A stretch of 64,000 bases of DNA from an uncultured Oscillospiraceae bacterium (GTDB lineage Bacteria > Bacillota > Clostridia > Oscillospirales > Oscillospiraceae), in contig CAJUQN010000002.1 in the NCBI GenBank assembly GCA_910588625.1, positions 60,323 through 124,322 of the forward strand. Direction: 5' to 3'. How positions within the stretch are numbered: position 1 is the first letter of the stretch; each line of letters opens with the position of its first letter. Below the pieces are notes generated by a model. It was given only the letters and a program-made list of their open reading frames with translations. It searched no databases and was not told the origin of the DNA. The translations under genes and the position numbers were made by a program. Positions 1 through 64,000 of the stretch are shown piece by piece.

Positions 1-1015
1 GCGACAGCGCCATATCCAGCAAGGGGATGGCCGCCACGGCCCCGGTGCCCTCGCCCAGGCGCATTCCCGCGGTGATGAGGGGCTTTTTGTCCAGGGCGTC
101 CAAAATCAGGCGGCCCGCCGGCTCGGCGGAGACGTGGCTTGCGAACATAGCCTTGCCCGCCTCTGGACACAGCCGCAGGGCGCACAGCGCCGCCACGGTG
201 CTGATGAAGCCGTCCATGAGCACCGGCGTTCGGTACAGCGCGCCGCCCAGGAAAATGCCGCACATCCCCGCGATGTCGAAGCCGCCCACCTTGGTCAGCG
301 CGTCCAGAGGGTCGGCGGGGTCTGGCTTGTTCAGTGCGATGGCTGTCTCGATGGCCTTGATCTTCCGCTGGAGACCCTCGTCGGACAGACCGGCCCCCCG
401 GCCAGTCATCTCCACCACCGGGCGGTCCAGCAGGACGCAGGCCACGGCGCTGGAGGTGGTGGTGTTGCCGATACCCATTTCTCCGGTGGCGATGAGCCCC
501 ACGCCCTGCTCCCTCAGATCCCGGACCAGCTCCACGCCGGTGAGGACGGCTTGCTCCGCCTGCTCCCGGTTCATGGCCGGACCCTGGGTGATGTCGCCGG
601 TGCCGTTGCCGATGCGCCTGTCCAGCACGCCGGGGATGCCGCCAGGGTCCTTCATCCCGATATCAACAGGGACCACGTTACAGCCGGCCACCTGGGCCAT
701 TTTGCACACGGAGGAACGGTTCTGCCCCGCGTTTCGGGCCACCGCCGCCGTCACGGTATAGTCGGTCTGGGTGACGCCCTGGGCCACCACGCCGTTGTCG
801 GCGCACAGCAGAATGAGGCTGCGCTTGGAGACGTCGATATTGTGGTCCAAAGTCAGCGCGGCGATGTTCTCCACCGCCGTCTCCAGCAGGCCCAGGCTGT
901 CCAAGGGCTTGGCGATGGAAGCCCACTGCCGGTGGGCGGCCTGCCGGGCCGCGTCCTCCCTGGGGTCGGGCTGAATGGATGTCAGGATGGCGTTCAGGTT
1001 TTCAAGTTTTGTCAT
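1..1015 (-). CDS. cobT: nicotinate-nucleotide--dimethylbenzimidazole phosphoribosyltransferase (3' end outside window)
   Basis: Not in the ORF track because it runs off the window. Reverse translation from the ATG at 1013-1015 gives MTKLENLNAILTSIQPDPREDAARQAAHRQWASIAKPL... and internally ATGEMGIGNTTTS, the CobT signature. The start overlaps the cbiA stop. Confidence 0.8.
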   Translation of the reverse strand, partial: MTKLENLNAILTSIQPDPREDAARQAAHRQWASIAKPLDSLGLLETAVENIAALTLDHNIDVSKRSLILLCADNGVVAQGVTQTDYTVTAAVARNAGQNRSSVCKMAQVAGCNVVPVDIGMKDPGGIPGVLDRRIGNGTGDITQGPAMNREQAEQAVLTGVELVRDLREQGVGLIATGEMGIGNTTTSSAVACVLLDRPVVEMTGRGAGLSDEGLQRKIKAIETAIALNKPDPADPLDALTKVGGFDIAGMCGIFLGGALYRTPVLMDGFISTVAALCALRLCPEAGKAMFASHVSAEPAGRLILDALDKKPLITAGMRLGEGTGAVAAIPLLDMALS

Positions 1016-2372
1016 GGCCGGACCGTTCCTTTCTGTAGCGCTCTGCCTCCCGGACGAACCGCGCCGCCATCTGGGGGCGCCCCGGGAAATATAGATGTGG
1101 GAAGGCGGCGTACAGCCGCCGGTTGGTGAAGCCGCACCGCCAGCTCCGCCCTGTCAAAGGTTTGGCGGCAGTGAGACTGTCTCCGTTTTGGGTGGAGTCC
1201 CAGTAATGAAACTCGTGGACAGGTACGGCCTCGCCCTTGCGGAAAAGGAGGCTGTCCGTGTCCGCAGTCAGCTCGGAGTAGCCAAAGCGCACCAGCTTTT
1301 GGGTGCGTATTCCATCGCCGGGCAGGTATCCCGCCATGGGGTAGAGCTGGCCGTCCGTTCCCTGGAGAGTCTGACCCAGGTAGAGAAACCCGCCGCACTC
1401 GGCCACGGTGGGCAGGCCGAGGGATACCGCCTCGTGAATGGACCGCTTCATGGATTCGTTTTCCGCCAGCCGGGCGGCGTACAGCTCCGGGTAGCCGCCG
1501 GGCAGGTACAGTCCGCAGGCATCCTCGGGCTGTTTTTCATCGTGCAGGGGGCTGAAAAACAGCAGGTCCGCGCCCGCATCCTTCAAAGCGTCCAGCGTTT
1601 CCTCATACACGAAGCAAAACGCTTCATCCCGCGCCACGGCGATGGGGACCCGGTTTTGGGCAGGAACACTGGCAACAGCCCCCCAGCCCATCCGACGGAC
1701 GCACACCTCGGACAGTTTATCCCAGTCCATGGCTGCCTCCAGCGTTTGAGCCGCACGGTCGATGCGGGCGGCGATGTCTTTGATCTCCCCAGCGGTCTGT
1801 AGGCCTAGGTGGCGGCTTTCCAAGACTGCCTCCTTTATGTGGGGGAGGCAGCCCAGCACGGGAAGCCCGGTTTCCCGCTCCAGCATGGGCTTCAGGCTTT
1901 TGAACAGCATGGGGGAGCAGTCGTTGAGGAAGACACCCGCGATGTGGCTGGGGGCCCGAAAGGCCCTCAGACCGTTGATTTGTGCCGCCAGGGTCAGGCT
2001 GGCCCCGCGGGGCCGCACCGTCAGCAGGACGGGCAGGCCCAGCGCGTCTGCCGCGTGCCAGGCGCTGGCCCGGTCGGTGGAGCCCCCCAGGCCGTCGTAA
2101 AAGCCCATAGCGCCCTCCACCACCACGGAGCTGTGGGAGGCGCCGTAATGATGGTACAAGCTCCGCGCCGTGTCCTCACTGGAGAGGAACAAGTCCAAAT
2201 TGTGGCTGTCCACCCCCAGCACGGAGCGGTGGAACATGGGGTCGATGTAGTCCGGACCGCATTTGAAGGCGCAGGGGTCCAGCCCCCGCTTTTTCAGCGC
2301 CGCCAGCAGGGCGCAGGTCAGCACCGTCTTTCCACTGCCCGAGGCAGGGGCGGTGATCATCAGCTCAAGCAT
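1002..2372 (-). CDS. cbiA: cobyrinate a,c-diamide synthase
   Basis: 456 aa. The N-terminus ITAPASGSGKTVLTCALLAAL..GPDYIDP matches the CbiA/CobB P-loop, with a C-terminal GATase-like domain. It sits in the cbi operon. Confidence 0.9.
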   Translation of the reverse strand: MLELMITAPASGSGKTVLTCALLAALKKRGLDPCAFKCGPDYIDPMFHRSVLGVDSHNLDLFLSSEDTARSLYHHYGASHSSVVVEGAMGFYDGLGGSTDRASAWHAADALGLPVLLTVRPRGASLTLAAQINGLRAFRAPSHIAGVFLNDCSPMLFKSLKPMLERETGLPVLGCLPHIKEAVLESRHLGLQTAGEIKDIAARIDRAAQTLEAAMDWDKLSEVCVRRMGWGAVASVPAQNRVPIAVARDEAFCFVYEETLDALKDAGADLLFFSPLHDEKQPEDACGLYLPGGYPELYAARLAENESMKRSIHEAVSLGLPTVAECGGFLYLGQTLQGTDGQLYPMAGYLPGDGIRTQKLVRFGYSELTADTDSLLFRKGEAVPVHEFHYWDSTQNGDSLTAAKPLTGRSWRCGFTNRRLYAAFPHLYFPGRPQMAARFVREAERYRKERSGHDKT

Positions 2373-3564
2373 GGCGCTCCCCCGTAATCAGGAAGGTAGG
2401 GTTGTTGGCCATCAGCAGGTGGAGCTTGCCCGCCGGTTTTGCCCGGCTGACGGCAATCTGGGTGACGCCGGCCTCCAGGCCGTGCTTGGTGAGCGCGGCG
2501 ATGGCGGAGGACAGGGTCTCCAGCGCGATGGCGGAGATGCAGATACGGGCGTTTTCGTTTTTGGACAGCGCCAGGTCTACGATCTGCTCCATGCCGCCTT
2601 TGGTGCCGCCGATGAAAACCGCGTCCGGAGCGGGGAGGTCCGCCAGTACCTCCGGGGCGCGGCCCTCTACCAAATGTAGATTCCAGGCGGAAAATTTCTG
2701 CTTGTTGTCGCGAATGAGGGCGCAGGCCTCCGGTTCGCATTCCACGGCGAACACCTGCCCTTCCAGCGCGGCAAGGGCCAGCTCTACGCTGACGCTTCCG
2801 GTGCCCGCGCCCACGTCCCAAAGGATGTCGGTGGGGCGCACCGCCAGCTTGGCCAGCGCGGCGGCGCGGACCTCCTGCTTGGTCATGGGTACCTGTCCTC
2901 GCAAAAATGCCTCGTCCGGGAGGCCGGGAGAGCGGCGTTCAAACCGCGGCGCGGCCTCCGCCAGCAGGACGGACAGGGCGGGGAACGTCTGTCCCGCCAA
3001 TTCCTCCGCCGTGCCAGACGTGACCTTTTCCTCCGGGTTGGACAGGTTTTCCCCCACGGTGACAGGCAGAGAGCCCAGACCGGCATTGGTCAGCCGCTGG
3101 CAAATCTCAGTGGGGCCCAGCGCCCCGCCGGTGAGGAAAAACACAGGCTTTCCCCGGCTGACCGCGCCGATAATATTGCAGTCCACCCCATGGGCGGACA
3201 CCAGCTCCCAATCCTGCCAGGGCCGCGCCAGACGGGCGGACAGCAATTGAACGCTGGAGATGCCGGGCAGGACCTGAGCGGGGATATTTTTGCCTTTTAG
3301 TAAGGGGAGCAGTCCACGGGCTCCGGAGTAAAACCCCGCGTCTCCGCTGTACAGCACGACGCAGTTCCCCTGCTGGCGGGAGATGGCGTCCAGCAGGTCC
3401 TGGGGCTTGATGGCAGCCACCCGGTTTTCGGTGCACCCCTGAGGCAGGCTTTCCAGCAGGCGCTTTGCGCCCAGGATGCAGTCAGCCTGCTGTAAAGCGC
3501 CGGCACACTCCGCCGTCATAGTTTCTGGACGGCCCCCGCCCAGAGAGGCTAAGATCACCTGCAT
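2365..3564 (-). CDS. cbiET: precorrin-6Y C5,15-methyltransferase (decarboxylating), fused CbiE/CbiT
   Basis: The N-terminal half is a tetrapyrrole methylase. The C-terminal half carries a SAM-MTase motif (ILWDVGAGTGSVSVE). The start was moved to MQVILASLGGG, which has GGGAG 8 nt upstream; the track ORF starts at 3582. Confidence 0.85.
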   Translation of the reverse strand: MQVILASLGGGRPETMTAECAGALQQADCILGAKRLLESLPQGCTENRVAAIKPQDLLDAISRQQGNCVVLYSGDAGFYSGARGLLPLLKGKNIPAQVLPGISSVQLLSARLARPWQDWELVSAHGVDCNIIGAVSRGKPVFFLTGGALGPTEICQRLTNAGLGSLPVTVGENLSNPEEKVTSGTAEELAGQTFPALSVLLAEAAPRFERRSPGLPDEAFLRGQVPMTKQEVRAAALAKLAVRPTDILWDVGAGTGSVSVELALAALEGQVFAVECEPEACALIRDNKQKFSAWNLHLVEGRAPEVLADLPAPDAVFIGGTKGGMEQIVDLALSKNENARICISAIALETLSSAIAALTKHGLEAGVTQIAVSRAKPAGKLHLLMANNPTFLITGERHA

Positions 3565-4298
3565 CCCATCATCTCCCTGCATTTGTTGAATACGGATTCA
3601 TAGTCCAACCCGTCATCCTGTGGGCGGCGGATAAGGACCAGTGTAATCCCCGTGGCGTGAGCTGCCGCGGCCTTTTCCTCAAAACCGCCGGTGCGGCCTC
3701 CGTCCTTAGTGACCAGATACCGAATATGATACTGACGGATCAGCGCCTCGTTCAGCTCCTGGGAAAAGGGACCCTGGAGGGCCAGAATGTTTCGTCCGGG
3801 CACCCCCGCCGCCTCGCAGGCGGCAAGGCTGGCGGCCAGCGGGAGCACGCGGGGATAGAGCCGTTCTCCGCCCAAAGGGGCGAATACGCCCAGCTCCTTG
3901 GCCCCGGTGGTAAGGAGGACATTTTCCTGTGTCGTTTTCAGCCATTCCGCCGCCTCAGAGGCAGAGGCGAAGAGCTTCGCGCCCTCTGGAACAGCGCTTT
4001 CCTCCCGAAGGAGCCGTAAAAGGGGCGTCCCAGCCTCCCCGCAGGCCGCGCGGATGTTTTGGCTGGCCTGGATGGCGTAGGGGTGGGTGGCGTCCACGCA
4101 CAGGTCAGCGCCCGACGCCGCTTGAGCCATCTCGGGCGGCTCCATCCGTCCGGACAGGACGGTCATCCCCGGCGCGCTCCCCTGTTCCGCCCGGCCGTAT
4201 TCGGTGGCCACGCAGACCGTGACCGACCCTCCCAGCTGGACCAGCGCATGGGACAGGCGCCGCCCCTCGGTGGTGCCGCTGAATATCACGAACTTCAT
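3555..4298 (-). CDS. cbiJ: cobalt-precorrin-6A reductase
   Basis: 247 aa, CbiJ/CobK-like (MKFVIFSGTTEGR...YLVTKDGG). Its start has an ATGA overlap with the upstream cbiH stop, and its 3' end overlaps the cbiET start. Confidence 0.85.
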   Translation of the reverse strand: MKFVIFSGTTEGRRLSHALVQLGGSVTVCVATEYGRAEQGSAPGMTVLSGRMEPPEMAQAASGADLCVDATHPYAIQASQNIRAACGEAGTPLLRLLREESAVPEGAKLFASASEAAEWLKTTQENVLLTTGAKELGVFAPLGGERLYPRVLPLAASLAACEAAGVPGRNILALQGPFSQELNEALIRQYHIRYLVTKDGGRTGGFEEKAAAAHATGITLVLIRRPQDDGLDYESVFNKCREMMGCR

Positions 4299-5041
4299 AG
4301 GTTTTGCTTCTTCTCATAGCCCCGGGGGGTTATCATCCGCCCGTGGTCCGCCTGGGTGGTGGAGGAGCCGATGAACACCGTGGAGAACATATCCAGCTGG
4401 GTGTCCCGCAGCTCGGCCAGTGTCAAAATCCTGGACTCCTCCCCCGCCCTGCCGGTGTTGCGCACGTAGCCGCACACGGTGTTCGGACTGACGCCCGCGT
4501 CCAGCAGGATATCGCACGCCTTTTGCAGATAGTCCGCCCGCTTGTGGGAGGCGGGGTTGTAGAGGACGATGGAAAAATCACCCCGAGCCCCGCAGCGCAA
4601 GCGGTTTTCAATGACCTCCCAGGGGGTGAGCAGGTCGGACAGGGAGATAACGCAGAAATCGTGCCCGATGGGCGCGCCCAGCAGGGCCCCGCCGGACAGA
4701 GCCGATGTTACGCCGGGGATTACTTCCACATCTACCTCCGGGAACTGAGGGGCCAGCTGGAGCAGGGGGCCGGCCATGCCGTAAACCCCCGCGTCCCCGC
4801 TGCACACCAGGGCCACGGTCCTGCCGCCGTCCGCCGTCTCCAGGGCCCAGCGGCACCGGTCGATCTCCCGCCGCATGGGAGTTGTGTAGGTCTCCTTATC
4901 TGGGAACAGGCTGGATACCAGGTCCACATACACCGTATAGCCGCACAACACCTGAGCGTCCTCCAAAGCGGCCTTTGCCTGGGCGGTGAAATACTTCTGA
5001 TCTCCGGGGCCAAGGCCCACCACGTATACTCGCTTTGCCAT
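4295..5041 (-). CDS. cbiH: cobalt-precorrin-3B C17-methyltransferase
   Basis: Tetrapyrrole methylase with N-terminus VYVVGLGPGD. The start was set at MAKRVYVV, which has GGAGG upstream; the longer track ORF would overlap cbiF. Confidence 0.85.
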   Translation of the reverse strand: MAKRVYVVGLGPGDQKYFTAQAKAALEDAQVLCGYTVYVDLVSSLFPDKETYTTPMRREIDRCRWALETADGGRTVALVCSGDAGVYGMAGPLLQLAPQFPEVDVEVIPGVTSALSGGALLGAPIGHDFCVISLSDLLTPWEVIENRLRCGARGDFSIVLYNPASHKRADYLQKACDILLDAGVSPNTVCGYVRNTGRAGEESRILTLAELRDTQLDMFSTVFIGSSTTQADHGRMITPRGYEKKQNL

Positions 5042-5045
5042 GGTC

Positions 5046-5822
5046 TCAACCTCCGCCGGCGGGAGAACCGGTTCCCTGCCGGTATTCCGTGGTGAATGCC
5101 GGGTCATAGAGCTTGCTGCGTTCGTAGCCCTGCCCCAAAAAGCCGCCCACCAGGATAATGGCGGTTTTCCAGATGCCCGCCGCGTCCCCGGCTGCGGCCA
5201 GATTGCCCACGGTGCAGTGGACGATCTTTTCCTCCGGCCAGGTGGCCTTATAGACGATGGCGGCGGGGGTGTCTTCGGTGTACGCGCCGCCCTTCAGCAA
5301 CGCCGCCTGGACCTGCTTCTGCATCCCCGCGGACAGAAAGATGGCCATGGACGCGCCGTGGGAGGCCAATTGCTCCAGGCTTTCCCCCTCCGGCACCGGA
5401 GTCCGCCCGGCCATGCGTGTGATGACGACGGTCTGGCTGACGCCGGGCAGGGTGTACTCCGCCCCCAGCGCCGCCGCCGCGCCGCAGAAGCTGGATACGC
5501 CTGGCGTGTCGTCCCAGGGAATATCCAACGTGTCCAGCTGGTCCATCTGCTCCCGGATGGCCCCGTAGAGGCAGGGATCGCCGGTGTGGAGGCGCACCAG
5601 GTCCAGACCCTTGGCCTGGGCGTCCTTCATCACATCCAGCACCTGCTCCAGGGTCATCTCCGCGCTGTTGTAAATGCAACAGCCCTCTTTGGCCAGTCCC
5701 AGCAGGGCCGGGTTAACCAGGCTCCCGGCGTAGATGACCACATCAGTCCGCTTCATCAGCTCCGCACCCCGCAGAGTGATGAGATCCGGGGCTCCGGGGC
5801 CCGCTCCCACGAAATGTACCAT
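5046..5822 (-). CDS. cbiF: cobalt-precorrin-4 C11-methyltransferase
   Basis: MVHFVGAGPGAPDLITLRG...LHTGDP is the CbiF/CobM family motif. The start was chosen 2 nt after the cbiL stop. Confidence 0.9.
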   Translation of the reverse strand: MVHFVGAGPGAPDLITLRGAELMKRTDVVIYAGSLVNPALLGLAKEGCCIYNSAEMTLEQVLDVMKDAQAKGLDLVRLHTGDPCLYGAIREQMDQLDTLDIPWDDTPGVSSFCGAAAALGAEYTLPGVSQTVVITRMAGRTPVPEGESLEQLASHGASMAIFLSAGMQKQVQAALLKGGAYTEDTPAAIVYKATWPEEKIVHCTVGNLAAAGDAAGIWKTAIILVGGFLGQGYERSKLYDPAFTTEYRQGTGSPAGGG

Positions 5823-5824
5823 GT

Positions 5825-6523
5825 TTATTTCTCCTTTACGATAACGGTGGCAAAATAGCCCACATTCTCCGGGCACTGGCTCAAGCCGGCGCATACCTGT
5901 TCATTGGGCAGTCCGCAATTTTCCACCAGGGCGGCGCGGTCCAGCTGGCCGGTCTTCCTCAATGCCGATACGATTTGCGGGAAGTTGTGCCCCGCTTTCA
6001 TGAGCACCTTGCCGCCGGGCTGCTCCAGCTGGGGCTCCAGCGGTTCCCGGCCCACGGGGATGACGTGGAGGGGGGAGCCCCAGCTCACCAAGGTGGTCCC
6101 CAGCCGGGACGCCGCGGCGCAAAAGCTGGGGATACCGGGCGCCATGACCGCCTCATAGCCCCGCGCCCGGACGATATCCATGATATAGCCCCAGGTGGCG
6201 TAGATGGACACGTCCCCCAGGTTGAGCATGGCCACGTCCTGCCCTGCGTCCAGATGAACCTGGATGGCGTCCACAGCCTTCTCGTGGGCGGCGCGGGTCA
6301 GGGCCTTGTCCCGTGCCATGGAAAAATACAGGGGCAGGATGGTTTTGCCATCCAAAGACACGGCTTGACGCACGATGTCCAGGGCCAGGGTCTCGCCGCT
6401 TTTCGTCTGGGGCGCGGCGATGACGGGACAGCTTTGGAGCAGGCGGACCGCCTTCAGGGTCAGCAGCTCGGGATCGCCCGGGCCCACGCCCACGCCGTAG
6501 AGGATGCCTTTTTTCATGTCCAT
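5825..6523 (-). CDS. cbiL: cobalt-precorrin-2 C20-methyltransferase
   Basis: 232 aa. LYGVGVGPGDPELLTLKA is the tetrapyrrole methylase motif, and the position in the cbi operon fits. Confidence 0.85.
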   Translation of the reverse strand: MDMKKGILYGVGVGPGDPELLTLKAVRLLQSCPVIAAPQTKSGETLALDIVRQAVSLDGKTILPLYFSMARDKALTRAAHEKAVDAIQVHLDAGQDVAMLNLGDVSIYATWGYIMDIVRARGYEAVMAPGIPSFCAAASRLGTTLVSWGSPLHVIPVGREPLEPQLEQPGGKVLMKAGHNFPQIVSALRKTGQLDRAALVENCGLPNEQVCAGLSQCPENVGYFATVIVKEK

Positions 6524-7662
6524 TGCGCTAAAATCTCCTTTGCTCTCTCGGTCTGGCCCAGCAGGCCGTATACGTTGGAAAATATCACCGCGCCGATGTC
6601 ATAGGCCCCCGCCGCCCGCCGCTCCAGGTGGAGCTGGACGGCGTCCAGCAGACTTTTCATCACAGATTCCCACAGGCCCGCGCTGTCCAGCAGCTCAATG
6701 CAGGCGTCGGTGGTGGCGGAGTCCATCAGCTTTTGACACAGTTCCCGGTCCGCGCCCCGCAGGGCCGCGTGGGTACAGAACAGCTCCGCCCGGCAGTCGG
6801 CATAGCGTGAATGGGTATTCATAATCCCTCCCGCCACCTTGACCAGCTTGCCGATGTGGCCCGCCAGAAGGACCCGCTCAAAGTGCTGGGTGGCGGCGAT
6901 GTCCAGCGCCTCCCCCAGAAAGTTGGAGCACTTCACCACCGGTATGCCTAATTCGGCCAGGCCGGTGTCTTTCAAGAAGTCCACGCCATAGTTGCCGGGG
7001 GTCAGGATGAGGTTGACCGCCCCCGCCGCCGCGGCCTGCCGCTGCTGGACCGCGATGGTATCTACAATGGCCTGCTCGCTCATGGGTTCCACGATGCCGG
7101 AGGTGCCTAGGACGGACAGCCCGCCCTTGACCCCCATCACAGGGTTGAAGGTCCGGGCGGCGGCCTCCTCCCCGCCGGGTATGGAGACGATTACCTCCAT
7201 ACCGCCGTCGTAGCCCAGCTCGTCGCAGACCTCCAGTACCTGCGCCTCGATCATCCGCCGGGGAACCCGGTTGATGGCGGCGGCCCCCACAGGCTGGTCA
7301 AGACCGGGCTTGGTTACCCGGCCCACCCCCTCGCCGCCGTCAATATGGATGCCGGGGACGACGCTTTTTTTCACCGCTGCCCGCACCAGCATCCCGTTTG
7401 TAATGTCGTAGTCGTCTCCGGCGTCCTTCTGGACGGCACAGCGGACCCAGGCCCCGCGCTCCAAAAGCTCCGCCTCCGCCAGGGGAACCGACACCTCAAT
7501 TCCCTTGGGGGTGGTCAGTGAGACGGCTTCCGGCGCGCTCCCGGTGAGCAGCAGCCGCGCCGCCCCTGCCGCCGCCAGCGCGGCACAGGTGCCGGTGGTA
7601 TATCCGCAGCGCAGCATGGACTGTCCGCTGCGCATATAGTGGGGGAATTGCTCCGAGCCCAT
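6514..7662 (-). CDS. cbiD: cobalt-precorrin-5B C1-methyltransferase
   Basis: 382 aa with the CbiD hallmark LRCGYTTGTCAALAAAGA. SD AAGGAG is upstream. It is the first gene of the minus-strand operon. Confidence 0.9.
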   Translation of the reverse strand: MGSEQFPHYMRSGQSMLRCGYTTGTCAALAAAGAARLLLTGSAPEAVSLTTPKGIEVSVPLAEAELLERGAWVRCAVQKDAGDDYDITNGMLVRAAVKKSVVPGIHIDGGEGVGRVTKPGLDQPVGAAAINRVPRRMIEAQVLEVCDELGYDGGMEVIVSIPGGEEAAARTFNPVMGVKGGLSVLGTSGIVEPMSEQAIVDTIAVQQRQAAAAGAVNLILTPGNYGVDFLKDTGLAELGIPVVKCSNFLGEALDIAATQHFERVLLAGHIGKLVKVAGGIMNTHSRYADCRAELFCTHAALRGADRELCQKLMDSATTDACIELLDSAGLWESVMKSLLDAVQLHLERRAAGAYDIGAVIFSNVYGLLGQTERAKEILAQWT

Positions 7663-7694
7663 CCACTCAGCTCCTTTTTCGTGAAATCAGCGCC

Positions 7695-7885
7695 AAAACA
7701 GGCACGACAAAGGCCCCGTCAAGGAGACGAGGCCGAACGGGACATATGATTCCGGTTTCGGCAGAAAAACGCCAACTGCCATGTATCTGACTTATCCTCT
7801 CTTAGGAGGCATCACAGTGACCGACTCGCAGGGCGTCTCACCCTATTCCATGCGCCGCCGAGGCGGCTGCAGCAGACACGATATG
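7695..7885 (-). promoter_or_regulatory. cobalamin riboswitch with intrinsic terminator, leader of cbiD operon
   Basis: The minus-strand read contains ..GGAATAGGGTGAGACGCCCTGCGAGTCGGTCACTGTGAT.. and a B12-box-like AAGTCAGATACATGGCAG. A hairpin GGCCTCGTC/GACGGGGCC followed by a T-rich tract lies at about 7695-7734. An extended -10 (TGGTAAAAT) lies at about 7888-7896. Confidence 0.7.
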
Positions 7886-8038
7886 CAATTTTACCAAGTT
7901 TGGCGATGATTAAAAATTATATCATGGGTGTTTATTCCTGTAAAGAGTGAATCCTAGGGCGACCTTTGGCAGAGCGCAAAAATAAGAGGGGGGATATGGT
8001 GATATTTTGCCTTTTGGAAGTAAAATTTTGAGGTGCTA

Positions 8039-8066
8039 TTGACATATGCAGCACATAGAGTAAAAT
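8039..8066 (+). promoter_or_regulatory. sigma-70-type promoter (TTGACA-16-TAAAAT)
   Basis: TTGACA at 8039-8044 and TAAAAT at 8061-8066. The promoter lies in an AT-rich spacer just upstream of the plus-strand riboswitch. Confidence 0.6.
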
Positions 8067-8099
8067 CAAAATAACAAAACAAGTTGAACAGCGCACAAT

Positions 8100-8399
8100 T
8101 TCATATGGTAAAGTAGCCGCATTCCGCGCTCCGTCCAGGGGCGCGGAGAGGAAACCGGTCAGAATCCGGTACAGCTCCCGCTGCTGTGATTGCAGGAGCT
8201 TGTCGTCGAAGCATAGAGGCAGCCATTCGGGGTTCCCCGGAGAAGGCAGGACGGCAGGCGCAGGCGTTTGATCGCGCCCCAATGCATAAGTCAGAAGACA
8301 TACGGCTATGGGTGCGTCTCAGGCCGGGCGGGCCTTGAGGCGGGGTTTGATTGCACGTAAAAAACGGGGCGTGGCAGAGTTTTCTGCCGCGCTTTTTTG
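8100..8399 (+). promoter_or_regulatory. cobalamin riboswitch with intrinsic terminator
   Basis: The core AGAGGAAACCGGTCAGAATCCGGTACAGCTCCCGCTGCTGTGAT fits the GGGAA..GGTG..A.TCC..CCCGC..CTGT pattern. GCAGCCATTCGGGG..GGAGAAGGCAGG follows, with a B12-box-like AAGTCAGAAGAC at 8288-8299. A 10-bp hairpin plus TTTTTT lies at 8369-8399. Confidence 0.8.
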
Positions 8400-8594
8400 T
8401 TTCGGGACAGCCGGAATGGATACCGCTTCAAAACGCTGCTTTCGGCGCCGGGGCCGTGCCAGCGGTCCTGGCCTTCTTCCCCGAAAGCGTTGAAGACCTC
8501 CTTCCCTTCAGGGGGAAAGCGGCCCGGCGGGGCAGTAGGGACTCCGCCGGGCGCGCGCCTGCGCAGAGGAGGGAGAATGCAGGATATACTTTTT

Positions 8595-8627
8595 AGGCGC
8601 CGCCCCACGCCGGGGCGGCGCTTTTTA
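8595..8627 (+). terminator. strong rho-independent terminator
   Basis: GCGCCGCCCC-acgcc-GGGGCGGCGC followed by TTTTT. It lies ~200 nt after the riboswitch terminator and before any gene. Confidence 0.7.
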
Positions 8628-8753
8628 CGTGGCCGGCCTTTACTTTTGACAGGGAAGCCGGTATTATGATTAAAAAGGGACGGGCCCGTGACCGGGCTCC
8701 GGCGCGTCACCCCGCGGTGGTGATTCACGGGAAAATTTGTAAGGAGGCTTTTT

Positions 8754-9782
8754 ATGAGGCTGGTCATTTTTGCGTACAGCCGCCAGGGGTGTGAGACGGC
8801 CCTTCGGGTAAAGGGGGCGCTGCGCGCCCCGGCGGACGAGTGCCGCTGTTACGCCTCAGAAAAGTACGCGGGCGGAGAATTTGAGCCGATCCTTTCACCG
8901 TGCAGCCGGTTCACTGGTCCGCTGTTCGCCTGGGCGGACGCCCTGGTGTTCGTGGGAGCTGTGGGCATCGCGGTGCGGTCCATCGCGCCCTACGTGAGGG
9001 ATAAGCGGACTGACCCGGCGGTGCTCGGCGTGGACGAGCTGGGGAAGTTTGTCATCCCATTGTTATCCGGCCACATCGGCGGAGCTAACGCCTTAGCGGA
9101 ACAGCTGGCGGGAGCTTTGGGGGCCATTCCGGTGGTGACCACCGCCACGGACATCAACGGCAGATTTTCTGTGGACGCCTGGGCGGCCCGGCAGGGGCTG
9201 GCCATCACGAATATGCACGCGGCAAAAGAGGTGTCCGCTGCCATTCTGGAGCGGAACGTCCCCCTGTGCTGTGATTTTCCGATCGCGGGGGAGCTTCCCC
9301 CCGGCACGGAGCCGGGAGAGCTGGGGGATGTGGGCATCTGCATCTCCTGGCGGAAAAGGAAGCCCTTTGCCGAGACCCTTTTGCTGGTGCCCCCTGTGCT
9401 CCATCTGGGGCTGGGGTGCCGCCGGGGGGCGCCGGTGGAGCGCATCAGACAGGCGGTGGAGCAGGTGATGACCGGGCACAAAATCCACCCCAAGGCCGTG
9501 AAATGCGCCGCCTCCATTGACCTGAAAAGGGACGAGGAGGGCTTGCTGGCGTACTGCGCCGAGCGAGGGTGGCCGGTCTCATTTTATAGCGCGGACCAGT
9601 TGGCGGCGCTGGAGGGGGATTTTACGCCCTCCGAGCGTGTCCTCCGGGTGACCGGGGTGGATAACGTGTGCGAACGGGCTGCCATGGTTGGTGCTGACCG
9701 CCTGGTTGTGCGCAAAACCGCCAACAATGGCGTCACCGTAGCCTTGGCCGAGGAGCGCTGGGAGGCGCGGTTCCCCGGCTAA
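8754..9782 (+). CDS. cbiG: cobalt-precorrin-5A hydrolase
   Basis: 342 aa with CbiG N-, middle and C-terminal domain pattern (..VGIAVRSIAP..LLSGHIGGAN..HLGLGCRRG..). SD AAGGAGG is upstream. Confidence 0.85.
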   Translation: MRLVIFAYSRQGCETALRVKGALRAPADECRCYASEKYAGGEFEPILSPCSRFTGPLFAWADALVFVGAVGIAVRSIAPYVRDKRTDPAVLGVDELGKFVIPLLSGHIGGANALAEQLAGALGAIPVVTTATDINGRFSVDAWAARQGLAITNMHAAKEVSAAILERNVPLCCDFPIAGELPPGTEPGELGDVGICISWRKRKPFAETLLLVPPVLHLGLGCRRGAPVERIRQAVEQVMTGHKIHPKAVKCAASIDLKRDEEGLLAYCAERGWPVSFYSADQLAALEGDFTPSERVLRVTGVDNVCERAAMVGADRLVVRKTANNGVTVALAEERWEARFPG

Positions 9783-9804
9783 GCATTTGAAGGAGGCCGG
9801 TCCC

Positions 9805-9833
9805 TTGACAAAGGGGCCGGTGTTCGGTATAAT
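9805..9833 (+). promoter_or_regulatory. consensus sigma-70 promoter (TTGACA-17-TATAAT)
   Basis: TTGACA at 9805-9810 and TATAAT at 9828-9833. The -35 sits in the loop of a weak hairpin that follows cbiG. Confidence 0.7.
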
Positions 9834-9839
9834 GTTTTG

Positions 9840-9958
9840 CAAAGGTCGGCAGGAAGCCGGTCATGGCGCGCCGAAGCGCTCCTCCTGACCTGTGCGGTTT
9901 TAGAAACGTGTACCATGAAGGTACGCACTTCCTCCAAGGGGAAGAGCGTACCTTTTTG
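9840..9958 (+). promoter_or_regulatory. unclassified cis-regulatory leader (candidate riboswitch/attenuator) with terminator-antiterminator
   Basis: The terminator is GGTACGC-A-CTTCC...GGAAG-A-GCGTACC followed by TTTTT (9920-9958). A competing hairpin GTGTACC-atgaa-GGTACGC (9908-9926) uses the terminator's 5' arm. A structured ~65-nt region lies upstream. I found no match to a riboswitch class I can recognise. Confidence 0.5.
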
Positions 9959-10002
9959 TGCGTTTTGGGCGGGTAAAACATCTATTTTAAGGAGGAAATC
10001 CC

Positions 10003-10566
10003 ATGTCGTCTGTGAAGAAAATTACCCTGTGCGGCGTTTGTATCGCCCTGTGCGCGATTCTTCCCCCCGTGTTCCATATGGTGGGGCTGGGGAGCATTTT
10101 GTCCCCCATGCACATTCCCGTTCTGCTGTGCGGCCTGGTGTGCGGCTGGCCCTATGGGCTGTTCTGCGGCGTGGCCGGGCCGCTGGTGGCCCACCTCATC
10201 AATGGCCAGCCCGGCGCGGCTATGCTGGTGTCCATGATCCCCGAGCTGGCGGTGTATGGGCTGGCGTGCGGTCTGATGATGAAGCTGGTCCGTACCAAAA
10301 ACCTGTATGCTGATATTTACTGCTCCCTGGCGCCCGCCATGCTGGCGGGGCGCGTAGTGGGCGGCGTGGCCCGTGCCCTGTTCCTGATGGGCGGCGGCGA
10401 GTCCTATACCCTGGCTATGTGGGCGGGGGCCTATCTGGTCCAGGCCATCCCCGGCATCATTCTACACCTGATTCTGGTTCCGGCCCTGGTGGCGATGCTG
10501 GACCGGGCAAAGCTGATTCCCGCCCGCTATCCCAGCCGGAAGCTGGGGGAAGGCGCGGCGGCGTAA
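10003..10566 (+). CDS. ECF-transporter S-component-like membrane protein (ThiW/CblT-like)
   Basis: 187 aa with 5-6 predicted TM helices and a small Gly/Pro-rich pattern (PMHIPVLLCGLVCGWPYGL..) typical of ECF substrate-capture subunits. SD AAGGAGG is upstream. Confidence 0.55.
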   Translation: MSSVKKITLCGVCIALCAILPPVFHMVGLGSILSPMHIPVLLCGLVCGWPYGLFCGVAGPLVAHLINGQPGAAMLVSMIPELAVYGLACGLMMKLVRTKNLYADIYCSLAPAMLAGRVVGGVARALFLMGGGESYTLAMWAGAYLVQAIPGIILHLILVPALVAMLDRAKLIPARYPSRKLGEGAAA

Positions 10567-10608
10567 AGGCCGCGAAAAACAAAACTGCCTCAGAGGAGAG
10601 AATCCGCC

Positions 10609-11670
10609 ATGTGGGAAGATTTGCGGGAGACGCTAACCGTCCACGCCGGGAAGTACCCGGCCATGACGCCCCAGGACGGGGTGAAGCTGATCTATCAAAA
10701 TGAGTTTGGCGGCGGGCGCCTCATTGCGGACCCGGCCCAGAGCCTGGAACGCCTGCGGGCGGAGTGCGCGGCAGTCCCCCGCGCCCCCTCCGCCCCGCTG
10801 GCGGAGGACATCGGGAACGGCATGGTGCGAATCAATTTGGGCGGGCTTGACCTTGCGGAATACCCGCTGGAGGCGCTGAACCGGGATTTTGTCCGCTCGG
10901 CGGTGCTCCACCGGGGCAGCATGGACGCCTTTCTGGAAAAGTTGAACGTTTTGCGGGAGCTGGCGAAGGAAGGGGCTTTTGGGTTTTCTGCCCAGGAGCT
11001 GGAGGACTATTTGGAGCCCTGCCTGGAATCCGGCTGTCCCCCCGTCTCCCACAGCGGGGCATACCGGGCGGCCTACCGCCCCGCCTACCGTGTGGTCCTG
11101 CGGTCGGCTTGCCTGCCCCTGCTGGTGCGGGAGGTGCGGGCGCTGAGTGAAAAACAGGGCCGGGTCATCGTAGCGCTGGACGGGCGGTGTGCCTCCGGCA
11201 AAACCACCCTGGCGGCACAGTTGGAGGAGCGGCAGGGCTGGAGCGTGGTTCACATGGACCATTTTTTCCTCCGTCCCGAGCAGCGAAATCCGGAACGCTA
11301 CGCCCAGCCCGGCGGCAACATCGACCACGAGCGCTTTTTGGAGGAAGTGCTATTTCCCCTGCGACGGGGGGAGAGGCCGGTGTACCGGCCCTTTGACTGC
11401 CACACCCAAACCCTGCAAGACCCGCTTCCCTTTGCTCCCGGCCCGGTGGTGCTGGTGGAGGGCTCCTATGCCTGCCACCCCGCGTTGCGGGAATATTACG
11501 ACATGCGGGCGTTTCTCACCGTGGACCCGGCGGTCCAGATGGAGCGTATCACAGCCCGGGAGGGCGGGGCCTACGCCCAGGTGTTCCGGGAGAAGTGGAT
11601 ACCTTTAGAAGAGCGGTATTTTTCCGGCTGTGATGTGGAGGCCCAGTGCGATTACCGACTGGAAGTGTAA
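10609..11670 (+). CDS. two-domain protein: unknown N-terminal domain + uridine-kinase-like P-loop kinase
   Basis: 353 aa. The C-terminal half has Walker A DGRCASGKTTLAAQL, followed by VHMDHFF and LVEGSY, the uridine kinase/PRK-like layout. I do not recognise the N-terminal ~165 aa. Confidence 0.55.
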   Translation: MWEDLRETLTVHAGKYPAMTPQDGVKLIYQNEFGGGRLIADPAQSLERLRAECAAVPRAPSAPLAEDIGNGMVRINLGGLDLAEYPLEALNRDFVRSAVLHRGSMDAFLEKLNVLRELAKEGAFGFSAQELEDYLEPCLESGCPPVSHSGAYRAAYRPAYRVVLRSACLPLLVREVRALSEKQGRVIVALDGRCASGKTTLAAQLEERQGWSVVHMDHFFLRPEQRNPERYAQPGGNIDHERFLEEVLFPLRRGERPVYRPFDCHTQTLQDPLPFAPGPVVLVEGSYACHPALREYYDMRAFLTVDPAVQMERITAREGGAYAQVFREKWIPLEERYFSGCDVEAQCDYRLEV

Positions 11671-11708
11671 AAAAGAGCGCGCCTGCAAATCAGGCGCGCT
11701 CTTTTTTC
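11670..11708. terminator. bidirectional rho-independent terminator
   Basis: AAAA-AGAGCGCGCCTG-caaat-CAGGCGCGCTCT-TTTTT, between convergent genes. Confidence 0.8.
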
Positions 11709-12476
11709 TCACAGCGTCCGAAGCACATCCGCCACATTGGCGCAGTGGTTGGGGAAGCGTTCCTTCAAAGCCGGGTCGGCCCCCTCCATGATCCAGGGCC
11801 GTCCCGCAATGGACAGCATGGCCTCGTCGTTGAAGTTGTCCCCGAAGGCCATCACCTCGTCCAGTTCCACGCCCAGGGCGGCGCACAGCTGGGTGAGGCC
11901 CGTCCCCTTGTCCGCCAGAGTGAAATCCACCCACTCCGCTCCGGCCACCGCCACCTGGAAATGATTCTTCCAGGGCTTGGCCAGGGCCAGCCAGGTTTCC
12001 TCCAGCCGTCCGGGGCAGTAGGCGGCGATCTTGACGATGTCCTCCGGCACGTCCTCCGGCCGGGGGATCAGGGTGATATTGTTCCCCTTGCTCTCCATCA
12101 GGTCAACGATTTCCCGGTCCTTGGGACAAAGGTAGCTGGTGTTTTCCCCGGAAATAAGCACATCCACCCCCCGCAGGGCGATGATGCTCCGGCACAGCTG
12201 TTCCGCCAGGGCGCGGTCCATGACGGTCTTGTCCAGCACCGGACCGGGGTTTCCCGGACCGAACACTACCGCTCCATTCTCGCATAGGAAAGGCGCCTTG
12301 TCCGCCACAGGGGCAAACAGCTTGCGCAGACTGGTGTACTGCCTCCCGCTGGCAGGGGCGAACAGGATGCCCTTGCGCTCCAGGCGGTCGATCTCCTCAA
12401 AAATCTCGGCTGGGATATCCGACTCCCCGTAGGGAAGCAAAGTGCCGTCAATGTCGCTGGCAACAAGCCGTATCAT
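11709..12476 (-). CDS. Cof-type HAD-IIB phosphatase
   Basis: The N-terminus VASDIDGTLL is HAD motif I, and GDNFNDEAML is motif IV. It lies 15 nt downstream of the response regulator gene, so it is probably co-transcribed. Confidence 0.8.
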   Translation of the reverse strand: MIRLVASDIDGTLLPYGESDIPAEIFEEIDRLERKGILFAPASGRQYTSLRKLFAPVADKAPFLCENGAVVFGPGNPGPVLDKTVMDRALAEQLCRSIIALRGVDVLISGENTSYLCPKDREIVDLMESKGNNITLIPRPEDVPEDIVKIAAYCPGRLEETWLALAKPWKNHFQVAVAGAEWVDFTLADKGTGLTQLCAALGVELDEVMAFGDNFNDEAMLSIAGRPWIMEGADPALKERFPNHCANVADVLRTL

Positions 12477-12491
12477 GGTAATTCTCTCCTT

Positions 12492-13247
12492 TTATCTACT
12501 GGTGTCCTGGTACTCGGAGGGGGACATCCCCACCAGCTTTTTGAAGGTGGCGGAGAAATAGTTGATATCCTTGTAACCCACCTGCTCCGCCACCTCATAG
12601 ACCTTGGCCCGGCAGTCCCGTAAAAGCTCCATGGCTTTGTGGACGCGGTAGCGGGTCAGGTAATTGTTGAGGGTATAGTCCGTCTCCTTTTTGAACAGGT
12701 GGCTCAAGTGCCCCTCGCTGAGCCCCAAATGCTGGGCGATGGCCCCTACGTTGATGCCGGGGTCGTTGTAATGGGCGCCGATGTAGTCCATGGCCTCCAA
12801 CACATACTTGCTCTTGTCGCCCTTTTTCAGGCCCATGAAGAGGGAGCCGGTCCGATTCTCCTCCCTGGAAACGGGTTCCATCCGGCGGCGCAGGTTGGTG
12901 ACGGCCTGCTCCAGATCCCCGTCGTGGAAGGGCTTGAGCAGAAAGTCCACCGCCCCCAGCCGCAGGGCGGACTGGGCATACTCGAAGCTGTCGTAGGCGG
13001 TGAGGATGATGACATAGGCCCCGCACCCCCGCTCCCGCAGGCGGCGGAGCATCTCCAGCCCGTCCATTTTGGGCATTTTCAGGTCGGTGATGATGAGGGT
13101 GGGGTCATAGCGCTCCGCGGCGTCCAGGGCCTCCTCGCCGTTGGACGCCTCCCCCACCACCACGCAGTCCAGGGCGGCCCAGTCCACCGCCAGCACGATG
13201 CCTTTTCGGATCAGCTCCTCGTCCTCTACCACTAAGACCTTCAGCAT
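12492..13247 (-). CDS. two-component response regulator, REC + AraC-type HTH (YesN-like)
   Basis: MLKVLVVEDEELIRKG..ITDLKMPKMDG is the REC domain. The C-terminus has an AraC HTH (..YLTRYRVHKAMELL..VGYKDINYFSATFKK). The start was chosen at MLKV; the track ORF carries a spurious N-terminal extension into the kinase gene. Confidence 0.85.
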   Translation of the reverse strand: MLKVLVVEDEELIRKGIVLAVDWAALDCVVVGEASNGEEALDAAERYDPTLIITDLKMPKMDGLEMLRRLRERGCGAYVIILTAYDSFEYAQSALRLGAVDFLLKPFHDGDLEQAVTNLRRRMEPVSREENRTGSLFMGLKKGDKSKYVLEAMDYIGAHYNDPGINVGAIAQHLGLSEGHLSHLFKKETDYTLNNYLTRYRVHKAMELLRDCRAKVYEVAEQVGYKDINYFSATFKKLVGMSPSEYQDTSR

Positions 13248-14950
13248 TCCGCGCCCTCCTCCCGGCGGACGGGCAGGATGGCCGTTACCACGGCCCCTGT
13301 GCCGTCCGCGCCGTTTTCCAGGGTCAAGCCATAGCTCTCTCCGTAATACTTTAACAGGATGGTGTCCACGTTGTAAAGCCCTAAATGTCCCTTTGGCTGG
13401 TCGATCTGCCGGAACCGGCCCAGCATATTCGGGGGGAAGCCTTTGCCGTTGTCGGCGACGGTGATACACAGCAGGCCGTCCGCCGTCTTGGAAATGTCCA
13501 CATGGACCATACCGTTTTCCACCCCTTCCACCCCGTGGAGAATGGCGTTTTCCACGATGGGCTGGAGGATCATTTTGGGCGCCAGGCAGGTCTCCAGCTC
13601 CGCCGGCAGGGACTGGGTGAAGGTGAAGGAGTCGGACAGCCGGATGCGTTGGATCTCGATGTAGCGCTCCAAAATTTCCGCCTCACGGCCCAGGGGGGCG
13701 AACTCTTCCGGGGAGATGCAGAAGCGCAGGATGTCCGCCAGGTCGGTGGACATCAGCGCCACCTGGGGCACCTTGTTGATCTTGCTGATCCACTTCATGG
13801 TGTCCAGGGTGTTGCAGAGAAAGTGGGGGTTGAGCTGGGCTTGCAACATCCGGATCTGCGCCTCGTTCAGCTCCCGCTGGTTTTCCACCAGCTGCTCCCG
13901 GTTGCGCTTGAGGGCTGTTACCATGTTGTTGAACCGCTGGGCCAGCTCGCCCAGCTCGTCGTTCCGGTGCTGGGCGACCTGCACATCCAGGTTGTCCTGC
14001 TCCACCTCCCGAATGGCCCCCCGCAGCTGGGCAATGGGCCGGAACATCTGGCGGCTGAGGCTGAGGCTCAGCAGAACGGAGATCACGACGCAAATGAGGG
14101 CGCAGGAGGCGCTGACGGTGTACATCAGGCCCATGGTGCCCTGGGTGAACACCTGAGGTCGGCGGAGGACCAGATACAAGCCGGTGTCCTGGTGATGCTC
14201 CACGCTGTATAAAAAGTCGTCGGAGGCGCCCTCCAGCTTTTGGCCGGACAGCAGACGGCTTCGGAGCTGAGGAGCCAGGGACACGGCCAGGGACGGCTGG
14301 GCGCAGTACACCGGCCGCCAATAGCCGCTGAGCAGAATCAGCGTGCCCTGGGTTCCGTAGGTGCCCTCCAACAGCTGGCGCAGGTCGGACTGATACAGGC
14401 TGATGACCAGGTACCCCGCCTGGGTCCCGTCTCGCCCCGTGAGGACCGCCGCCCCCTGGAGCAGGGGCGAGGCGTCGTCGGTTGGGTCCTGACAGGCGGT
14501 GAAAACCAGGCCCTCCCGCCCCCGAGCGTGGTGGAGGGGGCCCCAATCGGTGGGCATATGGGCGTGGCTGGGCCCGTTCCGGGTGGAGTAGCGCCAGTTT
14601 CCATCGCTGTCGTACAAATCAAATTGGGCGTAGTCCCGGGCGCCGGCGGTGGCGGCGTAGAGGCGGGCATATACCTGGGTGTCTTCGGCGGTGTCGTCGG
14701 TGAGGGCACGGAGCACCAGCGGGTCCTTTTGGAGCTCCTCTGCCGCGCGGGAGAAATTGACATACCCTTCGTCCAGCGCGTGGAGGGCGCTGTTCAGGTG
14801 GTCCCGCGCCTCTTCCTCCGCCACATCGGTCATCCGCAGGCGAAAGATTTGCAGAAGCATGGAGGAGCAGACCAGCAGCGGCACCAGCGCCGCCGCCAAA
14901 AACGCCGCGAACAGCCGAAATTGGAACGAGGCGGCCGGCGGCTTTTTCAT
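13241..14950 (-). CDS. sensor histidine kinase (YesM/LytS-type His_kinase + HATPase)
   Basis: 569 aa. Two TM segments flank a ~250-aa extracytoplasmic domain, followed by HAMP. LNPHFLCNTL is the PF06580-type H-box, and the C-terminus has an ATPase domain. Confidence 0.85.
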   Translation of the reverse strand: MKKPPAASFQFRLFAAFLAAALVPLLVCSSMLLQIFRLRMTDVAEEEARDHLNSALHALDEGYVNFSRAAEELQKDPLVLRALTDDTAEDTQVYARLYAATAGARDYAQFDLYDSDGNWRYSTRNGPSHAHMPTDWGPLHHARGREGLVFTACQDPTDDASPLLQGAAVLTGRDGTQAGYLVISLYQSDLRQLLEGTYGTQGTLILLSGYWRPVYCAQPSLAVSLAPQLRSRLLSGQKLEGASDDFLYSVEHHQDTGLYLVLRRPQVFTQGTMGLMYTVSASCALICVVISVLLSLSLSRQMFRPIAQLRGAIREVEQDNLDVQVAQHRNDELGELAQRFNNMVTALKRNREQLVENQRELNEAQIRMLQAQLNPHFLCNTLDTMKWISKINKVPQVALMSTDLADILRFCISPEEFAPLGREAEILERYIEIQRIRLSDSFTFTQSLPAELETCLAPKMILQPIVENAILHGVEGVENGMVHVDISKTADGLLCITVADNGKGFPPNMLGRFRQIDQPKGHLGLYNVDTILLKYYGESYGLTLENGADGTGAVVTAILPVRREEGAEC

Positions 14951-15975
14951 GACACGTCCCCCTCAAAGTAAAAGGCCCAGGTCATTAGAATGGCCTCCCG
15001 CTGTTCCACGGCCCGGCCCAGGTCGTAGCCGGCCATAGGGAGCTGGTCCAGGCCGGGCAGGCCGGGGGCGGGTTCCACGTCGTCCCGGACGGAGCGGCGG
15101 CAGAACTGGTTGACCAACAGGGACTGGACCTCCGGACTGACGGTGAAGTCCAGGAACAGCTTGGCGTTTTCCCCATGGGGCGCGCCCTTGACAATGGCGC
15201 TGCCATCGGGGACACAGCTCAAGCCGTCCTGGGGGTAAACCATGGCGATGTTCTTCTCCTCGGCGATGCGCTTGAGGGCGCTCTCCTCCAGGGTGACGCC
15301 CGCCAGGGCGTCACCGTCCGCCACGGCGGTGAGCACCTTGCCGGAGGAGTCCAGCTGAACGCCCCCCAGGTTTTGAGCGAAGCGGCGGATAACGTCCTCC
15401 TGCTCCCCGCCCAGGGCGGTCAGCATGGTGACAAGCTCCGTATAGGACGAGCCGGACACCGCCGGGTCAGTGAAGGCGATTTTTCCGTTCAAATCCGGGT
15501 CCAGAAGGTCGGCCCATTGCGTGACCTGGTTCGGGGCCACTAATTTTGTATTGTAGATCAGCACCACAGGCAGCGCGGAGAAGGGGGTCCACAGCTGGTC
15601 CGGGGAGCGGAAGCGCTCCAGAATATGGTCCGCCCCGGCGCAGGTGTAGGGGACGAAGCAGTCCTGATAGGTGGCAAGGCTCTCCACCCCGCCGCCGAAC
15701 ATCACGTCGGCCCGGGGGGAGGATTTTTCCTGGTCCAGCCGCTCCAAAAGCTCGCTGGTGGCGCTGTATACCACGTCCACCCAGATGCCGGTGCGCTCCT
15801 CAAACTCCTTGACAATGGGCTGCCACACCTCCTCCTTGTGGGAGGTGTACACCACCAGGCGGCGGTTCTCGCCGGGAGCGTGGTCCGGAGCGGAGATTTC
15901 CGCGCCGGGTGCGCAGCCCACCAGGGTCAACAGAAGGGCCAGGACCAGCAGTGCGGACAGCGTCTTTTTTTTCAT
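14947..15975 (-). CDS. lipoprotein, type-2 periplasmic-binding-fold solute-binding protein (Fbp/Afu-like), probable sensor partner
   Basis: Has a lipobox (LLLTLVGCA) and resembles the Fe3+/thiamine-type SBP family. Its stop overlaps the kinase start (ATGA). Confidence 0.75.
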   Translation of the reverse strand: MKKKTLSALLVLALLLTLVGCAPGAEISAPDHAPGENRRLVVYTSHKEEVWQPIVKEFEERTGIWVDVVYSATSELLERLDQEKSSPRADVMFGGGVESLATYQDCFVPYTCAGADHILERFRSPDQLWTPFSALPVVLIYNTKLVAPNQVTQWADLLDPDLNGKIAFTDPAVSGSSYTELVTMLTALGGEQEDVIRRFAQNLGGVQLDSSGKVLTAVADGDALAGVTLEESALKRIAEEKNIAMVYPQDGLSCVPDGSAIVKGAPHGENAKLFLDFTVSPEVQSLLVNQFCRRSVRDDVEPAPGLPGLDQLPMAGYDLGRAVEQREAILMTWAFYFEGDVS

Positions 15976-16001
15976 GCGGACTCTCCCCTCCTTTTCCTGT
16001 G

Positions 16002-16038
16002 ATTATACCATAGGCGGCGGGAAACGGCCACAGTTTCC
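16002..16038 (-). promoter_or_regulatory. extended -10 promoter (TGGTATAAT) with upstream GGAAACTGT motif
   Basis: The minus strand reads ..GGAAACTGTGGCCGTTTCCCGCCGCCTATGGTATAAT.., ending ~26 nt upstream of the SBP ATG. The -35 is weak. Confidence 0.4.
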
Positions 16039-16060
16039 ACATATTTTTTCATCAAAGACA

Positions 16061-16086
16061 GGGGCGGAGGTTTGACCCTCCGCCCC
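16061..16086 (-). terminator. rho-independent terminator after ABC ATPase gene
   Basis: GGGGCGGAGGG-tcaaa-CCTCCGCCCC followed by a T-rich tract on the minus strand. Confidence 0.6.
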
Positions 16087-16093
16087 GTTATTA

Positions 16094-17389
<1,296 letters not shown>

Positions 17390-17392
17390 GGT

Positions 17393-19222
17393 TTAACCTC
17401 CTATTCCCTTGTCCAGGCTGGCGCCGGTGACCTTGTTGACCAAAGTGTTGCAGACAAGAATGGTGACGATCAAAATCAGGTTGATGCCGCTGGAAAAGGC
17501 GTACAGGCCCATCTCGTCGAAATAGTCCAGGGTGGTGGACAGGATGAAGCCCTGGGTGCACAGCAGCAGGAACAGGGACAGCTCCCGCAGGCAGGTCATG
17601 AAGGGCAGCAGATAGCCGCTGATGATGGACGATTTCTGGATGGGAATGATGATGCGGGTCATGCGCTTGATCCAGGGGATGTCCTGGATGATGGCCGCCT
17701 CCTCGATCTCGCCGGACAGCTGGAGCATGGAGTTGAGGGAGCTGCGGCTGGCAAAGGGGATGTACTTCACCGTACCCGCTATGATGAGCAGGGTGTAGGT
17801 GTTGAACAGGTTGATATACTGGTTGGAGAACAGGATGAAAAAGGCCACGCCAACAGCGATGGAGGGCATGAGGTAGGGCAGGAAGGCCATGCTGTTGACG
17901 TAATTGGCCCATTTACTTCGCCGGTTTTTGGCCACGGCATAGCCGATGAGGGTGCCGATGGTGCCCGCCAGCAGGGCGCAGGACACGCTGACCAGCATGG
18001 TGCCCTTGAAGGCCCGCCAGATCGTCTCGTTGTGGAGGATGCCCTTCTGGCCGTACATCCCGTTTTCCGACACGTTCTCATCCGTGACCCACCATTTGGT
18101 GGTCAAATTGTTGGGGTCGCCGGTATACAGGAAGGAATAGTCGCCGGGGTTGGGCAGGAAAGTCTCAAAGGCGAAGGACACGATGGGGAAAATGCTGGTG
18201 AAGAAGGTGACGATGACCAGAATCAGGGCGATGACGTATTTCCCCACCTTGCCCAGATTGAACTTGGAGCTCTGGCCCGCCTTGCCGGACACGGTGGTGT
18301 AGCTCTTCCGGCTGGTGAGGGAGATCTGGTTCAGCAGCATAATGGCCACGCCGAACACCATCATGATGATGGCCAGGATGCTGGCCTCGCCAGTGAACTT
18401 GGAGTTCATGGACACGTATTTGGTGGACAAAGTGGTCAGGCCCAGGTAGTGGGGCACCGGGTAGGAACCCATGGAGCTGCCGAACACCAGCAGGATGGTG
18501 GACAAAATGGCGGGCTTGACCATGGGCAGGGTGATTTTGAGCATGGTTTTCCAGCGGGGGGTGTCCAGGATAGTGGCGGCCTCCTCCAGATTGGCGTCCA
18601 TATTGCGGAAAATGCCGCCGATGAGGATATAGGCGAAGGGGGCGTAGTGCAGGCCCAGCACCACCAGACTGGGGAACAGCCCCTTGCACCACCACAGGGG
18701 CATCTCAATGCCGAACATGGCGGCCAGCAGGCCGTTGGAGCCGCCGGTGACGGTGTTGGAGTTAAACATATTCTGCCACACCACGGCCAGGGTCCACTGG
18801 GGCATGATGTAGGGGAAGATGAAGATGGAGCTCAAATACTTCCTCCACGCCAGGTTGGTGCGGGTGATCAGGAAGGCGAACACGCCGCCGAACAGAATGG
18901 CCACCACGCAGGTGCCCACCGCCAGCCACACGGTGTTGAGCAGCGGCGTCCACAGATTGGCCTTGGCCAGCTTGCTGGTGAACAGGTCAATGTAGTTCAC
19001 CGTGGTATAGCCCGACGCCTGTCCGGTGAGGTGGGCGTCGATGGTGCCGGGGTGAATTTTGAAGGTATCCTCCACGATGGCGATGATGGGGGCCACAGTG
19101 CTGAAGGTGAGCACAATGCCCATCAGCAGGAGGATGACATTGTGGGGCTTGGAAAAGTAGGTCTTGAGCCTGTTGAGCAGGATGGTGGAGCGGCTTGCCT
19201 GGAGGGTGCTGGACTGGTCCAT
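17393..19222 (-). CDS. ABC transporter permease, fused double-TMD (FbpB/ThiP-like)
   Basis: About 609 aa with two BPD-transporter-like halves of many TM helices each. The start was set at MDQSSTL, which has AAAGGAG 5 nt upstream. Confidence 0.85.
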   Translation of the reverse strand: MDQSSTLQASRSTILLNRLKTYFSKPHNVILLLMGIVLTFSTVAPIIAIVEDTFKIHPGTIDAHLTGQASGYTTVNYIDLFTSKLAKANLWTPLLNTVWLAVGTCVVAILFGGVFAFLITRTNLAWRKYLSSIFIFPYIMPQWTLAVVWQNMFNSNTVTGGSNGLLAAMFGIEMPLWWCKGLFPSLVVLGLHYAPFAYILIGGIFRNMDANLEEAATILDTPRWKTMLKITLPMVKPAILSTILLVFGSSMGSYPVPHYLGLTTLSTKYVSMNSKFTGEASILAIIMMVFGVAIMLLNQISLTSRKSYTTVSGKAGQSSKFNLGKVGKYVIALILVIVTFFTSIFPIVSFAFETFLPNPGDYSFLYTGDPNNLTTKWWVTDENVSENGMYGQKGILHNETIWRAFKGTMLVSVSCALLAGTIGTLIGYAVAKNRRSKWANYVNSMAFLPYLMPSIAVGVAFFILFSNQYINLFNTYTLLIIAGTVKYIPFASRSSLNSMLQLSGEIEEAAIIQDIPWIKRMTRIIIPIQKSSIISGYLLPFMTCLRELSLFLLLCTQGFILSTTLDYFDEMGLYAFSSGINLILIVTILVCNTLVNKVTGASLDKGIGG

Positions 19223-19251
19223 GAGATCACTCCTTTTTGACCGGGATGGCA

Positions 19252-19291
19252 CGCGCCCCTGGCCCTGTCGATCCAGGCGGCCAGGGGCGCG
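19252..19291 (-). other. 13-bp GC-rich intercistronic stem-loop
   Basis: CGCGCCCCTGGCC..(14 nt)..GGCCAGGGGCGCG, between the SBP and permease genes. No U-tract follows it. Confidence 0.5.
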
Positions 19292-19455
19292 TGAAATGCG
19301 CTGTATGTCTATATGAATGGTTCAAACGGTGCTTTTTTCATGGAGCCCCCGCCGCGGCTCAGCGAAGCGGGAGCGGTGGGGAGAGAAGAAAGGAATGGAG
19401 CGGGCGAAGCCTTGGCCGTCAGGCCGAGGCGCAGCAGAGCGGAATTTCGTTCCAC

Positions 19456-20871
19456 TCAACCTGCGTATTTGGTCAGCATTTCCACCCAGCTGCCCACGGT
19501 GAAGGACACCTCGGCGCAGTACTCCGGGTCCTCCAGCACCAGCTTGCCGTCGGTGGTCCACCAGTCGTAGCCCCGGTCGTTCTTGGCCTCGAACTCCACG
19601 GTGGCGCCGTCCTCAGCCATGCCGCCCTTAGAGTGGCCGTATTTCTCCTCGGTGCCCGCCGCCACGGTGGGATTGGAGGAGTAGCCGCCCATGTCCTTGC
19701 CCCAGGCGGAGAAGCCGTCCACGGTCTCGGTCATGTAGGCGATGAAGGCGCAGGCGGTCCAGGGCAGGGGGCTGTTGTCGGTGACGAACAGATAGTGGCA
19801 GTAGCCAAAACCGCCGATGCCGGTGTAGCCGTCGTCATAGGCGGCTACGTTGATGTTGTTGACGGACACAGAGCTGGACTCCTCCACGGAGCGGAGCTTG
19901 GAGTACACCAGCAGGCCGAACTGGTCGGTGGCGGACTTGTCCACCAGGGTGTTGCAGATGGGGCCGTCATCAGTCTGGGCGTTGTAGGACTCCACCCACA
20001 GCTTGATCCACGCCAGGGCATAGGCGCCGTTCTCGCCCAGGCCCAGGTCCTCGGCGTCAGCCTTCATCTCGTTGATGGTGGGCTGGAAGTAGGCTTGTTC
20101 GTCGGCGGACAGAGCGTCAAAGGCCTCCTTCAGCCATCCGGCGTACTTGTCCTGAGTCAGCATATACAGGAAGTTCTTGCCCACGATCTCGGAGTCGATG
20201 TCCATGTACAGGCCGTGCTCACCCTCGGCGATGAAGTCCCAGCAGTTGTCATAGATCTTGGAGCCGGTGTTATTGTACATAAACACCTTGTTCAGGGTCT
20301 GGAGGGCCAGATAGCCGTCATAGCTGTCGGCAGAGGTGCTATTGGCCTCGGCCCACTCTTTGGGGATGAAGGTGTCCAGGATGCCGGTCTGGACCATCTT
20401 GGACTCGATCTGGTTGCCGTCCTGGATGAGGGTCATGGCGAAGGTGCCCTCGGGCTTCAGGGAGTCGGCGGTGAGCTGGTCGAAGATCTTGTTGTTCTTG
20501 GGCTGCTGCCAGTCAAACTCCATGCTGTAGCTGGAGTCGATGGACTGGAGGTACTCGATGAACAGGGGCAGGGCGCTCTTGCCGCGGCTGGAGTTGCCCA
20601 CGCCGAAGAAGGTCTTGCCGTTGGACTCCTCAATGGCCTTCTGGGCCAGCTCCTCCAGGGTCATGCCTTCGGCCTCTTTGATGATCTTCTGCACGTCGCT
20701 GAGATTCTCGTCCACGGGGGCGGGGGTGTTCTGCTCCGCGGGGGCGGAGGCCTGGGCCTCCTTGCTCTCCTGAGGCGGGGCGCTGTTGTCGGCGGCGGGA
20801 GTGCCGCAGGCGGCCAGGCTCAGGGCCATGGCGCAGGCCAGGAACAGTGCGGTCAGCTTTTTCAATTTCAT
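19456..20871 (-). CDS. ABC transporter solute-binding lipoprotein
   Basis: The start was set at MKLKKLTALFLACAMALSLAACG (lipobox), with SD AAGGAGG upstream. It belongs to the large Afu/Pot-like SBP group. The substrate is unknown. Confidence 0.8.
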   Translation of the reverse strand: MKLKKLTALFLACAMALSLAACGTPAADNSAPPQESKEAQASAPAEQNTPAPVDENLSDVQKIIKEAEGMTLEELAQKAIEESNGKTFFGVGNSSRGKSALPLFIEYLQSIDSSYSMEFDWQQPKNNKIFDQLTADSLKPEGTFAMTLIQDGNQIESKMVQTGILDTFIPKEWAEANSTSADSYDGYLALQTLNKVFMYNNTGSKIYDNCWDFIAEGEHGLYMDIDSEIVGKNFLYMLTQDKYAGWLKEAFDALSADEQAYFQPTINEMKADAEDLGLGENGAYALAWIKLWVESYNAQTDDGPICNTLVDKSATDQFGLLVYSKLRSVEESSSVSVNNINVAAYDDGYTGIGGFGYCHYLFVTDNSPLPWTACAFIAYMTETVDGFSAWGKDMGGYSSNPTVAAGTEEKYGHSKGGMAEDGATVEFEAKNDRGYDWWTTDGKLVLEDPEYCAEVSFTVGSWVEMLTKYAG

Positions 20872-20990
20872 TTCAGATCCTCCTTTGTCATTGCGTACAA
20901 ATCGAGCGGGGACTATCCTGTTCCCCATTGTCTATTTTATTGTAGCGGCAATTGGAAAAAATGAACAGGGGACAAACCTGCGTTTTTTAG

Positions 20991-21106
20991 GAAAATTCTG
21001 CGGAAGTTGTGGAAAACTTACGAAAACTGTTGGACAGACCAGGGAATGTGTTGGCATATCGCCGTATTGGGAAAGGATGGGGGGGCGGGAAAACTGTAAT
21101 AAAACT
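20991..21106 (+). repeat. five direct copies of GAAAAYT(GT) in divergent promoter region
   Basis: Copies start at 20991 (GAAAATT), 21012, 21022 and 21089 (GAAAACT) and 21100 (TAAAACT). Spacings are 21, 10, 67 and 11 nt, so the pairs are about one helical turn apart. Confidence 0.5.
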
Positions 21107-21181
21107 GTAAAAGTCAGATTCTTCCGTAGGTGGTATAATATGATCCGATAGGATCCACCCATGACGGACAAGGAGGTCAAC

Positions 21182-21961
21182 ATGGACGAGATTTTAGCTT
21201 TCCGAAGCATCATTTGGGACAATGAGGACTATCAGGAGACCGTCAAAGGGGAAGAATTTCGGGCTTTGATGGAATTATGCTTTGACCGGGCGGACCACTT
21301 TTCTTTGTGCCGGACGGACTGGCCGGGGGCCAAGGACGGGCCGCTGGAGCGGGCCCTGCGGCCCTATCGCCTGGGCGAGTATCTTTCCTATGGACGGCTG
21401 ATCTGGTTCGGCCATGAGGCGTGGGAGAAATGCTACGTCTACCCGGCTAACCAGGAGACCAAGGCCATTTTCCTGTCCCACATCACCCACCTGTTCGGGC
21501 GGGATGTTGAGCGGCCCGACGGCTCCGACGGGCCGCCGGAGAAATACAAAGCCTGCGTGGAGCTGTCGGAGGCGGCCTACGAGCGGGTCATGGAGCGGGT
21601 GGAGGCCGAGGAGGCGATATTCGGCGCCATCAGCGACGAGGACTTTGCCGCCATCGAGGAGGAGGAGCTCCAAGAGGCAAAGAAGCTGTGGGAGGAGGTC
21701 TTTGACGAGGCGGACTTCGACAGTAATTTGGAGGACCCGTGGTTTTTCCGGGGGGACGACCTGTTTTTCCGAACCATTACCCATGAATACGACTGTCTGG
21801 TCCACGTCCCGGATGAGGACTTTGGGGAACGAATCAAAGAGCTGGGGCGGTGGGTGGATGTCTCTGACCGTCGTTATCTGCGGCCTTTGGGCTTTCTCAG
21901 CGAATGCCAGGGACTGACCTGGTACGAAAAAGACGGACAGCTCGCGGTGGATGAGGGCTGA
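21182..21961 (+). CDS. hypothetical acidic protein
   Basis: The start was set at MDEILAF, which has AAGGAGG 5 nt upstream; the track start at 21161 has no SD. The central stretch is strongly acidic (EAEEAIFGAISDEDFAAIEEEELQEAKK). I recognise no family. TGGTATAAT lies at 21131-21139. Confidence 0.6.
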   Translation: MDEILAFRSIIWDNEDYQETVKGEEFRALMELCFDRADHFSLCRTDWPGAKDGPLERALRPYRLGEYLSYGRLIWFGHEAWEKCYVYPANQETKAIFLSHITHLFGRDVERPDGSDGPPEKYKACVELSEAAYERVMERVEAEEAIFGAISDEDFAAIEEEELQEAKKLWEEVFDEADFDSNLEDPWFFRGDDLFFRTITHEYDCLVHVPDEDFGERIKELGRWVDVSDRRYLRPLGFLSECQGLTWYEKDGQLAVDEG

Positions 21962-21965
21962 AACA

Positions 21966-22002
21966 CAAAAAACAGCGGAAGGATTGCCCCTCCGCTGTTT
22001 TG
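21966..22002. terminator. bidirectional terminator
   Basis: AAAAAA-CAGCGGAAGG-attgcc-CCTCCGCTG-TTTT, between convergent genes. Confidence 0.7.
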
Positions 22003-22003
22003 C

Positions 22004-22636
22004 TCAATTTCCGCCCGTCAGCTCCTGCCACCACTCAATGAGCCGGAATTTCAGTACATACCCGCCGTCCTGCCCAGTGATGAGGGCAATTTGGTCCTCA
22101 GATAGCACGCCCCCCGCCGCTGTTTCTACGGATTCCTCCGATACGGAGGCCAGGCATAGAGGCGGGAACACCACGCACCACCAGTTGCGGCCTCTGCCCT
22201 CTCCGATGGTGACCTTCAGCGCCCGATACTGCCCGGCGGGGAGGGAAAAGCCGTCGTATTCCTTGGTGGGGAACCACTGGTCTGCCAGGGTGACAGTTAC
22301 TGGTTCCATGTGGCCTGTCCGGGCCAGGGCCTCCGCTCCGGCCTGGGCCAGCTCCTCCAGGTGGGGGGAGAGCGCCGCCTCCGCCCCTTTGCGGTCGCCG
22401 ACGCTCTCCAGGAGCCGGGAGGCCTCCGCCAGCACCGCGTCCCGCACCAGCAGCTTCCTGGCCTGGTCGGAGTCCGAGTCGGAGTTGGCTACCACATGGA
22501 GGCGTAAAATCTGGTCTGCCAGAGCGCTCTCGCTGGCCGAGGCCCACACGCCCACGGTCAGGGTCAGGCCGAAGGCCAGGAACAGGGCCGCTTCCCAAAG
22601 GCGCAGTTTTTGCATGGAAAAAGTGGAAGTATTCAT
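22004..22636 (-). CDS. spoIIR: stage II sporulation protein R
   Basis: Carries the SpoIIR hallmarks LRLHVVANSDSDSDQARKLLVRDAVL and RNWWCVVFPPLC. The ATG at 22636 was preferred over the GTG at 22645. Confidence 0.9.
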   Translation of the reverse strand: MNTSTFSMQKLRLWEAALFLAFGLTLTVGVWASASESALADQILRLHVVANSDSDSDQARKLLVRDAVLAEASRLLESVGDRKGAEAALSPHLEELAQAGAEALARTGHMEPVTVTLADQWFPTKEYDGFSLPAGQYRALKVTIGEGRGRNWWCVVFPPLCLASVSEESVETAAGGVLSEDQIALITGQDGGYVLKFRLIEWWQELTGGN

Positions 22637-22667
22637 CAAAAACACCGTCCTATGTACCGTATGGATA

Positions 22668-22697
22668 TAGTATGGACGGCGCCTTCTGCTTTTATAC
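22668..22697 (-). promoter_or_regulatory. possible sigma-F-type promoter (GTATA-15-GTCCATACTA)
   Basis: Resembles the forespore sigma-F consensus (GYWTA-15-GGnnAnAHTR) with one mismatch. spoIIR is sigma-F dependent in Bacillus. Confidence 0.3.
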
Positions 22698-22711
22698 CGC
22701 TGATCTATAAT

Positions 22712-23158
22712 TTACCTTTCTAACTTAACAAGATATTCGGTGGTATCTTCTTCAAACTTTTTCTGACCTGTCAAATGAAAGCCATGACTTTGGTAAAAAG
22801 AAATTGCTCTAATATTTTTTTCTAATGCCCATAAATTATTTGCATGGAGTTCTTTAATTGCAAATTCAATTAGTTCATTGCCAATTCCCTCACTTTGAAA
22901 AGATGTATCTACATATAATTTACAAATTTCTGTTCCGTCCATTTGAATAAAACCCTTTATCAACCCATTATCAAATACATATATATTTTTGATAATTTCA
23001 TCTTTTTTGAAGTAATTATCTACTAATGAAACAACTTGCAATTCCCCAAAAGAAAAACTTTCATCTTTGAATATAGGGAAAAAATTTATCCTATTATTGA
23101 ATACATATATTTCAGCTACTCTTGATAAATCATCTATTATTGCCTTTCTTATATACAT
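22712..23158 (-). CDS. GNAT family N-acetyltransferase (AT-rich, likely acquired)
   Basis: 148 aa with the GNAT core (..LYVDTSFQSEGIGNELIEFAI..AISFYQSHGF). It has its own AAGGAG SD. GC is far below the flanks. Confidence 0.8.
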   Translation of the reverse strand: MYIRKAIIDDLSRVAEIYVFNNRINFFPIFKDESFSFGELQVVSLVDNYFKKDEIIKNIYVFDNGLIKGFIQMDGTEICKLYVDTSFQSEGIGNELIEFAIKELHANNLWALEKNIRAISFYQSHGFHLTGQKKFEEDTTEYLVKLER

Positions 23159-23184
23159 CGTATATCTCCTTTACAAATACGGGT

Positions 23185-24042
23185 TTACCGCGGTCCGGCG
23201 GGCCCGCACAGGAACACGCCTCGATAGCCCTTCGTCAAACGCTCCAGCGCCTCCTGGGCCCGGTTCTTTTGGTCAAACAGGCCAAACACCGACGGACCGC
23301 TCCCCGACATGGACGCCCCCAGCGCCCCGCAGTCGATGAGCGCCGCCTTGATGCTGTTGATTTCAGACAGGCGGCGGGGCTCCAAAACATCCTCAAACAC
23401 GTTGTACATCCGCCGGGCCACGCCAGTGAGGTCTCCGGCCTCCAGGGCGGCGATGACGCCGGCGGTGTCCGGACGGCGGACGATCTTTTTCACCTTCACC
23501 CGCCCGAACAGCTGGGGGGTGGAGATCGAGAAGGGCGGCTTGCAGATAACGATATGGCAGGGCGGCAGGGGGGCCAGCGGGGTGAGGACCTCTCCCCTGC
23601 TCTCGGCCAGGGCGGTGCCGCCCAGAACGCAGAAGGGCACGTCGGAGCCCACCTGCTCCCCAATTTTTGCCAGCTCAGTGGGAGACAGTCCCGCCCCCGT
23701 GAGGCGGTTCATGGCGGAGAGCACAGCGGCAGCGTCGGCGCTCCCCCCGGCCAGTCCGGCGCAGACGGGGACGTGCTTTTGAATGGACACATCCACCTCC
23801 CCCCCCAGACCGGTGGCCTGACGGAAGGCGGCGGCGGCCACCTGGGCCAGGTTCTTGCCTCCAGTGGGCAGGAAATGGAGATCGGACAGGGCCTGACCTT
23901 CCACCCCTCGGGCGGGGACGACGGTGAGGGTGTCCGCCAGCGTCACCGCTTGCATCACCATTTGCAGGTCGTGGTAGCCGTCCTCCCGCTTGCGGAGAAT
24001 GTCCAAGGTCAGGTTGATTTTTGCGTTGGCTGAAAGCTCCAT
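23185..24042 (-). CDS. ispE: 4-diphosphocytidyl-2-C-methyl-D-erythritol kinase
   Basis: N-terminus NAKINLTLDI, GHMP kinase motif PVCAGLAGGSADAAAVL. Confidence 0.9.
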   Translation of the reverse strand: MELSANAKINLTLDILRKREDGYHDLQMVMQAVTLADTLTVVPARGVEGQALSDLHFLPTGGKNLAQVAAAAFRQATGLGGEVDVSIQKHVPVCAGLAGGSADAAAVLSAMNRLTGAGLSPTELAKIGEQVGSDVPFCVLGGTALAESRGEVLTPLAPLPPCHIVICKPPFSISTPQLFGRVKVKKIVRRPDTAGVIAALEAGDLTGVARRMYNVFEDVLEPRRLSEINSIKAALIDCGALGASMSGSGPSVFGLFDQKNRAQEALERLTKGYRGVFLCGPAGPR

Positions 24043-24052
24043 AGCCGCCTCC

Positions 24053-24994
24053 TTATCTGTCTAAAAAGTCCTTGATCTCCGCCGCGATACGCGCATACTC
24101 AAAATCGTGGACGTAGTGGCCGCAGTCTAAGTAAATAATCCGCGCGTCGCTGCAGGTTTCAGCGAACCCGGCCTGAATGGCCCGCCAGTCCTCCTTGGTG
24201 AAGCCAGTGCCGCCGCTCCCGTCGGAGCAGAACAGCAGATAGGGTACGCCGGGGACGCCGCCCCGGGCCACCTGTTTGGCGTTGTCCTTGACGCACAAGG
24301 CCTCGTTTACCATGTCCTCCGTCATGGTGCGGCGGTAGAATACGGCGCGGTAGATATCCTTTTCGTCCTCCCACAGCGTCCCGTGCTGGATGGCGTCGCT
24401 TTCGGACAGTCCGGGGATCAGCCGGGTGATGCCGATGGAAGCGCCGAACTGCATCAGCCGCAGGAGGGGAGCGCTGATTTCCATCTCCTTATAGGCGGCG
24501 GGAACGGACATATCCAGGCCGATGATGGCGGACACCTCGTCCGGGTATGTTTGCGCCCAATACAGCGCCTCGATTCCCGACATGGAGTGGGGGCACAGAA
24601 CATACGGGGGCGTCAGGCCCGCTTGCGTCAGTGCTTCGCGGGTATTTTGCAGAATCGTGGCGATGTCCCGGCTCTTGCCTGTCACGTCGCTGCACCCATA
24701 GCCGAATTTCTCCACCACCGCGATCTTGCAGGTGTCAGTGAGCAGGGAATACAGGGATTTGAAGTCCAGGATGGGAGAGCAGGTGCCGCTGCCGGACATG
24801 AACACGATGGTGTCCTTGCCCTCGCCCCGAATATAGACGCTCATCTGCGCACCGTCCACCATGAGCGTCTCGCCGAGGCTGTAGTAAAGAAGGTCCTCTC
24901 TCTTGAGCTGAAACTGATGGTTAAGGGCGCATATGGCCAGGAGCAGAGCAAAGGCCCCGCCGATGGCCGCGAGGATTTTGAGCACTTTTTTCAT
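24053..24994 (-). CDS. membrane-anchored alpha/beta hydrolase
   Basis: Has an N-terminal TM helix and a nucleophile-elbow-like CPHSMSG. Its start has an ATGA overlap with the aroE stop, and ispE begins 10 nt downstream. Confidence 0.65.
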   Translation of the reverse strand: MKKVLKILAAIGGAFALLLAICALNHQFQLKREDLLYYSLGETLMVDGAQMSVYIRGEGKDTIVFMSGSGTCSPILDFKSLYSLLTDTCKIAVVEKFGYGCSDVTGKSRDIATILQNTREALTQAGLTPPYVLCPHSMSGIEALYWAQTYPDEVSAIIGLDMSVPAAYKEMEISAPLLRLMQFGASIGITRLIPGLSESDAIQHGTLWEDEKDIYRAVFYRRTMTEDMVNEALCVKDNAKQVARGGVPGVPYLLFCSDGSGGTGFTKEDWRAIQAGFAETCSDARIIYLDCGHYVHDFEYARIAAEIKDFLDR

Positions 24995-25836
24995 GTTCCC
25001 TCCCCGCGCAGGGCGTTTGTGGCGACGGCGGCCATTGGCCTCCGGTCCAGGGAACGGTCCAGAAAATGCTCCAGGGCCAGCACAGCCTGGTTCACCAGCA
25101 TGGGCAGGCCGTTCAGCGTCCGCAGGCCCCGGCGGCGGGCCTGGGCTAAAAGCTCCGTCTCAGCGGGGTGGTAGATGAGGTCGAATACCCCGGCGGCTGA
25201 GGGCAGGGCATTCAGGAAAGCGAAATCCTCGAACTGGCTGGGGCAGCCCTCCATGCCCAGGTTGGTGCAATTTACTAAGAGCTGGGACTTTGCCGCCAAA
25301 TTGGACAGCGTATCCACGTCAAACGCGGCGGGAGTCAGGCGCTTGAGCGGGTCGTGGGCACACAGCTCTTCGGCGCGGCCGAGGGTGCGGTTGCAGATGA
25401 AAACCTGTTTTGCCCCCGCCTGGGACAGCGCCAGGGCTGCCGCTTTTGCCGCGCCCCCCGCCCCCAGCAGGGTGACGGTGAGACGGTTGGGGTCCATGCC
25501 CAGACCGTCCTTGAGCGCGGCCACGGCTCCGCCGCCGTCGGTGTTGAAGCCGGTCCATCTCCCGTGTCGGAGACAGACGGTGTTGACCGCGCCTACGGCC
25601 TTTGCCGCCGGGTGGATTTCATCCAGCAGAGGGATCAAATCCTCCTTGTGGGGCATGGTGGCGTTGAAGCCGGTGACGCCGTTCGTCTTTGCCCAGAATA
25701 GGTATTCGGGCAATTCCCCCCGGCGGACCACATGGGCGGTATAGGGGATATCCAGTCCCAGTGCCGCCAGCATGGCCCCGTGGATGACCGGGGACTTGGA
25801 GTGCAGTACCGGGTCGCCGATGACTTGCAAGCTCAT
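24991..25836 (-). CDS. aroE: shikimate dehydrogenase
   Basis: Motifs VIGDPVLHSKSPVIHGA, GFNATMPHK, NTD and GAGGAAKA. Confidence 0.9.
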   Translation of the reverse strand: MSLQVIGDPVLHSKSPVIHGAMLAALGLDIPYTAHVVRRGELPEYLFWAKTNGVTGFNATMPHKEDLIPLLDEIHPAAKAVGAVNTVCLRHGRWTGFNTDGGGAVAALKDGLGMDPNRLTVTLLGAGGAAKAAALALSQAGAKQVFICNRTLGRAEELCAHDPLKRLTPAAFDVDTLSNLAAKSQLLVNCTNLGMEGCPSQFEDFAFLNALPSAAGVFDLIYHPAETELLAQARRRGLRTLNGLPMLVNQAVLALEHFLDRSLDRRPMAAVATNALRGEGT

Positions 25837-26264
25837 TTGCCGCCCTCCAGGAAGTGGTCCATAGCCATCAGATAGCCCTGGAAGCCGTGGCCATAGAGCT
25901 GGCCCACACAGGCGGGGGCGGTGACGGAAATGGAGCGGAAGGGCTCCCGCTGATCGATGTGGCTGATGTGCACCTCATAGGCGGGCACGTCCACCGCCTT
26001 CAGCGCGTCCAGGATAGCGTAGCTGTAGTGAGTGTAGGCGCCGGGATTGATGACAATGGCGTCATAGACGCCGTCAGCGGCATGGATCTGGTCAATGATG
26101 GCCCCCTCGTGGTTGGACTGGAAGCAGTCGGCGGTGGAATCGTGGGCAGCGGCGTAGTCTTGGACAAGGGCGCACAGGGCGCCGTAAGTCTGGTTGCCGT
26201 AGATGCCCGGCTCCCGCTTACCCAAAAGGTTTAGATTGGGGCCGTTTATGATGAGAAATTTCAT
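25833..26264 (-). CDS. aroQ: type II 3-dehydroquinate dehydratase
   Basis: Motifs INGPNLNLLGKREPGIYG..SNHEG..INPGAYTHYS..EVHISH. Confidence 0.9.
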   Translation of the reverse strand: MKFLIINGPNLNLLGKREPGIYGNQTYGALCALVQDYAAAHDSTADCFQSNHEGAIIDQIHAADGVYDAIVINPGAYTHYSYAILDALKAVDVPAYEVHISHIDQREPFRSISVTAPACVGQLYGHGFQGYLMAMDHFLEGGK

Positions 26265-26770
26265 GATTGGGCTACCTCCAGATAGATGGCGGCGATCAAG
26301 CGGTCGGCATACTCCGGGCTTTCCGGGTTTCGGACGAGATAGTCTGAGGAACGGCTGTAAATGGGTGCGCGGAGGGTGTAGCGCTGGATAAAATCTTCCC
26401 GCCCTGCCTGGGCCAGGGGACGGCCCGATACGTCCAGACTATCGTAGGTCTCGCCGGGGTCCCGGTCCAGCCAGAACACCAGGCTGCTTTGCTTGAGGGC
26501 GGCAATGGCCTCGCCCTGCAAGGGCAGACCGCCGCCGCAGGAGATGATAAGCCCCTCTTTTTTGCCCAATTCCCGGCACAACTCCAGTTCCAGGGTTCGG
26601 AAATGGGCCTCGCCGTCCGCGGCGAAAATGTCGGGGATGGAACGGCCCTGGCGCTCCTCAATGAGGGCGTCGGTGTCCACCAGGGGGCGCTGAAAGCGCT
26701 GGGACAATAGCCTGCCTACGGTGGTTTTCCCGCAGCCCATCATTCCGATCAAGACGATGTTTTTCGGCAT
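26261..26770 (-). CDS. aroK: shikimate kinase
   Basis: IVLIGMMGCGKTTVGRLL..DTD. The ATG at 26770 was chosen because AGAGGG lies 8 nt upstream; the track starts at the GTG at 26779. Confidence 0.9.
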   Translation of the reverse strand: MPKNIVLIGMMGCGKTTVGRLLSQRFQRPLVDTDALIEERQGRSIPDIFAADGEAHFRTLELELCRELGKKEGLIISCGGGLPLQGEAIAALKQSSLVFWLDRDPGETYDSLDVSGRPLAQAGREDFIQRYTLRAPIYSRSSDYLVRNPESPEYADRLIAAIYLEVAQS

Positions 26771-26784
26771 GGAGCACACCCTCT

Positions 26785-27939
26785 TTAGTCTAAATTAGAG
26801 CGGAACCACCCCAAAACGCGGAACTCCCCAGTGGTTTGCGCCAGCTCATGGAGGACGTCGTTGACGGTGGGGTTGTCGGGGGCCCCGGTGAACTCCAGGA
26901 AAAACATATACTGCCAGCTCTGCTCGGGCAGGGGGCGGGACTCCAGCTTCACCATATTCAGCCCGTGGAGGTTGAACACGGTGAGCACCTCGTGCAGGGA
27001 GCCCGCCTCATGGGGCAGGACAAACAGGGTGCTGATTTTATCTGCCCCCGGCCTCAGCTCCAGCCGGGGGGAAACCACCACAAAACGGGTGGTGTTGTGG
27101 CTGTTGTGGTTGATGGCATGGGCCAAAATCTCCAGCCCATACAGCTCCGCCGCCCGGTCAGAACAGATGGCGGCTTTTGTAATGTCCCCGCTGTCCGCCA
27201 CCATTTGAGCAGAACCGGCGGTGTCCGCCTGGGGCACCTGCTTCCAGTCCGGGTGGGTGTTCAGATACCGTTCGCACTGGAACAGCCCTTGCTCATGGGA
27301 GTAGACGTGGGTAATGGTATCCAGAGTGGCGCCCTTGGGGGCCATGAGGCAGTGCTCCACCCGCACGGTGGTTTCGCCCACCATGTAGCACTCGTACTGA
27401 GTCAGCAGGTCGTAGATCTGCCGGATGGCGCCGGTGGAGCTGTTCTCAATGGGCAGCACGGCGTAATCCGCCTGGCCCTCCCGGAGAGCCAGGAAGCAGT
27501 CCTCGAACTGCTCCAGCCCGACGGCGCCGGCGCCCTGGCCGAAAAAGTTCAGCGCGGCCTGCTCGCTGTAAGCCCCCGGCACGCCTTGATACACCACTTT
27601 GGGAGCGGCCACGGGCTGGCGCTTCGCGGCCTGAGCCTCCCGCCAGCGGCGGACGCCGGGGTTGTCGGGGCCCTGACCCATCAAATCCCGCTGCTGCCGC
27701 CGGGACAGGGCCATAATGGTTTGATAGAGGGTGATAACGGCGGGGCGCAGCTCCTCCCCGGCCAGCGCGCCCTTGTTTTGCAGCACCTGGCGCTCCCGCT
27801 CCTGGTCCAGGACGGGGAGGCCCTGGGAGCGCTTGTATTCCCCCACCTTGTGGGTCACATCCATGCGCTGCCGGAACAGCTCCACCAGACGGCGGTCAAT
27901 GGCGTCGATGTCCTGGCGCAGGGTCTGTAGATTGTCCAT
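26785..27939 (-). CDS. pheA: bifunctional chorismate mutase / prephenate dehydratase
   Basis: The N-terminus is an AroQ-type chorismate mutase (LRQDIDAIDRRLVELFRQRM), followed by a PDT domain (VYQGVPGAYSE) and a C-terminal ACT domain. Confidence 0.9.
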   Translation of the reverse strand: MDNLQTLRQDIDAIDRRLVELFRQRMDVTHKVGEYKRSQGLPVLDQERERQVLQNKGALAGEELRPAVITLYQTIMALSRRQQRDLMGQGPDNPGVRRWREAQAAKRQPVAAPKVVYQGVPGAYSEQAALNFFGQGAGAVGLEQFEDCFLALREGQADYAVLPIENSSTGAIRQIYDLLTQYECYMVGETTVRVEHCLMAPKGATLDTITHVYSHEQGLFQCERYLNTHPDWKQVPQADTAGSAQMVADSGDITKAAICSDRAAELYGLEILAHAINHNSHNTTRFVVVSPRLELRPGADKISTLFVLPHEAGSLHEVLTVFNLHGLNMVKLESRPLPEQSWQYMFFLEFTGAPDNPTVNDVLHELAQTTGEFRVLGWFRSNLD

Positions 27940-28427
27940 TAGCGGTACAGCTCCTTTAATTCGGCGTAATGCTCGGCGTTATTGCGCAGTCCGGCGATTT
28001 CCTCCCCGGTGAGAGGACGGACTACCTTGGCCGGATTGCCCAGCACCAGAGAGCCGTCAGGGGCGTCCATTTTGCCCGTGACTACGGCCCCCGCGCCCAC
28101 CATGCAGTTTTTGCCGATTTTCGCGAAATCCAGCAGAGTGGCGCCCATGCCGATGATGGTGTTGTCCCCCACCACTGCGCCGTGGACGATGGCCCCGTGG
28201 CCCACGGACACCCAGTCCCCCAGCTCGGTGGCGTGCTTCTCCGAGTGGAGCACACAGCAGTCCTGGACGTTGCAGCCCTGACCCAGCACGATGGGCTTGC
28301 CGTCGCCCCGGAGGACGGCGTTGAACCACACGGAACAGTCCCGGCCCAGGGTGACGTTGCCCACCACCGCCGCGCCGGGGAGGATGACCACATCTTCATT
28401 GGTTTGACGTAACGTTTTTAATTCCAT
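27939..28427 (-). CDS. gamma-carbonic-anhydrase-like / left-handed beta-helix (hexapeptide) protein
   Basis: 162 aa with hexapeptide repeats and the pattern VWFNAVLRGD..VGHGAIVHG typical of the PaaY/YrdA family. Confidence 0.75.
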   Translation of the reverse strand: MELKTLRQTNEDVVILPGAAVVGNVTLGRDCSVWFNAVLRGDGKPIVLGQGCNVQDCCVLHSEKHATELGDWVSVGHGAIVHGAVVGDNTIIGMGATLLDFAKIGKNCMVGAGAVVTGKMDAPDGSLVLGNPAKVVRPLTGEEIAGLRNNAEHYAELKELYR

Positions 28428-28445
28428 AAAAATTCCTCACAGTAT

Positions 28446-29492
28446 TCAAATTCCCATCAGCTCACAAGCCGCTAAGGCCGCCGCCGCCTCAATGACGGGC
28501 ACCGCCCGATGGACCACGCAGGGGTCGTGGCGGCCCTGGAGCTCCAGCACGGCGTTTTCCTTTTTTGCCAGGTCTACGGTGAACTGCTGGCGGGCGATGG
28601 AGGGGGTGGGGCGCATGGTGACCTCGAAGGTGAGCGGCATTCCGTTGGTGATGCCGCCGTTGACCCCTCCGGCACAGTTCTGCTCAGCTTTGACGGAGCC
28701 GTCGTCATCCATATACAGCGGGTCGTTGGCTTCGGAGCCTCGCATGAGGGCGAAGGCCATGCCCGCGCCGAAGGCCACCGCTTTCACCGCCGGAACGGCA
28801 AACAGGTACTGGGAGAAGATGCCCTCGGCGTTGCATCCGAAGTCCGGCGCGCCCAGTCCGGCGGGCAGGCCGAACACCCCGCACTCAATGGAGCCCCCCA
28901 CGGAGTCCAGGTCCTTTTTCGCCTCCAGGATAGCCTCCTGCATCTCCTTCCCCGCCGCGTCGTTAAGGACGGGAAAATCTTTCTCCGCCGCCGCCTTCAA
29001 GCTGTCCCAGTCCTCCAGGGCGTCGTCGTTGACGCCGTAGATGGAGGCGATGTGGGCGCCCACGTGAACACCCTTTTGGGCGAGGAGCTGCTTGGCTACG
29101 CCTCCCGCGAACACCAGCGGCGCGGTGAGCCGCCCGGAAAAGTGCCCACCGCCCCGGTAATCGTTGAAGCCGTCATACCGCACGTGGGCGGCGTAGTCGG
29201 CGTGGCCGGGCCGGGCCAGGTCTTTCGTGCGGGAGTAGTCCTTGGACCGTGTATCCGTATTCTCGATGAGGACGCACAGCGGCGCGCCGGTGGTCCTGCC
29301 CTCGAACACGCCGGAGAGGATGTGTGGCTCGTCGGCCTCCTTCCGTGGGGTGGACAGGGCGCTCTTGCCCGGAGCGCGGCGGCTCAGCTCGAAACGGATG
29401 GCGTCCAGGTCCAGCTCCAGCCCGGCGGGGACGCCCTCCAGCACCACGCCGATGGCGGGGCCGTGGGACTCGCCAAAAATGGAATATCTCAT
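28446..29492 (-). CDS. aroC: chorismate synthase
   Basis: MRYSIFGESHGPAIGVVLEG..RRAPG..GRSSARET-like region. The start was chosen at MRYS; the track ORF has a 31-aa low-complexity extension. Confidence 0.9.
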   Translation of the reverse strand: MRYSIFGESHGPAIGVVLEGVPAGLELDLDAIRFELSRRAPGKSALSTPRKEADEPHILSGVFEGRTTGAPLCVLIENTDTRSKDYSRTKDLARPGHADYAAHVRYDGFNDYRGGGHFSGRLTAPLVFAGGVAKQLLAQKGVHVGAHIASIYGVNDDALEDWDSLKAAAEKDFPVLNDAAGKEMQEAILEAKKDLDSVGGSIECGVFGLPAGLGAPDFGCNAEGIFSQYLFAVPAVKAVAFGAGMAFALMRGSEANDPLYMDDDGSVKAEQNCAGGVNGGITNGMPLTFEVTMRPTPSIARQQFTVDLAKKENAVLELQGRHDPCVVHRAVPVIEAAAALAACELMGI

Positions 29493-29507
29493 GATGGCAC
29501 TCCTTTC

Positions 29508-29539
29508 CTTCCTTTTTTCTTTGAAAAGAAAAAAGGAAG
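29508..29539. repeat. perfect 15-bp polypyrimidine/polypurine inverted repeat
   Basis: CTTCCTTTTTTCTTT-ga-AAAGAAAAAAGGAAG, between the GNAT stop and the aroC SD. Confidence 0.6.
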
Positions 29540-29566
29540 CGAAAAAAGAAACTTTTAGACGTTCTC

Positions 29567-30109
29567 TCAAGAAAGGGCAATCCAATAACGCTCCAGGTCC
29601 CTATGCTCCTTCGGCTCGTGAACGGTGCTCTCATACACGCCGCCGTTGGCTAGGATGGTGCGGCGGCTTCCCTCGTTGTCATTGCGACAGGAGATGAGCA
29701 CCCTGTCAAAGCCAAGCTCTTTACAGTAAGGCAGCATCAGGCGCAGCTGTTCCTTGGCATAGCCCTTGCGCTGCTCGCTGGGCCGGACGGAGTAGCCGAT
29801 GTGCCCGCCGAACTTCTCCAGATAGTCGGTGAAGTAGTGCCGCACCTGGATCATGCCCACTAGCTTGCTGTCGGATTCCCGGATGCTCAGGAATTGGGTG
29901 GTCTGCGCATACGCTTCCGGAACGGTGCTTCTATCGGCAAACAGGAGGATCTCCGGTAGCCACTCTCTCCAGAGTTTTTCCGGGGCGTCAATTTTATGCA
30001 GGGCGCTGGTGCCATCCATGGAGAGGCCGGCGCTGACAAATTCCTGCCGGTAGGCCCACACCTGGTCCAGATACGCCTCAGAGGGAAGGATCAATTTTAT
30101 CGTGTCCAT
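29567..30109 (-). CDS. GNAT family N-acetyltransferase
   Basis: 180 aa, Acetyltransf_3-like (..IGYSVRPSEQRKGYAKEQLRL..). It is embedded between aroA and aroC. Confidence 0.75.
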   Translation of the reverse strand: MDTIKLILPSEAYLDQVWAYRQEFVSAGLSMDGTSALHKIDAPEKLWREWLPEILLFADRSTVPEAYAQTTQFLSIRESDSKLVGMIQVRHYFTDYLEKFGGHIGYSVRPSEQRKGYAKEQLRLMLPYCKELGFDRVLISCRNDNEGSRRTILANGGVYESTVHEPKEHRDLERYWIALS

Positions 30110-30119
30110 CTGGTATCAC

Positions 30120-31358
30120 TCAATTCGTTTTTTGAATTTTTCCGCCCAGGACTTCATAGTCCTCCCAGAAATTGGGGTAGGACTTGGCCACGCACTCCGC
30201 GCCCAGCACGGTGACGGGTTTTTCGCACCGTGTGGCGGCGATGGCGGCCATCATAGCGATGCGGTGGTCGTTGAAGCTGTCCACGGTAACACCGCCATGC
30301 AGCATTCCCCTGCCCCGGATGGTGAGGGAATCCGGCCCCTCGGCCACATCCGCGCCCAGGGCCTTGAGCACCGCCGTGACGGAGGCCAAGCGGTCGCTTT
30401 CCTTGATGCGCAGGCGGGCGGCGTTGCCAATGTGGGTGGTGCAGCCGGGACGGAGAGCCGCCATAGCCGCCAGGGGGGGAACCAAATCGGGGCAGTTGGA
30501 CACGTCAAGGCCCGTGTCCTTCATCTGAGACAGACGGCCAAAAAAGCCGTCGATGGCCCGGTCCCCCTGGGCGGAGGGCCAGTTCAGGCCGGAGAGTTCC
30601 ACCGGGCTGTCCAGAAATTTGGCAGCGTACCAAAATGCCGCCTGGGACCAGTCCGCTTCCACCGTGAGGCTGTGCGGCTGGTAGAGCTGGTTTCCGGGGA
30701 TGAACCAGCCGTTTTTCCGTTCCTCGATACGGACGTTGAACCACTGAAGGGCCTCCAACGTCATGTCAATATACCCCCAGCTTTCTAAATTGGAGGTGAG
30801 GACAATTTCGGAATCCCCGTCCAGCAGAGGCAGGGCGTACAGCAGCCCGGTGATAAACTGGGAGGACACGTTGCCGGGAAGCTGATAGGTCCCCGGCGTG
30901 AGCAGCCCGGCGATGGTGAGCACGCCGTCCTTTTGCTCGTGAAAGACGCCCTTTTCATCGAACAGGTCGAAATAGGGCTTTTGCGGCCGCTCCATCAGCC
31001 GTCCCCGGCCAGTGAAAATGCCGCCGCCCCGCACCGCCAGCGCCACAGGAATGAGGAACCGCAGCGTGGACCCGCTCTCCCCGCAGTCCAGCCGGGGGTA
31101 GGCCAGGCGCCGCAGGGGGGACATGGCGTTTGCCCCCATGCCCCGGACGGTGACGGTGGAGCCATCCCGCGAAAGCTCCGCGCCCAGGTTTTCCAGACAG
31201 CTCATGGTGGCCTCGATGTCCTGAGAGTAGGCCACGTTAGAAATGACACACTCCCCGTCCGCCAGGGCGGCTGCGATGAGGACCCGGTGGGCCTGGGACT
31301 TAGAGGGCGGCGGGGTGACAGTTCCAGATAACCTGCCGGGGGTGATAGTGATGTTCAT
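30120..31358 (-). CDS. aroA: 3-phosphoshikimate 1-carboxyvinyltransferase (EPSP synthase)
   Basis: Motifs PPSKSQAHRVLIAAAL and LRIKESDR. 412 aa. Confidence 0.9.
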   Translation of the reverse strand: MNITITPGRLSGTVTPPPSKSQAHRVLIAAALADGECVISNVAYSQDIEATMSCLENLGAELSRDGSTVTVRGMGANAMSPLRRLAYPRLDCGESGSTLRFLIPVALAVRGGGIFTGRGRLMERPQKPYFDLFDEKGVFHEQKDGVLTIAGLLTPGTYQLPGNVSSQFITGLLYALPLLDGDSEIVLTSNLESWGYIDMTLEALQWFNVRIEERKNGWFIPGNQLYQPHSLTVEADWSQAAFWYAAKFLDSPVELSGLNWPSAQGDRAIDGFFGRLSQMKDTGLDVSNCPDLVPPLAAMAALRPGCTTHIGNAARLRIKESDRLASVTAVLKALGADVAEGPDSLTIRGRGMLHGGVTVDSFNDHRIAMMAAIAATRCEKPVTVLGAECVAKSYPNFWEDYEVLGGKIQKTN

Positions 31359-31397
31359 AGCGGCCTCCTTACGTGATTGGCCCCCACAGGGGGAAGG

Positions 31398-32459
31398 CTA
31401 TAACAGCTTTAACAGCGCGTTTTTAGAAATCTTGTGGGGGACGGCGTGGCCCATGCGGTCCAGCAGGATGACGGTGATGTCCGCCCCGGCGCCCTTTTTG
31501 TCCCGGCCCACGGCGGCGGCGTAGTCCTCGGCGGAGCACGGAATGAAGGTGGGCAGGCCAAGGCCCGCCAGGGTGCTTTCCAGCTGGCCGGACAGCTCCG
31601 CCGGGGTGACGCCCAGCGACACGCCCAGCTTGGCCGCGGCGCACATGCCCGCCGCCACCGCCTCGCCGTGGTTCCATTCGGTGTAATGCCCCGCCAGCTC
31701 GTAGGCATGGCCCAGCGTGTGGCCGAAGTTCAAAATCATCCGGAGCCCGGTATCCAGCTCGTCATCTATGACCACTTGGCGTTTAATATCACAGCAGGTA
31801 TACAAAATGTGTTCGATATCTGCCATCAGCGCCTGTCGAGAGGGCCGGACGGCCAGGAAGTTGAAAAAGTCCTTGTCCCAGATACAGCCGTACTTGACCA
31901 CCTCAGCCATCCCCGCCATGAACACGGGGAGCGGCAAAGAGTCCAGCGTGTCCGGGTCCATGAGAACCAGGCGGGGCTGGTAGAACGCCCCGGCCAGGTT
32001 TTTGCCGTGGTCCAGGTCCACGGCCACCTTGCCACCTACAGAGGAGTCAACCTGGGCCAGCAGAGTGGTGGGAATTTGGACAAAGGCCACCCCCCGCAGG
32101 ATGGTGGCTGCGGCGAAGCCCGCCAGATCCCCCACCACACCGCCGCCCAGGGCCACCACGCCGTCGGTACGGGTCAGGCCGAACTCCATGAAGTCCTCCC
32201 ACAGCTCGGTGAGCAGGCCGGGGTTCTTGCTGGACTCACCGGCGGGGATGACCGCGCCCCAGCACTGAAAACCGGCCCCCTCCAGGCTGGCTTTCAGCTT
32301 GGCAAAGTAGAGAGGGTGAACATTGGTGTCGGTGACGACGGCCAGCTTTTGGGCACGGGGCAGAAGGGCCTGGAGGCACTCCCCGGCCTGGGACAAGACC
32401 CCCCGCTCGATCACGATGTCGTACTCCCGGCCCGGAAGGGCTACGGTGAGGGTTTTCAT
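31398..32459 (-). CDS. aroB: 3-dehydroquinate synthase
   Basis: Motifs ALGGGVVGDLAGFAAA, GGKVAVD and NFGHTLGHA. Confidence 0.9.
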   Translation of the reverse strand: MKTLTVALPGREYDIVIERGVLSQAGECLQALLPRAQKLAVVTDTNVHPLYFAKLKASLEGAGFQCWGAVIPAGESSKNPGLLTELWEDFMEFGLTRTDGVVALGGGVVGDLAGFAAATILRGVAFVQIPTTLLAQVDSSVGGKVAVDLDHGKNLAGAFYQPRLVLMDPDTLDSLPLPVFMAGMAEVVKYGCIWDKDFFNFLAVRPSRQALMADIEHILYTCCDIKRQVVIDDELDTGLRMILNFGHTLGHAYELAGHYTEWNHGEAVAAGMCAAAKLGVSLGVTPAELSGQLESTLAGLGLPTFIPCSAEDYAAAVGRDKKGAGADITVILLDRMGHAVPHKISKNALLKLL

Positions 32460-32472
32460 TGCAGATTCCTCC

Positions 32473-32805
32473 TTAGAGCTGATCCACTACACTGGCTAGG
32501 GTGTCCAGGAAGGACTCCTCGCCCCAGGTGTTGATCTTGAAGAACATGGCTTGACTGCCCCCAGCGGTAATGGCGGTGAGATGGAGCTGGTCTCCCTCCC
32601 CCGCCAGGGTGAGGGAGAGGGCCACCCGGTTGCTGCCGCTCCAGCTGTACCGTTCGAACATCCGCACCGCCACTTGAACGGGGCCGATGGTGAAGTCCGT
32701 GCGGTCCTCCAGGGTGGCGGACATACTGCCGTTCAGTACGGCGTCCTCCAAACGGGACAACACCGCGTTAAAGTTGCCGGTAATGACACGTTCTAATTTA
32801 GCCAT
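32473..32805 (-). CDS. small conserved-looking hypothetical protein (110 aa)
   Basis: The start was set at MAKLERV, which has GGAGAA upstream. It is tightly packed between aroF and aroB. No signal peptide or TM helix. I cannot assign a family with certainty. Confidence 0.6.
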   Translation of the reverse strand: MAKLERVITGNFNAVLSRLEDAVLNGSMSATLEDRTDFTIGPVQVAVRMFERYSWSGSNRVALSLTLAGEGDQLHLTAITAGGSQAMFFKINTWGEESFLDTLASVVDQL

Positions 32806-32900
32806 GACCAAATTCTCCTTCCTGTCTGAGTACAGCATCCTTCACACCAGTTGGCCTTCGATTGACAGCTTGCTCTCGCGGGGAGAGGCCTCGCGCTGTC

Positions 32901-33920
32901 CTAAGCCAGCGTTTTTCCCATCAGTTCTATGAGCGGATTCAGCTTGCCCATCAGGTGTCGGAACTTCTCCGGAGTCAGGGACTGGGCTCCGTCGCACTTG
33001 GCGCAGGGCGGGTTGTTGTGGACCTCCACCATGAGGCCGTCCGCGCCCACAGCCACGGCGGCCATGGCCAGGGGCTCCACCATCCAGTACATTCCGGCGG
33101 CGTGGGAGGGGTCCACCACAATGGGCAGATGGCTCATCTTCCGGATGGCCGGAATGGCGGAAAGATCCAGAGTGTTGCGGGTGTAGGTTTCGAAGGTGCG
33201 GACCCCCCGCTCGCACAGGGTGACGTTCTCATTGCCCGCGGCCATGATATACTCTGCGGACATAATCCACTCCTCGTAGGTGTTGGACAGGCCCCGTTTC
33301 AGCAGGATGGGCTTGGACAGCTTGCCCACCTCTTTGAGCAGGTCGAAGTTCTGCATATTCCGGGCGCCCACCTGGACCAGGTCCACCTTCTCCTCAAACA
33401 GCCCGCAGTAGCGGGGGGCCATGATCTCGGACACGATGGGAAGGCCCGTAGCGGCTTTGGCCTCCATCAGGAGATCCAAGCCGTCGGTGCCCATGCCCTG
33501 GAAGGAGTAGGGGGAGGTGCGGGGCTTGAACGCGCCGCCCCGGAGCAGGGACGCTCCCGCCTCCTTCACGTCCTGGGCCACGCCGGTGATCTGCTCCTCA
33601 CTCTCCACCGAGCAGGGTCCGGCGATGACGGCGAACTTGTCCCCGCCGATGGACACGCCGGACACGTCCGCCACGGTGTCCTCGGGGTGGAACTTGCGGT
33701 TGGCCTTCTTGTAGGGCTCCTGAACGCGCATGACGCGTTCCACGTCGTCGTTCAGGGACAGTTTGTCCATGTCGATGTGGGCGGTGTCGCCCACCAGGCC
33801 CAGGATGGAACAGCCCACGCCGTTGGTGATGCCCACAGTGACGCCGTGATTGTGCTCCAGCTGGGCGACGAGGGTTTGAATTTTTTCCTGGCTTACGCCG
33901 GGCTTCATGACGATTACCAT
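32901..33920 (-). CDS. aroF: 3-deoxy-7-phosphoheptulonate (DAHP) synthase, type I-beta with N-terminal ferredoxin-like regulatory domain
   Basis: 339 aa. An N-terminal ~65-aa ACT/FL-like domain is followed by a KDO8PS-like TIM barrel (..GPCSVES..KPRTSPYSFQG..DPSH). Confidence 0.9.
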   Translation of the reverse strand: MVIVMKPGVSQEKIQTLVAQLEHNHGVTVGITNGVGCSILGLVGDTAHIDMDKLSLNDDVERVMRVQEPYKKANRKFHPEDTVADVSGVSIGGDKFAVIAGPCSVESEEQITGVAQDVKEAGASLLRGGAFKPRTSPYSFQGMGTDGLDLLMEAKAATGLPIVSEIMAPRYCGLFEEKVDLVQVGARNMQNFDLLKEVGKLSKPILLKRGLSNTYEEWIMSAEYIMAAGNENVTLCERGVRTFETYTRNTLDLSAIPAIRKMSHLPIVVDPSHAAGMYWMVEPLAMAAVAVGADGLMVEVHNNPPCAKCDGAQSLTPEKFRHLMGKLNPLIELMGKTLA

Positions 33921-33937
33921 AAATTAAGACTCCTCTC

Positions 33938-33986
33938 AAAATAAAAGGAAGCCCACGGTCCGCAGATACGCGGTCCATGAGCTTCC
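33938..33986 (-). terminator. intrinsic terminator (attenuator) in aro leader
   Basis: GGAAGCTCATGGACCGC-gtatct-GCGGACCGTGGGCTTCC followed by TTTTATTTT, ending 17 nt before the aroF ATG. Confidence 0.8.
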
Positions 33987-34026
33987 CAAAGGGTACAAAT
34001 TCAGGCGGGGCCTGCCGCCCCCTCAC

Positions 34027-34122
34027 TCACGCGCCGCGTTTCTCCATGCCAAAATAGCCGGACAGGATAAATCGAGTCCAGCCAAAGGTAAAGGTGAAGC
34101 TGTGGGCGTTGGAATGGGTCAT
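34027..34122 (-). CDS. candidate aromatic-rich leader peptide (31 aa)
   Basis: GAGGT lies 6 nt upstream of the ATG. The peptide is MTHSNAHSFTFTFGWTRFILSGYFGMEKRGA (5 F, 1 W, 1 Y). It sits between the promoter and the terminator. Confidence 0.55.
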   Translation of the reverse strand: MTHSNAHSFTFTFGWTRFILSGYFGMEKRGA

Positions 34123-34195
34123 GTGGTTACCTCGCTGATTTTGAGTGGGGTCCATATCACAGGCGCGCGGCGCCGCTGTGATAGGAACTGGAGAT

Positions 34196-34224
34196 ATTAT
34201 ATACTTTAATGCGGTGAAATGCAA
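34196..34224 (-). promoter_or_regulatory. promoter TTGCAT-17-TATAAT of the aro operon
   Basis: -35 at 34219-34224 and -10 at 34196-34201, immediately after the upstream gene's stop. Confidence 0.7.
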
Positions 34225-34232
34225 GTATTAAT

Positions 34233-35717
34233 TTATTTGTGATAGAGCTGGCTCCCCTGATACCGGGGCGTGCAGGTCAGCCGCAGGCCCAACTTGGAGT
34301 AGGTCCCGCTGTCGGCGGCGGTGAGGATGACGGAGGAGTGGGCCTCGCAGTCCCGCAGCTTGTCCAGGTTGTCCAGCGCCCGGGTGGCCAAGGGCACCGT
34401 AGCGGAGGAGATCGCCAGCGCGATGAGCACCTCATCGCTGTGCAGGCGGGGGTTGCGGCTGCCCAGGTGTCCGGTTTTCAGGGCCTGGATGGGCTCGATG
34501 GCCTCCCGTGTGATGAGGTGGACGGCGTCGTCGATGCCCGCCAGCATTTTCAGCGCGTCCAGCAGGGCGGCGGAGGTGGCCCCCATCAAATCTGACGTCT
34601 TGCCTGTGACCACCGTGCCGTCCGGGAGCTGGATGGCGGCGGCGGGCTCGCCGGTCTCCTCCGCCTTGGCCTCGGCGGCGGCAATGACCGGCCGCAGCTC
34701 CGGGTCCGCGTGGGCCTGCTTGGTCAGCAGCTCCAGCTTGTAGACGATCTCATCGCTCCCCTGCCCCCGGCGGCGGTCGCACAGGGCGGAGTAGTAGCGG
34801 CGGATGATCTCCTGCTTGGCGGCGTCGCACACCGCCTCGTCGTCGGTGATGCAGAAGCCCACCATGTTGACCCCCATGTCCGTGGGGGACTTATAGGGAC
34901 TCTCCCCCATGATCTCCTCGAACATGGCCTGGAGGACGGGAAACACCTCCACGTCCCGGTTATAGTTGACGGTGGTCTCCTCATAGGCTTGCAGGTGGAA
35001 GGGGTCGATCATGTTCACGTCGTTCAGATCCGCCGTGGCGGCCTCATAGGCCAGGTTCACCGGGTGCTTGAGGGGCAGGTTCCAGATGGGGAAGGTCTCG
35101 AATTTGGCATATCCGGCCATCACGCCCCGGTTGTGGTGGTGGTAGAGCTGGGACAGGCAGGTCGCCATCTTCCCGGAGCCGGGGCCGGGGGCGGTGACCA
35201 CCACCAGGGGGCGGGTGGTCTCGATGTAATCGTTGCGGCCGAAGCCCTGGTCAGACATGATATGCCCCACGTCGTGGGGATAACCGGGGATGGGATAATG
35301 CAGGTAGACTGTTACGCCCAAATCCTCCAGACGGCGCTTGAAGGCGTCCGCAGAGGGCTGGGCGGCGTAGCGGGTGATGACCACGCTGCCCACATACAGC
35401 CCTTCCCCGCGGAAGGTGTCGATGAGGCGCAAAACGTCCTCGTCGTAGGTAATGCCCAGGTCGCCCCGGACTTTGTTTTGCTCAATATCGGCGGCGTTGA
35501 TGGCCACCACGATCTCCGCGCTGTCCCGCAGCTCCAGCAGCATCCGGATTTTGCTGTCCGGAGCAAAGCCGGGCAGGACCCGGGCGGCGTGGTAGTCGTC
35601 AAACAGCTTGCCGCCAAACTCCAGGTACAGCTTGCCGCCGAACTGGGCGATGCGCTCCCGGATGCGGGCGGACTGGGTCTCCACATAGCGCTGGTTGTCA
35701 AATCCGACCTTGGACAT
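34233..35717 (-). CDS. UPF0371/DUF1846 family protein
   Basis: 494 aa. The N-terminus [44 protein letters not shown] is typical of this conserved family of unknown function. Confidence 0.8.
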
Positions 35718-35834
35718 GATTTTGGGGCCCGCTCCTGGCGCGGCCCCGTCCCCCCTCTCGTCTGTAAACGAACACGCATACTATCTTATCACATCCGGGC
35801 GCTTTGGGCAAGGGTGTTTTCCCACCCGCCGCCC

Positions 35835-35863
35835 TTGACAGGGACCGTCCGGCCCTGTAAAAT
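35835..35863 (+). promoter_or_regulatory. promoter TTGACA-17-TAAAAT of thiI
   Basis: Consensus -35 with 17-nt spacing, ending ~34 nt upstream of the thiI ATG. Confidence 0.65.
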
Positions 35864-35896
35864 AGGAGGACAAAACATGGAAAGCAAGGGAAGATT

Positions 35897-37069
35897 ATGC
35901 GCGAGATTATCCTGCTCAAGCAGGGGGAAATGGTGCTCAAGGGCCTGAACCGCCGGGGCTTTGAGGAGAAAATGATGGGCAACGCCAAGCGGCGGCTGAA
36001 AAAGTTTGGGTCCTTTAAGGTGCATACCCGCCAGTCCACCACCTATGTGGAGCCGCTGGACGACAACGCCGACTTTGAGGGCGCGTGGGAGGCCATGGGC
36101 AAGGTGTTCGGCGCGGTGGGGGTGTGCCGGGCCCGGGCTTGTCCCAAGGACAAGGACGAGATCGTCAGATGCGCCGTGGATTACCTGGGGGACAAGCTCA
36201 GCGCGGCGAAGTCCTTCAAGGTGGAGTCCAAGCGGGCGGATAAAACGTTCCCCATGACCTCCATCCAGCTGTCCCAGTACGTGGGGGGTGAGCTCCACGA
36301 CCGTTACCCCCACCTGACGGCGGATATGCACCACCCGGAATTGACGGTCCACGTGGAGGTCCGGGACTTCGACGCCTACATCCACGCCGACCCGGAGCCG
36401 GGAGCGGGGGGCCTGCCCGTGGGCATGGGGGGCCGGGCGCTGTCCCTGCTGTCCGGCGGCATCGACTCTCCCGTTGCCTCCTGGATGGTGGCCAAGCGGG
36501 GGGTCATTGTGGACATGATCCACTATTACTCTTACCCGTACACTTCGCCGGAGGCCAAGGAAAAGGTGCTGGATTTGGCCCGGCTGCTGGTGCCCTACAC
36601 GGGGAAGCAGTGCGTCCATGTGGTGCCGTTCACGAAAATTCAGGAGGAATTGCGGCGGTCCTGTCCGGAGGAGCTGTTCACCATCCTCATGCGGCGGTTC
36701 ATGATGCGCATTGCCTGCCGGGTGGCGGAGAAGAACGGGATACAGGCGCTGGTGACGGGGGAGTCGGTGGGCCAGGTGGCCAGCCAGACCCTGGACGCGC
36801 TGGCGTGTACGGACGCGGTGTGCACCATTCCCGTTCTGCGGCCCGTCATTGCGATGGATAAGGAGGAAATCGTCCGGGTGGCCCGGAAGATCGGGACCTT
36901 TGAGACCTCTATCCTGCCTTATGAGGACTGCTGTACCGTATTTACGCCCAAGCACCCCCGGACCAAGCCGAAAATCGAGGAGCTTGAAGAGGCGGAAAAG
37001 GTCCTTGACGTAGAGGCCATGGTGGAGGAGGCCGTCAGCGGCATCGAGCGGGTTATGCTTGACTTGTGA
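35897..37069 (+). CDS. thiI: tRNA 4-thiouridine(8) synthase
   Basis: N-terminus ILLKQGEMVLKGLNRRGFE, a THUMP domain, and the PP-loop LLSGGIDSPVA. Confidence 0.9.
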   Translation: MREIILLKQGEMVLKGLNRRGFEEKMMGNAKRRLKKFGSFKVHTRQSTTYVEPLDDNADFEGAWEAMGKVFGAVGVCRARACPKDKDEIVRCAVDYLGDKLSAAKSFKVESKRADKTFPMTSIQLSQYVGGELHDRYPHLTADMHHPELTVHVEVRDFDAYIHADPEPGAGGLPVGMGGRALSLLSGGIDSPVASWMVAKRGVIVDMIHYYSYPYTSPEAKEKVLDLARLLVPYTGKQCVHVVPFTKIQEELRRSCPEELFTILMRRFMMRIACRVAEKNGIQALVTGESVGQVASQTLDALACTDAVCTIPVLRPVIAMDKEEIVRVARKIGTFETSILPYEDCCTVFTPKHPRTKPKIEELEEAEKVLDVEAMVEEAVSGIERVMLDL

Positions 37070-37238
37070 GCAGTTTCACCGCGATTTGGAAACCGGAGAG
37101 AAACAGGGCCCGTTCCTCGAAAAAGGCCATCAGCTTCCGCTCGTCCAGAAAATCCTCCAGACGCTGAGTGTTCTCGCCGCCTAACAATTCGCGGAGCGCA
37201 TGTTCCTGCCGGTTGGCACAGTGGGCCGCGTTTGCATA
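37056..37238 (-). pseudogene. possible N-terminally truncated remnant of a small mobile-element-type gene
   Basis: An open frame with no ATG at its 5' end reads ..NRQEHALRELLGGENTQRLEDFLDERKLMAFFEERALFLSGFQIAVKLLTSQA*. It overlaps the thiI 3' end by ~14 nt. The resemblance to small phage/ICE proteins is from memory only. Confidence 0.2.
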
Positions 37239-37306
37239 TTAGGCTCCCGGTCCAGCAGGCCGCGAAGCATATAATCCTGGGCGTGTCAAGAGGCAGGAGA
37301 AAAATA

Positions 37307-37519
37307 ATGGTCCCATTTTCAATACGATTGCAAGAAGCTCGCAAGCGAAAAAAACTGAGACAAACAGATATGGCGGAACATTTCAAAATCGCCAATCGCA
37401 CCTATCAAAACTATGAAGGTGGTCAGCGCCGTCCTGATTATGAGATGTTAGTTGCTTTGGCTGATTATTTGGAAGTAACCACTGATTATTTGTTGGGCCG
37501 CACCGACCAGCCCGATTAA
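37307..37519 (+). CDS. XRE-family helix-turn-helix transcriptional regulator
   Basis: 70 aa. IRLQEARKRKKLRQTDMAEHFKIANRTYQNYEGGQRRPDYEMLVALADYLEVTTDYLLG is a classic HTH_3. The start was chosen at MVPF, which has GGAGAA upstream. Confidence 0.85.
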   Translation: MVPFSIRLQEARKRKKLRQTDMAEHFKIANRTYQNYEGGQRRPDYEMLVALADYLEVTTDYLLGRTDQPD

Positions 37520-37592
37520 AAAGAGCCCATCCCCTTGGGGAGAATCCCATAAGGAAGCTAACGCCCGCTGAAAAGTAGTTGCTTTTCGACGG

Positions 37593-38171
37593 ATGTTTCT
37601 TTACAATGAACTCACTGACAAACCAGACCAGGCAATTATGGAGGCCGCCATGAGACTGTTGTTTGAAATGGACGAAAAGAACTACGATAAATGTACCCAT
37701 TCGTTTGTTCGCAACTCTGCCAGAAGCATTATTATCAATGGAAAAAAGGTAGCAATGATTTATAGTACTAAGTATGACTACTATAAATTTCCGGGCGGGG
37801 GAATTGAGGATCACGAAAATCCCGTGGATGCGATGATCCGGGAAACCCGTGAAGAATCGGGGTTAGTCGTTCTGCCCGATACCATTAAAGAGTACGGATA
37901 TGTGCATCGGATTCAAAGAAGCGACCAGGACGAGACGGAGTGTTTTATTCAGGATAACTATTACTATCTTTGTGAAAGAGCGGATGAATCCGTTCCCCAA
38001 GAGCTTGACGACTATGAAGCGGAAGAAACCTATACTTTAGAGTATGTTGAGCCAGATGTTGCGATCAGGAAAAATCGCCATGTAGTACAGAGCCCATATA
38101 ATCCAATCATGTTTGAACGCGAGGCCCGTGTACTTGAATTGCTGATTGCAGAGGGGTTTTTTGAACGATGA
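37593..38171 (+). CDS. NUDIX hydrolase
   Basis: Nudix box GGGIEDHENPVDAMIRETREESGL. An alternative start at 37650 (MRLLFEMDE) has GGAGG upstream. GC is lower than the flanks. Confidence 0.85.
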   Translation: MFLYNELTDKPDQAIMEAAMRLLFEMDEKNYDKCTHSFVRNSARSIIINGKKVAMIYSTKYDYYKFPGGGIEDHENPVDAMIRETREESGLVVLPDTIKEYGYVHRIQRSDQDETECFIQDNYYYLCERADESVPQELDDYEAEETYTLEYVEPDVAIRKNRHVVQSPYNPIMFEREARVLELLIAEGFFER

Positions 38172-38189
38172 AACAGAGATTGATCGCTC

Positions 38190-38230
38190 AACCCACTATG
38201 ACACTTTCCCCGAAAGTGTCATAGTGGGTT
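38190..38230. repeat. perfect 18-bp inverted repeat (5-nt loop)
   Basis: AACCCACTATGACACTTT-ccccg-AAAGTGTCATAGTGGGTT, 19 nt after the NUDIX stop. No T-tract follows. Confidence 0.7.
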
Positions 38231-38240
38231 ACATAGTATA

Positions 38241-38285
38241 AAAAGGGCACGGCAAACCATTATGGTCTGCCGTGCCTTAACTTCT
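38241..38285. terminator. bidirectional terminator
   Basis: GGCACGGCA-(13 nt)-TGCCGTGCC. TTTTTAT follows on the minus strand and a T-rich tail follows on the plus strand. Confidence 0.65.
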
Positions 38286-38329
38286 TTATGAGATCCTGCC
38301 GTTCGGGATGGGCTCTTTTTCTCACGAAG

Positions 38330-39454
38330 CTAAGATAAAGCTGGGGCAGTCGCTTGATAGATTTGACAGTTTTCCTCATCCATGGCGCTCAGTGCGCTCC
38401 TGAGAAAAGCCGCGCCGTTCGCGCCGCATTCCAGCTCCACATAATTCATCCGCCGGGAGTTCAGCCCCCGCATCAGAGCGGAACCGGAGGCGTAATTTTC
38501 CCCCTTCACAGAGGCGGACCAAGCCACGAACCCTTCCTGTTCCAGCGCTTCCCGCCCCTCGCTGTCCAGATTGGGAGCGCTGACTACCAGAGCGTGATAC
38601 CGCGCGACGGCGGCAAGAAGCGCTCTCCCCCGCCCCGCTTCCGCCAGACAGCCCGTCAAATTGTCCTCCATCAAGGCCAGCCCCACGGTATGCCCCGCCC
38701 CCACCACATGGCGGACGAAATCGGCCTCCTGCGCCAGCTCCTCGCAGGTGAACAGAAACAGCGCCCGCTGATCCCGTCCCTCCAGCAGCTGGGCGCAGTC
38801 CTGAGCGGACACCCCCGGATGCAGGGCAAGGTACAGCTCCGCTCCGCTGGGCGGAGCGGAGGACTCCACGCCGCCGGAGGGCAGAGGACTGCCGCCGCCT
38901 CCCAATCCCCCGGCGTCCAGGTAGCGGCGCAGGTTATCCGCCAGCTGGGGGCCCGCCGCGTCCGCGAAGTCCTGAGCGCCTAAAATGGCCGCGCTGTTGG
39001 TCACCCGGATGAGGGTGCCGTAGGGTGTGCGGGTGCGGGTACAGCTGATGGAGCCGAAATATTGGCACAGCCAGTCAATGGGCAGGAACACCATGCCGTT
39101 GCGCACCATGGCCCGGGCAGAGACCGGCACATCGTTCAGATCGGCGGCAGTGTTGCTTTGGATATCGAAGATCACGCCCTGCTGGTTATCTGTCACCAAA
39201 ACCGTGCGCCGGGTGGTGCTGTACAGGGCGCTGACCCCCAGGTTGATGCCGCTGACTTGGTTGGACAGCATGATGTAGGGCACATACAGCACGCCGCCCA
39301 CGGTGCGGGGCATATTCTCCGGGGTGATGTCCAGCACCCGGTCGTTCACCGCCATCAGATTGACGTCGGAGGTGGTGCCGAAGGCCGGGACCAGCAGTCC
39401 CAGCAGGAGGGCGGCGGATACCACCAATGTCAGGATCTTTTTCCGGCGCTTCAA
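38330..39454 (-). CDS. secreted protein, copper-amine-oxidase-N-like stalk domain + divergent polysaccharide-deacetylase-like domain
   Basis: TTG start with AAGGAGG 7 nt upstream, overlapping the cinA stop. It has a signal peptide. The N-terminal ~130 aa resemble the Cu_amine_oxidN1 repeat. The C-terminal assignment is tentative. Confidence 0.45.
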   Translation of the reverse strand: MKRRKKILTLVVSAALLLGLLVPAFGTTSDVNLMAVNDRVLDITPENMPRTVGGVLYVPYIMLSNQVSGINLGVSALYSTTRRTVLVTDNQQGVIFDIQSNTAADLNDVPVSARAMVRNGMVFLPIDWLCQYFGSISCTRTRTPYGTLIRVTNSAAILGAQDFADAAGPQLADNLRRYLDAGGLGGGGSPLPSGGVESSAPPSGAELYLALHPGVSAQDCAQLLEGRDQRALFLFTCEELAQEADFVRHVVGAGHTVGLALMEDNLTGCLAEAGRGRALLAAVARYHALVVSAPNLDSEGREALEQEGFVAWSASVKGENYASGSALMRGLNSRRMNYVELECGANGAAFLRSALSAMDEENCQIYQATAPALS

Positions 39455-40734
39455 CCCTCGGCCTCCTTACAGTCCTTGTCCGGATTCATGCCGGCCAGCC
39501 AGCGGCGGACCATGTCCAAGGCGTGGTTTGCCGCCAAATTCCGGGTACGGTCCCGCCGGGCGGCCTGGCTGGCCAGGTTCAGCTGCTTCACCCACACGCC
39601 GTCGGGGGCCGCCAGGGCGGTGAACACCAGCCCCACCGGATTTCCCCGCTCGTCGGGGTCGGGACCCGCCACGCCGGTGGTGGACACCGCCAGGTCACAG
39701 CCCAGCACCGTCCGCGCGCCTTGGGCCATCTGCTTTGCCACCTCGGCGCACACCGCGCCCTTTTCGTCCAGCAGGGCCTGGGACACCCCCAGCACGCCCG
39801 CCTTTACCTCGCAATGGTAGCTTACCACGCCGCCCTTGAATACGGAGGCGGAGCCGGAAACATCGGTGATGCGCTTGGCAACGAGCCCACCGGTGCAGCT
39901 CTCCGCAGTGCCCAGGGAGAGGCCCCGTTCACGGGCGCCGTCCAAAACTACCTGCTCCAGGCCGGACACATCCGCGCCGTAGATCAAGTCGCCCAGCAGG
40001 GTCCGGACCTCCTGCTCCACCGGGACGATGAGGGCGTCGGCCTCCTCCGCCGTCGTAGCCTTGGCGGTGATGCGCAGCTCCACCTCGCCCTCCTTGGCGT
40101 AGGGGGCCAGAGTGGGGTTGGTCAGTTCGTTCATGCGGTTGCGCAAAAGGGCCTCCACAGCGGATTCACCCATGCCGAACACCCGCAGGGTGCGGGAGCG
40201 GATGACCCCTTCGCTGAGCTTGGCCAGCCAGGGCATGGCCCGTTCCCGGAACATGGGCAGGCACTCACTGGGCGGCCCCGGCAGCATGACCACGTAGGCG
40301 CCGTCTGCCTCGAAGGCGCAGCCGGGGGCGGTGCCCCAGGCGTTGTCAAGGACCTGGCAGCCCTCGGGCAGGTACGCCTGCTGGAGGTTGTTTTCCGTCA
40401 TCTCCTTACCCATGCGGTGGAAAAAGAGCCGGATGCTTTCGGCGCACTCGGGGTGATAAACCAGTTTTTTGCCGAAGCACTCGGCTAAGGTCTGCTTGGT
40501 CAGGTCGTCGCAGGTGGGGCCCAGGCCGCCGGTGGTGATCAGCACGTCCGCCCGATCCCGGGCCAGGGCCACCGCCGCCTTCAGGCGTTCGGGATTGTCG
40601 CCCACCACGGAGTGATACAGCACGTTCAGCCCCAGGCCAGACAGCTCCCGGCTGAGGGCTTGGGCGTCGGAGTTGACGATGTTGCCCAGCAGCAGTTCAG
40701 TGCCTACGGATAACAGTTCAACAGTATGGCTCAT
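39451..40734 (-). CDS. cinA: CinA family protein (MoCF-binding domain + nicotinamide-nucleotide amidohydrolase PncC domain)
   Basis: VELLSVGTELLLGNIVNSDAQ...TESCTGG.. Confidence 0.9.
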   Translation of the reverse strand: MSHTVELLSVGTELLLGNIVNSDAQALSRELSGLGLNVLYHSVVGDNPERLKAAVALARDRADVLITTGGLGPTCDDLTKQTLAECFGKKLVYHPECAESIRLFFHRMGKEMTENNLQQAYLPEGCQVLDNAWGTAPGCAFEADGAYVVMLPGPPSECLPMFRERAMPWLAKLSEGVIRSRTLRVFGMGESAVEALLRNRMNELTNPTLAPYAKEGEVELRITAKATTAEEADALIVPVEQEVRTLLGDLIYGADVSGLEQVVLDGARERGLSLGTAESCTGGLVAKRITDVSGSASVFKGGVVSYHCEVKAGVLGVSQALLDEKGAVCAEVAKQMAQGARTVLGCDLAVSTTGVAGPDPDERGNPVGLVFTALAAPDGVWVKQLNLASQAARRDRTRNLAANHALDMVRRWLAGMNPDKDCKEAEG

Positions 40735-40766
40735 GGGAATCAGCCTCCTTGTGGTTTGTTTTCCCT

Positions 40767-40795
40767 ATTTTATCCTTCCCTATCCCCGCTGTCAA
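40767..40795 (-). promoter_or_regulatory. promoter TTGACA-17-TAAAAT of cinA
   Basis: The minus strand reads CTTGACAGCGGGGATAGGGAAGGATAAAATAGG. Confidence 0.65.
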
Positions 40796-40822
40796 GAAAA
40801 AGGGAGCGTGTGGGGGTGACGC

Positions 40823-40863
40823 AAAAAACACTGTCCGGTTTTTATACCGGGCAGTGTTTTTTT
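40823..40863. terminator. bidirectional terminator after V-ATPase operon
   Basis: AAAAAA-CACTGTCCGG-tttttata-CCGGGCAGTG-TTTTTTT. Confidence 0.8.
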
Positions 40864-40886
40864 GCTGTCTCACGGGGCCGGGTGGG

Positions 40887-41591
40887 TCACACCTGGTCCT
40901 GCTTCTTGCTAAAAGCCTCGATGGCCTTGTCGTTGGCGGCCCGGCGCTCCTCCTGGGCCTCGGCCAGGAGCATATCCTTCACCTTCATCAGCCGGGTGGT
41001 GGTGGAGCGGTCGTTTTCGTCCAGCTTCATGGTGATATAGCGGATGTTCTCCTGGGTCTGGGGGATGACCACGTACTCCAGCGCGTTGACGCGGCGGCGG
41101 GTCTTCTCAATCTCCTCCGCCATCAGCTGGGCGGCCTTCTCGGTCTGGGCCAGCTTGAGCATATTCTGGAACACCTCACCCAGAGCGGCCACCGCCCCGT
41201 CCAGCTCACCGCTGGTGGCTGCGAAGCCGTAGGGGAAAATGTCGCTGGTGTCCTCCGTGCGGGTCTGGTAATGGTACTCCGGCACGTTCACCGACATGAC
41301 GTTTTTGAACGTCATAGTCAGCTCCACGCTCTGCTTGGGGTACATCAGCGCCTGCTCCATGGCCTGGGCGCTCATCAGCGCGGAGGCCACGGTGAAGGAA
41401 CTGTGCACCCGCATCAGGTCCTGCTCTACCTGGGAGCGCAGTGAGCGCAGTTCCCGCACGGTGTCCAAAAACTGCTTCATCAGCTCGTCCCGCTTGTCCT
41501 TGAGCAGCTTGTGGCCCCGCTGGGCGGTTTTCAGCTTGCCCTTAAGCCGGGTGAGCTCCATTCGGGTGGGGTTTACCACGGTATTTGCCAT
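40887..41591 (-). CDS. ntpD: V-type ATP synthase subunit D
   Basis: VNPTRMELTRLKGKLKTAQRGHKLLKDKRDEL. Confidence 0.9.
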   Translation of the reverse strand: MANTVVNPTRMELTRLKGKLKTAQRGHKLLKDKRDELMKQFLDTVRELRSLRSQVEQDLMRVHSSFTVASALMSAQAMEQALMYPKQSVELTMTFKNVMSVNVPEYHYQTRTEDTSDIFPYGFAATSGELDGAVAALGEVFQNMLKLAQTEKAAQLMAEEIEKTRRRVNALEYVVIPQTQENIRYITMKLDENDRSTTTRLMKVKDMLLAEAQEERRAANDKAIEAFSKKQDQV

Positions 41592-41603
41592 GAATACCCC
41601 TCC

Positions 41604-42989
41604 TTACTCTTCGTCTTTCTTGGGCATATACTTGTCGATATACTCCTGCTTAATGCGCTTGAGTTCGGCGGTGGGCAGGATGGACAGCAGCTCCCAGCCC
41701 AGGTTTAGCGTCTCCTCGATGGAGCGGTTCTCCTCGTAGCCCTGGTTGACGTAGCGCCGCTCGAACTCGTCGGCGAACTTGGCGTACAGCAGGTCGGTGG
41801 GGGTCAGCGCCGCTTCGCCCAGAATGGACATCAGCTCCTTGTTGTCCTTACCGGTGGAGTAGGCCGCGAAGAGCTGGTTCATGGTGTTGGCGTGGTCCTC
41901 ACGGGTCTTGCCCGCGCCGATGCCCTTATCCTTCAGACGGGACAGGGAGGGCAGCACGTCCACGGGAGGATTGATGCCCTGGCGGTAAAGCGCGCGGGAC
42001 AGAATGATCTGGCCCTCGGTGATATACCCCGTCAGGTCGGGAATGGGGTGGGTCTTGTCGTCCTCGGGCATGGTCAGGATGGGAATCATGGTGATGGAGC
42101 CGGATTTGCCCAGCTGGCGGCCGGCCCGCTCGTAAATGGTGGCCAGGTTGGTGTACAGATAGCCGGGGAAGCCGCGGCGGCCCGGGACCTCCTTCTTGGC
42201 GGCGGAGACCTCACGCAGGGCCTCGGCGTAGTTGGTGATATCGGTCAGGATGACCAGCACGTGCATATCCTTCTCAAAGGCCAGATACTCAGCGGCGGTC
42301 AGGGCCATCCGGGGGGTGGCGATACGCTCCACGGCGGGGTCGTCGGCCAGGTTGGTGAACAGCACGGTGCGGTCGATGGCGCCGGTGCGCTTGAACTCCT
42401 GGACGAAGAACTCGGACTCCTCGAAGGTGATGCCGATAGCGGCGAACACCACGGCGAAGTTGGCGCTCTCGTCCCCCAGCACCTTGGCCTGACGGGCGAT
42501 CTGGGCGGCCAGGTTGGCGTGGGGCAGGCCGGAGCCGGAGAAGATGGGCAGCTTCTGGCCGCGGACCAGGGTGTTCAGGCCGTCGATGGTGGAAATGCCC
42601 GTCTGGATAAACTCGTTGGGGTAGTCCCGGGCCGCGGGGTTCATGGGCAGGCCGTTGATGTCCCGGTACTCCTCGGCCAGGATGGCGGGGCCGCCGTCGA
42701 TGGGCACGCCCATGCCGTTGAACACCCGGCCCAGCATATCGCCGGACACGCCCAATTGCAGGGGGTGGCCCAGGAAGCGGACCTTAGACTGGGCCAGGTT
42801 GATGCCGGCGGCGGACTCGAAGAGTTGGACCACGGCGGTGTCGCCGTTGACCTCCAGCACCTGGCCCCGGCGGATGGAGCCGTCGGGCAGCTCTACCTCG
42901 GCCAGCTCGTCATAGGTGACGTTGTCCACCATCTTGACCATCATCAGCGGGGACGCGATCTCCTGGATCGTTTTATACTCTCGGATCAC
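41604..42989 (-). CDS. ntpB: V-type ATP synthase subunit B
   Basis: 461 aa, a non-catalytic A/V-type B subunit (..[27 protein letters not shown]..). Confidence 0.9.
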
Positions 42990-44764
42990 AGCTCCTCACC
43001 TGCCTTTCTGACGACCTCGTCGATCTCCTTTTCCATGGAGGCGGAGATATCGGCGTATACCTGGGCGTACTGGTCGGCGGGCACGCTCTTGGCGCGGCCG
43101 ATGCGCTCACGGGCGGGGATCTCGAACAGCTTGGCGGTGGAGGCGCCCTTGTTGATGGCGGTCCGGCACAGCTTGTCGTAATCCAGAATCATGGCCAGCA
43201 GCTTTTCCTGCCGGTCGTAGGTGGAGAAGGAGTCGATGTCCACGAAGGAGTTTTGCTGGAGGAAGTCCTCCCGGATCATACGGGCGGTCTCCAGAGTCAG
43301 CTGGTCCGCCGGGGACAGGGAGTCCTTGCCCACCAGCTGGACGATCTCATTCAGGCTGGACTCCTGCTGGAGTACGCCCATGGCCTGCTCCCGGTTCTGG
43401 AGGAACTCCTTGCCCAGGTTCTCGTCAAACCAGGGCTTGAGAGAGTCCAGATACAGGGAGTGGGAGGTCAGCCAGTTGATGGCGGGGAAGTGGCGCTTGT
43501 AGGCCAGGGAGGCGTCCAAGGCCCAGAACACCTTGACGATACGCATGGTGCCCTGAGACACGGGCTCGGCCAAATCGCCGCCCGGGGGGGACACGGCGCC
43601 CACGGCGGTCAGGCTGCCCCGGCGGTCCTCCTCGGAACCCAGGCAGGATACGGAGCCGGCCCGCTCGTAGAACTGGGCCAGACGGGAGGCCAGGTAGGCG
43701 GGGTAGCCCTCCTCGCCGGGCATCTCCTCCAGACGGCCGGACATCTCGCGCAGGGCCTCGGCCCAGCGGGAGGTGGAGTCGGCGATGACGGCCACGGCGT
43801 AGCCCATGTCCCGGAAGTACTCGGCGATGGTGATGCCGGTGTAGATGGACGCCTCACGGGCGGCCACGGGCATATCGGAAGTGTTGGCGATGAGCACCGT
43901 GCGCTTCATCAGCGTCTCGCCGGTGCGGGGGTCCACCAGCTCGGGGAACTCACGCAAAACGTCGGTCATCTCATTGCCGCGCTCGCCGCAGCCGATGTAG
44001 ACCACGATGTCCACGTCGGACCACTTGGCCAGGGCGTGCTGCATCACGGTTTTGCCGGAACCGAAGGGCCCGGGGATGGCGGCGGTGCCGCCCTTGGCCA
44101 CAGGGAAGAACGTATCCACGATACGCTGGCCGGAGGACAGGGGCTTGATGGGGGGATACTTGTGCTTATAGGGGCGGCCCACACGGACAGGCCACTTCTG
44201 GCTCATGGACAGCTCCACATCGGCGCCGTCCTCCTTAGTGAGGATTGCCACCGTCTGGTGGACATTGTACTGCCCGGCGGGGACCACGCTCTTCAGCGTG
44301 CCCTTCAGGGTGGGGGGCACCATGATCTTGTGGAGCACCACCGACGTCTCGGGGACGGTGCCGATGATGTCGCCGCCGACAACGGTGTCGCCGGCCTTAG
44401 CCACGGGGGTGAACTCCCACTTCTTGTCCGGGTCGATGGGGGGGACCTCCACGCCGCGGGGGAGGTTGTTGCCGTGGACCTTTTCCATGATCTTCTCCAG
44501 CGGGCGCTGGATGCCGTCATAGATGTTCTCGATCATGCCGGGGCCCAGCTCCACGCTCATGGGGGAGCCGGTGGTCACCACTTCGGTGCCCGGGCCCAGG
44601 CCGGAGGTCTCCTCATAGACCTGGATGGAGGCGGAGTCGCCGTTCATGGTGAGGATCTCACCGATCAGGCGCTCGGGGCCCACGCGGACCACGTCGGACA
44701 TATTGGCGTCCGCCATGCCGGTGGCCACCACCAGGGGGCCGGAGACCTTAACTACTTTTCCCAT
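42986..44764 (-). CDS. ntpA: V-type ATP synthase catalytic subunit A
   Basis: 592 aa with Walker [10 protein letters not shown] and the non-homologous insert typical of A subunits. Confidence 0.9.
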
Positions 44765-44805
44765 AGGCTCTAAAACCTTCTTTCATTTAAGGTCATTGTT
44801 AAAAC

Positions 44806-45027
44806 TCATATGCTTATTACGATACCAATAAATATGCAAATCATGCCGCCGATGCCGACCAGCACGCACATCACGCCGCCAAATCTCGTGGACAAGAGGT
44901 ATGACTTCGACGGTTCGCCGCCGCCGTCGTGTTTCCAGCGTTCCATCAGCTCGCAGGAAAACTCCGGCTTCCAGATCAGCGCGACGCCGTAAATGGCCAG
45001 CGCTAGGAAAATCAGACCAACAACCAT
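44806..45027 (-). CDS. small two-TM membrane protein inside V-ATPase operon
   Basis: 73 aa. AGGAGAG SD overlaps the stop of the upstream gene. Hydrophobic N- and C-terminal helices flank ..WKPEFSCELMERWKHDGGGEPSKSY... Confidence 0.6.
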   Translation of the reverse strand: MVVGLIFLALAIYGVALIWKPEFSCELMERWKHDGGGEPSKSYLLSTRFGGVMCVLVGIGGMICIFIGIVISI

Positions 45028-45037
45028 AGGAACTCTC

Positions 45038-45358
45038 CTACAGAATATCGGCGCCCACAGCCCGTTCCACGGACTTCTTGATGTTGGCCATGCCCATGCC
45101 CAGGCTGCCCTCCTTGCCGGGAATGAGGATAACGGCGGGGGTCAGCTCGTCCTTATACCGTGCGATGTCCGCCTCCATCTGGGCGGCGAACTGCTCGGTG
45201 AGGTAGACCACCGCGTAGTCCTCCTTGGCAATGCGGTGGAGGGTGTGGCGGGCCTGTTCCACGTTGTCCACGGGGAAGACCGTCAGCCCCAGGGCCTTGA
45301 AGCCCATGACGCTGTCCTGATCGCCCAGCACGGCGATTTGATAGCTGTTTGCGGCCAT
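45038..45358 (-). CDS. ntpG: V-type ATP synthase subunit F (E. hirae NtpG equivalent)
   Basis: 106 aa, IAVLGDQDSVMGFKALGL. Confidence 0.85.
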   Translation of the reverse strand: MAANSYQIAVLGDQDSVMGFKALGLTVFPVDNVEQARHTLHRIAKEDYAVVYLTEQFAAQMEADIARYKDELTPAVILIPGKEGSLGMGMANIKKSVERAVGADIL

Positions 45359-45373
45359 ATGCCTCCCCCTCTC

Positions 45374-46381
45374 TTAACAGTAGGCCCGGCGCAGGCGCTG
45401 CCGGATGGTGTTTCCATCGATGCCCGCCATGCGTCCGGTGATGATGATGCGGATGGCGGTGGCCTCCGCCTCCCGGGCGTAGAGATAGGCCACCACGGGC
45501 TGCTCCCCGAAGGGGATCGTCCGTGCCCTGGCGAGGTAGGCCATCACCGCGTTGTCGCACATCCGCTCGAAGTCGGTGAGGGAGCCTCCATTGGGGACGG
45601 CCAAGGCGGCTCCCGCTTCAGCGGCGGCCTTGAACGCGGTGTCCTTGAACACCTTGCCCAGCTCGGAGCCCTTCGCCTTGGCGATGGCGTCCGGGGACAC
45701 GCTGCCCCCCTCCACCAGCACGGAGCGCAGGAATTCGCCCGCCTTGTCCAGCCTCGCGGCGCGGACCGCGGAGCGCAGGTTGGCCCCGTCGATGAGGGTG
45801 GTGACGTAGCCCTCCAGGAACTTGCTGCCGGACTGGTTCGCCAGCGCGGCCAGCTCCTGGAAATAGGCCCGGTCCAGGATGATGTCGGCCTGCTGGGGGT
45901 CGCCGGAGGAACCCAGCACCTCCCGGGCGTGGGCAATAGCCTCCTGGAAAGTTTCCGCATAGGCCCGCAGATCCTCCTTGCGGTAGTCCTCCGCCAGCTC
46001 GGCGGGGGCGTACCGCCCGCCGCCCAACAGGAGCCTATCCTGGTCCAGCTTCAGCGCCTCGGCCTTGACCAGCGTCTTGGCGTTATGGTAGTCGTACTTG
46101 CAGCGGAACACGTCGATCAAGTCGTCGTTGCCAACGGCCTTGCCCATATCCGCGAACAGCGCGGCCTGAGCGTCGGCCAACATGGCCTCCAAGGCGGGGA
46201 AGGTGACCTCGGGCAGGTCCGGATAGCCGCACTCGCCCAGCACCTTGGCCGCGTCGTTTGCATCCTTGGCGTCGATCATCCGCTCCATCCGCTCGGCGGT
46301 GAGCAGCTTGGTCTCCAGCACCCGAATTCGGGCGGAGATGGACAGAAAGTCGTTTTCTTTGATCTTCTTCACTTTTGACAA
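45374..46381 (-). CDS. ntpC: V-type ATP synthase subunit C (d-type)
   Basis: 335 aa, helical. The position between E and F matches ntpFIKECGABD order. Confidence 0.8.
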   Translation of the reverse strand: MSKVKKIKENDFLSISARIRVLETKLLTAERMERMIDAKDANDAAKVLGECGYPDLPEVTFPALEAMLADAQAALFADMGKAVGNDDLIDVFRCKYDYHNAKTLVKAEALKLDQDRLLLGGGRYAPAELAEDYRKEDLRAYAETFQEAIAHAREVLGSSGDPQQADIILDRAYFQELAALANQSGSKFLEGYVTTLIDGANLRSAVRAARLDKAGEFLRSVLVEGGSVSPDAIAKAKGSELGKVFKDTAFKAAAEAGAALAVPNGGSLTDFERMCDNAVMAYLARARTIPFGEQPVVAYLYAREAEATAIRIIITGRMAGIDGNTIRQRLRRAYC

Positions 46382-46419
46382 GGTTTTTCCCCCTTTCCTT
46401 TTAAGTTGAAAGGGGTTTA

Positions 46420-47106
46420 TCAGTCAAACAGCACTTTGGCCACCTCGCCCGCCAGCGCGCCGCGCTGGAGCCGGATGAGGGTGTCAAAGGTGCAGTTGAC
46501 CTCCACCGCGCCGTCGCTGAGGATGAATCCGCCGTCCATGGGGCGGGTCTCCTCCGCCAGGGTGAGCATCCCGGTGCCGTTGAGGATGGCGGAGGCGCCG
46601 GTGACCACCTTGTCCAGGATGGCCCCGGCCTTGGAGTCGGTGACCTCCTCGGGCAGCTTGGGGGAGACGGACTCGGCCAGCTTCTTGTTGGCCGCCGTCA
46701 CCACCGCCTTGCCCACCTGGGCCCGGTGGCTGGGGGAGAAGATCAGCTTCTCCTTCCCGGTGGTGGACGCCTTCGCGGCCAGGTCGGCCAGCAGGGCCAC
46801 GTACTGCTCCGTGGGCAGCTCCAGCAGCTTTTTGTGGGCTGCCTGGAAGGCCTCCTCGATCACGTCCTGCTTGGCGGCCAGCGCCGCCTTGCGGCACTCC
46901 ATCTGAGCCATGGAGTCCAGATGGCGGGCGCGGTCCTCGGCGGCGGCGCGGCCCTGGGAGAGCACCTCGTCCGCCTCAGCCTTGGCCTGGGCCTGGTACT
47001 TGGCGGCGATCTCCGCCGCCTGAGCCCGGGCCTGGGCCAGCAGAGCGTCGTTTTCCGCCCTGCCGTCCTCTGCGATGCGTGCGGTAATTTTTTCAATTCC
47101 GTTCAT
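46420..47106 (-). CDS. ntpE: V-type ATP synthase subunit E
   Basis: 228 aa with an Ala/Glu/Lys-rich N-terminal coiled coil and a globular C-terminus. Confidence 0.8.
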   Translation of the reverse strand: MNGIEKITARIAEDGRAENDALLAQARAQAAEIAAKYQAQAKAEADEVLSQGRAAAEDRARHLDSMAQMECRKAALAAKQDVIEEAFQAAHKKLLELPTEQYVALLADLAAKASTTGKEKLIFSPSHRAQVGKAVVTAANKKLAESVSPKLPEEVTDSKAGAILDKVVTGASAILNGTGMLTLAEETRPMDGGFILSDGAVEVNCTFDTLIRLQRGALAGEVAKVLFD

Positions 47107-47147
47107 GTGTTTGGCTTACCGCCTTTCTGAAATCAAGTCGTGAGCCA

Positions 47148-47657
47148 TTACAGGCTGTTCATCAGCAGCAGGATGGTGCCCACCAGGGACAGAATGGCGT
47201 AGAACTCTACGATACCGCACATGATAACGCCCTTCATGTAGTCGTCGGGCTTCTTGGCTACGATGTTGATGGAGGCGGCGGCCACGCGGCCCTGGGCGAT
47301 GGCGGAGAGCAGACCGCCCAACATGATGGGCACACAGGCGAACAGGATGGCCATGCCGCCGGCGACGGTGAATTCCACGGCCTCGCCGGTGAAGGGGCTG
47401 ACGCCGCCGGAGAAGAAGCCCATGGCGAACAGGCCGAAGAAGCCGGCGGCCAGGCCGTACAGGCCCTGGGTGCCGGGGAGGGCCTGGAGAATCATGCACT
47501 TGGTGAAGTGCTCGGGGGTCTCGGACAGAACGCCGGTGGCAGCCTCGCCCACCATGCCGGTGCCCTTGGCGGAGCCGATACAGCAAAGACCGATGGCCAG
47601 GGCGATGCCGATGAAGGCCAGAGCCTGACCGCCTACCATTTCAAAAAAAGCAACCAT
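47148..47657 (-). CDS. ntpK: V-type ATP synthase proteolipid subunit K
   Basis: 169 aa, Gly/Ala-rich, a four-helix duplicated c-subunit. Confidence 0.85.
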   Translation of the reverse strand: MVAFFEMVGGQALAFIGIALAIGLCCIGSAKGTGMVGEAATGVLSETPEHFTKCMILQALPGTQGLYGLAAGFFGLFAMGFFSGGVSPFTGEAVEFTVAGGMAILFACVPIMLGGLLSAIAQGRVAAASINIVAKKPDDYMKGVIMCGIVEFYAILSLVGTILLLMNSL

Positions 47658-47658
47658 T

Positions 47659-49668
47659 TTACATTTCCTCCTTCAAAATATCTACGTATTTGGTTTCTAC
47701 TGCCAGAGGACGGAAGGCCTTGCCGCCGTCCTGGTAAAAACGCCCGAAAAATTCCAGGCATTGCAGGCGCATGGTGTGGACATAACAGCCCAGCAGGTTG
47801 AGCACCAGGTTCAGGGTGTTGCCGATGATGGCCACGATGATGAAGGGGACCAGCCCGAACACCGAGCCCAAGGTGTTGAACACCGAGGCAATGATGGAGC
47901 CCGCCATCATCAGGGCCATGAGGCGCAGGTAGGACAGGATGTCGCTGAAGTAGCCGGAGACGCCGTTGTAGATATCGCCGCCGAAGCCGATGATGCCGCC
48001 CAGGCCCTTGGCCCGGATGATGTTGCCCGCCAGCAGCAGGACTGCGCCCGCTACCAGCGCCACGGCGCCCACCGTGCCCAGCGCGGCGGGGGCGCCCGGG
48101 ATCATGGGGCCGCCGATGGCCAGGGCCGCGCCAAGGAGGATGCAGTACCAGGCGATCTCCTGGGTGATGGCGTCCAGCGGGTTGCCGTGGCGGAACTTCT
48201 CCTCCACGCTGACGGCCATGCCGGTGAACACCTGGGCCACGCCCATGAGCATGGAGCCCACCATGACCAGAATGATGTCGTTGATGGGGGTGAACAGGGG
48301 CTTCCAGAACCAGACGAAAGCGCCGGAGGCGTCGTGATAGCCCGGCACGGAGGCGGACACGCCCAACAGGTCAAAAAGCTTGGGCAGGAAGTCGCCGAAG
48401 AAGCCGCCGGTGAGACAGCCCCAGAACGCGGAGGCGATGCCGCACATGAAGAACATGGACATCATGTTGTGCATACCGCCCTTGGGTTTGGCCTTCAGCA
48501 GGAAAAAGGCGGTGCCCAGCACCATCAGCACGCCGTAGCCGATGTCGTTCATCATAAAGCCGAAGAAGATGATGAAGAACGGGGCCATCAGCGGGTTGGG
48601 GTCCACGGTGTCATAGGCGGGCATGGCGTACATCTCAGTGATGGCGGTAAAGGGTGCGGTGACGGGGTTGTTTTTCAGCTTGATGGGGACCTCGGGGTAC
48701 TCGTCGCGGGTGGGCTCCGCGATCTCCCAGGCGCATTGGAAGCCGCCCAGCACCTTTTCCAGCTGGCCCTCGTTCTCGGCGGGCAGCCAGCCGTCCAGAA
48801 GGAAGGCGGCGTCGGTGTCGATGAGCCGGAGCTTGTTCTCCTCCCGGCTGATCTCCTGGGACGCCCGATCCACACAGCTGCGCAGCAGGTCCCGCTTGCC
48901 GCCCAGGGCGGTGATGTCGGACTTGGCCTGCTCCGCCTCGCGCTCCAGGGCGGCGATGCGGTTGTTCAACAGGGCGATGTTGGCCGCCGCCGTCCCCGTC
49001 CAGCCCCGCAGGGTGACCCGGGATATACCGAAAGCCCGCATGGCCTCGTTGGCTTGGCTGAGGGCAGAGTGGTGGCAGATCAGCAGGAAGTATTGCAGCT
49101 CCCGATCACTGCCTGCGCGGATGAGCTGGGCAAGCTCCGTAGCCTGGCCCACCGCCGCCTCCAAAGCGGCAAAGCTGGTCTTGACGGGGACCGAGCAGAA
49201 ATGGATGGGCACGGTGACCGTCCCCTCCTCCTCCAAGGATACGTCCAGAGAGGACCAGGGCTCCAGCGACGCCTTCTGGGTCTGGAGCTTGGAGCGCTCC
49301 GCCGCTTTGGCAGCCAAGGCCTGCTCCGCCTCCAGCACCTGTCGGGCGGCGTCTAAGCCGTCGGCGTAGGCGCGGTCGTCGAAGAGCTGTGCCTCAGTGG
49401 CCTGGGGCAAGGGGGTGAACAGGCCGTCCTTGGCGGGGGCATACCGCCGCAGTACCTCCAGGGCGCTGCTGAGCTGTAAGCTCTGCTCTTTAGCCTTCTC
49501 CAGCCCCCCGGAATCCGGCTTGCCAAGACCCTCCCACTCAGGGTCGGACAGGTCGATGGCGGGCTCCCGGATCTCCACGCAGCCCAAGTGCTGGAGCGCG
49601 CGCAAGAGCTGTTCCCGCTCGGGGCGCAGGGCCAGCAGCCGCAGCCGTTTCATTTTGACAATGGCCAT
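47659..49668 (-). CDS. ntpI: V-type ATP synthase subunit I (a-type)
   Basis: The start was set at MAIVKMKRLRLLAL, overlapping the upstream stop by 1 nt. A cytoplasmic N-terminal half is followed by a multi-TM C-terminal half. Confidence 0.85.
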   Translation of the reverse strand: MAIVKMKRLRLLALRPEREQLLRALQHLGCVEIREPAIDLSDPEWEGLGKPDSGGLEKAKEQSLQLSSALEVLRRYAPAKDGLFTPLPQATEAQLFDDRAYADGLDAARQVLEAEQALAAKAAERSKLQTQKASLEPWSSLDVSLEEEGTVTVPIHFCSVPVKTSFAALEAAVGQATELAQLIRAGSDRELQYFLLICHHSALSQANEAMRAFGISRVTLRGWTGTAAANIALLNNRIAALEREAEQAKSDITALGGKRDLLRSCVDRASQEISREENKLRLIDTDAAFLLDGWLPAENEGQLEKVLGGFQCAWEIAEPTRDEYPEVPIKLKNNPVTAPFTAITEMYAMPAYDTVDPNPLMAPFFIIFFGFMMNDIGYGVLMVLGTAFFLLKAKPKGGMHNMMSMFFMCGIASAFWGCLTGGFFGDFLPKLFDLLGVSASVPGYHDASGAFVWFWKPLFTPINDIILVMVGSMLMGVAQVFTGMAVSVEEKFRHGNPLDAITQEIAWYCILLGAALAIGGPMIPGAPAALGTVGAVALVAGAVLLLAGNIIRAKGLGGIIGFGGDIYNGVSGYFSDILSYLRLMALMMAGSIIASVFNTLGSVFGLVPFIIVAIIGNTLNLVLNLLGCYVHTMRLQCLEFFGRFYQDGGKAFRPLAVETKYVDILKEEM

Positions 49669-49982
49669 CAGCTGTTCCCTACCCTTCCGACGATGAGCCC
49701 GGCGGCCTTGCCCAGACGCTGGCGCGCCGCCTGCTTCAGCGCCTCGCACTTGGCGTCGTTATCCGCCAGAGTCTGCTTCGCCTTCTTCTCCGCCTGGACC
49801 TCGGCGTCGGCCAGCATGGCCTTCGCCTCCTGCTCCGCCTGGGCGCGGCTGTCCTGGACAAGCTGCCGGCCCGCCCGTTCCGCGTCGGCTACGATGCGCT
49901 TGGCCTCCTCCGCCGCCTCGGCCCGCCGCTCCCTCGCGGCCTGTTCCGCCTCGGTGACCTTTTGGATGGCCTCTAAAGACAT
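49668..49982 (-). CDS. ntpF: V-type ATP synthase small coiled-coil subunit (G/H-like; E. hirae NtpF equivalent)
   Basis: 104 aa, Ala/Glu/Lys-rich. It is the first gene of the operon. Confidence 0.7.
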   Translation of the reverse strand: MSLEAIQKVTEAEQAARERRAEAAEEAKRIVADAERAGRQLVQDSRAQAEQEAKAMLADAEVQAEKKAKQTLADNDAKCEALKQAARQRLGKAAGLIVGRVGNS

Positions 49983-50049
49983 AACACTTCACCTCTCTTA
50001 CTTTCAGGGGGGGACGCACTGCACAAATCTCCCCCCATTTTCACAAGTG

Positions 50050-50078
50050 ATTTTACCATTCCGGCCCCAACTTATCAA
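50050..50078 (-). promoter_or_regulatory. promoter TTGATA-17-(TGg)TAAAAT of V-ATPase operon
   Basis: The minus strand reads CTTGATAAGTTGGGGCCGGAATGGTAAAATC. Confidence 0.65.
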
Positions 50079-50126
50079 GCCTTGATTTCAAATAAAATAA
50101 CTGAGGAGCGGATTTGGCAAGTGGTC

Positions 50127-50155
50127 TTGTTTTTGCCGTTTGATTTTGGTATAAT
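50127..50155 (+). promoter_or_regulatory. promoter TTGTTT-17-(TGg)TATAAT of gdpP
   Basis: Extended -10 TGGTATAAT at 50147-50155. Confidence 0.55.
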
Positions 50156-50211
50156 CTATTATCTATGGAATGGGCCCCTGCCCTGGGGGCGGAGAAAAAG
50201 AGGTGGTCAAG

Positions 50212-52227
50212 GTGTATCAGAAGCTGACACGGATGCTGGCTCCCCGCATTGGGTTGTATTTCGGTGTGATGCTGGCCTTTGCGGGCGTCACCGCCCTGCT
50301 GGGAGAGCGGGAGGCGGCGGTGGCGGAGCTGACCGTCATCGTGGCGCTGCTGGTGGCCTACCTGGCCTCCGCCTTCCGGCGCAAGCGGGAGGCGGACCGG
50401 TGCCTCAAGGAGATTATGGACAGCATGGACCAGGCAACCCGGGACAGCACCCTGAACTGCCCCCTCCCCCTGGTGATGTTCCGACCGGACACCGACGAGG
50501 TGGTGTGGTCCAACGATCCGTTTTTGAAGCTCACTTCCGACCAGGAGCGGATGTTTGACACCAAGCTGGCCGACCTGGCCCCCAATTTTGACAGCCGGTG
50601 GCTGCTGGAGGGCAAGAATGAGTGCCCCCAGGAGGTGGAGCTGGGCGGGCGGCGCTACCAGGTGTTTGGCGACATGGCCCGGCCCGCCGCGGGGGATGAG
50701 GAGGGGCTGCTGGCCACCACCTACTGGTTGGATGTCACCGACCTGGCGGATACCAGGGACATTTACAAGGCAACCAAGCCCGCGCTGGCCCTGCTGCTGC
50801 TGGACAACTACGAGGATGCCATCAAGGGGCAGGACGAGAACATCCGCTCCGCCATGCTCAGCGGCATCGTCCAGCGGCTGGACGAATGGGCGGAGCGCTC
50901 CCACGGGGCGTTTCTGCGGCTGGACCGGGACCGTTACCTGCTTCTTTTTGAGGAGCAGTACCTGGAGGAGTATAAAGAGGATAAGTTTTCTCTGCTGGAT
51001 AGTGTGCGGGAGGTGGTCAACCCCGCAGGCATCCCCGCCACCGTCACCATCGGAATTGGCATGGACGCGGACACCTTCGAGGAGCTGTACCGGTTTGCCA
51101 ACCTGTCTGTGGAGATGGCGCTTTCCCGCGGCGGAGACCAGGCGGTGATCAAGAACCGGTTTACCTTCGAGTTCTTCGGCGGGCGCAGCAAGGAGACTGA
51201 GCGGCGCACCAAGGTCAAGAGCCGGGTCATGGCCTCCGCCATGGGCGAGCTGGTGGCGGACGCCTCCTGTGTCATGGTCATGGGCCATAAGTCGCCGGAT
51301 TTCGACGCCGTGGGCGCGGCGGTGGGCGTGTGCGCCATCGCCCGAATGAAGGGGGTGCCGCATTATATTGTAAGGGATCATGCGACCACGCCCGCCGACG
51401 ACCTTTACGAGCGGGTGGCCAAAATACCCCAGTACGAGGGTGTGTTTCTGGACAGCCAGGAGGCCATGCTCCGGGCGGATTCCCGCTCCCTGCTGGTGGT
51501 GGTGGACACCAACCGGCCCGAGCAGGTCCAGAGTCAGGAGCTGTTGGACTCTTGCAATAAGGTGGCGGTCATCGACCACCACCGTCGGGCGGCCACCTAT
51601 ATTGAGGGCGCGGACTTGAATTTCCATGAGCTCTACGCCTCCTCCGCCAGCGAGCTGGTGACGGAGCTGATCGGCTATCTGATGGAGCCCGCCGATCTGC
51701 TGGTGGGCGAGGCGGAGGCGCTGATGGCCGGGCTGATGCTGGACACCAAGAACTTTACCATGCGCACCGGCGGGCGGACCTTCGAGGCAGCTGCTATGCT
51801 CCGCCGGGCGGGGGGCGACACTGGAGAGGTGCGCAAGCTGTTCCAGACCGACCTGGACGACGCGGTGGCCAAATACGGCATCATCCAGAACGCTAAGATA
51901 TACCGGAACGACATCGCCATTGCGGTTTCCCGAAACCAGGTGGGCCGGGTGACGGCGGCCAAGGCGGCGGATGAGCTGCTGAACATCGCGGGCATCGGCG
52001 CTTCCTTTGTGCTCTACCCTGAGGAGGGGCGGGTGGTGGTGTCCGGGCGGAGCTTCAGCGCCACCAATGTGCAGGTCATTCTGGAGGCGCTGGGCGGGGG
52101 CGGAAATGCCGGGGCCGCGGGAGCTCAGATCCCTGACAAGACGCTGGAGCAGGTGCTCTCCGAGCTCCACGCTTCGCTGGACCGGTATTTCGACGGCGAG
52201 AGGGAAAAGAAGCAGGAGCAGTCATAA
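50212..52227 (+). CDS. gdpP: cyclic-di-AMP phosphodiesterase (GdpP/YybT: 2 TM, PAS-like, degenerate GGDEF, DHH-DHHA1)
   Basis: DHH motifs MGHKSPDFDAVG, DTNRP, IDHHRR and GGGGNAGAAGAQ. It sits upstream of rplI-dnaB, as in Bacillus. The GTG at 50212 was preferred because AGAGGTGG lies upstream; the track ATG at 50170 is only ~8 nt from the predicted TSS. Confidence 0.85.
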   Translation: MYQKLTRMLAPRIGLYFGVMLAFAGVTALLGEREAAVAELTVIVALLVAYLASAFRRKREADRCLKEIMDSMDQATRDSTLNCPLPLVMFRPDTDEVVWSNDPFLKLTSDQERMFDTKLADLAPNFDSRWLLEGKNECPQEVELGGRRYQVFGDMARPAAGDEEGLLATTYWLDVTDLADTRDIYKATKPALALLLLDNYEDAIKGQDENIRSAMLSGIVQRLDEWAERSHGAFLRLDRDRYLLLFEEQYLEEYKEDKFSLLDSVREVVNPAGIPATVTIGIGMDADTFEELYRFANLSVEMALSRGGDQAVIKNRFTFEFFGGRSKETERRTKVKSRVMASAMGELVADASCVMVMGHKSPDFDAVGAAVGVCAIARMKGVPHYIVRDHATTPADDLYERVAKIPQYEGVFLDSQEAMLRADSRSLLVVVDTNRPEQVQSQELLDSCNKVAVIDHHRRAATYIEGADLNFHELYASSASELVTELIGYLMEPADLLVGEAEALMAGLMLDTKNFTMRTGGRTFEAAAMLRRAGGDTGEVRKLFQTDLDDAVAKYGIIQNAKIYRNDIAIAVSRNQVGRVTAAKAADELLNIAGIGASFVLYPEEGRVVVSGRSFSATNVQVILEALGGGGNAGAAGAQIPDKTLEQVLSELHASLDRYFDGEREKKQEQS

Positions 52228-52277
52228 CACATACCCTTGGGGCGGAAGCCCCATACCGAAATAGGAGGAACTGAACA

Positions 52278-52727
52278 ATGAAAGTCATTTTACAGCAGGA
52301 CGTGAAGGGCCAGGGCAAGAAGGGCCAGATGGTGGACGTATCCGACGGCTACGGCCGTAACTTCCTCCTGCCCCGGAAGCTGGCGGTGGAGGCCACCGCG
52401 GAGAACATCAACACCATGAAGATGCAGGACAAGGCCAAGGCCGCCCGCATGGCCGAAGAAAAGGCCGCGGCGGAAGCGGCGGCGGAGCAGCTCAAGGGCT
52501 GCCAGGTGAAGATCAAGGCCAAGGCGGGCCAAGGAGGCCGTCTGTTCGGCTCCATCACCAGTCAGGAGATCAGCAAGGAGCTGAAGGCCCAGTGCGGCAT
52601 CGACGTGAACAAGAGCAAGATCGTGCTCAGCGACCCCATCAAGTCTTTTGGGACCTTTGAGGTCAAGTGCAAGTTGGGCAGCGAGGTCAGCGGCGTCATC
52701 AATCTGCTGGTCATTGAGGATAAATGA
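52278..52727 (+). CDS. rplI: 50S ribosomal protein L9
   Basis: MKVILQQDVKGQGKKGQMVDVSDGYGRNFLLPRKLA. Confidence 0.95.
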   Translation: MKVILQQDVKGQGKKGQMVDVSDGYGRNFLLPRKLAVEATAENINTMKMQDKAKAARMAEEKAAAEAAAEQLKGCQVKIKAKAGQGGRLFGSITSQEISKELKAQCGIDVNKSKIVLSDPIKSFGTFEVKCKLGSEVSGVINLLVIEDK

Positions 52728-52801
52728 GAAGCGCGGAGAAGCGGCCGAACGTCCTGGCCGCTTCGCGGCGTGACAATGCAACGGAGAAGGGAGCTGAGCC
52801 T

Positions 52802-54166
52802 GTGCCCGGCGAGGAACTGAACGAATTGCAAATGCCCCATTCCGTGATGGCGGAGCAGGCGGTGTTAGGCTCCATGCTCATCCAGGAAAAGTGTATCGCC
52901 AGGGTCATTGAGAAGCTGCGGGCCGAGGATTTTTATATGCGGCAGAATCAGGATTTATTTCTGGTGCTGTTCGATATGTTCAACCACTGCGAGGCCATCG
53001 ACCTGGTGACGGTGGTGGCCCGGATGAAGCAGTCCGGGGGCTACACCGAAAGCGCGATCGTGCCCTACCTTCAGCAGCTTATGGAAATCACTCCCACCAC
53101 GGCCAACGTGATGGACTACGTGGATATCGTGGCGGAGAAAGCGCTGCTGCGCCGTGTGGGCGAGACCGCCGGAGAGATTGCGGAGCTGGTCCGCCGGGAG
53201 GAGGGGACCGGGGACCAGGTGCTGACGGCGGCGGAGCAGCGCATTTATGCCATCCGCCAGGGGCGGTCCGCCAGTGGGCTGACCCACATCTCATCCATCA
53301 TGAGCGAGGTGTATGAGACGGTCAAGACCCTCCAGGCCCAGGGGGGCGAGTTCCCCGGTATTTCCACCGGGCTCGTCGACCTGGACCGGAGAATTTCCGG
53401 CCTGAACAACTCTGACCTGATCATTCTGGCTGCCCGTCCCGGTGTGGGCAAGTCGTCTCTTGCCATGAACATCGGTGTGGAGGCGGCCAAGCACTCGGGC
53501 AAGAGCGTGGCGGTGTTTTCCCTGGAAATGAGCAAGGCGCAGTTAGGTATGCGCCTGGTGTCCACGGAGTGCTTGATGGACAACAAAAAGCTGTCCACCG
53601 GCCGCATCAACGGCGAGGACGAGTGGGGGCGGGTGGCCATGGCCGTAGCCAATCTGAGCCAGGCCAAAATGTATATTGACGACGACGCCTCCCTGTCCGT
53701 GGCGGACATCAACGCCAAGTGCCGCCGCATTGAGGATTTGGGACTGATCATTATCGACTACCTCCAGCTCATGACTTCCGCGGGCGGGGTGACCCGGGCC
53801 AGCGACAACCGCCAGCAGATCGTGTCCGATATGTCCCGCGCCTTGAAGCTGATGGCGAAAGAGCTGAATGTGCCGGTGATCTGCTTATCTCAGCTGTCCC
53901 GCGCCAATGAGACCCGGGGTACCACCCAGAGACGGCCCATGCTGTCCGACCTGCGCGACTCCGGCGCCATCGAGCAGGACGCGGACATCGTGCTGTTTTT
54001 GTACCGGGATAGCTACTATGACGAGGACACGGACGCACCCAATCTGGCGGAGTGCATCGTGGCCAAAAACCGCCACGGCGAGACAGGTACCGTCCAGTTG
54101 GAGTGGCGGCCGGAATTCACCACCTTCCGCAACTACTCCTACCGGGACGACGAGGATGACTACTGA
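52802..54166 (+). CDS. dnaB: replicative DNA helicase
   Basis: PHSVMAEQAVLGSML, Walker A ARPGVGKSS, and RecA-like C-terminal motifs. The start is uncertain: GTG 52802 (GGAGAAGGGAG upstream) was preferred, with alternatives ATG 52724 and ATG 52832. Confidence 0.9.
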   Translation: MPGEELNELQMPHSVMAEQAVLGSMLIQEKCIARVIEKLRAEDFYMRQNQDLFLVLFDMFNHCEAIDLVTVVARMKQSGGYTESAIVPYLQQLMEITPTTANVMDYVDIVAEKALLRRVGETAGEIAELVRREEGTGDQVLTAAEQRIYAIRQGRSASGLTHISSIMSEVYETVKTLQAQGGEFPGISTGLVDLDRRISGLNNSDLIILAARPGVGKSSLAMNIGVEAAKHSGKSVAVFSLEMSKAQLGMRLVSTECLMDNKKLSTGRINGEDEWGRVAMAVANLSQAKMYIDDDASLSVADINAKCRRIEDLGLIIIDYLQLMTSAGGVTRASDNRQQIVSDMSRALKLMAKELNVPVICLSQLSRANETRGTTQRRPMLSDLRDSGAIEQDADIVLFLYRDSYYDEDTDAPNLAECIVAKNRHGETGTVQLEWRPEFTTFRNYSYRDDEDDY

Positions 54167-55494
54167 TGGGAGGGCTTTTTCGCTTTGGCCTGATTCCTCC
54201 CGGCAGCGGGGTGCTGTGCGCCCTGTCCGGCGGGGCGGACTCCATGTATCTGCTGTGCCGCTTGCTGGAGGGGCGGGAGAAATACGGCTGGACGGTATAC
54301 GCGGCCCATTTCAACCACGGCCTGCGCCCCACCGCGCAGCGGGACGAGGACTTTGTCCGGGACTGGTGCGGGAGGCAAAACGTCCCGCTGTACACCTGCC
54401 GCGATAACGTGGAGGAGTACGCCGTTCGGGAAAAACGTTCCGTAGAAGAGGCGGGGCGGATTTTGCGCTACCGCTTTTTGGAGGGCCTCGCTTGGGAGAC
54501 GGGCTGCTGTGAGCGCCCCGCCTTCATCGCCACCGGCCACCACGCCGGGGACAACGCCGAAACGGTGCTGATGAACCTGATCCGGGGCTGCGGGCTCAAA
54601 GGGCTCACCGGCATTCCGGAGCGGCGGGACAACATCGTCCGGCCCATGCTGGAGGTGTCCCGGAGGGAGATCGAGGCCTATTTAGAAGCCAACGGCGTCC
54701 CCCATGTGGAGGACGAGACCAATACCGATTTGACCTACACCAGAAATAAGGTGAGGCGCCAGCTTTTGCCTCTGCTGGAGGAGCTGAACCCCCAGGCCGC
54801 GGCCCACATTGCCGCCGCCGCCCGCCGCCTGCGGGAGGACGAGGAGGAGCTGAGCCGTCAGGCTGCGCCCCTAGCCGGGCAGGGGCTGGATATCCCAGCT
54901 GGTGTGGCCATCCCCGCCCGGGTGCCGGGGGAGGCCCCGCGCCCCTTGGCCCTGCGGGCCTGTGCCATGCTGCTGGAGCGGGCGGGGCTGGGAGGAGAGG
55001 CAGTCCACCTAGAAAGCATCCTGTCCATCGCGGCGGGAGACGACTCCTCTGCCCGTTTGGATGTGCCCGGAGGAAGCGTCTGGCGGGAGTATGATTTGCT
55101 GGTGTTTTCGCCCGGTCCGAACCCAGGACCGCCGGAGCCGGTGGAGTTGGAAATGGGCGAGACCCATTGGGGAAGCTGGTCTGTCGCCTGCGCTCAGGCG
55201 GTCTGTCCGGAAAAAGCGTATCTCAGCCCCTGGGAGTTCTATTTGAAGCTGGACCGCTACCTGATCCGCCCCCGGCGGGAGGGGGATAAAATCACCCTGG
55301 GAAAGCGCCCCGAAAAGACGGTGAAAAAGCTGATGATCGAGGGCCGGGTGCCGGCCCGTCATCGGGAGCTGGTCCCCGTGCTGGCCGCAGGGGAGCAGGT
55401 GGCCGCCGTGGGCGGCTTTGGTCCGGAAAGAGTCTGTCTGGCGGCGCCGGGCGCGTCCGCTTTGCATATCATCTTAAAAGCAGAGGAGAAATGA
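54166..55494 (+). CDS. tilS: tRNA(Ile)-lysidine synthetase
   Basis: PP-loop LSGGADSMYL, in tilS-hpt-ftsH synteny. Confidence 0.9.
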   Translation: MGGLFRFGLIPPGSGVLCALSGGADSMYLLCRLLEGREKYGWTVYAAHFNHGLRPTAQRDEDFVRDWCGRQNVPLYTCRDNVEEYAVREKRSVEEAGRILRYRFLEGLAWETGCCERPAFIATGHHAGDNAETVLMNLIRGCGLKGLTGIPERRDNIVRPMLEVSRREIEAYLEANGVPHVEDETNTDLTYTRNKVRRQLLPLLEELNPQAAAHIAAAARRLREDEEELSRQAAPLAGQGLDIPAGVAIPARVPGEAPRPLALRACAMLLERAGLGGEAVHLESILSIAAGDDSSARLDVPGGSVWREYDLLVFSPGPNPGPPEPVELEMGETHWGSWSVACAQAVCPEKAYLSPWEFYLKLDRYLIRPRREGDKITLGKRPEKTVKKLMIEGRVPARHRELVPVLAAGEQVAAVGGFGPERVCLAAPGASALHIILKAEEK

Positions 55495-55497
55495 GAG

Positions 55498-56037
55498 ATG
55501 CACAAAGACGTAGAGCAGATCCTGTACACTGAGGCGGAACTCCGCCAGCGGGTGAAGGAGATTGGATGTCAGATCACCGCCGACTATGCCGGGAAGAACC
55601 CCATGCTGATCTCCGTCTTGCGGGGGTCCTACATCTTCATGGCAGATCTGACCCGGTCCATCAATCTGGACGTGACGGTGGACTTTATGGTGGTGTCCTC
55701 CTACGGGGCGGGCACTGTCAGCTCGGGGCAGGTGGAGATCAAAAAAGACCTGTCCGACTCTATCGAGGGTCGGGACCTCATCATTGTGGAGGATATTTTG
55801 GACTCTGGCAACACCCTTTATTACCTGATGGACGTGCTTAAGGCCCGGAAGCCCGCCTCCATCCGGCTGTGCACCCTGATGGATAAGCCGGACCGCCGCA
55901 CCAAGCCCATCACCGCCGACTATGTGGGCTTTACTATCCCCGACGCCTTTATCGTGGGCTACGGGCTGGACTACGGCGAGAAGTACCGGAACCTGCCCTA
56001 TGTGGGGGTGCTCAAACACTCCGTGTACGAAAAATAA
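55498..56037 (+). CDS. hpt: hypoxanthine phosphoribosyltransferase
   Basis: PRPP-binding motif LIIVEDILDSGNTL. Confidence 0.9.
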   Translation: MHKDVEQILYTEAELRQRVKEIGCQITADYAGKNPMLISVLRGSYIFMADLTRSINLDVTVDFMVVSSYGAGTVSSGQVEIKKDLSDSIEGRDLIIVEDILDSGNTLYYLMDVLKARKPASIRLCTLMDKPDRRTKPITADYVGFTIPDAFIVGYGLDYGEKYRNLPYVGVLKHSVYEK

Positions 56038-56088
56038 GCGGGAACGCCCCACGGTCGGGGCCGGCCGCGTTTAAGGAGAACATCTATT

Positions 56089-57966
56089 TTGAATCGCTAT
56101 AGAATCAGGAATATCGCTTTGTATGTAGTGGTGGTGCTGATCCTGCTGTGGGCGCTGACCATGTTCACCAGCCGGAGGAACGATCAGATCACCTACTCCT
56201 CCGCTGTGGCCTGCTTCCAGCGGGAGCAGGTGGTTCGGTTTGTGGTAGACGACGGCGGGATGCTGTCCATGGAGCTAAAGGACGGCGCCATTCAGCGTCA
56301 TGCTCTGGCGGATGTGGAGGCCTTCCGGCAGGAGGTGGGCCCCCTCTATCTGGATCAGTACCAGCGGGGGATCATCAAAAATTACGATTTCCGACAGGGG
56401 TTTGAAATGCCCCTGTGGCTGATTGTGCTTATCCCCTGTGTGGCGTCCGCCCTGCTGGCCATGGGTATTTGGATGCTGCTCAATGTTCACCAGCAGTCCA
56501 GCCAGAGCGGCGGAGGCGGCGGCGGTGGACAGCCGGGCATGAGCCGCTTTGGCCGGGCCCGCACCGTAGAGGGCGGCAAGGACGGCGCCGTCACCTTTGC
56601 CGATGTGGCCGGGGCGGACGAGGAGAAACAGGAGCTCCAGGAGCTGGTGGATTTTCTCAAGGAGCCGCAAAAATTCATCGACCTGGGAGCGCGCATCCCC
56701 AAGGGCGTGCTGTTGGTGGGCCCTCCTGGCACCGGTAAAACGCTGCTGGCCCGCGCCGTGGCCGGGGAGGCGGGCGTACGGTTTTTGTCCATCTCCGGTT
56801 CCGACTTCGTGGAGCTGTATGTGGGCGTGGGCGCGTCCCGTGTCCGGGACCTGTTCGACCAGGCGAAAAAGGAATCCCCCGCCATTGTGTTCATCGACGA
56901 GATCGACGCCGTGGGCCGCCAGCGCGGCGCGGGCCTGGGCGGCGGCCACGACGAGCGGGAGCAGACCTTGAACCAGCTTTTGGTGGAGATGGATGGGTTT
57001 GCCGCCAACGAGGGGGTTATTGTGCTGGCCGCCACCAACCGGCAGGACATTTTGGACCCCGCCTTGCTGCGTCCGGGCCGGTTTGACCGGCAGGTGTACG
57101 TGGGCAGGCCGGACATGAAGGGCCGGGAGGAGATCTTGAAGGTCCACACCCGGAAAAAGCCCCTGGCTGAGGACGTGGACCTCAAGGAAATCGCCCGTGA
57201 GACCACCGGATTTACAGGTGCGGACCTGGAGAACCTGATGAACGAGTCCGCTCTGCTGGCGGCGCGGAAGAACCAGCCCTATATCACGTTGGAAAATATC
57301 CAGGAGTCGGTCATCAAGGTCATCGCCGGACCGGAGAAGCGAAGCCGGGTGAAGCTGGAGGAGGACAAGCGGATCACCGCCTATCACGAGGCGGGCCACG
57401 CCGTGGTGAGCCACGCCCTGCCCACCCAGGACCCGGTGCACCAGATCACCATCATCCCCCGGGGGGAGGCGGCGGGCATGACCATCAATCGGCCTGAGGA
57501 GGACCGGGACCATGTTTCCCGCCAGCGCCTGGTGGAGACCCTGTCTACCCTGCTGGGCGGGCGGTGCGCCGAGGAGACCGCTTTGGGCTTTGTGTGCACC
57601 GGCGCGGTGAGCGATTTACAGCGGGCCACGGGTATTGCCCGTGACATGGTGAGCAAGTACGGCATGAGCCGCAACCTGGGCCACGCTACCTTCACCAGCG
57701 GGCACGACGAGGTGTTTATTGGCCGCTCCATGGCCCAGGCCAAGCCCTATTCGGAGCAGACCGCCGCCCTCATCGACCAGGAGGTCAAGGATCTGCTGGA
57801 CGCGGCCTATGCCCGGTGCAAGGAGATTTTGGAGCGGGACCGGGACAAACTGGAGCTGGTGGCCCAATTTCTGCTGGAGCACGAGACCATGGACGCGAAG
57901 CAGTTCCAGCTGGTATATGACGATCCGGAGGCGCTGAAGGCCGCCGCGGAAGATACGGAGAGCTGA
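56089..57966 (+). CDS. ftsH: ATP-dependent zinc metalloprotease FtsH
   Basis: TTG start with AAGGAGAA upstream. AAA motif [11 protein letters not shown] and zinc site HEAGHA. Confidence 0.95.
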
Positions 57967-57969
57967 CGC

Positions 57970-58614
57970 ATGGAAAACTGGGAATCGGAAGTGGAACAGA
58001 ATAGGGAGGAGCTGTCCTCGGAGAATCCACCGGAGGGCGCCTCCGGCGAGCCGGAGAAGCAGGGCGGCAAGGCCAAGAAGGAGGCCTCCGACGGGCGGGA
58101 CCTGTACCTGAACATCCGGGTGCTGGTGGGCATGATGACGCTGTTTGTGCTCATGTTCACCTTTATCGCCCGGATCATCGTGGTCAGCGGCGAGTCCATG
58201 GAGAACACCCTTCACCATGGAGACCTGCTCTTTGTGTGGTCCCTGGGCTACAACCCGAAGCAGGGGGATGTGGTGGTGCTTACTCAGGAAAGCTATCAAG
58301 AGGACTCCATTGTTAAGAGGGTCATCGCCACCGAGGGCCAGACGGTGGATATCGACTATTTCACCGGAACCGTCTATGTGGATGACGCGCCCTTGAAGGA
58401 GGACTATATCCGGGAGCAGATGCTCCTGCCCTCCTACGGTGAGGGGCTCAATCACGTTACGGTGCCGGAGGGGTGCATCTTTGTCATGGGGGACAACCGC
58501 AACCACTCCGCGGACAGCCGCTTTCCTGCCATCGGTATCGTGGATGTCCGGTGCGTCATCGGGCACGGTATTTTTGTGATGTTCCCCTTCCACCACTGGA
58601 AGGGGCTGGGCTGA
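57970..58614 (+). CDS. lepB: signal peptidase I
   Basis: SGESMENTL, VKRVIATEG and GDNRNHSADSR. It has an unusually charged ~45-aa N-terminal extension before the TM helix. Confidence 0.9.
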   Translation: MENWESEVEQNREELSSENPPEGASGEPEKQGGKAKKEASDGRDLYLNIRVLVGMMTLFVLMFTFIARIIVVSGESMENTLHHGDLLFVWSLGYNPKQGDVVVLTQESYQEDSIVKRVIATEGQTVDIDYFTGTVYVDDAPLKEDYIREQMLLPSYGEGLNHVTVPEGCIFVMGDNRNHSADSRFPAIGIVDVRCVIGHGIFVMFPFHHWKGLG

Positions 58615-58659
58615 TGCAGTGCTTCAAGTTTTTGTTCCAGCGTCTGGGGGAGGTTTTCC

Positions 58660-59613
58660 ATGGATAGTATAGTCAAAAGATTGGCGGAGCGCACGTCCTG
58701 GCTTCTATTTGCCGTGGCGGCAGGCTTCGTGTCCGCCGCCCTGCGGCGGTGGCAGCTGAGCACCGCCTTTGAGGACGTCACCGGGTTGGCAATTCCAGGC
58801 GCCCAGGCCAGCGTCATCCTCGCCTGTGTGCTAGTGATGTCGGCGGCATGGTTTATCCTCTCCGCCATCCACCAGCCCATGGCCAAGCGCCCCCCGGTGG
58901 AGGGACAGGCGGAGCGCTGGGATCTGGTGTTTTTGGATGCGGGCGACCCAGTTTACCCTATTTTGGTCATCCTGGCGGCCTTTTTGGCCCTGGCGGCCAC
59001 GCCCTTCTTTTTGAAGCTGGGCATTGACCAATGGAGGGTGTATCAGGAGCTGCTGGCCGCCAAGGCCGAGAACCCCAGCGTCCAGCTGCCCAGCAGCAAT
59101 GGGGCGCTGACCATTGCCACGGCGGTGGGGGCCCTGCTGTCTTTCCTGGGTCTGCTGCAAATGGGCCGGGACGGTTTCCGGCCCGGACGGCGGGGCAAGG
59201 GCGGCTTTTCCGCGGTGCTGCCCGGCATAGCCGGATGCGTGTGGCTGATGGAGAGCTTCCGGGGTCACGCAGCGAACCCGGTACAGTGGGATTACGCTCC
59301 CTTGCTGCTGGCCATCGTGTGCGGGATGCTGTTTTATATGGACTTCGCCGGGATGTCCGCCGGGGCGGGGCGGCCCAGGCGGCTGCTGTGGGTGTCGGCT
59401 ATGACGCTGGTCATGTCCGCCCCCGCGCTGGTGTCGGCGCTGGCGGATATGTCGCTGGGCGATGTGCTGTTGTTGTGTGCCCAGGGGCTGACGGCGGCGG
59501 CGGCGCTGTGGCGGCTGCCCCCCAATTTGGAGCACCCGCCCAAAATCAAAGGAACCCCCATCCCCCGCCAGACCGGGGCAGCAACCATACAGGAGGAGAC
59601 CACCGATGAATGA
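58660..59613 (+). CDS. hypothetical polytopic membrane protein
   Basis: 317 aa with ~6-7 hydrophobic segments. I recognise no family. It overlaps the metG start by 8 nt. Confidence 0.6.
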   Translation: MDSIVKRLAERTSWLLFAVAAGFVSAALRRWQLSTAFEDVTGLAIPGAQASVILACVLVMSAAWFILSAIHQPMAKRPPVEGQAERWDLVFLDAGDPVYPILVILAAFLALAATPFFLKLGIDQWRVYQELLAAKAENPSVQLPSSNGALTIATAVGALLSFLGLLQMGRDGFRPGRRGKGGFSAVLPGIAGCVWLMESFRGHAANPVQWDYAPLLLAIVCGMLFYMDFAGMSAGAGRPRRLLWVSAMTLVMSAPALVSALADMSLGDVLLLCAQGLTAAAALWRLPPNLEHPPKIKGTPIPRQTGAATIQEETTDE

Positions 59614-61573
59614 CAAGAAGTTTTATATTACCACACCTATTTACTACCCCTCGGATAAGCTGCACATCGGCCACGCCTACTGCACCGTGGCCACCGACGC
59701 CATGGCCCGGTATAAGCGGCTGTGCGGCTATGATGTGATGTTCCTGACCGGCACCGACGAGCACGGCCAGAAAATCGAGGATAAGGCCAAGGAGGCGGGC
59801 GTCACCCCCAAGGAGTATGTGGACAACATCGTAGAGGGTCCCAAGGGCGTGCTGGACCTGTGGAAGCTGATGAACATCTCCAACGACCGGTTTATCCGCA
59901 CCACCGACGGCTACCATGTGTCCGCCATTCAGAAGATCTTCAAGCAGATGTACGACAACGGGGACATCTATAAGGGCACCTACAAGGGCAAGTACTGCAA
60001 GCCCTGCGAGTCCTTCTGGACGGAGTCCCAGCTGGTGGACGGCAAGTGCCCCGACTGCGGCCGGGACGTGGTGGACGCGGAGGAGGAGGCTTATTTCTTC
60101 CGCCTGTCCATGTATGCCGACCGGGTCCGGCGCCTGCTGGAGGACACCGATTTCCTGGAACCCCGTTCCCGGGTCCACGAGATGGTGAACAACTTCATCA
60201 AGCCTGGCCTGGAGGATTTGTGCGTGTCCCGCACCTCCTTCACCTGGGGCATCCCGGTGGACTTTGACCCCGGCCATGTGGTGTATGTGTGGATCGACGC
60301 GCTGTCCAACTATATCACCGCCCTGGGCTTCATGAATGACCGGTATGACGACTATGAGAAGTATTGGCCTGCCGATGTCCACTTTGTGGGTAAGGAGATC
60401 GTCCGGTTCCACTCCATCATCTGGCCCGCCATGCTCATGAGCCTGGGCGAGCCCCTGCCCAAGAAGGTGTACGGCCACGGCTGGCTGCTGCTGGGCGGCG
60501 GCAAGATGTCCAAGTCCAAGGGCAATATCGTGGACCCCTATCTGCTCAGTGAGCGGTACGGCGTGGATGCCCTGCGGTTCTTCCTGCTGCGCTCCTTCCC
60601 CTTCGGGTCCGACGGCAACTTCACCAACGAGCTGCTGATCCAGACCATCAACGTGGACCTGGCCAACGACCTGGGCAACCTGGTCAGCCGCACCACCGCC
60701 ATGGCGGAGAAGTATTTCGGCGGAAAGCTGCCCGAGGCCAAGCAGAGCGCAGAGCTGGACAAGGAGCTGATCTCTCTAACCACCGGTTTGCGGGCCCGGT
60801 ATGAGGAGCAGATGGAACGGTTCCAGTTCCAGAACGCCCTGGAGGAGGTCTTCAAGGTCGTCCAGCGGGCCAACAAATATATCGACGAAAACGCTCCCTG
60901 GACCCTGGCAAAGGATATGGAGGCCAACGGCCCCCGGCTGGCCCATGTGCTCTACAACCTGCTGGAAACCGTCCGGGTGTGCACCGTGCTGCTGACCCCC
61001 TTTATGCCCGAGAGCTGTGAAAAGATTTTCGCCCAGATCGGCGCCGGCCCTGACGCCCAGACCTGGGACAGCGCCGCGCAGTGGGGTGTGCTCCCTGCCG
61101 CCGTGTCCGTCGCCAAGGGCGAGAACTTGTTCCCCCGCATCGACCTGAACAAGGAGCTGGCCGAGCTGGACCGCATCCAGGAGGAGGCCAAAAAGGCCGC
61201 CCTGCCTGCCATCGAGATCGAGCCCCAGCTGGAGGAGAAGGTGGACTTCGACACCTTCTGTAAGTCCGATTTCCGGGCTGTGAAGGTGAAGGACTGCCAG
61301 AACGTGAAGAAGTCGGACAAGCTGTTGAAGTTTACCTTGGACGACGGCACCGGCGCCGACCGCCAGATCCTGTCCGGCATTGCCAAGTGGTATAAGCCGG
61401 AGGAGCTCATTGGAAAAACACTGGTTGCCATTGTCAACCTGCCCCCCCGCAAGATGATGGGACAGGAGAGCCAGGGGATGCTCATCTCCGCTGTGCATAC
61501 GGAGAAGGGCGAGGAGTGCCTCCACCTGCTGATGGTGGACGATGCCATCCCCGCTGGGGCGAAGCTGTGCTGA
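59606..61573 (+). CDS. metG: methionine--tRNA ligase with C-terminal tRNA-binding (EMAPII-like) domain
   Basis: HIGH-type motif LHIGHAY, a CxxC..CxxC zinc knuckle, and KMSKS. Confidence 0.95.
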   Translation: MNDKKFYITTPIYYPSDKLHIGHAYCTVATDAMARYKRLCGYDVMFLTGTDEHGQKIEDKAKEAGVTPKEYVDNIVEGPKGVLDLWKLMNISNDRFIRTTDGYHVSAIQKIFKQMYDNGDIYKGTYKGKYCKPCESFWTESQLVDGKCPDCGRDVVDAEEEAYFFRLSMYADRVRRLLEDTDFLEPRSRVHEMVNNFIKPGLEDLCVSRTSFTWGIPVDFDPGHVVYVWIDALSNYITALGFMNDRYDDYEKYWPADVHFVGKEIVRFHSIIWPAMLMSLGEPLPKKVYGHGWLLLGGGKMSKSKGNIVDPYLLSERYGVDALRFFLLRSFPFGSDGNFTNELLIQTINVDLANDLGNLVSRTTAMAEKYFGGKLPEAKQSAELDKELISLTTGLRARYEEQMERFQFQNALEEVFKVVQRANKYIDENAPWTLAKDMEANGPRLAHVLYNLLETVRVCTVLLTPFMPESCEKIFAQIGAGPDAQTWDSAAQWGVLPAAVSVAKGENLFPRIDLNKELAELDRIQEEAKKAALPAIEIEPQLEEKVDFDTFCKSDFRAVKVKDCQNVKKSDKLLKFTLDDGTGADRQILSGIAKWYKPEELIGKTLVAIVNLPPRKMMGQESQGMLISAVHTEKGEECLHLLMVDDAIPAGAKLC

Positions 61574-61608
61574 AAACCAAAGGCGGTTTGAGAAGTTGAG
61601 GAGGAAAT

Positions 61609-62226
61609 GTGAGTATGAAAAACCGGCTAATTTTATTTTTCTTGGCGCTGACGATGCTGATGTCCCTGACGGCGTGCGGAGAGAACGGACTGAGTCTCAG
61701 GCCCGGTGGAAGCGGCAGCCCAGAGGATGACGTTGACGTCGTCACCCCCGACGAGGAAGGCGTGGCCGTGGGCTATGAGGGCGACACCCTGCGCACCAAG
61801 TTTTTTGACATGAAGGTGGAAAATCCCAAAACCTCCACGGAATTTGACGGCCTGACTCCGGAGGAGGGATATAAGTTCCTGGCGGTGGACCTGACTTTGT
61901 ATAACTACACCAGCAGTTCCGTGCCCATGTATGACACCGATTTTGAGGTGGTGTGGGATTTGGATGACGACGACGCCTGGGCCTGGCCCGAGTGCGACGA
62001 GATCATGGACGAGAATGGTGAGGAGCAGTATACCGTCAGGTCCGAACAGCAGATCCCGGTGGAGTTTTCCCTGGGCATCCACAAGACGGTGACCGGTGTG
62101 CTGCTCTACCAGGTGCCCGAGGACAGCACTGACTTCATCATCGATTTCTATGAGATCTTTGAGCCCGAGACGGAGGGCGGCGACCCCGAGTACGGAGACG
62201 CCTTCTACGTGATGTTCAGCGCATGA
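61609..62226 (+). CDS. lipoprotein with DUF4352-like Ig-fold domain
   Basis: Lipobox LMSLTACG. The pattern KFLAVDLTLYNYTSSSVPM..DFEVVW resembles the DUF4352 family. The assignment is tentative. Confidence 0.6.
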   Translation: MSMKNRLILFFLALTMLMSLTACGENGLSLRPGGSGSPEDDVDVVTPDEEGVAVGYEGDTLRTKFFDMKVENPKTSTEFDGLTPEEGYKFLAVDLTLYNYTSSSVPMYDTDFEVVWDLDDDDAWAWPECDEIMDENGEEQYTVRSEQQIPVEFSLGIHKTVTGVLLYQVPEDSTDFIIDFYEIFEPETEGGDPEYGDAFYVMFSA

Positions 62227-62999
62227 GCATGGCGCTGTTCGATACCCATGCCCATTACGACTCCCACAAGTTCGACTCCGACCGGGACGAGGTGCTGTCC
62301 GCCCTCCCCGGCTTCGGGGTGGAGCTGGTGGTGAACCCCGGCTGTGACCTGGAAAGCTCCCGAAAGGCCGTGGAGCTGGCGGGGCGCTATCCCTTCGTCT
62401 ATGCCGCCGTGGGGGTCCATCCGGAGGATTGCGGGGATTGGAAGGATGAGGATGTGGAGGAGCTGCGCTCACTGGCGGCTGAGCCCCGTGTAGTGGCCAT
62501 CGGGGAGATTGGGCTGGATTACTATTGGCCGGAAAACCCGCCCAGGGAGCTGCAAAAACGGGTGTTTCGGTCCCAGCTGGTTCTGGCTCGGGAGCTGGAT
62601 CTGCCCGTCATCGTCCACGACCGGGAGGCCCACGGGGACAGCATGGACATCGTCCGGGAGTTCCCCGGCGTGCGCGGCGTGTTTCACTGCTTTTCCGGCA
62701 GCGCTGAGATGGCGAAGGAGCTGGTGAAGCTGGGGTGGATGATCTCCTTTACGGGGGTGCTGACCTATAAGAACGCCCGCAAGGCGGTGGAGGCGGCTCA
62801 AGCCATCCCGCTGGAGCGGATCATGATTGAAACTGACAGCCCCTATATGGCCCCCGTCCCCTGCCGGGGCAAACGGAACCACTCCGGCTATGTGGGCTAT
62901 ATCTGCGAGCGGCTGGCAGAAATAAAAGGGATTTCGTCGGACCAATGTTCCAGGATGACCCGGCAGAATGGAGTGGATTTTTTCCGCATTCAGGAATGA
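62223..62999 (+). CDS. tatD: TatD family metal-dependent hydrolase
   Basis: FDTHAHYD...GEIGLDYYW...HCFSG, downstream of metG as in Bacillus yabD. Confidence 0.9.
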   Translation: MSMALFDTHAHYDSHKFDSDRDEVLSALPGFGVELVVNPGCDLESSRKAVELAGRYPFVYAAVGVHPEDCGDWKDEDVEELRSLAAEPRVVAIGEIGLDYYWPENPPRELQKRVFRSQLVLARELDLPVIVHDREAHGDSMDIVREFPGVRGVFHCFSGSAEMAKELVKLGWMISFTGVLTYKNARKAVEAAQAIPLERIMIETDSPYMAPVPCRGKRNHSGYVGYICERLAEIKGISSDQCSRMTRQNGVDFFRIQE

Positions 63000-63092
63000 A
63001 CTGGAAGCAACAGAGAAAAGGAGGTTTTTTGTGGAAGAGGATGAAAATTTGTTCCAAAATGCCGCGGTTTTCGGTTTTTTTTCAAAGTGTGC

Positions 63093-63121
63093 TTGACAGT
63101 ATGACAAGCTGGTGTTATACT
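63093..63121 (+). promoter_or_regulatory. promoter TTGACA-17-TATACT upstream of cspA
   Basis: -35 at 63093-63098 and -10 at 63116-63121. Confidence 0.6.
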
Positions 63122-63154
63122 GACAATGGTTTTGATGTATGAACTGATTTGTGC

Positions 63155-63190
63155 CCGCTCTTTCGTACACGAAAGGGCGGACTTTTTTCT
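63155..63190 (+). terminator. terminator-like hairpin within csp 5' leader
   Basis: CCGCTCTTTCG-taca-CGAAAGGGCGG (11 bp) followed by ACTTTTTTCTTC. It lies ~30 nt after the predicted TSS and 46 nt before the csp ATG. Confidence 0.55.
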
Positions 63191-63235
63191 TCTACTTTCA
63201 AAACGAAATTTTTACAAATAAGGAGGATATAGGAA

Positions 63236-63451
63236 ATGAACGGTACTGTGAAATGGTTCAACGCTGAGAAGGGCTACGGCTTCATCACTCCCGACGACGG
63301 CACTGAGGACGTGTTCGTGCACTTCTCCGCCATCGTGGCCGAGGGCTACAAGAAGCTGCTGGAGGGTCAGAAGGTCACCTTTGAGACCGAGCCCGATCCC
63401 CGCGGCGCCAAGGGCGTGCGCGCCACCAACGTGGTCGCTCAGCCGGAGTAA
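63236..63451 (+). CDS. cspA: cold-shock protein
   Basis: [15 protein letters not shown] (RNP1) and DVFVHFSAI (RNP2). Confidence 0.95.
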
Positions 63452-63461
63452 GAACCGGAAA

Positions 63462-63494
63462 AGAAGGCCTGCCATCTGGCAGGCCCTTTTTTTG
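63462..63494 (+). terminator. rho-independent terminator
   Basis: GGCCTGCC-atct-GGCAGGCC followed by TTTTTTT. Confidence 0.8.
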
Positions 63495-63539
63495 TTCAGA
63501 GGGAGAAGAGCACCCCGCCGGAGATGCGGCGGGGCTTTT

Positions 63540-63743
63540 CTATTTCTTTTTCAGCTTGTGCTGGGCGCCGTCCGGGTCCACGAAATAGGTGCGGTCAAGC
63601 TGGTCGGTGAGGCTGGCCTTCACGCTGGCGATATACTCCTTACGCAAGGCATCACGTTCCGCCAGCTCAACGGGGGTCAGGGTCTCCCCTGCCTTCACCC
63701 GGCGGGCGAGTTCGTTGATGCGGTCGATTTTCTTCTGCTCCAT
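63540..63743 (-). CDS. DUF896/UPF0291 (YnzC-like) small protein
   Basis: The start was set at MEQKKIDRINELARRVKAGETLTPVELAERDALRKEYI, a typical YnzC-family sequence. It overlaps the upstream stop by 1 nt. Confidence 0.8.
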   Translation of the reverse strand: MEQKKIDRINELARRVKAGETLTPVELAERDALRKEYIASVKASLTDQLDRTYFVDPDGAQHKLKKK

Positions 63744-64000
63744 TACAGATACCTCTCGATTTCGATAATAATGCGGCCCTTTCGAGACTGCCCGCCCACG
63801 GTCTTGACCACGCACTTGCCCAGTCCCCGGCCGGTGAGGACGTCGCCTTCCTCCACCGGTTTGTCCGGTTTGAGGCATTCCCGGTGGTTGAGAGACACCC
63901 TCCCTCCGGTGATAGCGTCCGCCGCCTTGCTCCGGGCCAGGGAAAAGCCGGAGGCCAGCACCGCGTCCAGACGAAGGGCAGCGACGGTGTCGTGGATGAC
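63743..64000 (-). CDS. S4-domain RNA-binding protein (YlmH-like), 5' end outside window
   Basis: The frame stays open to the window edge (..VIHDTVAALRLDAVLASGFSLARSKAADAITGGRVSLNHRE..), which is an S4 motif. The track's start at 63961 is an internal GTG. Confidence 0.7.
   Translation of the reverse strand, partial: VIHDTVAALRLDAVLASGFSLARSKAADAITGGRVSLNHRECLKPDKPVEEGDVLTGRGLGKCVVKTVGGQSRKGRIIIEIERYL

Follow-up and report, generated by a model that had tools for sequence, protein, structure and literature searches.

The 64,000-nt stretch of uncultured Oscillospiraceae DNA analyzed here (the window) contains, directly downstream of cbiG, a two-gene operon encoding an ECF transporter S-component and a two-domain kinase, preceded by a leader RNA in which an intrinsic terminator competes with an antiterminator hairpin. 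With somewhat less than even confidence, this module is read as a self-contained uptake-and-trap operon controlled through transcription antitermination that depends on an effector, with a substrate that is probably linked to shikimate or aromatic metabolism and a protein factor as the likeliest effector. All of the elements listed in the earlier note, which was made from the sequence alone, were recovered at the positions given there or within a few bases of them (Table 1), including the uptake-plus-kinase pair with its own promoter and terminator/antiterminator leader and its placement immediately after cbiG. The assignment of the module to vitamin B12 metabolism did not survive comparison with related loci (vide infra).

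Table 1. Features of the operon and of its surroundings in the window.
Feature	Position	Strand	Details
Cobalamin riboswitch	8108-8320		upstream of cbiG
cbiG	8754-9782		direct upstream neighbor of the module
Sigma-70 promoter	9805-9833	+	-35 TTGACA (9805-9810), 17-nt spacer, -10 TATAAT (9828-9833); 12/12 consensus
Hairpin H1	9844-9862	+	GGUCGGC-AGGAA-GCCGGUC; 7 bp, pentaloop ANGAA, C-G closing pair; -6.6 kcal/mol
Hairpin H2	9868-9879	+	GCGC-CGAA-GCGC; tetraloop variant NGAA, C-G closing pair
Antiterminator hairpin H_AT	9908-9926	+	GUGUACC-AUGAA-GGUACGC; 7 bp; -8.7 kcal/mol
Intrinsic terminator	9920-9957	+	stem 9920-9952 (7 bp, conserved 1x1 mismatch, 7 bp) and UUUUU 9953-9957; -20.8 kcal/mol
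Shine-Dalgarno of gene 1	9989-9995	+	AAGGAGG; read off the sequence
Gene 1, ECF transporter S-component	10003-10566	+	187 aa; PF12822 match
Gene 2, two-domain kinase	10609-11670	+	353 aa
Gene 2, N-terminal domain	10609-11112	+	aa 1-168, mostly helical; motifs YQNEFGGGH and SHSxxYRxxYxPAYR
Gene 2, P-loop kinase domain	11113-11670	+	aa 169-353 and stop codon; Walker A GRCASGKTT, aa 192-200
Bidirectional terminator hairpin	11671-11708	.	common to gene 2 and the convergent HAD-phosphatase gene; from sequence
HAD-phosphatase gene	11709-12476	minus	convergent with gene 2
aro operon	23185-33920		the window's own

The promoter agrees with the consensus at every position, as had been claimed, and a TTGACA ... 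TAnAAT pair is found at the equivalent place in related leaders; promoter-like sites in the region number six, against 1.4 expected. Approximately 165 nt of leader separate the promoter from the S-component gene. At the other end of the operon, the hairpin shared with the HAD-phosphatase gene gives terminator-like matches to Rfam leader models on both strands.

The leader folds at -68.8 kcal/mol (z = -4.0), and none of 200 shuffles folded as well. It consists of three related mini-hairpins (H1, H2 and H_AT) and a terminator whose GC-rich stem is followed immediately 3' by a U-tract. The 3' arm of H_AT (9920-9926) is also the outer 5' arm of the terminator, so the two folds are mutually exclusive. 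The strong terminator previously placed at 9920-9958 and the competing hairpin that uses its 5' arm therefore stand, with the correction that this hairpin is not a single element but one of three. Computed energies are -21.8 kcal/mol for the terminator state (MFE -25.1) and -18.2 kcal/mol for the antiterminated state. As the terminator fold is favored by 3.6-7 kcal/mol, the default state would be OFF, and read-through would need a factor that reads the loops, making the leader an ON switch. Vitamin-type ECF S-components are mostly subject to end-product repression, and ON-switch logic is unusual among them, which counts against the ON-switch reading.

Both competing folds are backed by covariation among 14 orthologous leaders. 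H1 is paired in 90.8% of cells, H2 in 96.4% (both sides changed in two of four pairs), H_AT in 100% (with both-side changes) and the terminator in 100% (both-side changes in six pairs). Taken together, the leader hairpins are 95.6% paired, and the observed covariation score was reached by none of 500 shuffles. Alignment columns 96, 106 and 136 exhibit a three-way covariation that spans both folds. In the low-GC locus L081, the H1 stem is wholly altered and the pairing is kept (GAUCAAC-AUGAA-GUUGAUC). A three-way-junction fold of 9838-9896 that appears in the MFE structure was set aside; complementary segments are present in several close relatives when inspected by eye, but the fold is not general.

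Many Clostridia have kept this arrangement ahead of their homologous S-component genes. The leader family extends over several clostridial lineages and one Thomasclavelia MAG, and among its carriers are strains of Pseudoflavonifractor and Vermiculatibacterium that have been cultured. Of 43 sequences preceding S-component genes, 34 contain a terminator whose 5' arm includes an (A)NGAA hairpin, together with further copies upstream. Each leader contains two to four hairpin copies, with extra copies at the terminator apex in some lineages, and the linkers between hairpins range from 4 to 68 nt. The loops have either five nucleotides (ANGAA, 55 cases) or four (NGAA, 23 cases). In 49 distinct pentaloop hairpins the A-N-G-A-A loop never varies, and all but two of them are closed by C-G, while the stems are variable, with up to six pair types per position.

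A covariance model built from 14 leaders matched unseen members at 100 bits (L082-84), 89.7 bits (L081, 39% GC) and 57 bits (L085), in each case upstream of an S-component homologue. The sole candidate for a second copy in the window, at 63084-63188 (21 bits), was rejected because it proved to be a terminator-like hairpin of a cold-shock gene 5' UTR. A metagenome scan with CCGGCANGAAGCCGG returned mostly chance matches from GC-rich soil contigs, the real ones being only L085 and L167. The leader belongs to no known aptamer class, as the earlier note had maintained: no Rfam 15 family matches it at the gathering threshold in a scan of the whole window, and at E <= 10 nothing relevant was found in 9000-12500 or in 9800-10010 (211 nt), where the only hits were miRNA-like hairpin noise on the terminator. 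The sequences preceding the module in 25 related loci likewise give no gathering-level Rfam matches. Nothing relevant emerged when the literature was searched for an ECF-linked riboswitch candidate, DUF3816, DUF3842 and an ECF shikimate transporter.

Two known RNA systems are close in architecture. ANTAR-target RNAs have two small hairpins with an identical conserved loop, and the second of these shares sequence with a terminator's 5' arm; termination occurs by default, and a dimeric factor bound to the loops allows read-through (PMC8934654). The present leader also has a hairpin pair of which the second overlaps the terminator 5' arm. However, ANTAR hairpins have hexaloops in which position 1 is A and position 4 is G, and their linker is short and length-constrained, with function abolished by a 20-nt extension (PMC8934654), whereas here the loops are C-G-closed pentaloops or tetraloops, the linkers reach 68 nt, and three or four copies are common. 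Loop size and linker length thus rule out membership in this class. ANTAR genes were not detected in the window or in the related loci, although the crude tblastn used, with ANTAR consensus queries, is a weak test. CsrA sites were also considered and rejected; AGGAA loops resemble GGA sites, yet most loops are AUGAA or ACGAA.

The second system is the guanidine-II (mini-ykkC) riboswitch, an ON switch composed only of tandem mini-hairpins with identical conserved loops and a variable linker. It has ACGR tetraloops, relies on C-G pairing between its two loops and acts on translation. The leader shares with it the tandem mini-hairpins, the common loop, the variable linker and, as inferred here, the ON logic, but its (A)NGAA loops are not self-complementary and it acts on a terminator. 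The guanidine-II family (RF01068) has no Rfam match in 9800-10010 or 9000-12500 at E <= 10.

In the mechanism proposed, the strong promoter would produce a leader transcript that folds by default into the terminator, and a factor would recognize the loops and clamp H_AT, permitting read-through. This factor would most likely be a multivalent RNA-binding protein with an ANTAR-like mode of action, with a direct small-molecule riboswitch as a close second. The confinement of conservation to the loops, the copy number of two to four and the apex copies of some lineages argue for a protein, as does the lack of self-complementarity in the loops. In the riboswitch alternative, which is possible if on balance doubtful, two or three (A)NGAA hairpins would gather around a small molecule or ion, presumably the transported substrate or its phosphorylated product, and would stabilize the antiterminator without any protein. 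Such a model would account for a motif that is tied to one gene family over several clostridial lineages and the Thomasclavelia MAG. The genes of dedicated antiterminator proteins often lie next to the targets, and since no regulator gene recurs beside the module among 84 related loci, this consideration favors a direct riboswitch. Guanidine-II is a precedent for tiny hairpin-only aptamers, the widely varying linkers fit loop-loop association, and the absence of an Rfam 15 entry is consistent with an undescribed class. The details of the loops are harder to reconcile with direct sensing. Because they are not self-complementary, Watson-Crick kissing is impossible; loop position 2 is free, and no co-variation between H1 and H_AT was seen there. 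The aligned leaders display no conserved junction or internal-loop nucleotides able to form a pocket, the number of copies is variable, and the extra copies at the terminator apex would be unable to discriminate between the two states.

A further alternative, improbable in our estimate, is that the kinase or its N-terminal domain is itself the RNA-binding regulator. The precedent is PyrR, an enzyme homologue whose RNA targets are repeated hairpin loops; here the ligand-bound protein would bind the hairpin loops and autoregulate the operon. It is consistent with this idea that the kinase domain adjoins the S-component gene at all leader-bearing loci with available downstream sequence, and that a degenerate leader still precedes the kinase gene in three relatives that lack the S-component (L003, L009 and L011). 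However, where the S-component is missing, the kinase gene mostly lacks such a leader, and in four loci with both leader and S-component (L027, L028, L033 and L037) the kinase gene encodes the kinase only, with the N-terminal domain missing. Fusions of that domain to the DNA-binding MerR and AraC domains are more in keeping with ligand sensing than with RNA binding, and the kinase model bears no resemblance to an RNA-binding surface, its Foldseek matches being exclusively small-molecule kinases.

Gene 1 matches the Pfam family ECF_trnsprt (PF12822) at 51.8 bits (cut-off 30.7) over profile positions 1-169 of 169, in agreement with its description as a 187-aa S-component. A more specific resemblance to ThiW or CblT could not be demonstrated: the only NCBIfam matches at E <= 1 are the folT family (32 bits, cut-off 60) and ThiT (17 bits, cut-off 108), and no ThiW- or CblT-named model was matched in a release that may hold no CblT model. 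In NCBIfam, gene 1 thus reaches the cut-off of no named substrate family (ThiW, CblT, FolT or ThiT). Its best PDB match is RibU (E = 0.45), and its 4,232 homologues are named just "ECF transporter S component". Of 80 genome loci, 42 have an S-component homologue next to the kinase.

Gene 2 is, as described earlier, a fusion of an unrecognized domain and a uridine-kinase-like P-loop kinase. Residues ~170-350 are of the uridine kinase/PRK type, with a PDB sequence match to 3w8r (5.9e-8), a Foldseek match of the model to 3asz (E 8.5e-10, probability 1.00) and target-normalised TM values of 0.66-0.70 against the uridine-cytidine kinase/phosphoribulokinase family. The P-loop fold, Walker A motif and MDHFF motif are shared with that family; HMDHFF aligns to PMDHYY of the Thermus thermophilus (T. 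thermophilus) uridine kinase, and both it and GRCASGKTT are invariant among 14 kinase homologues. The extra 168-aa N-terminal domain sets gene 2 apart, as do an identity of only 17-24% to the family (PF00485; PDB 3asz, 1ufq) and NCBIfam equivalog scores of 22-58 bits versus cut-offs of 173-236. The udk equivalogs are missed by a wide interval (TIGR00235, 21.9 bits versus 220; PRK05480, 23.4 bits versus 180). The earlier note had held that an ordinary uridine kinase would count against its proposal; judged from these scores, the kinase is not one. SKI (PF01202) is absent among the Pfam and NCBIfam matches of gene 2, and the kinase resembles uridine kinase/PRK more closely than it does the shikimate-kinase family.

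The N-terminal domain has no profile match in Pfam (14 members included), NCBIfam or the PDB. Its AF2 model is confident (pLDDT 93.4), and a Foldseek search of this model against the PDB found nothing below E = 1.8. An HMM search recovered 3,456 clusters, in which the domain is also stand-alone or fused to GNAT, methyltransferase, hydrolase, MerR, AraC, ion-channel or MGMT domains. Its occurrence alone or with so many partners suggests a ligand-binding module. A role as the second obligatory enzyme of a two-step pathway is unlikely given the four leader-bearing kinase-only loci and the unrelated fusion partners.

The pairing of a vitamin-type uptake protein gene with that of a putative trapping small-molecule kinase recalls CblT/CblS, ThiW/ThiM and PnuC/NadR, and two MerR-N-domain-kinase fusions (P0279 and P0323) recall the HTH-enzyme-kinase layout of NadR. 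In contrast to these systems, the S-component matches no defined substrate family, a novel domain forms the N-terminal part of the kinase protein, the genomic association of the module is with aro and not with cob, thi or nad genes, and the predicted logic is ON rather than end-product repression.

Genomic neighborhoods were compared in 84 related loci from ~80 genomes, covering ~6 kb around the module. The earlier note had proposed a CblT/CblS-like salvage of alpha-ribazole or another cobamide lower-ligand riboside, with the kinase as a non-orthologous replacement of CblS, and had named enrichment near cob genes as the test. In the window, the module does adjoin cbiG, with the cbi operon and a cobalamin riboswitch less than 2 kb away, and a ribose-type kinase fold would suit a riboside. 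However, the promoter of the module lies 3' of the cbiG stop codon, which places the module outside the riboswitch-controlled transcript, and its leader is not a cobalamin riboswitch. CbiG and CbiD, searched by tblastn with the proteins of the window, are found in none of the 84 loci, including the closest relatives at 71-79% kinase identity. The expected co-occurrence with B12 riboswitches was also not borne out: among 25 loci scanned with Rfam, only L008 has one, 2.5 kb from the module and on the opposite strand, a frequency that we estimate to be near the chance rate in Clostridia, which are rich in such riboswitches. A CobA/BtuR-type adenosyltransferase gene 1 kb downstream in L081 is the remaining point in favor of B12, and the S-component, with no match to a ThiW or CblT model, lends none. 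The neighborhood comparison brings the B12 salvage reading close to refutation, and we consider it very improbable.

Shikimate-pathway (aro) genes, on the other hand, are present within 6 kb in 15 of the 84 loci, in four arrangements. One has the order leader-S-kinase-aroF-tyrA-aroB-aroA-aroC on the same strand, and another has an aro operon followed by DUF3842, leader, S-component and kinase. A DUF3842 gene is near the module in 14 of the 84 loci. The 15 aro-positive loci fall into roughly four lineages, so that their statistical weight is modest, and ~80% of loci have no aro gene within 6 kb. The aro operons already contain kinases (SKI in L031 and L081, a GHMP kinase in the window), which rules out the gene 2 product as their missing shikimate kinase. 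With canonical shikimate kinases in the adjoining aro operons, the module could provide at most a second, salvage-type kinase. In Escherichia coli (E. coli), ShiA and AroL are a shikimate transporter of the MFS type and a second shikimate kinase of the SKI type. Judging from gene neighborhoods, the module may be analogous, combining import of a pathway intermediate with a dedicated extra kinase beside the housekeeping one, although its transporter is ECF rather than MFS and its kinase uridine-kinase-like rather than SKI.

For the uptake-and-trap operon favored here, the S-component would take up a small molecule after docking on a shared ECF module, and phosphorylation by the kinase would trap this molecule. 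The N-terminal domain would have an accessory role in ligand binding or specificity and would not add a second catalytic step. The substrate would probably be tied to the shikimate/aromatic pathway and would not be a B12 lower ligand; a shikimate-pathway-related compound is our best guess, and shikimate itself would be the simplest candidate. Against shikimate, ECF transporters usually handle trace nutrients, whereas shikimate would be a bulk precursor. A bolder proposal, which we consider unlikely, is that a new riboswitch class, its aptamer made of two or three (A)NGAA mini-hairpins only, senses a shikimate-pathway or diet-derived hydroaromatic and turns on a novel ECF-type uptake system, and that the N-terminal domain is a new, widespread small-molecule-sensing fold that also drives MerR/AraC regulators, acetyl- and methyltransferases and an ion channel.

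These results carry a caution about annotation by adjacency, as a cbiG neighbor in one genome would have led to a B12 assignment that comparative data do not support. The S-component, the 168-aa domain (which has thousands of relatives but lacks a structural neighbor) and DUF3842 are now linked to one another and, tentatively, to aromatic-compound metabolism, which gives each of these three uncharacterized protein families a concrete experimental handle. The leader is a compact, readily testable regulatory RNA absent from Rfam 15, and identifying what acts on it would yield a new ligand for riboswitches or else a new antiterminator family that binds RNA.

The unit begins just 3' of the cbiG stop codon, where a sigma-70 promoter is followed by a leader of ~165 nt at the start of the transcript (folding energy -68.8 kcal/mol, z = -4.0 against shuffled sequence). 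The genes for an ECF S-component (gene 1) and a two-domain kinase (gene 2) are separated by 42 nt, each has its own Shine-Dalgarno sequence, and a HAD-phosphatase gene converges on the terminator that ends the unit. Promoter, leader and both genes are thus found as the earlier note had described them.

Features of the module and of other regions of the window
Feature	Position	Details
cbiD...cbiA operon	1002-7662	minus strand, divergent
Terminator-like hairpin, cbiD...cbiA	7734-7712	in 5' UTR of ~250 nt (7662-7944, minus strand)
Promoter, cbiD...cbiA	7944-7916	strong, 11/12 with TG
Cobalamin riboswitch	8108-8320	64.7 bits
Terminator-like hairpin	8366-8395	with the riboswitch, about 360 nt before cbiG start (8754)
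Promoter-like site	8639-8667	weak
cbiG	8754-9782	CbiG_N, CbiG_mid, CbiG_C domains
Sigma-70 promoter	9805-9833	TTGACA-17-TATAAT, 12/12 consensus match
Spacer inverted repeat	9811-9828	GCCGGTGTTCGGT
H1 (mini-hairpin)	9844-9862	GGUCGGC-AGGAA-GCCGGUC
H2 (mini-hairpin)	9868-9879	GCGC-CGAA-GCGC
H_AT (antiterminator hairpin)	9908-9926	GUGUACC-AUGAA-GGUACGC
Terminator	9920-9952, then UUUUU	outer 5' arm = 3' arm of H_AT
Terminator 1x1 mismatch	9927 and 9945	columns 111, 131 of the 14-leader alignment
Gene 1, ECF S-component	10003-10566	187 aa, PF12822
Gene 2, two-domain kinase	10609-11670	353 aa, N-terminal half + P-loop kinase half
Bidirectional terminator	11671-11708	ends unit
aro operon	23185-33920	
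GHMP-family kinase region of shikimate operon	23185-24042	minus strand
Gene adjoining GHMP-family kinase	24053-24994	weak alpha/beta-hydrolase match
Cold-shock gene 5' UTR hairpin	63084-63188	covariance-model match, 21 bits
Cold-shock protein gene	start 63236	

The promoter spacer contains a conserved GC-rich inverted repeat that touches the -10 box. The matching spacers of related loci L001, L005, L008, L012, L018, L020 and L037 also carry a repeat (in relatives, CCGGTTTCCGGT), which is missing from more distant leaders. It could serve as the operator of a DNA-binding regulator, adding a second layer of control to the RNA switch.

The suggestion that the leader is of no known class is borne out: it has no relevant match in Rfam 15, the region upstream of the module has no Rfam match in 25 related loci, and the motif was not found in the papers searched. 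In the aligned regions 5' of S-component homologues, the recurring element is a mini-hairpin with an A-N-G-A-A or N-G-A-A loop and a C-G closing pair, of which the window leader has three copies. A script applied to 43 sequences upstream of S-component genes detected a terminator with an (A)NGAA hairpin inside its 5' arm, and one or two upstream copies, in 34. Two layouts occur. In the window's clade the terminator shares only the hairpin's 3' arm; the terminator's 5' arm contains the entire hairpin in Christensenellales-like MAGs, Pseudoflavonifractor and others, and an extra hairpin copy often caps the terminator there. The loop motif recurs after the S-component gene in L059 (9383-9415) and L061 (8427-8465), where long perfect terminator hairpins have the apical loop C-ACGAA-G. 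Degenerate leaders precede the kinase gene in L003, L009 and L011 (about 5780-5925), which have lost the S-component; their terminators are intact and their hairpin loops are changed, e.g. UACC-GAGGAGA-GUA.

An alignment of 14 Oscillospiraceae leaders was used to assess covariation. Pairing reaches 95.6% in the three hairpins, whose covariation was matched by 0/500 shuffles, and 100% in the terminator, six pairs of which are altered on both sides. One position shows three-way covariation (alignment columns 96, 106 and 136), which supports both mutually exclusive folds. An invariant loop, closed by C-G in 47 cases, is shared by 49 distinct pentaloop hairpins, and as many as six kinds of pair occur at a given stem position; the inner pairs are paired by construction, since hairpins were picked for at least 4 bp. 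A covariance model built from the 14 leaders, when run on the related loci and the window, recovered sequences outside its training set (L082-84, 100 bits; L081, 89.7 bits; L085, 57 bits), and in L081 (39% GC) all H1 stem positions have changed with pairing kept. All members lie 5' of an S-component homologue or, in three relatives without one, of the kinase gene. As judged from these alignments, the leader belongs to a conserved, unclassified RNA family. The only other match in the window was rejected as a member; that cold-shock gene is preceded (63084-63250) by a promoter-like TTGACA and, in its 5' UTR, a terminator-like hairpin, GCCCGCUCUUUCGUACACGAAAGGGCGGAC, followed by U6. A 1x1 mismatch (A/A, G/G or C/A) between the outer and inner terminator helices is conserved in every one of the 14 aligned leaders and may adjust the competition between terminator and antiterminator.

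At -21.8 kcal/mol (MFE -25.1), against -18.2 for the antiterminated state, the terminator state is the more stable by 3.6-7 kcal/mol, so termination is the default. H_AT is not sequestered by any segment 5' of it, which leaves a two-state system. For read-through, some factor would have to recognise the conserved loops and make H_AT more stable, and the leader would then be an ON switch. The targets of ANTAR proteins similarly have two hairpins with the same loop, the second overlapping a terminator (PMC8934654). However, the ANTAR hairpins have hexaloops (A1, G4) and are joined by a short linker of fixed length (PMC8934654), whereas the loops here are 5 or 4 nt and the linkers 4-68 nt, and on these defining features an ANTAR target was rejected. 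It is possible, at somewhat short of an even chance, that a multivalent protein reads the loops, as their lack of self-complementarity, the confinement of conservation to them and the variable hairpin copy number would fit. A direct tandem-hairpin riboswitch is a somewhat less likely alternative, favoured by the lack of any regulator gene that recurs next to the module across 84 loci.

Gene 1 passes the Pfam ECF S-component model (51.8 bits, cut-off 30.7), and its only NCBIfam matches are to the folT family (32 bits, cut-off 60) and ThiT (17 bits). Its best PDB sequence match is RibU (E = 0.45), and its 4,232 homologues bear the sole name 'ECF transporter S component'. By sequence, it falls outside every defined substrate family. 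Residues ~170-350 of gene 2 are a P-loop kinase of the uridine-kinase/PRK type, with the Walker A motif GRCASGKTT and an HMDHFF motif that aligns with PMDHYY of Thermus uridine kinase. Foldseek returned uridine kinases (E 8.5e-10, target-normalised TM 0.66-0.70), and the kinase is nearer to these than to SKI. It scores far below every NCBIfam equivalog cut-off (udk, 22 bits vs 220; the top-scoring PRK06547, 58 vs 173).

The N-terminal domain (residues 1-168) has no match in Pfam or NCBIfam and no PDB profile match; its AF2 model is confident (pLDDT 93.4), and its nearest PDB structures by Foldseek reach no better than E = 1.8. When 1.84 billion representative proteins were searched with an HMM, 3,456 clusters scored E <= 1e-3, which points to a large, promiscuous family. 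Many are stand-alone proteins of ~170 aa, and fusion partners include GNAT acetyltransferases, SAM methyltransferases, an alpha/beta hydrolase, MerR HTH domains (including MerR-N-domain-kinase proteins), a response regulator with an AraC HTH, an ion-transport domain and an O6-methylguanine methyltransferase catalytic domain. The motifs YQNEFGxGH and SHSxxYRxxYxPAYR are kept in all these architectures. Four loci (L027, L028, L033 and L037) pair the same leader and S-component with a kinase-only gene. The architectures suggest an accessory ligand-binding or specificity module rather than an obligatory second enzyme.

The earlier note had proposed a B12 role, with enrichment near cob genes as its own test. 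CbiG/CbiD homologues occur in 0/84 loci, and a cobalamin riboswitch in one of 25 scanned, on the opposite strand; the B12 label should therefore be dropped. In the window, a cobalamin riboswitch and terminator-like hairpin precede cbiG, with a weak promoter-like site between hairpin and gene. The divergent cbiD...cbiA is a B12 operon whose leader lacks a recognisable B12 riboswitch, with no Rfam match even at E <= 1.

Shikimate-pathway genes lie within 6 kb of the module in 15/84 loci, in four arrangements. The module is convergent with a GHMP-kinase-aroE-pheA operon (L001, L002, L003, L005, L028, L033), follows an aro operon and DUF3842 as leader-S-kinase on one strand (L022, L081), precedes aroF-tyrA-aroB-aroA-aroC on one strand (L038, L040, L042, L047), or is represented by a kinase after aroK-aroA-aroC-chorismate mutase-aminotransferase (L031, L046, L053). 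In the window, HAD-phosphatase, two-component-system and ABC-transporter genes separate module and aro operon. By a rough estimate, chance would place an aro operon in a 12-kb locus in ~1% of cases, so the association looks real, although it rests on about four lineages and is lacking in ~80% of loci. The shikimate operons of the window and of the six convergent loci, which are close relatives, contain a GHMP-family kinase resembling the archaeal-type shikimate kinase; an SKI-type gene was not seen in them.

A DUF3842 gene (~130 aa, motif IDAQGGGLGK) adjoins the kinase or S-component gene in 14/84 loci (L010, L022, L029, L041, L050, L052, L057, L059, L061, L075, L076, L079, L080, L081); it has no relative in NCBIfam or PDB, and informative literature was not found. 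In L041, L050, L054, L059 and L061 (the Pseudoflavonifractor/Vermiculatibacterium group), the kinase gene is separated from the leader-S-component unit by a maltose/galactoside-type O-acetyltransferase gene (about 7035-7694 in L061). L061 and L041 also have a PNP_UDP_1 nucleoside phosphorylase gene, directly 3' of the S-component gene in the former and ~4 kb off in the latter. Strong malK-I RNA matches a few kb from the kinase gene in L007 (6216-6393, 128 bits) and L009 (9987-10174, 123 bits) are probably unrelated to the module.

Because the aro operons near the module already hold canonical shikimate kinases, a salvage branch is the simplest reading: an imported hydroaromatic, e.g. shikimate, would be phosphorylated by a dedicated second kinase, as in the analogous shikimate salvage by ShiA/AroL of E. 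coli. This assignment is tentative, given the kinase's kinship to uridine kinase and the trace nutrients that ECF systems normally transport. Transporter-plus-kinase salvage pairs and terminator/antiterminator leaders are already known kinds; new are the leader RNA motif, the uncharacterised N-domain family and the association of the module with aro genes and DUF3842.

Follow-up and report, generated by a model that had tools for sequence, protein, structure and literature searches.

The leader that precedes aroF in this Oscillospiraceae bacterium is, at a probability that we put near 80%, a ribosome-mediated transcription attenuator of the pheL/trpL kind that would control an operon of shikimate genes plus pheA. 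The claim is drawn from the sequence and from modelling of the RNA. The leader contains a translated-looking ORF with conserved aromatic codons, and a terminator and two further hairpins that covary, with a conserved promoter on one side of these elements and aroF on the other. The family to which it belongs appears to be undescribed and unannotated, and is absent from Rfam. The initial annotation had proposed a leader-peptide attenuator here, and the computational evidence supports it: the small ORF is conserved in relatives, there is a predicted alternative structure that involves the 5' arm of the terminator, and no Rfam covariance model explains the leader. We use "the window" for the whole stretch of 64,000 nucleotides analysed.

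Promoter, leader ORF, terminator and then aroF can be read directly from the sequence, all on the minus strand (Table 1). NCBIfam and Pfam scans confirmed the proposed content of the operon, with the shikimate genes aroF, aroB, aroA, aroC, aroK, aroQ and aroE together with pheA, and with the DUF6054, GNAT and gamma-CA-like genes scattered among them. The promoter had been called near-consensus, which is overstated for the -35 element, as TTGCAT has only 3/6 matches to TTGACA, and for this reason it is not listed by a simple promoter scan. In the promoter alignment cTTGCAaT-17-TATAAT is kept 5' of the leader in 45/48 relatives, so TTGCAT-17-TATAAT is very probably the real promoter. The deletion variants L006 and L009 also keep it, and in L006 the leader is lost and the promoter joined straight to aroF.

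The leader as scanned is 267 nt long and as a whole is more stable than shuffled sequences (z = -3.9). Since the U-tract ends just 17 nt before the aroF ATG, transcription of aroF must traverse the terminator, and in most loci the gap between terminator and aroF is 17-60 nt and has no second promoter in it. The 5'-proximal hairpin seen in MFE folds is present in the promoter alignment only in the window, L002 and L004. It is thus a subgroup-specific insertion outside the family core, and was rejected as a part of the mechanism.

Table 1. Features of the aroF leader and the downstream genes, in window coordinates
Feature	Position	Strand	Details
Promoter (very probable)	34194..34222	-	-35 TTGCAT 34222-34217, 17-nt spacer, -10 TATAAT 34199-34194
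5'-proximal hairpin	34155..34183	-	UAUCACA..UGUGAUA, inner GGCGC/GCGCC stem
Leader SD	34129..34133	-	GAGGT, 6 nt 5' of ATG at 34122
Leader ORF	34027..34122	-	31 codons + TGA (34029-34027), MTHSNAHSFTFTFGWTRFILSGYFGMEKRGA
Segment 1 (putative anti-antiterminator strand)	34087..34116	-	codons 3-12 including Phe9 and Phe11; predicted partner of segment 2 when the terminator is formed
Phe9	34098-34096	-	
Phe11	34092-34090	-	
Phe13	34086-34084	-	
Trp15	34080-34078	-	
Arg17	34074-34072	-	CGA, invariant
Phe18	34071-34069	-	
Tyr23	34056-34054	-	
Phe24	34053-34051	-	
ORF-internal hairpin	34055..34084	-	UGGCUGGAC x GUCCGGCUA; caps the predicted 1:2 helix; invariant CGA-UUU at apex
Segment 2	34024..34050	-	last codons + UGA 34029-34027; predicted antiterminator 5' strand ACGCGG 34039-34034, CGUGAGU 34031-34025
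Hairpin f (GC-rich) + linker	33989..34024	-	core CAGGC 34014-34010 x GCCUG 34006-34002; inside the predicted antiterminator helix
Intrinsic terminator incl. U-tract	33938..33987	-	hairpin 33987-33946; 5' arm (segment 3) 33987-33968, 3' arm (segment 4) 33963-33946; U-tract UUUUAUUUU, end at 33938
aroF SD	33937-33930	-	GAGAGGAG; aroF ATG at 33920
Operon (putatively regulated)	24991..33937	-	NCBIfam + Pfam scans
aroF	33920-32901	-	
DUF6054 gene	32838-32473	-	
aroB	32459-31398	-	
aroA	31358-30120	-	
GNAT gene	30109-29567	-	
aroC	29585-28446	-	
gamma-CA-like gene	28427-27939	-	
pheA	27939-26785	-	CM+PDT
aroK	26779-26261	-	
aroQ	26264-25833	-	
aroE	25836-24991	-	

The 31-codon ORF with its Shine-Dalgarno sequence was found where the initial annotation had placed it, on the minus strand, and of its seven aromatic codons five are for Phe and one each for Tyr and Trp. 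This is 7/31 codons as against 7.2% of codons in neighbouring genes (binomial P = 0.006), and only 6/567 small ATG-ORFs of the window are equally aromatic. An SD combined with an aromatic cluster is found in just one other of these ORFs, located within pheA but not in the frame of that gene. For a single sequence the chance level is about 1%, and the significance of the ORF comes from its conservation.

That conservation, including the frame and the aromatic codons, is very strong. A homologous ORF lies directly 5' of aroF in 53/76 related Clostridia regions, the genera represented being Flavonifractor, Pseudoflavonifractor, Lawsonibacter, Intestinimonas and Enterenecus, and two divergent leader subtypes contribute 14 further members. 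There is one copy per locus, always adjoining aroF, and none elsewhere in the window or the loci. A peptide HMM gave matches in forward frames in about 57/78 aroF-upstream regions and none in the reverse frames of the same 78. The ATG is invariant in the homologues, and nearly all have a GAGG-type SD 6-10 nt 5' of it, which also belongs to the consensus obtained from the promoter alignment. Gap runs in the alignment are a multiple of 3 in 59/59 cases within the ORF as compared with 29/162 in the non-coding part, and the leader frame is open in every member, as compared with just 13/43 and 22/43 for the remaining two frames.

At seven aligned positions 70-100% of sequences have an aromatic residue, and the aromatic fraction over 51 homologues is 22% as against 7% in neighbouring genes. 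In the per-codon table Phe is exchanged almost only for Tyr (for example F21/Y16 with 5 others), and the Trp column reads W37/Y2/F2. The peptide core G-W-T/A-R-F ... G-Y/F-F-G is conserved across genera; towards the C-terminus the sequence varies, as does the place of the stop, with lengths from 27 to 46 codons. There is also constraint on the nucleotides, as conservation at synonymous sites exceeds what regulatory codons alone need. Among main-type leaders CGA is present in 41/43 and UUU in 43/43, and the CGA-UUU pair is found in 9/9 subtype-2 leaders; in neighbouring genes only 3% of Arg codons are CGA, and TTT is the less used of the two Phe codons. One column has A, S, T, F or Y yet is always xCC, and another has M, T, I or N yet is always Axx. 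The conserved nucleotide stretches are CUCACAACUGCAUCC, CGAUUUA, GGAUG..AAUGGG and the terminator core GCUCAUUGA.

With regard to protein databases, Pfam and NCBIfam scans of four of the leader peptides gave no match. A homology search of 5.8 billion protein clusters with a 42-aa in-frame extension as query gave only 4 peptides, all near-identical and unnamed, and their contigs contributed no covariation. A metagenome scan used a 15-nt ORF pattern, which was too short, with only 2/120 matches being real leaders. The leader is occasionally predicted by gene callers as a 31-aa protein.

The terminator was described as a 17-bp hairpin with a U-tract ending 17 nt before the operon ATG, and is present as such: the stem has 13+4 bp with one A.A mismatch and a folding energy of -29.9 kcal/mol. 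A generic terminator scan gave only an inner part of this hairpin, and the full stem was recovered by folding. Its covariation is clear, with 94.5% paired, compensatory changes at 10/14 pairs and 0/500 shuffles as good, and a simple detector found hairpin plus U-tract in 47/55 leaders. The ORF-internal hairpin likewise covaries (88% of cells paired, 4 double-change pairs, 0/500 shuffles as good) and was recovered by RNAalifold in both subgroups. In the case of hairpin f, the homologue in Flavonifractor-type leaders has covariation at 6/6 pairs, with at most 3/500 shuffles as good.

An antiterminator could not be derived by eye in the initial annotation, and folding has now provided one, with the stop-codon region (34039-34025) as the predicted partner of the terminator 5' arm. 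Segment 2 is the best window in the leader for pairing with that arm (-20.1 kcal/mol with RNAduplex), by ACGCGG x CCGCGU and CGUGAGU x GCUCAUG, and the helix overlaps the UGA stop. When the transcript is cut before the 3' arm, the only ribosome footprint that abolishes the predicted antiterminator is one on the stop. Across the family, windows at the stop are enriched in complementarity to the 5' arm (mean z = -1.2, negative in 36/43), and cognate 2:3 pairs are better than non-cognate in 6/6 subgroups, with 0/5000 permutations as low. In subgroup B the predicted antiterminator is in register, with 82% paired as against 35-49% when slid, and Clostridium-type leaders have UAAUGAGU x ACUCAUUA, of 8-9 bp. 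In one leader (L070) the same antiterminator nucleotides lie in a different reading frame.

Segment 1, which belongs to the 5' third of the ORF, would act as the anti-antiterminator. The 1:2 helix is in the full-length MFE fold of the window, where the Phe9 codon UUC pairs with GAA. Complementarity of segments 1 and 2 holds family-wide (mean z = -1.26, negative in 43/50), and cognate 1:2 pairs are better than non-cognate in 4/4 subgroups, again with 0/5000 permutations as low.

Column by column the two pairings look different from the hairpins. Compensatory changes for 2:3, and column-wise covariation for 1:2, are not significant, and with alignments cut short of the 3' arm RNAalifold gave neither 2:3 nor 1:2, only the ORF-internal hairpin. 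Three fixed-column models on the family-wide MAFFT alignment (e:T5, ORF-internal 3' half x T5 and a:e) were rejected, as they were about 62-71% paired and no better than shuffles; the registers differ between subgroups, and alignment of the stop region is poor. Pairedness of the 5' arm in general, in truncated transcripts, is of no use for discrimination, since in every case the arm pairs with something. In equilibrium folding with a ribosome mask the terminator wins at almost every ribosome position, which requires a kinetic model and leaves the equilibrium mask uninformative. The truncated transcript of the window without a ribosome folds into the antiterminator and not 1:2, and the trpL default, in which an untranslated leader is terminated, is thus not reproduced.

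We suggest that attenuation would proceed as follows, with the pairings, the ribosome-position logic and the amino acids sensed being what we infer from the folding and comparisons above. Transcription would start near 34187 and a ribosome would translate the leader ORF. When aromatic amino acids are plentiful and their charged tRNAs abundant, the ribosome would reach the UGA and mask segment 2, so that the terminator with its U-tract could form and transcription would stop 17 nt before aroF. When they are scarce, with Phe-tRNA limiting and probably Tyr- or Trp-tRNA also, the ribosome would stall on aromatic codons in or near segment 1, which would release segment 2 to pair with the terminator 5' arm, and with 2:3 formed the terminator would be blocked and the operon transcribed. 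Some Flavonifractor-type leaders have the stop 12-15 nt 5' of the AAUGGG antiterminator strand, and some Clostridium-type leaders have it up to 36 nt 3' of the UAAUGAGU strand; for these it is doubtful whether a ribosome halted at the stop would simply cover the strand.

It is rather unlikely that the leader goes beyond counting of hungry codons, but there are forms that this might take. CGA, with a slowly decoded I:A wobble in the P site, could sensitise the next Phe codon to the level of Phe-tRNA, or alternatively the W-x-R-F peptide could be active inside the ribosome. The positions at which F and Y are interchangeable, together with the W position, could also allow a single attenuator to integrate the supply of all three aromatic amino acids on behalf of the common pathway.

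With regard to known RNAs, a cmscan search at E <= 10 over 33800-34400 yielded two chance matches, to DGCR5 and Yfr20, and none to a T-box or to a leader family such as Phe_leader, Trp_leader or leu-phe_leader, and over the whole window at gathering thresholds it gave only a cobalamin riboswitch. The absence of T-box features seen in the initial annotation thus holds, with no match to RF00230 at E <= 10 in 600 nt. The same model scores 108 and 130 bits on the positive control L077, which is from Hathewaya proteolytica and has a T-box 5' of aroF at the same position as the leader. A TRAP site, defined as 9-11 (G/U)AG triplets 2-3 nt apart, was rejected, since the 267-nt leader has no chain of more than 2 and does not exceed shuffled sequences in this.

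Four other explanations have to be weighed. A programmed stall would have the choice between terminator and antiterminator decided by the nascent peptide, as in TnaC, or by the CGA/UUU codon pair, rather than by plain hungry-codon stalling, the pause being triggered by the free aromatic amino acid or by tRNA status. We regard this as unlikely. The near-invariance of CGA-UUU, although both codons are uncommon in neighbouring genes, is in its favour, as is the fact that the pair is at a hairpin apex in one subtype and in a stem in the other, so that a single RNA constraint is insufficient, and the peptide core is much more conserved than in typical leader peptides. However the columns that vary in residue yet keep their nucleotides (xCC, Axx) point to RNA rather than peptide constraint, the C-terminal part and stop position vary over the range of lengths given above, Clostridium-type leaders lack R-F, and arrest by free Phe at these positions would regulate a biosynthetic operon in the wrong direction. 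About as improbable, or slightly more so, is an RNA-only switch, either a riboswitch or a protein site, for an aromatic amino acid, an intermediate or a protein, with the ORF incidental or modulatory. The very high synonymous-site conservation, the three covariation-supported helices and the stability of the leader fold would all suit such a switch, but it would not account for ORF indels that are all multiples of 3, for an invariant ATG and SD and a frame that is open throughout, or for replacement of Phe by Tyr and not by other single-step neighbours. Aromatic-rich ORFs also recur in subtypes of otherwise different RNA sequence, and there is neither an Rfam match nor a TRAP-type triplet array in the leader.

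The ORF would be an independent gene if it encoded a hydrophobic aromatic micropeptide with its own terminator, partly insulating aroF and with no sensing of amino acids. Conservation of the peptide across genera and the occasional 31-aa prediction by gene callers fit this, but we think it very improbable, as the ORF is always between the conserved promoter and aroF, mostly with no second promoter, is absent elsewhere in the window and loci, and has nucleotide constraints that follow the RNA pairings, and as loss of the leader in L006 fuses the promoter to aroF as expected of a cis-regulatory cassette. The least probable is a diverged T-box missed by the Rfam model, as reported for some streptococcal pheS leaders. 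The literature does warn that diverged T-boxes escape detection (PMC5314783), and in subgroup B a GGGUGG beside the antiterminator strand recalls T-box sequence. We rejected the T-box reading of this motif, as there is no model match while the control L077 is detected. GGGUGG is missing from the subgroup to which the window belongs, the leader has neither a Stem I nor a specifier, the roughly 100 nt 5' of the antiterminator are coding ORF, and the linker is of about 19 nt on the 3' side as compared with a 7-nt 5' bulge.

The leader-peptide attenuator that we prefer resembles E. coli pheL-pheA and trpL, leuL and hisL in having a short SD-led ORF rich in cognate codons and a 3:4 terminator, and would share with them the 1:2 and 2:3 pairings that are predicted here. 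It is like the E. coli pheL class in that the regulatory codons are in or beside the putative segment 1 and the stop in the putative segment 2, and like pheL itself in its target, since pheA of the Phe pathway is among the genes that it would control. There is however no sequence or covariance-model similarity to pheL (Rfam Phe_leader), and the aromatic codons in the window are spaced and mixed (F-x-F-x-F-G-W...F...Y-F) with no run of a single codon. The window leader would also control the whole common pathway plus pheA, and not pheA alone, and its ORF is predicted to fold as a long hairpin with a stem-loop cap that is supported by covariation. Its host belongs to the Clostridia, unlike those of the proteobacterial leaders.

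Aromatic biosynthesis in Firmicutes is usually annotated as controlled by T-box or TRAP. The leader is like the aromatic T-box leaders in its position and in what would be a choice between terminator and antiterminator made by the charging of aromatic tRNA, and differs in lacking a T-box sequence and in that the sensor would be a ribosome translating an ORF and not direct binding of tRNA. The initial annotation considered this unusual for a Firmicute, which is correct as to the lack of a T-box here but overstated, as there are precedents for leader peptides in Firmicutes. The Lactococcus leu/phe-leader, an Rfam family, is one such case. Leader peptides for amino acids in place of Firmicute T-boxes have been reported since 2010 (PMC2965389, PMC5314783), and include a His leader 5' of hisZ/hisS paralogues in bacilli (PMC2965389) and leuL-like leaders in Streptococcus (PMC5314783). 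These are, like the one proposed here, regular leader-peptide attenuators replacing T-boxes in Gram-positive hosts, but the His, Leu and leu/phe leaders are for other amino acids, genes and lineages, and none is on a shikimate operon or in Clostridia.

A further precedent is uORFC-13-1 of Brewer et al. 2021 (PMC8632094), a computational candidate for a uORF 5' of aroF in Acholeplasma. It has a promoter, RBS, start and Phe-coding U-run followed by an intrinsic terminator, and Phe-dependent attenuation was proposed for it; it is found only in Acholeplasma and environmental sequences, with 24 representatives, and has 'at least one' Phe codon (PMC8632094). Going by the text of that paper, the two are alike in having an aroF-upstream uORF and a terminator. 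They differ, again by description, in that our leaders are from Oscillospiraceae and Clostridium, with 5-8 aromatic codons each and a distinct core that is conserved among them. The cmscan of the leader region gave no Rfam match for the uORFC-13-1 motif.

If the attenuator reading is correct, there is a conserved and unannotated attenuator 5' of aroF in the five genera listed above and in several Clostridium species, in departure from the usual T-box or TRAP annotation across a large block of gut Clostridia. In the window aroF leads the whole shikimate/Phe operon. There is an annotation gap, with no Rfam entry and a peptide that is essentially never called as a gene, and recognition of the leader would better the annotation of regulons in abundant human and animal gut commensals and would account for an expected 'sRNA-like' transcript of about 200 nt, or roughly 245 nt in the window. 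It may also be of use as a compact Phe/Tyr/Trp-responsive part for the engineering of anaerobes. With regard to evolution, sensors seem to have been swapped at this one position, where we find leader peptides of three subtypes, a T-box and natural deletions. The cultivable Flavonifractor plautii ATCC 29863 carries the leader (L043) and offers an experimental handle.

The initial annotation proposed that a Phe/Trp/Tyr-rich leader peptide and a terminator form a ribosome-mediated attenuator before aroF, and its coordinates and description of the elements, all on the minus strand, are correct. We consider the attenuator reading of the aroF leader to be supported, with a probability of about 0.8. 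The promoter was also right in position and sequence, but its -35 hexamer matches TTGACA at just 3 of 6 positions, which is why a simple consensus scan missed it; the consensus cTTGCAaT-17-TATAAT is kept in 45 of 48 relatives. The 5' hairpin is an insertion of about 45 nt between the TSS and the leader SD found only in the window and two related loci (L002 and L004), the distance from -10 to SD being about 25 nt in most relatives. In the full-length MFE fold 34138-34153 (CUCAAAAU..GGAC, just 5' of the leader SD) pairs with 33927-33942 on the minus strand, the U-tract and aroF SD region (AUUUUGAG..GUCU), and this predicted pairing might also shield aroF from translation in terminated or read-through RNA.

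Features of the aroF leader, its operon and the 64-kb window
Feature	Position	Strand	Remarks
-35 hexamer	34222-34217	minus	TTGCAT; 17-nt spacer to -10
-10 hexamer	34199-34194	minus	TATAAT; 17-nt spacer from -35
GC-rich 5' hairpin	34183-34155	minus	
Leader SD	34133-34129	minus	GAGGT
Leader ORF	34122-34027	minus	31 codons, peptide MTHSNAHSFTFTFGWTRFILSGYFGMEKRGA, UGA stop
Arg-CGA/Phe-UUU codon pair	34074-34069	minus	
Spacer		minus	39 nt with small GC hairpin, between leader ORF and terminator
Terminator hairpin	33987-33946	minus	17 bp, -29.9 kcal/mol, with UUUUAUUUU
aroF SD, then ATG	33920 (ATG)	minus	
DUF6054 protein gene	32473-32838	minus	Directly after aroF within the operon
GNAT acetyltransferase gene	29567-30109	minus	Interspersed among shikimate genes
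aroC ORF as listed	28446-29585	minus	TTG start overlapping GNAT gene; family match from residue 32
Gamma-carbonic-anhydrase/PaaY-like hexapeptide-repeat protein gene	27939-28427	minus	Embedded in operon
Cobalamin riboswitch RF00174	8108-8320	plus	64.7 bits, E = 1e-13

Taken alone the leader ORF exceeds chance only modestly. Aromatic residues make up 7 of its 31 codons, as against 7.2% of codons in neighbouring genes (P = 0.006), and 6 of the 567 small ATG-ORFs in the window are equally aromatic, of which just one other combines an SD with an aromatic cluster, and that one lies out of frame inside pheA. It is conservation, as judged from aligned sequences, that settles that the ORF is more than chance. 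We compared 80 loci from reference genomes encoding aroF relatives, with protein identity from 94% down to 60%, mostly from Oscillospiraceae (Flavonifractor, Pseudoflavonifractor, Lawsonibacter, Intestinimonas and Enterenecus), then Clostridium and Lachnospiraceae. The peptide profile matches about 57 of the 78 upstream regions in a forward frame and none in a reverse frame, and the nucleotide profile gives a single hit at each locus, in every case just before aroF (in the window once, at 33940-34135). The leader ATG is invariant, with a GAGG SD 6-10 nt upstream in nearly all homologues. The reading frame is likewise conserved: within the ORF columns of the alignment 59 of 59 gap runs are multiples of three, as against 29 of 162 in its non-coding columns. 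At seven codon positions 70-100% of the aligned sequences carry an aromatic residue; where Phe is lost Tyr takes its place (one position has F21/Y16 and 5 others), and the Trp position reads W37/Y2/F2.

Many apparently conserved residues are conserved nucleotides, which suggests that the unusual peptide conservation is largely RNA constraint. One codon column varies among A, S, T, F and Y yet is always xCC, another varies among M, T, I and N yet is always Axx, and the Clostridium-type element UCUAAUGAGUU is in a different reading frame in one locus (L070). Covariation supports the terminator (94.5% of cells paired, compensatory changes at 10 of 14 pairs, shuffles as good in 0 of 500) and a hairpin within the ORF, GGCUGG..CCGGCU at 34084-34055 (88% paired, 0 of 500), which is also found by RNAalifold. 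In Flavonifractor-type leaders the small hairpin between stop codon and terminator is likewise supported, by double changes at 6 of 6 pairs.

An alternative structure involving the terminator 5' arm could not be found by eye in the initial annotation, and folding now gives an explicit antiterminator model. In this model the stop-proximal part of the ORF (segment 2) pairs with the terminator 5' arm (segment 3) through ACGCGG (34039-34034) with CCGCGU (33973-33968) and CGUGAGU (34031-34025, with the UGA stop inside) with GCUCAUG (33982-33976), a duplex of about -20 kcal/mol; no other window of the leader pairs as well with the arm. When a transcript ending before the 3' arm was folded with a 30-nt ribosome footprint at varied positions, the antiterminator formed whichever aromatic codon the ribosome occupied and disappeared only when it occupied the stop codon. 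In the full-length fold that contains the terminator, segment 2 is paired with codons 3-12 (34116-34087) instead, the Phe9 UUC pairing with GAA and the ORF-internal hairpin forming the cap. This would be the classical 1:2 / 2:3 / 3:4 arrangement, in which segment 1 holds the regulatory codons and segment 2 the stop codon. Across the family, windows next to the stop codon show an excess of complementarity to the terminator 5' arm of their own leader (mean z = -1.2, with 36 of 43 values below zero). In 6 of 6 subgroups the stop region forms a better pairing with its own arm than with the arms of other subgroups, and in 4 of 4 segment 1 does so with its own segment 2 (0 of 5000 permutations in each case), the effectively independent units being only these 4-6 subgroups. 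In the well-aligned Flavonifractor subgroup 82% of 2:3 and 71% of 1:2 are paired in register, against 35-53% when slid. Compensatory changes in the two helices are not significant in alignment columns of family or subgroup, because both strands are so conserved. Equilibrium folding favours the terminator in almost every ribosome position, so the attenuation model must be a kinetic one. Certain relatives have 12-36 nt between stop codon and antiterminator strand, so occlusion probably works differently in detail from one subtype to another.

With regard to other modes of control, the leader has no match to any Rfam family, the T-box included, whether gathering thresholds or E <= 10 are applied. 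The T-box model readily scores Hathewaya proteolytica (108 and 130 bits), with one hit directly upstream of aroF; T-boxes are therefore detectable there and truly absent from the window leader, and that identity is rejected. TRAP regulation is also rejected, the leader having no TRAP-type triplet array. The leader peptide has no match in Pfam or NCBIfam, and among 5.8 billion protein clusters it matches just four unnamed 31-aa ORFs.

We classified the 76 aroF regions with enough upstream sequence: 53, including the window, have the main-type leader, 9 a second subtype (M..NRFYGYFTCSFWGAG..), 5 an AT-rich Clostridium type (..YFYYGNWSYFFSAGYF..), 3 another aromatic-rich uORF with terminator, 1 (Hathewaya) a T-box, 2 leader deletions and 4 nothing recognisable. 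The second subtype (L049, L055, L056, L058, L059, L062, L064, L065 and L029, all upstream of aroF) has about 25 codons (..NRFYGYFTCSFWGAG.C..) and a conserved terminator of its own (GCUCCUGCUGAAU..AUUCAGYCAGGAGC); the ORF forms a long hairpin with UUU(U) Phe codons exposed in the apical loop. The natural deletion variants are in close relatives (aroF 90-91% identical). In L006 the whole leader is gone, so that the TTGCAT-17-TATAAT promoter almost abuts the aroF RBS (upstream of 4001), and in L009 (3933-3982) the uORF is gone and the terminator kept; the two may represent alleles that are deregulated or constitutively attenuated, or artefacts of MAG assembly. The Hathewaya locus has T-box leaders at 1639-1870 and 3667-3931, one immediately 5' of aroF and the second some 2 kb further 5', and compared with the other loci illustrates a sensor swap at the same gene, T-box versus leader peptide.

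The CGA-UUU codon pair is invariant in the main type and second subtype; one of the two places it at the apex of a hairpin, the other within a stem. Neighbouring genes use CGA for only 3% of Arg codons and TTT less often than TTC for Phe. One possibility is that slow I:A-wobble decoding of CGA would sensitise the adjacent Phe codon; a role of the encoded residues at the peptide level is also possible.

The mechanism proposed is of the textbook pheL/trpL kind. Leader-peptide attenuation is indeed uncommon in Firmicutes, as had been claimed, but it is not unprecedented and the claim should be toned down: there is a His leader in bacilli (PMC2965389), and there are leuL-like leaders in Streptococcus and Lactococcus (PMC5314783). 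The closest precedent, judged by its published description, is the candidate uORFC-13-1, a Phe-codon uORF with terminator upstream of aroF that has been reported only from Acholeplasma (PMC8632094). We found no paper on such a leader in Clostridia or Oscillospiraceae, with incomplete coverage of the literature.

The operon encodes all seven shikimate steps and the Phe branch, as first annotated, in the order aroF, aroB, aroA, aroC, pheA, aroK, aroQ, aroE, with pheA coding for both chorismate mutase and prephenate dehydratase. Translation of aroC probably begins some 90 nt downstream of the first codon of the listed ORF. Elsewhere, the cobalamin riboswitch is the sole Rfam hit at gathering level in the 64-kb window.
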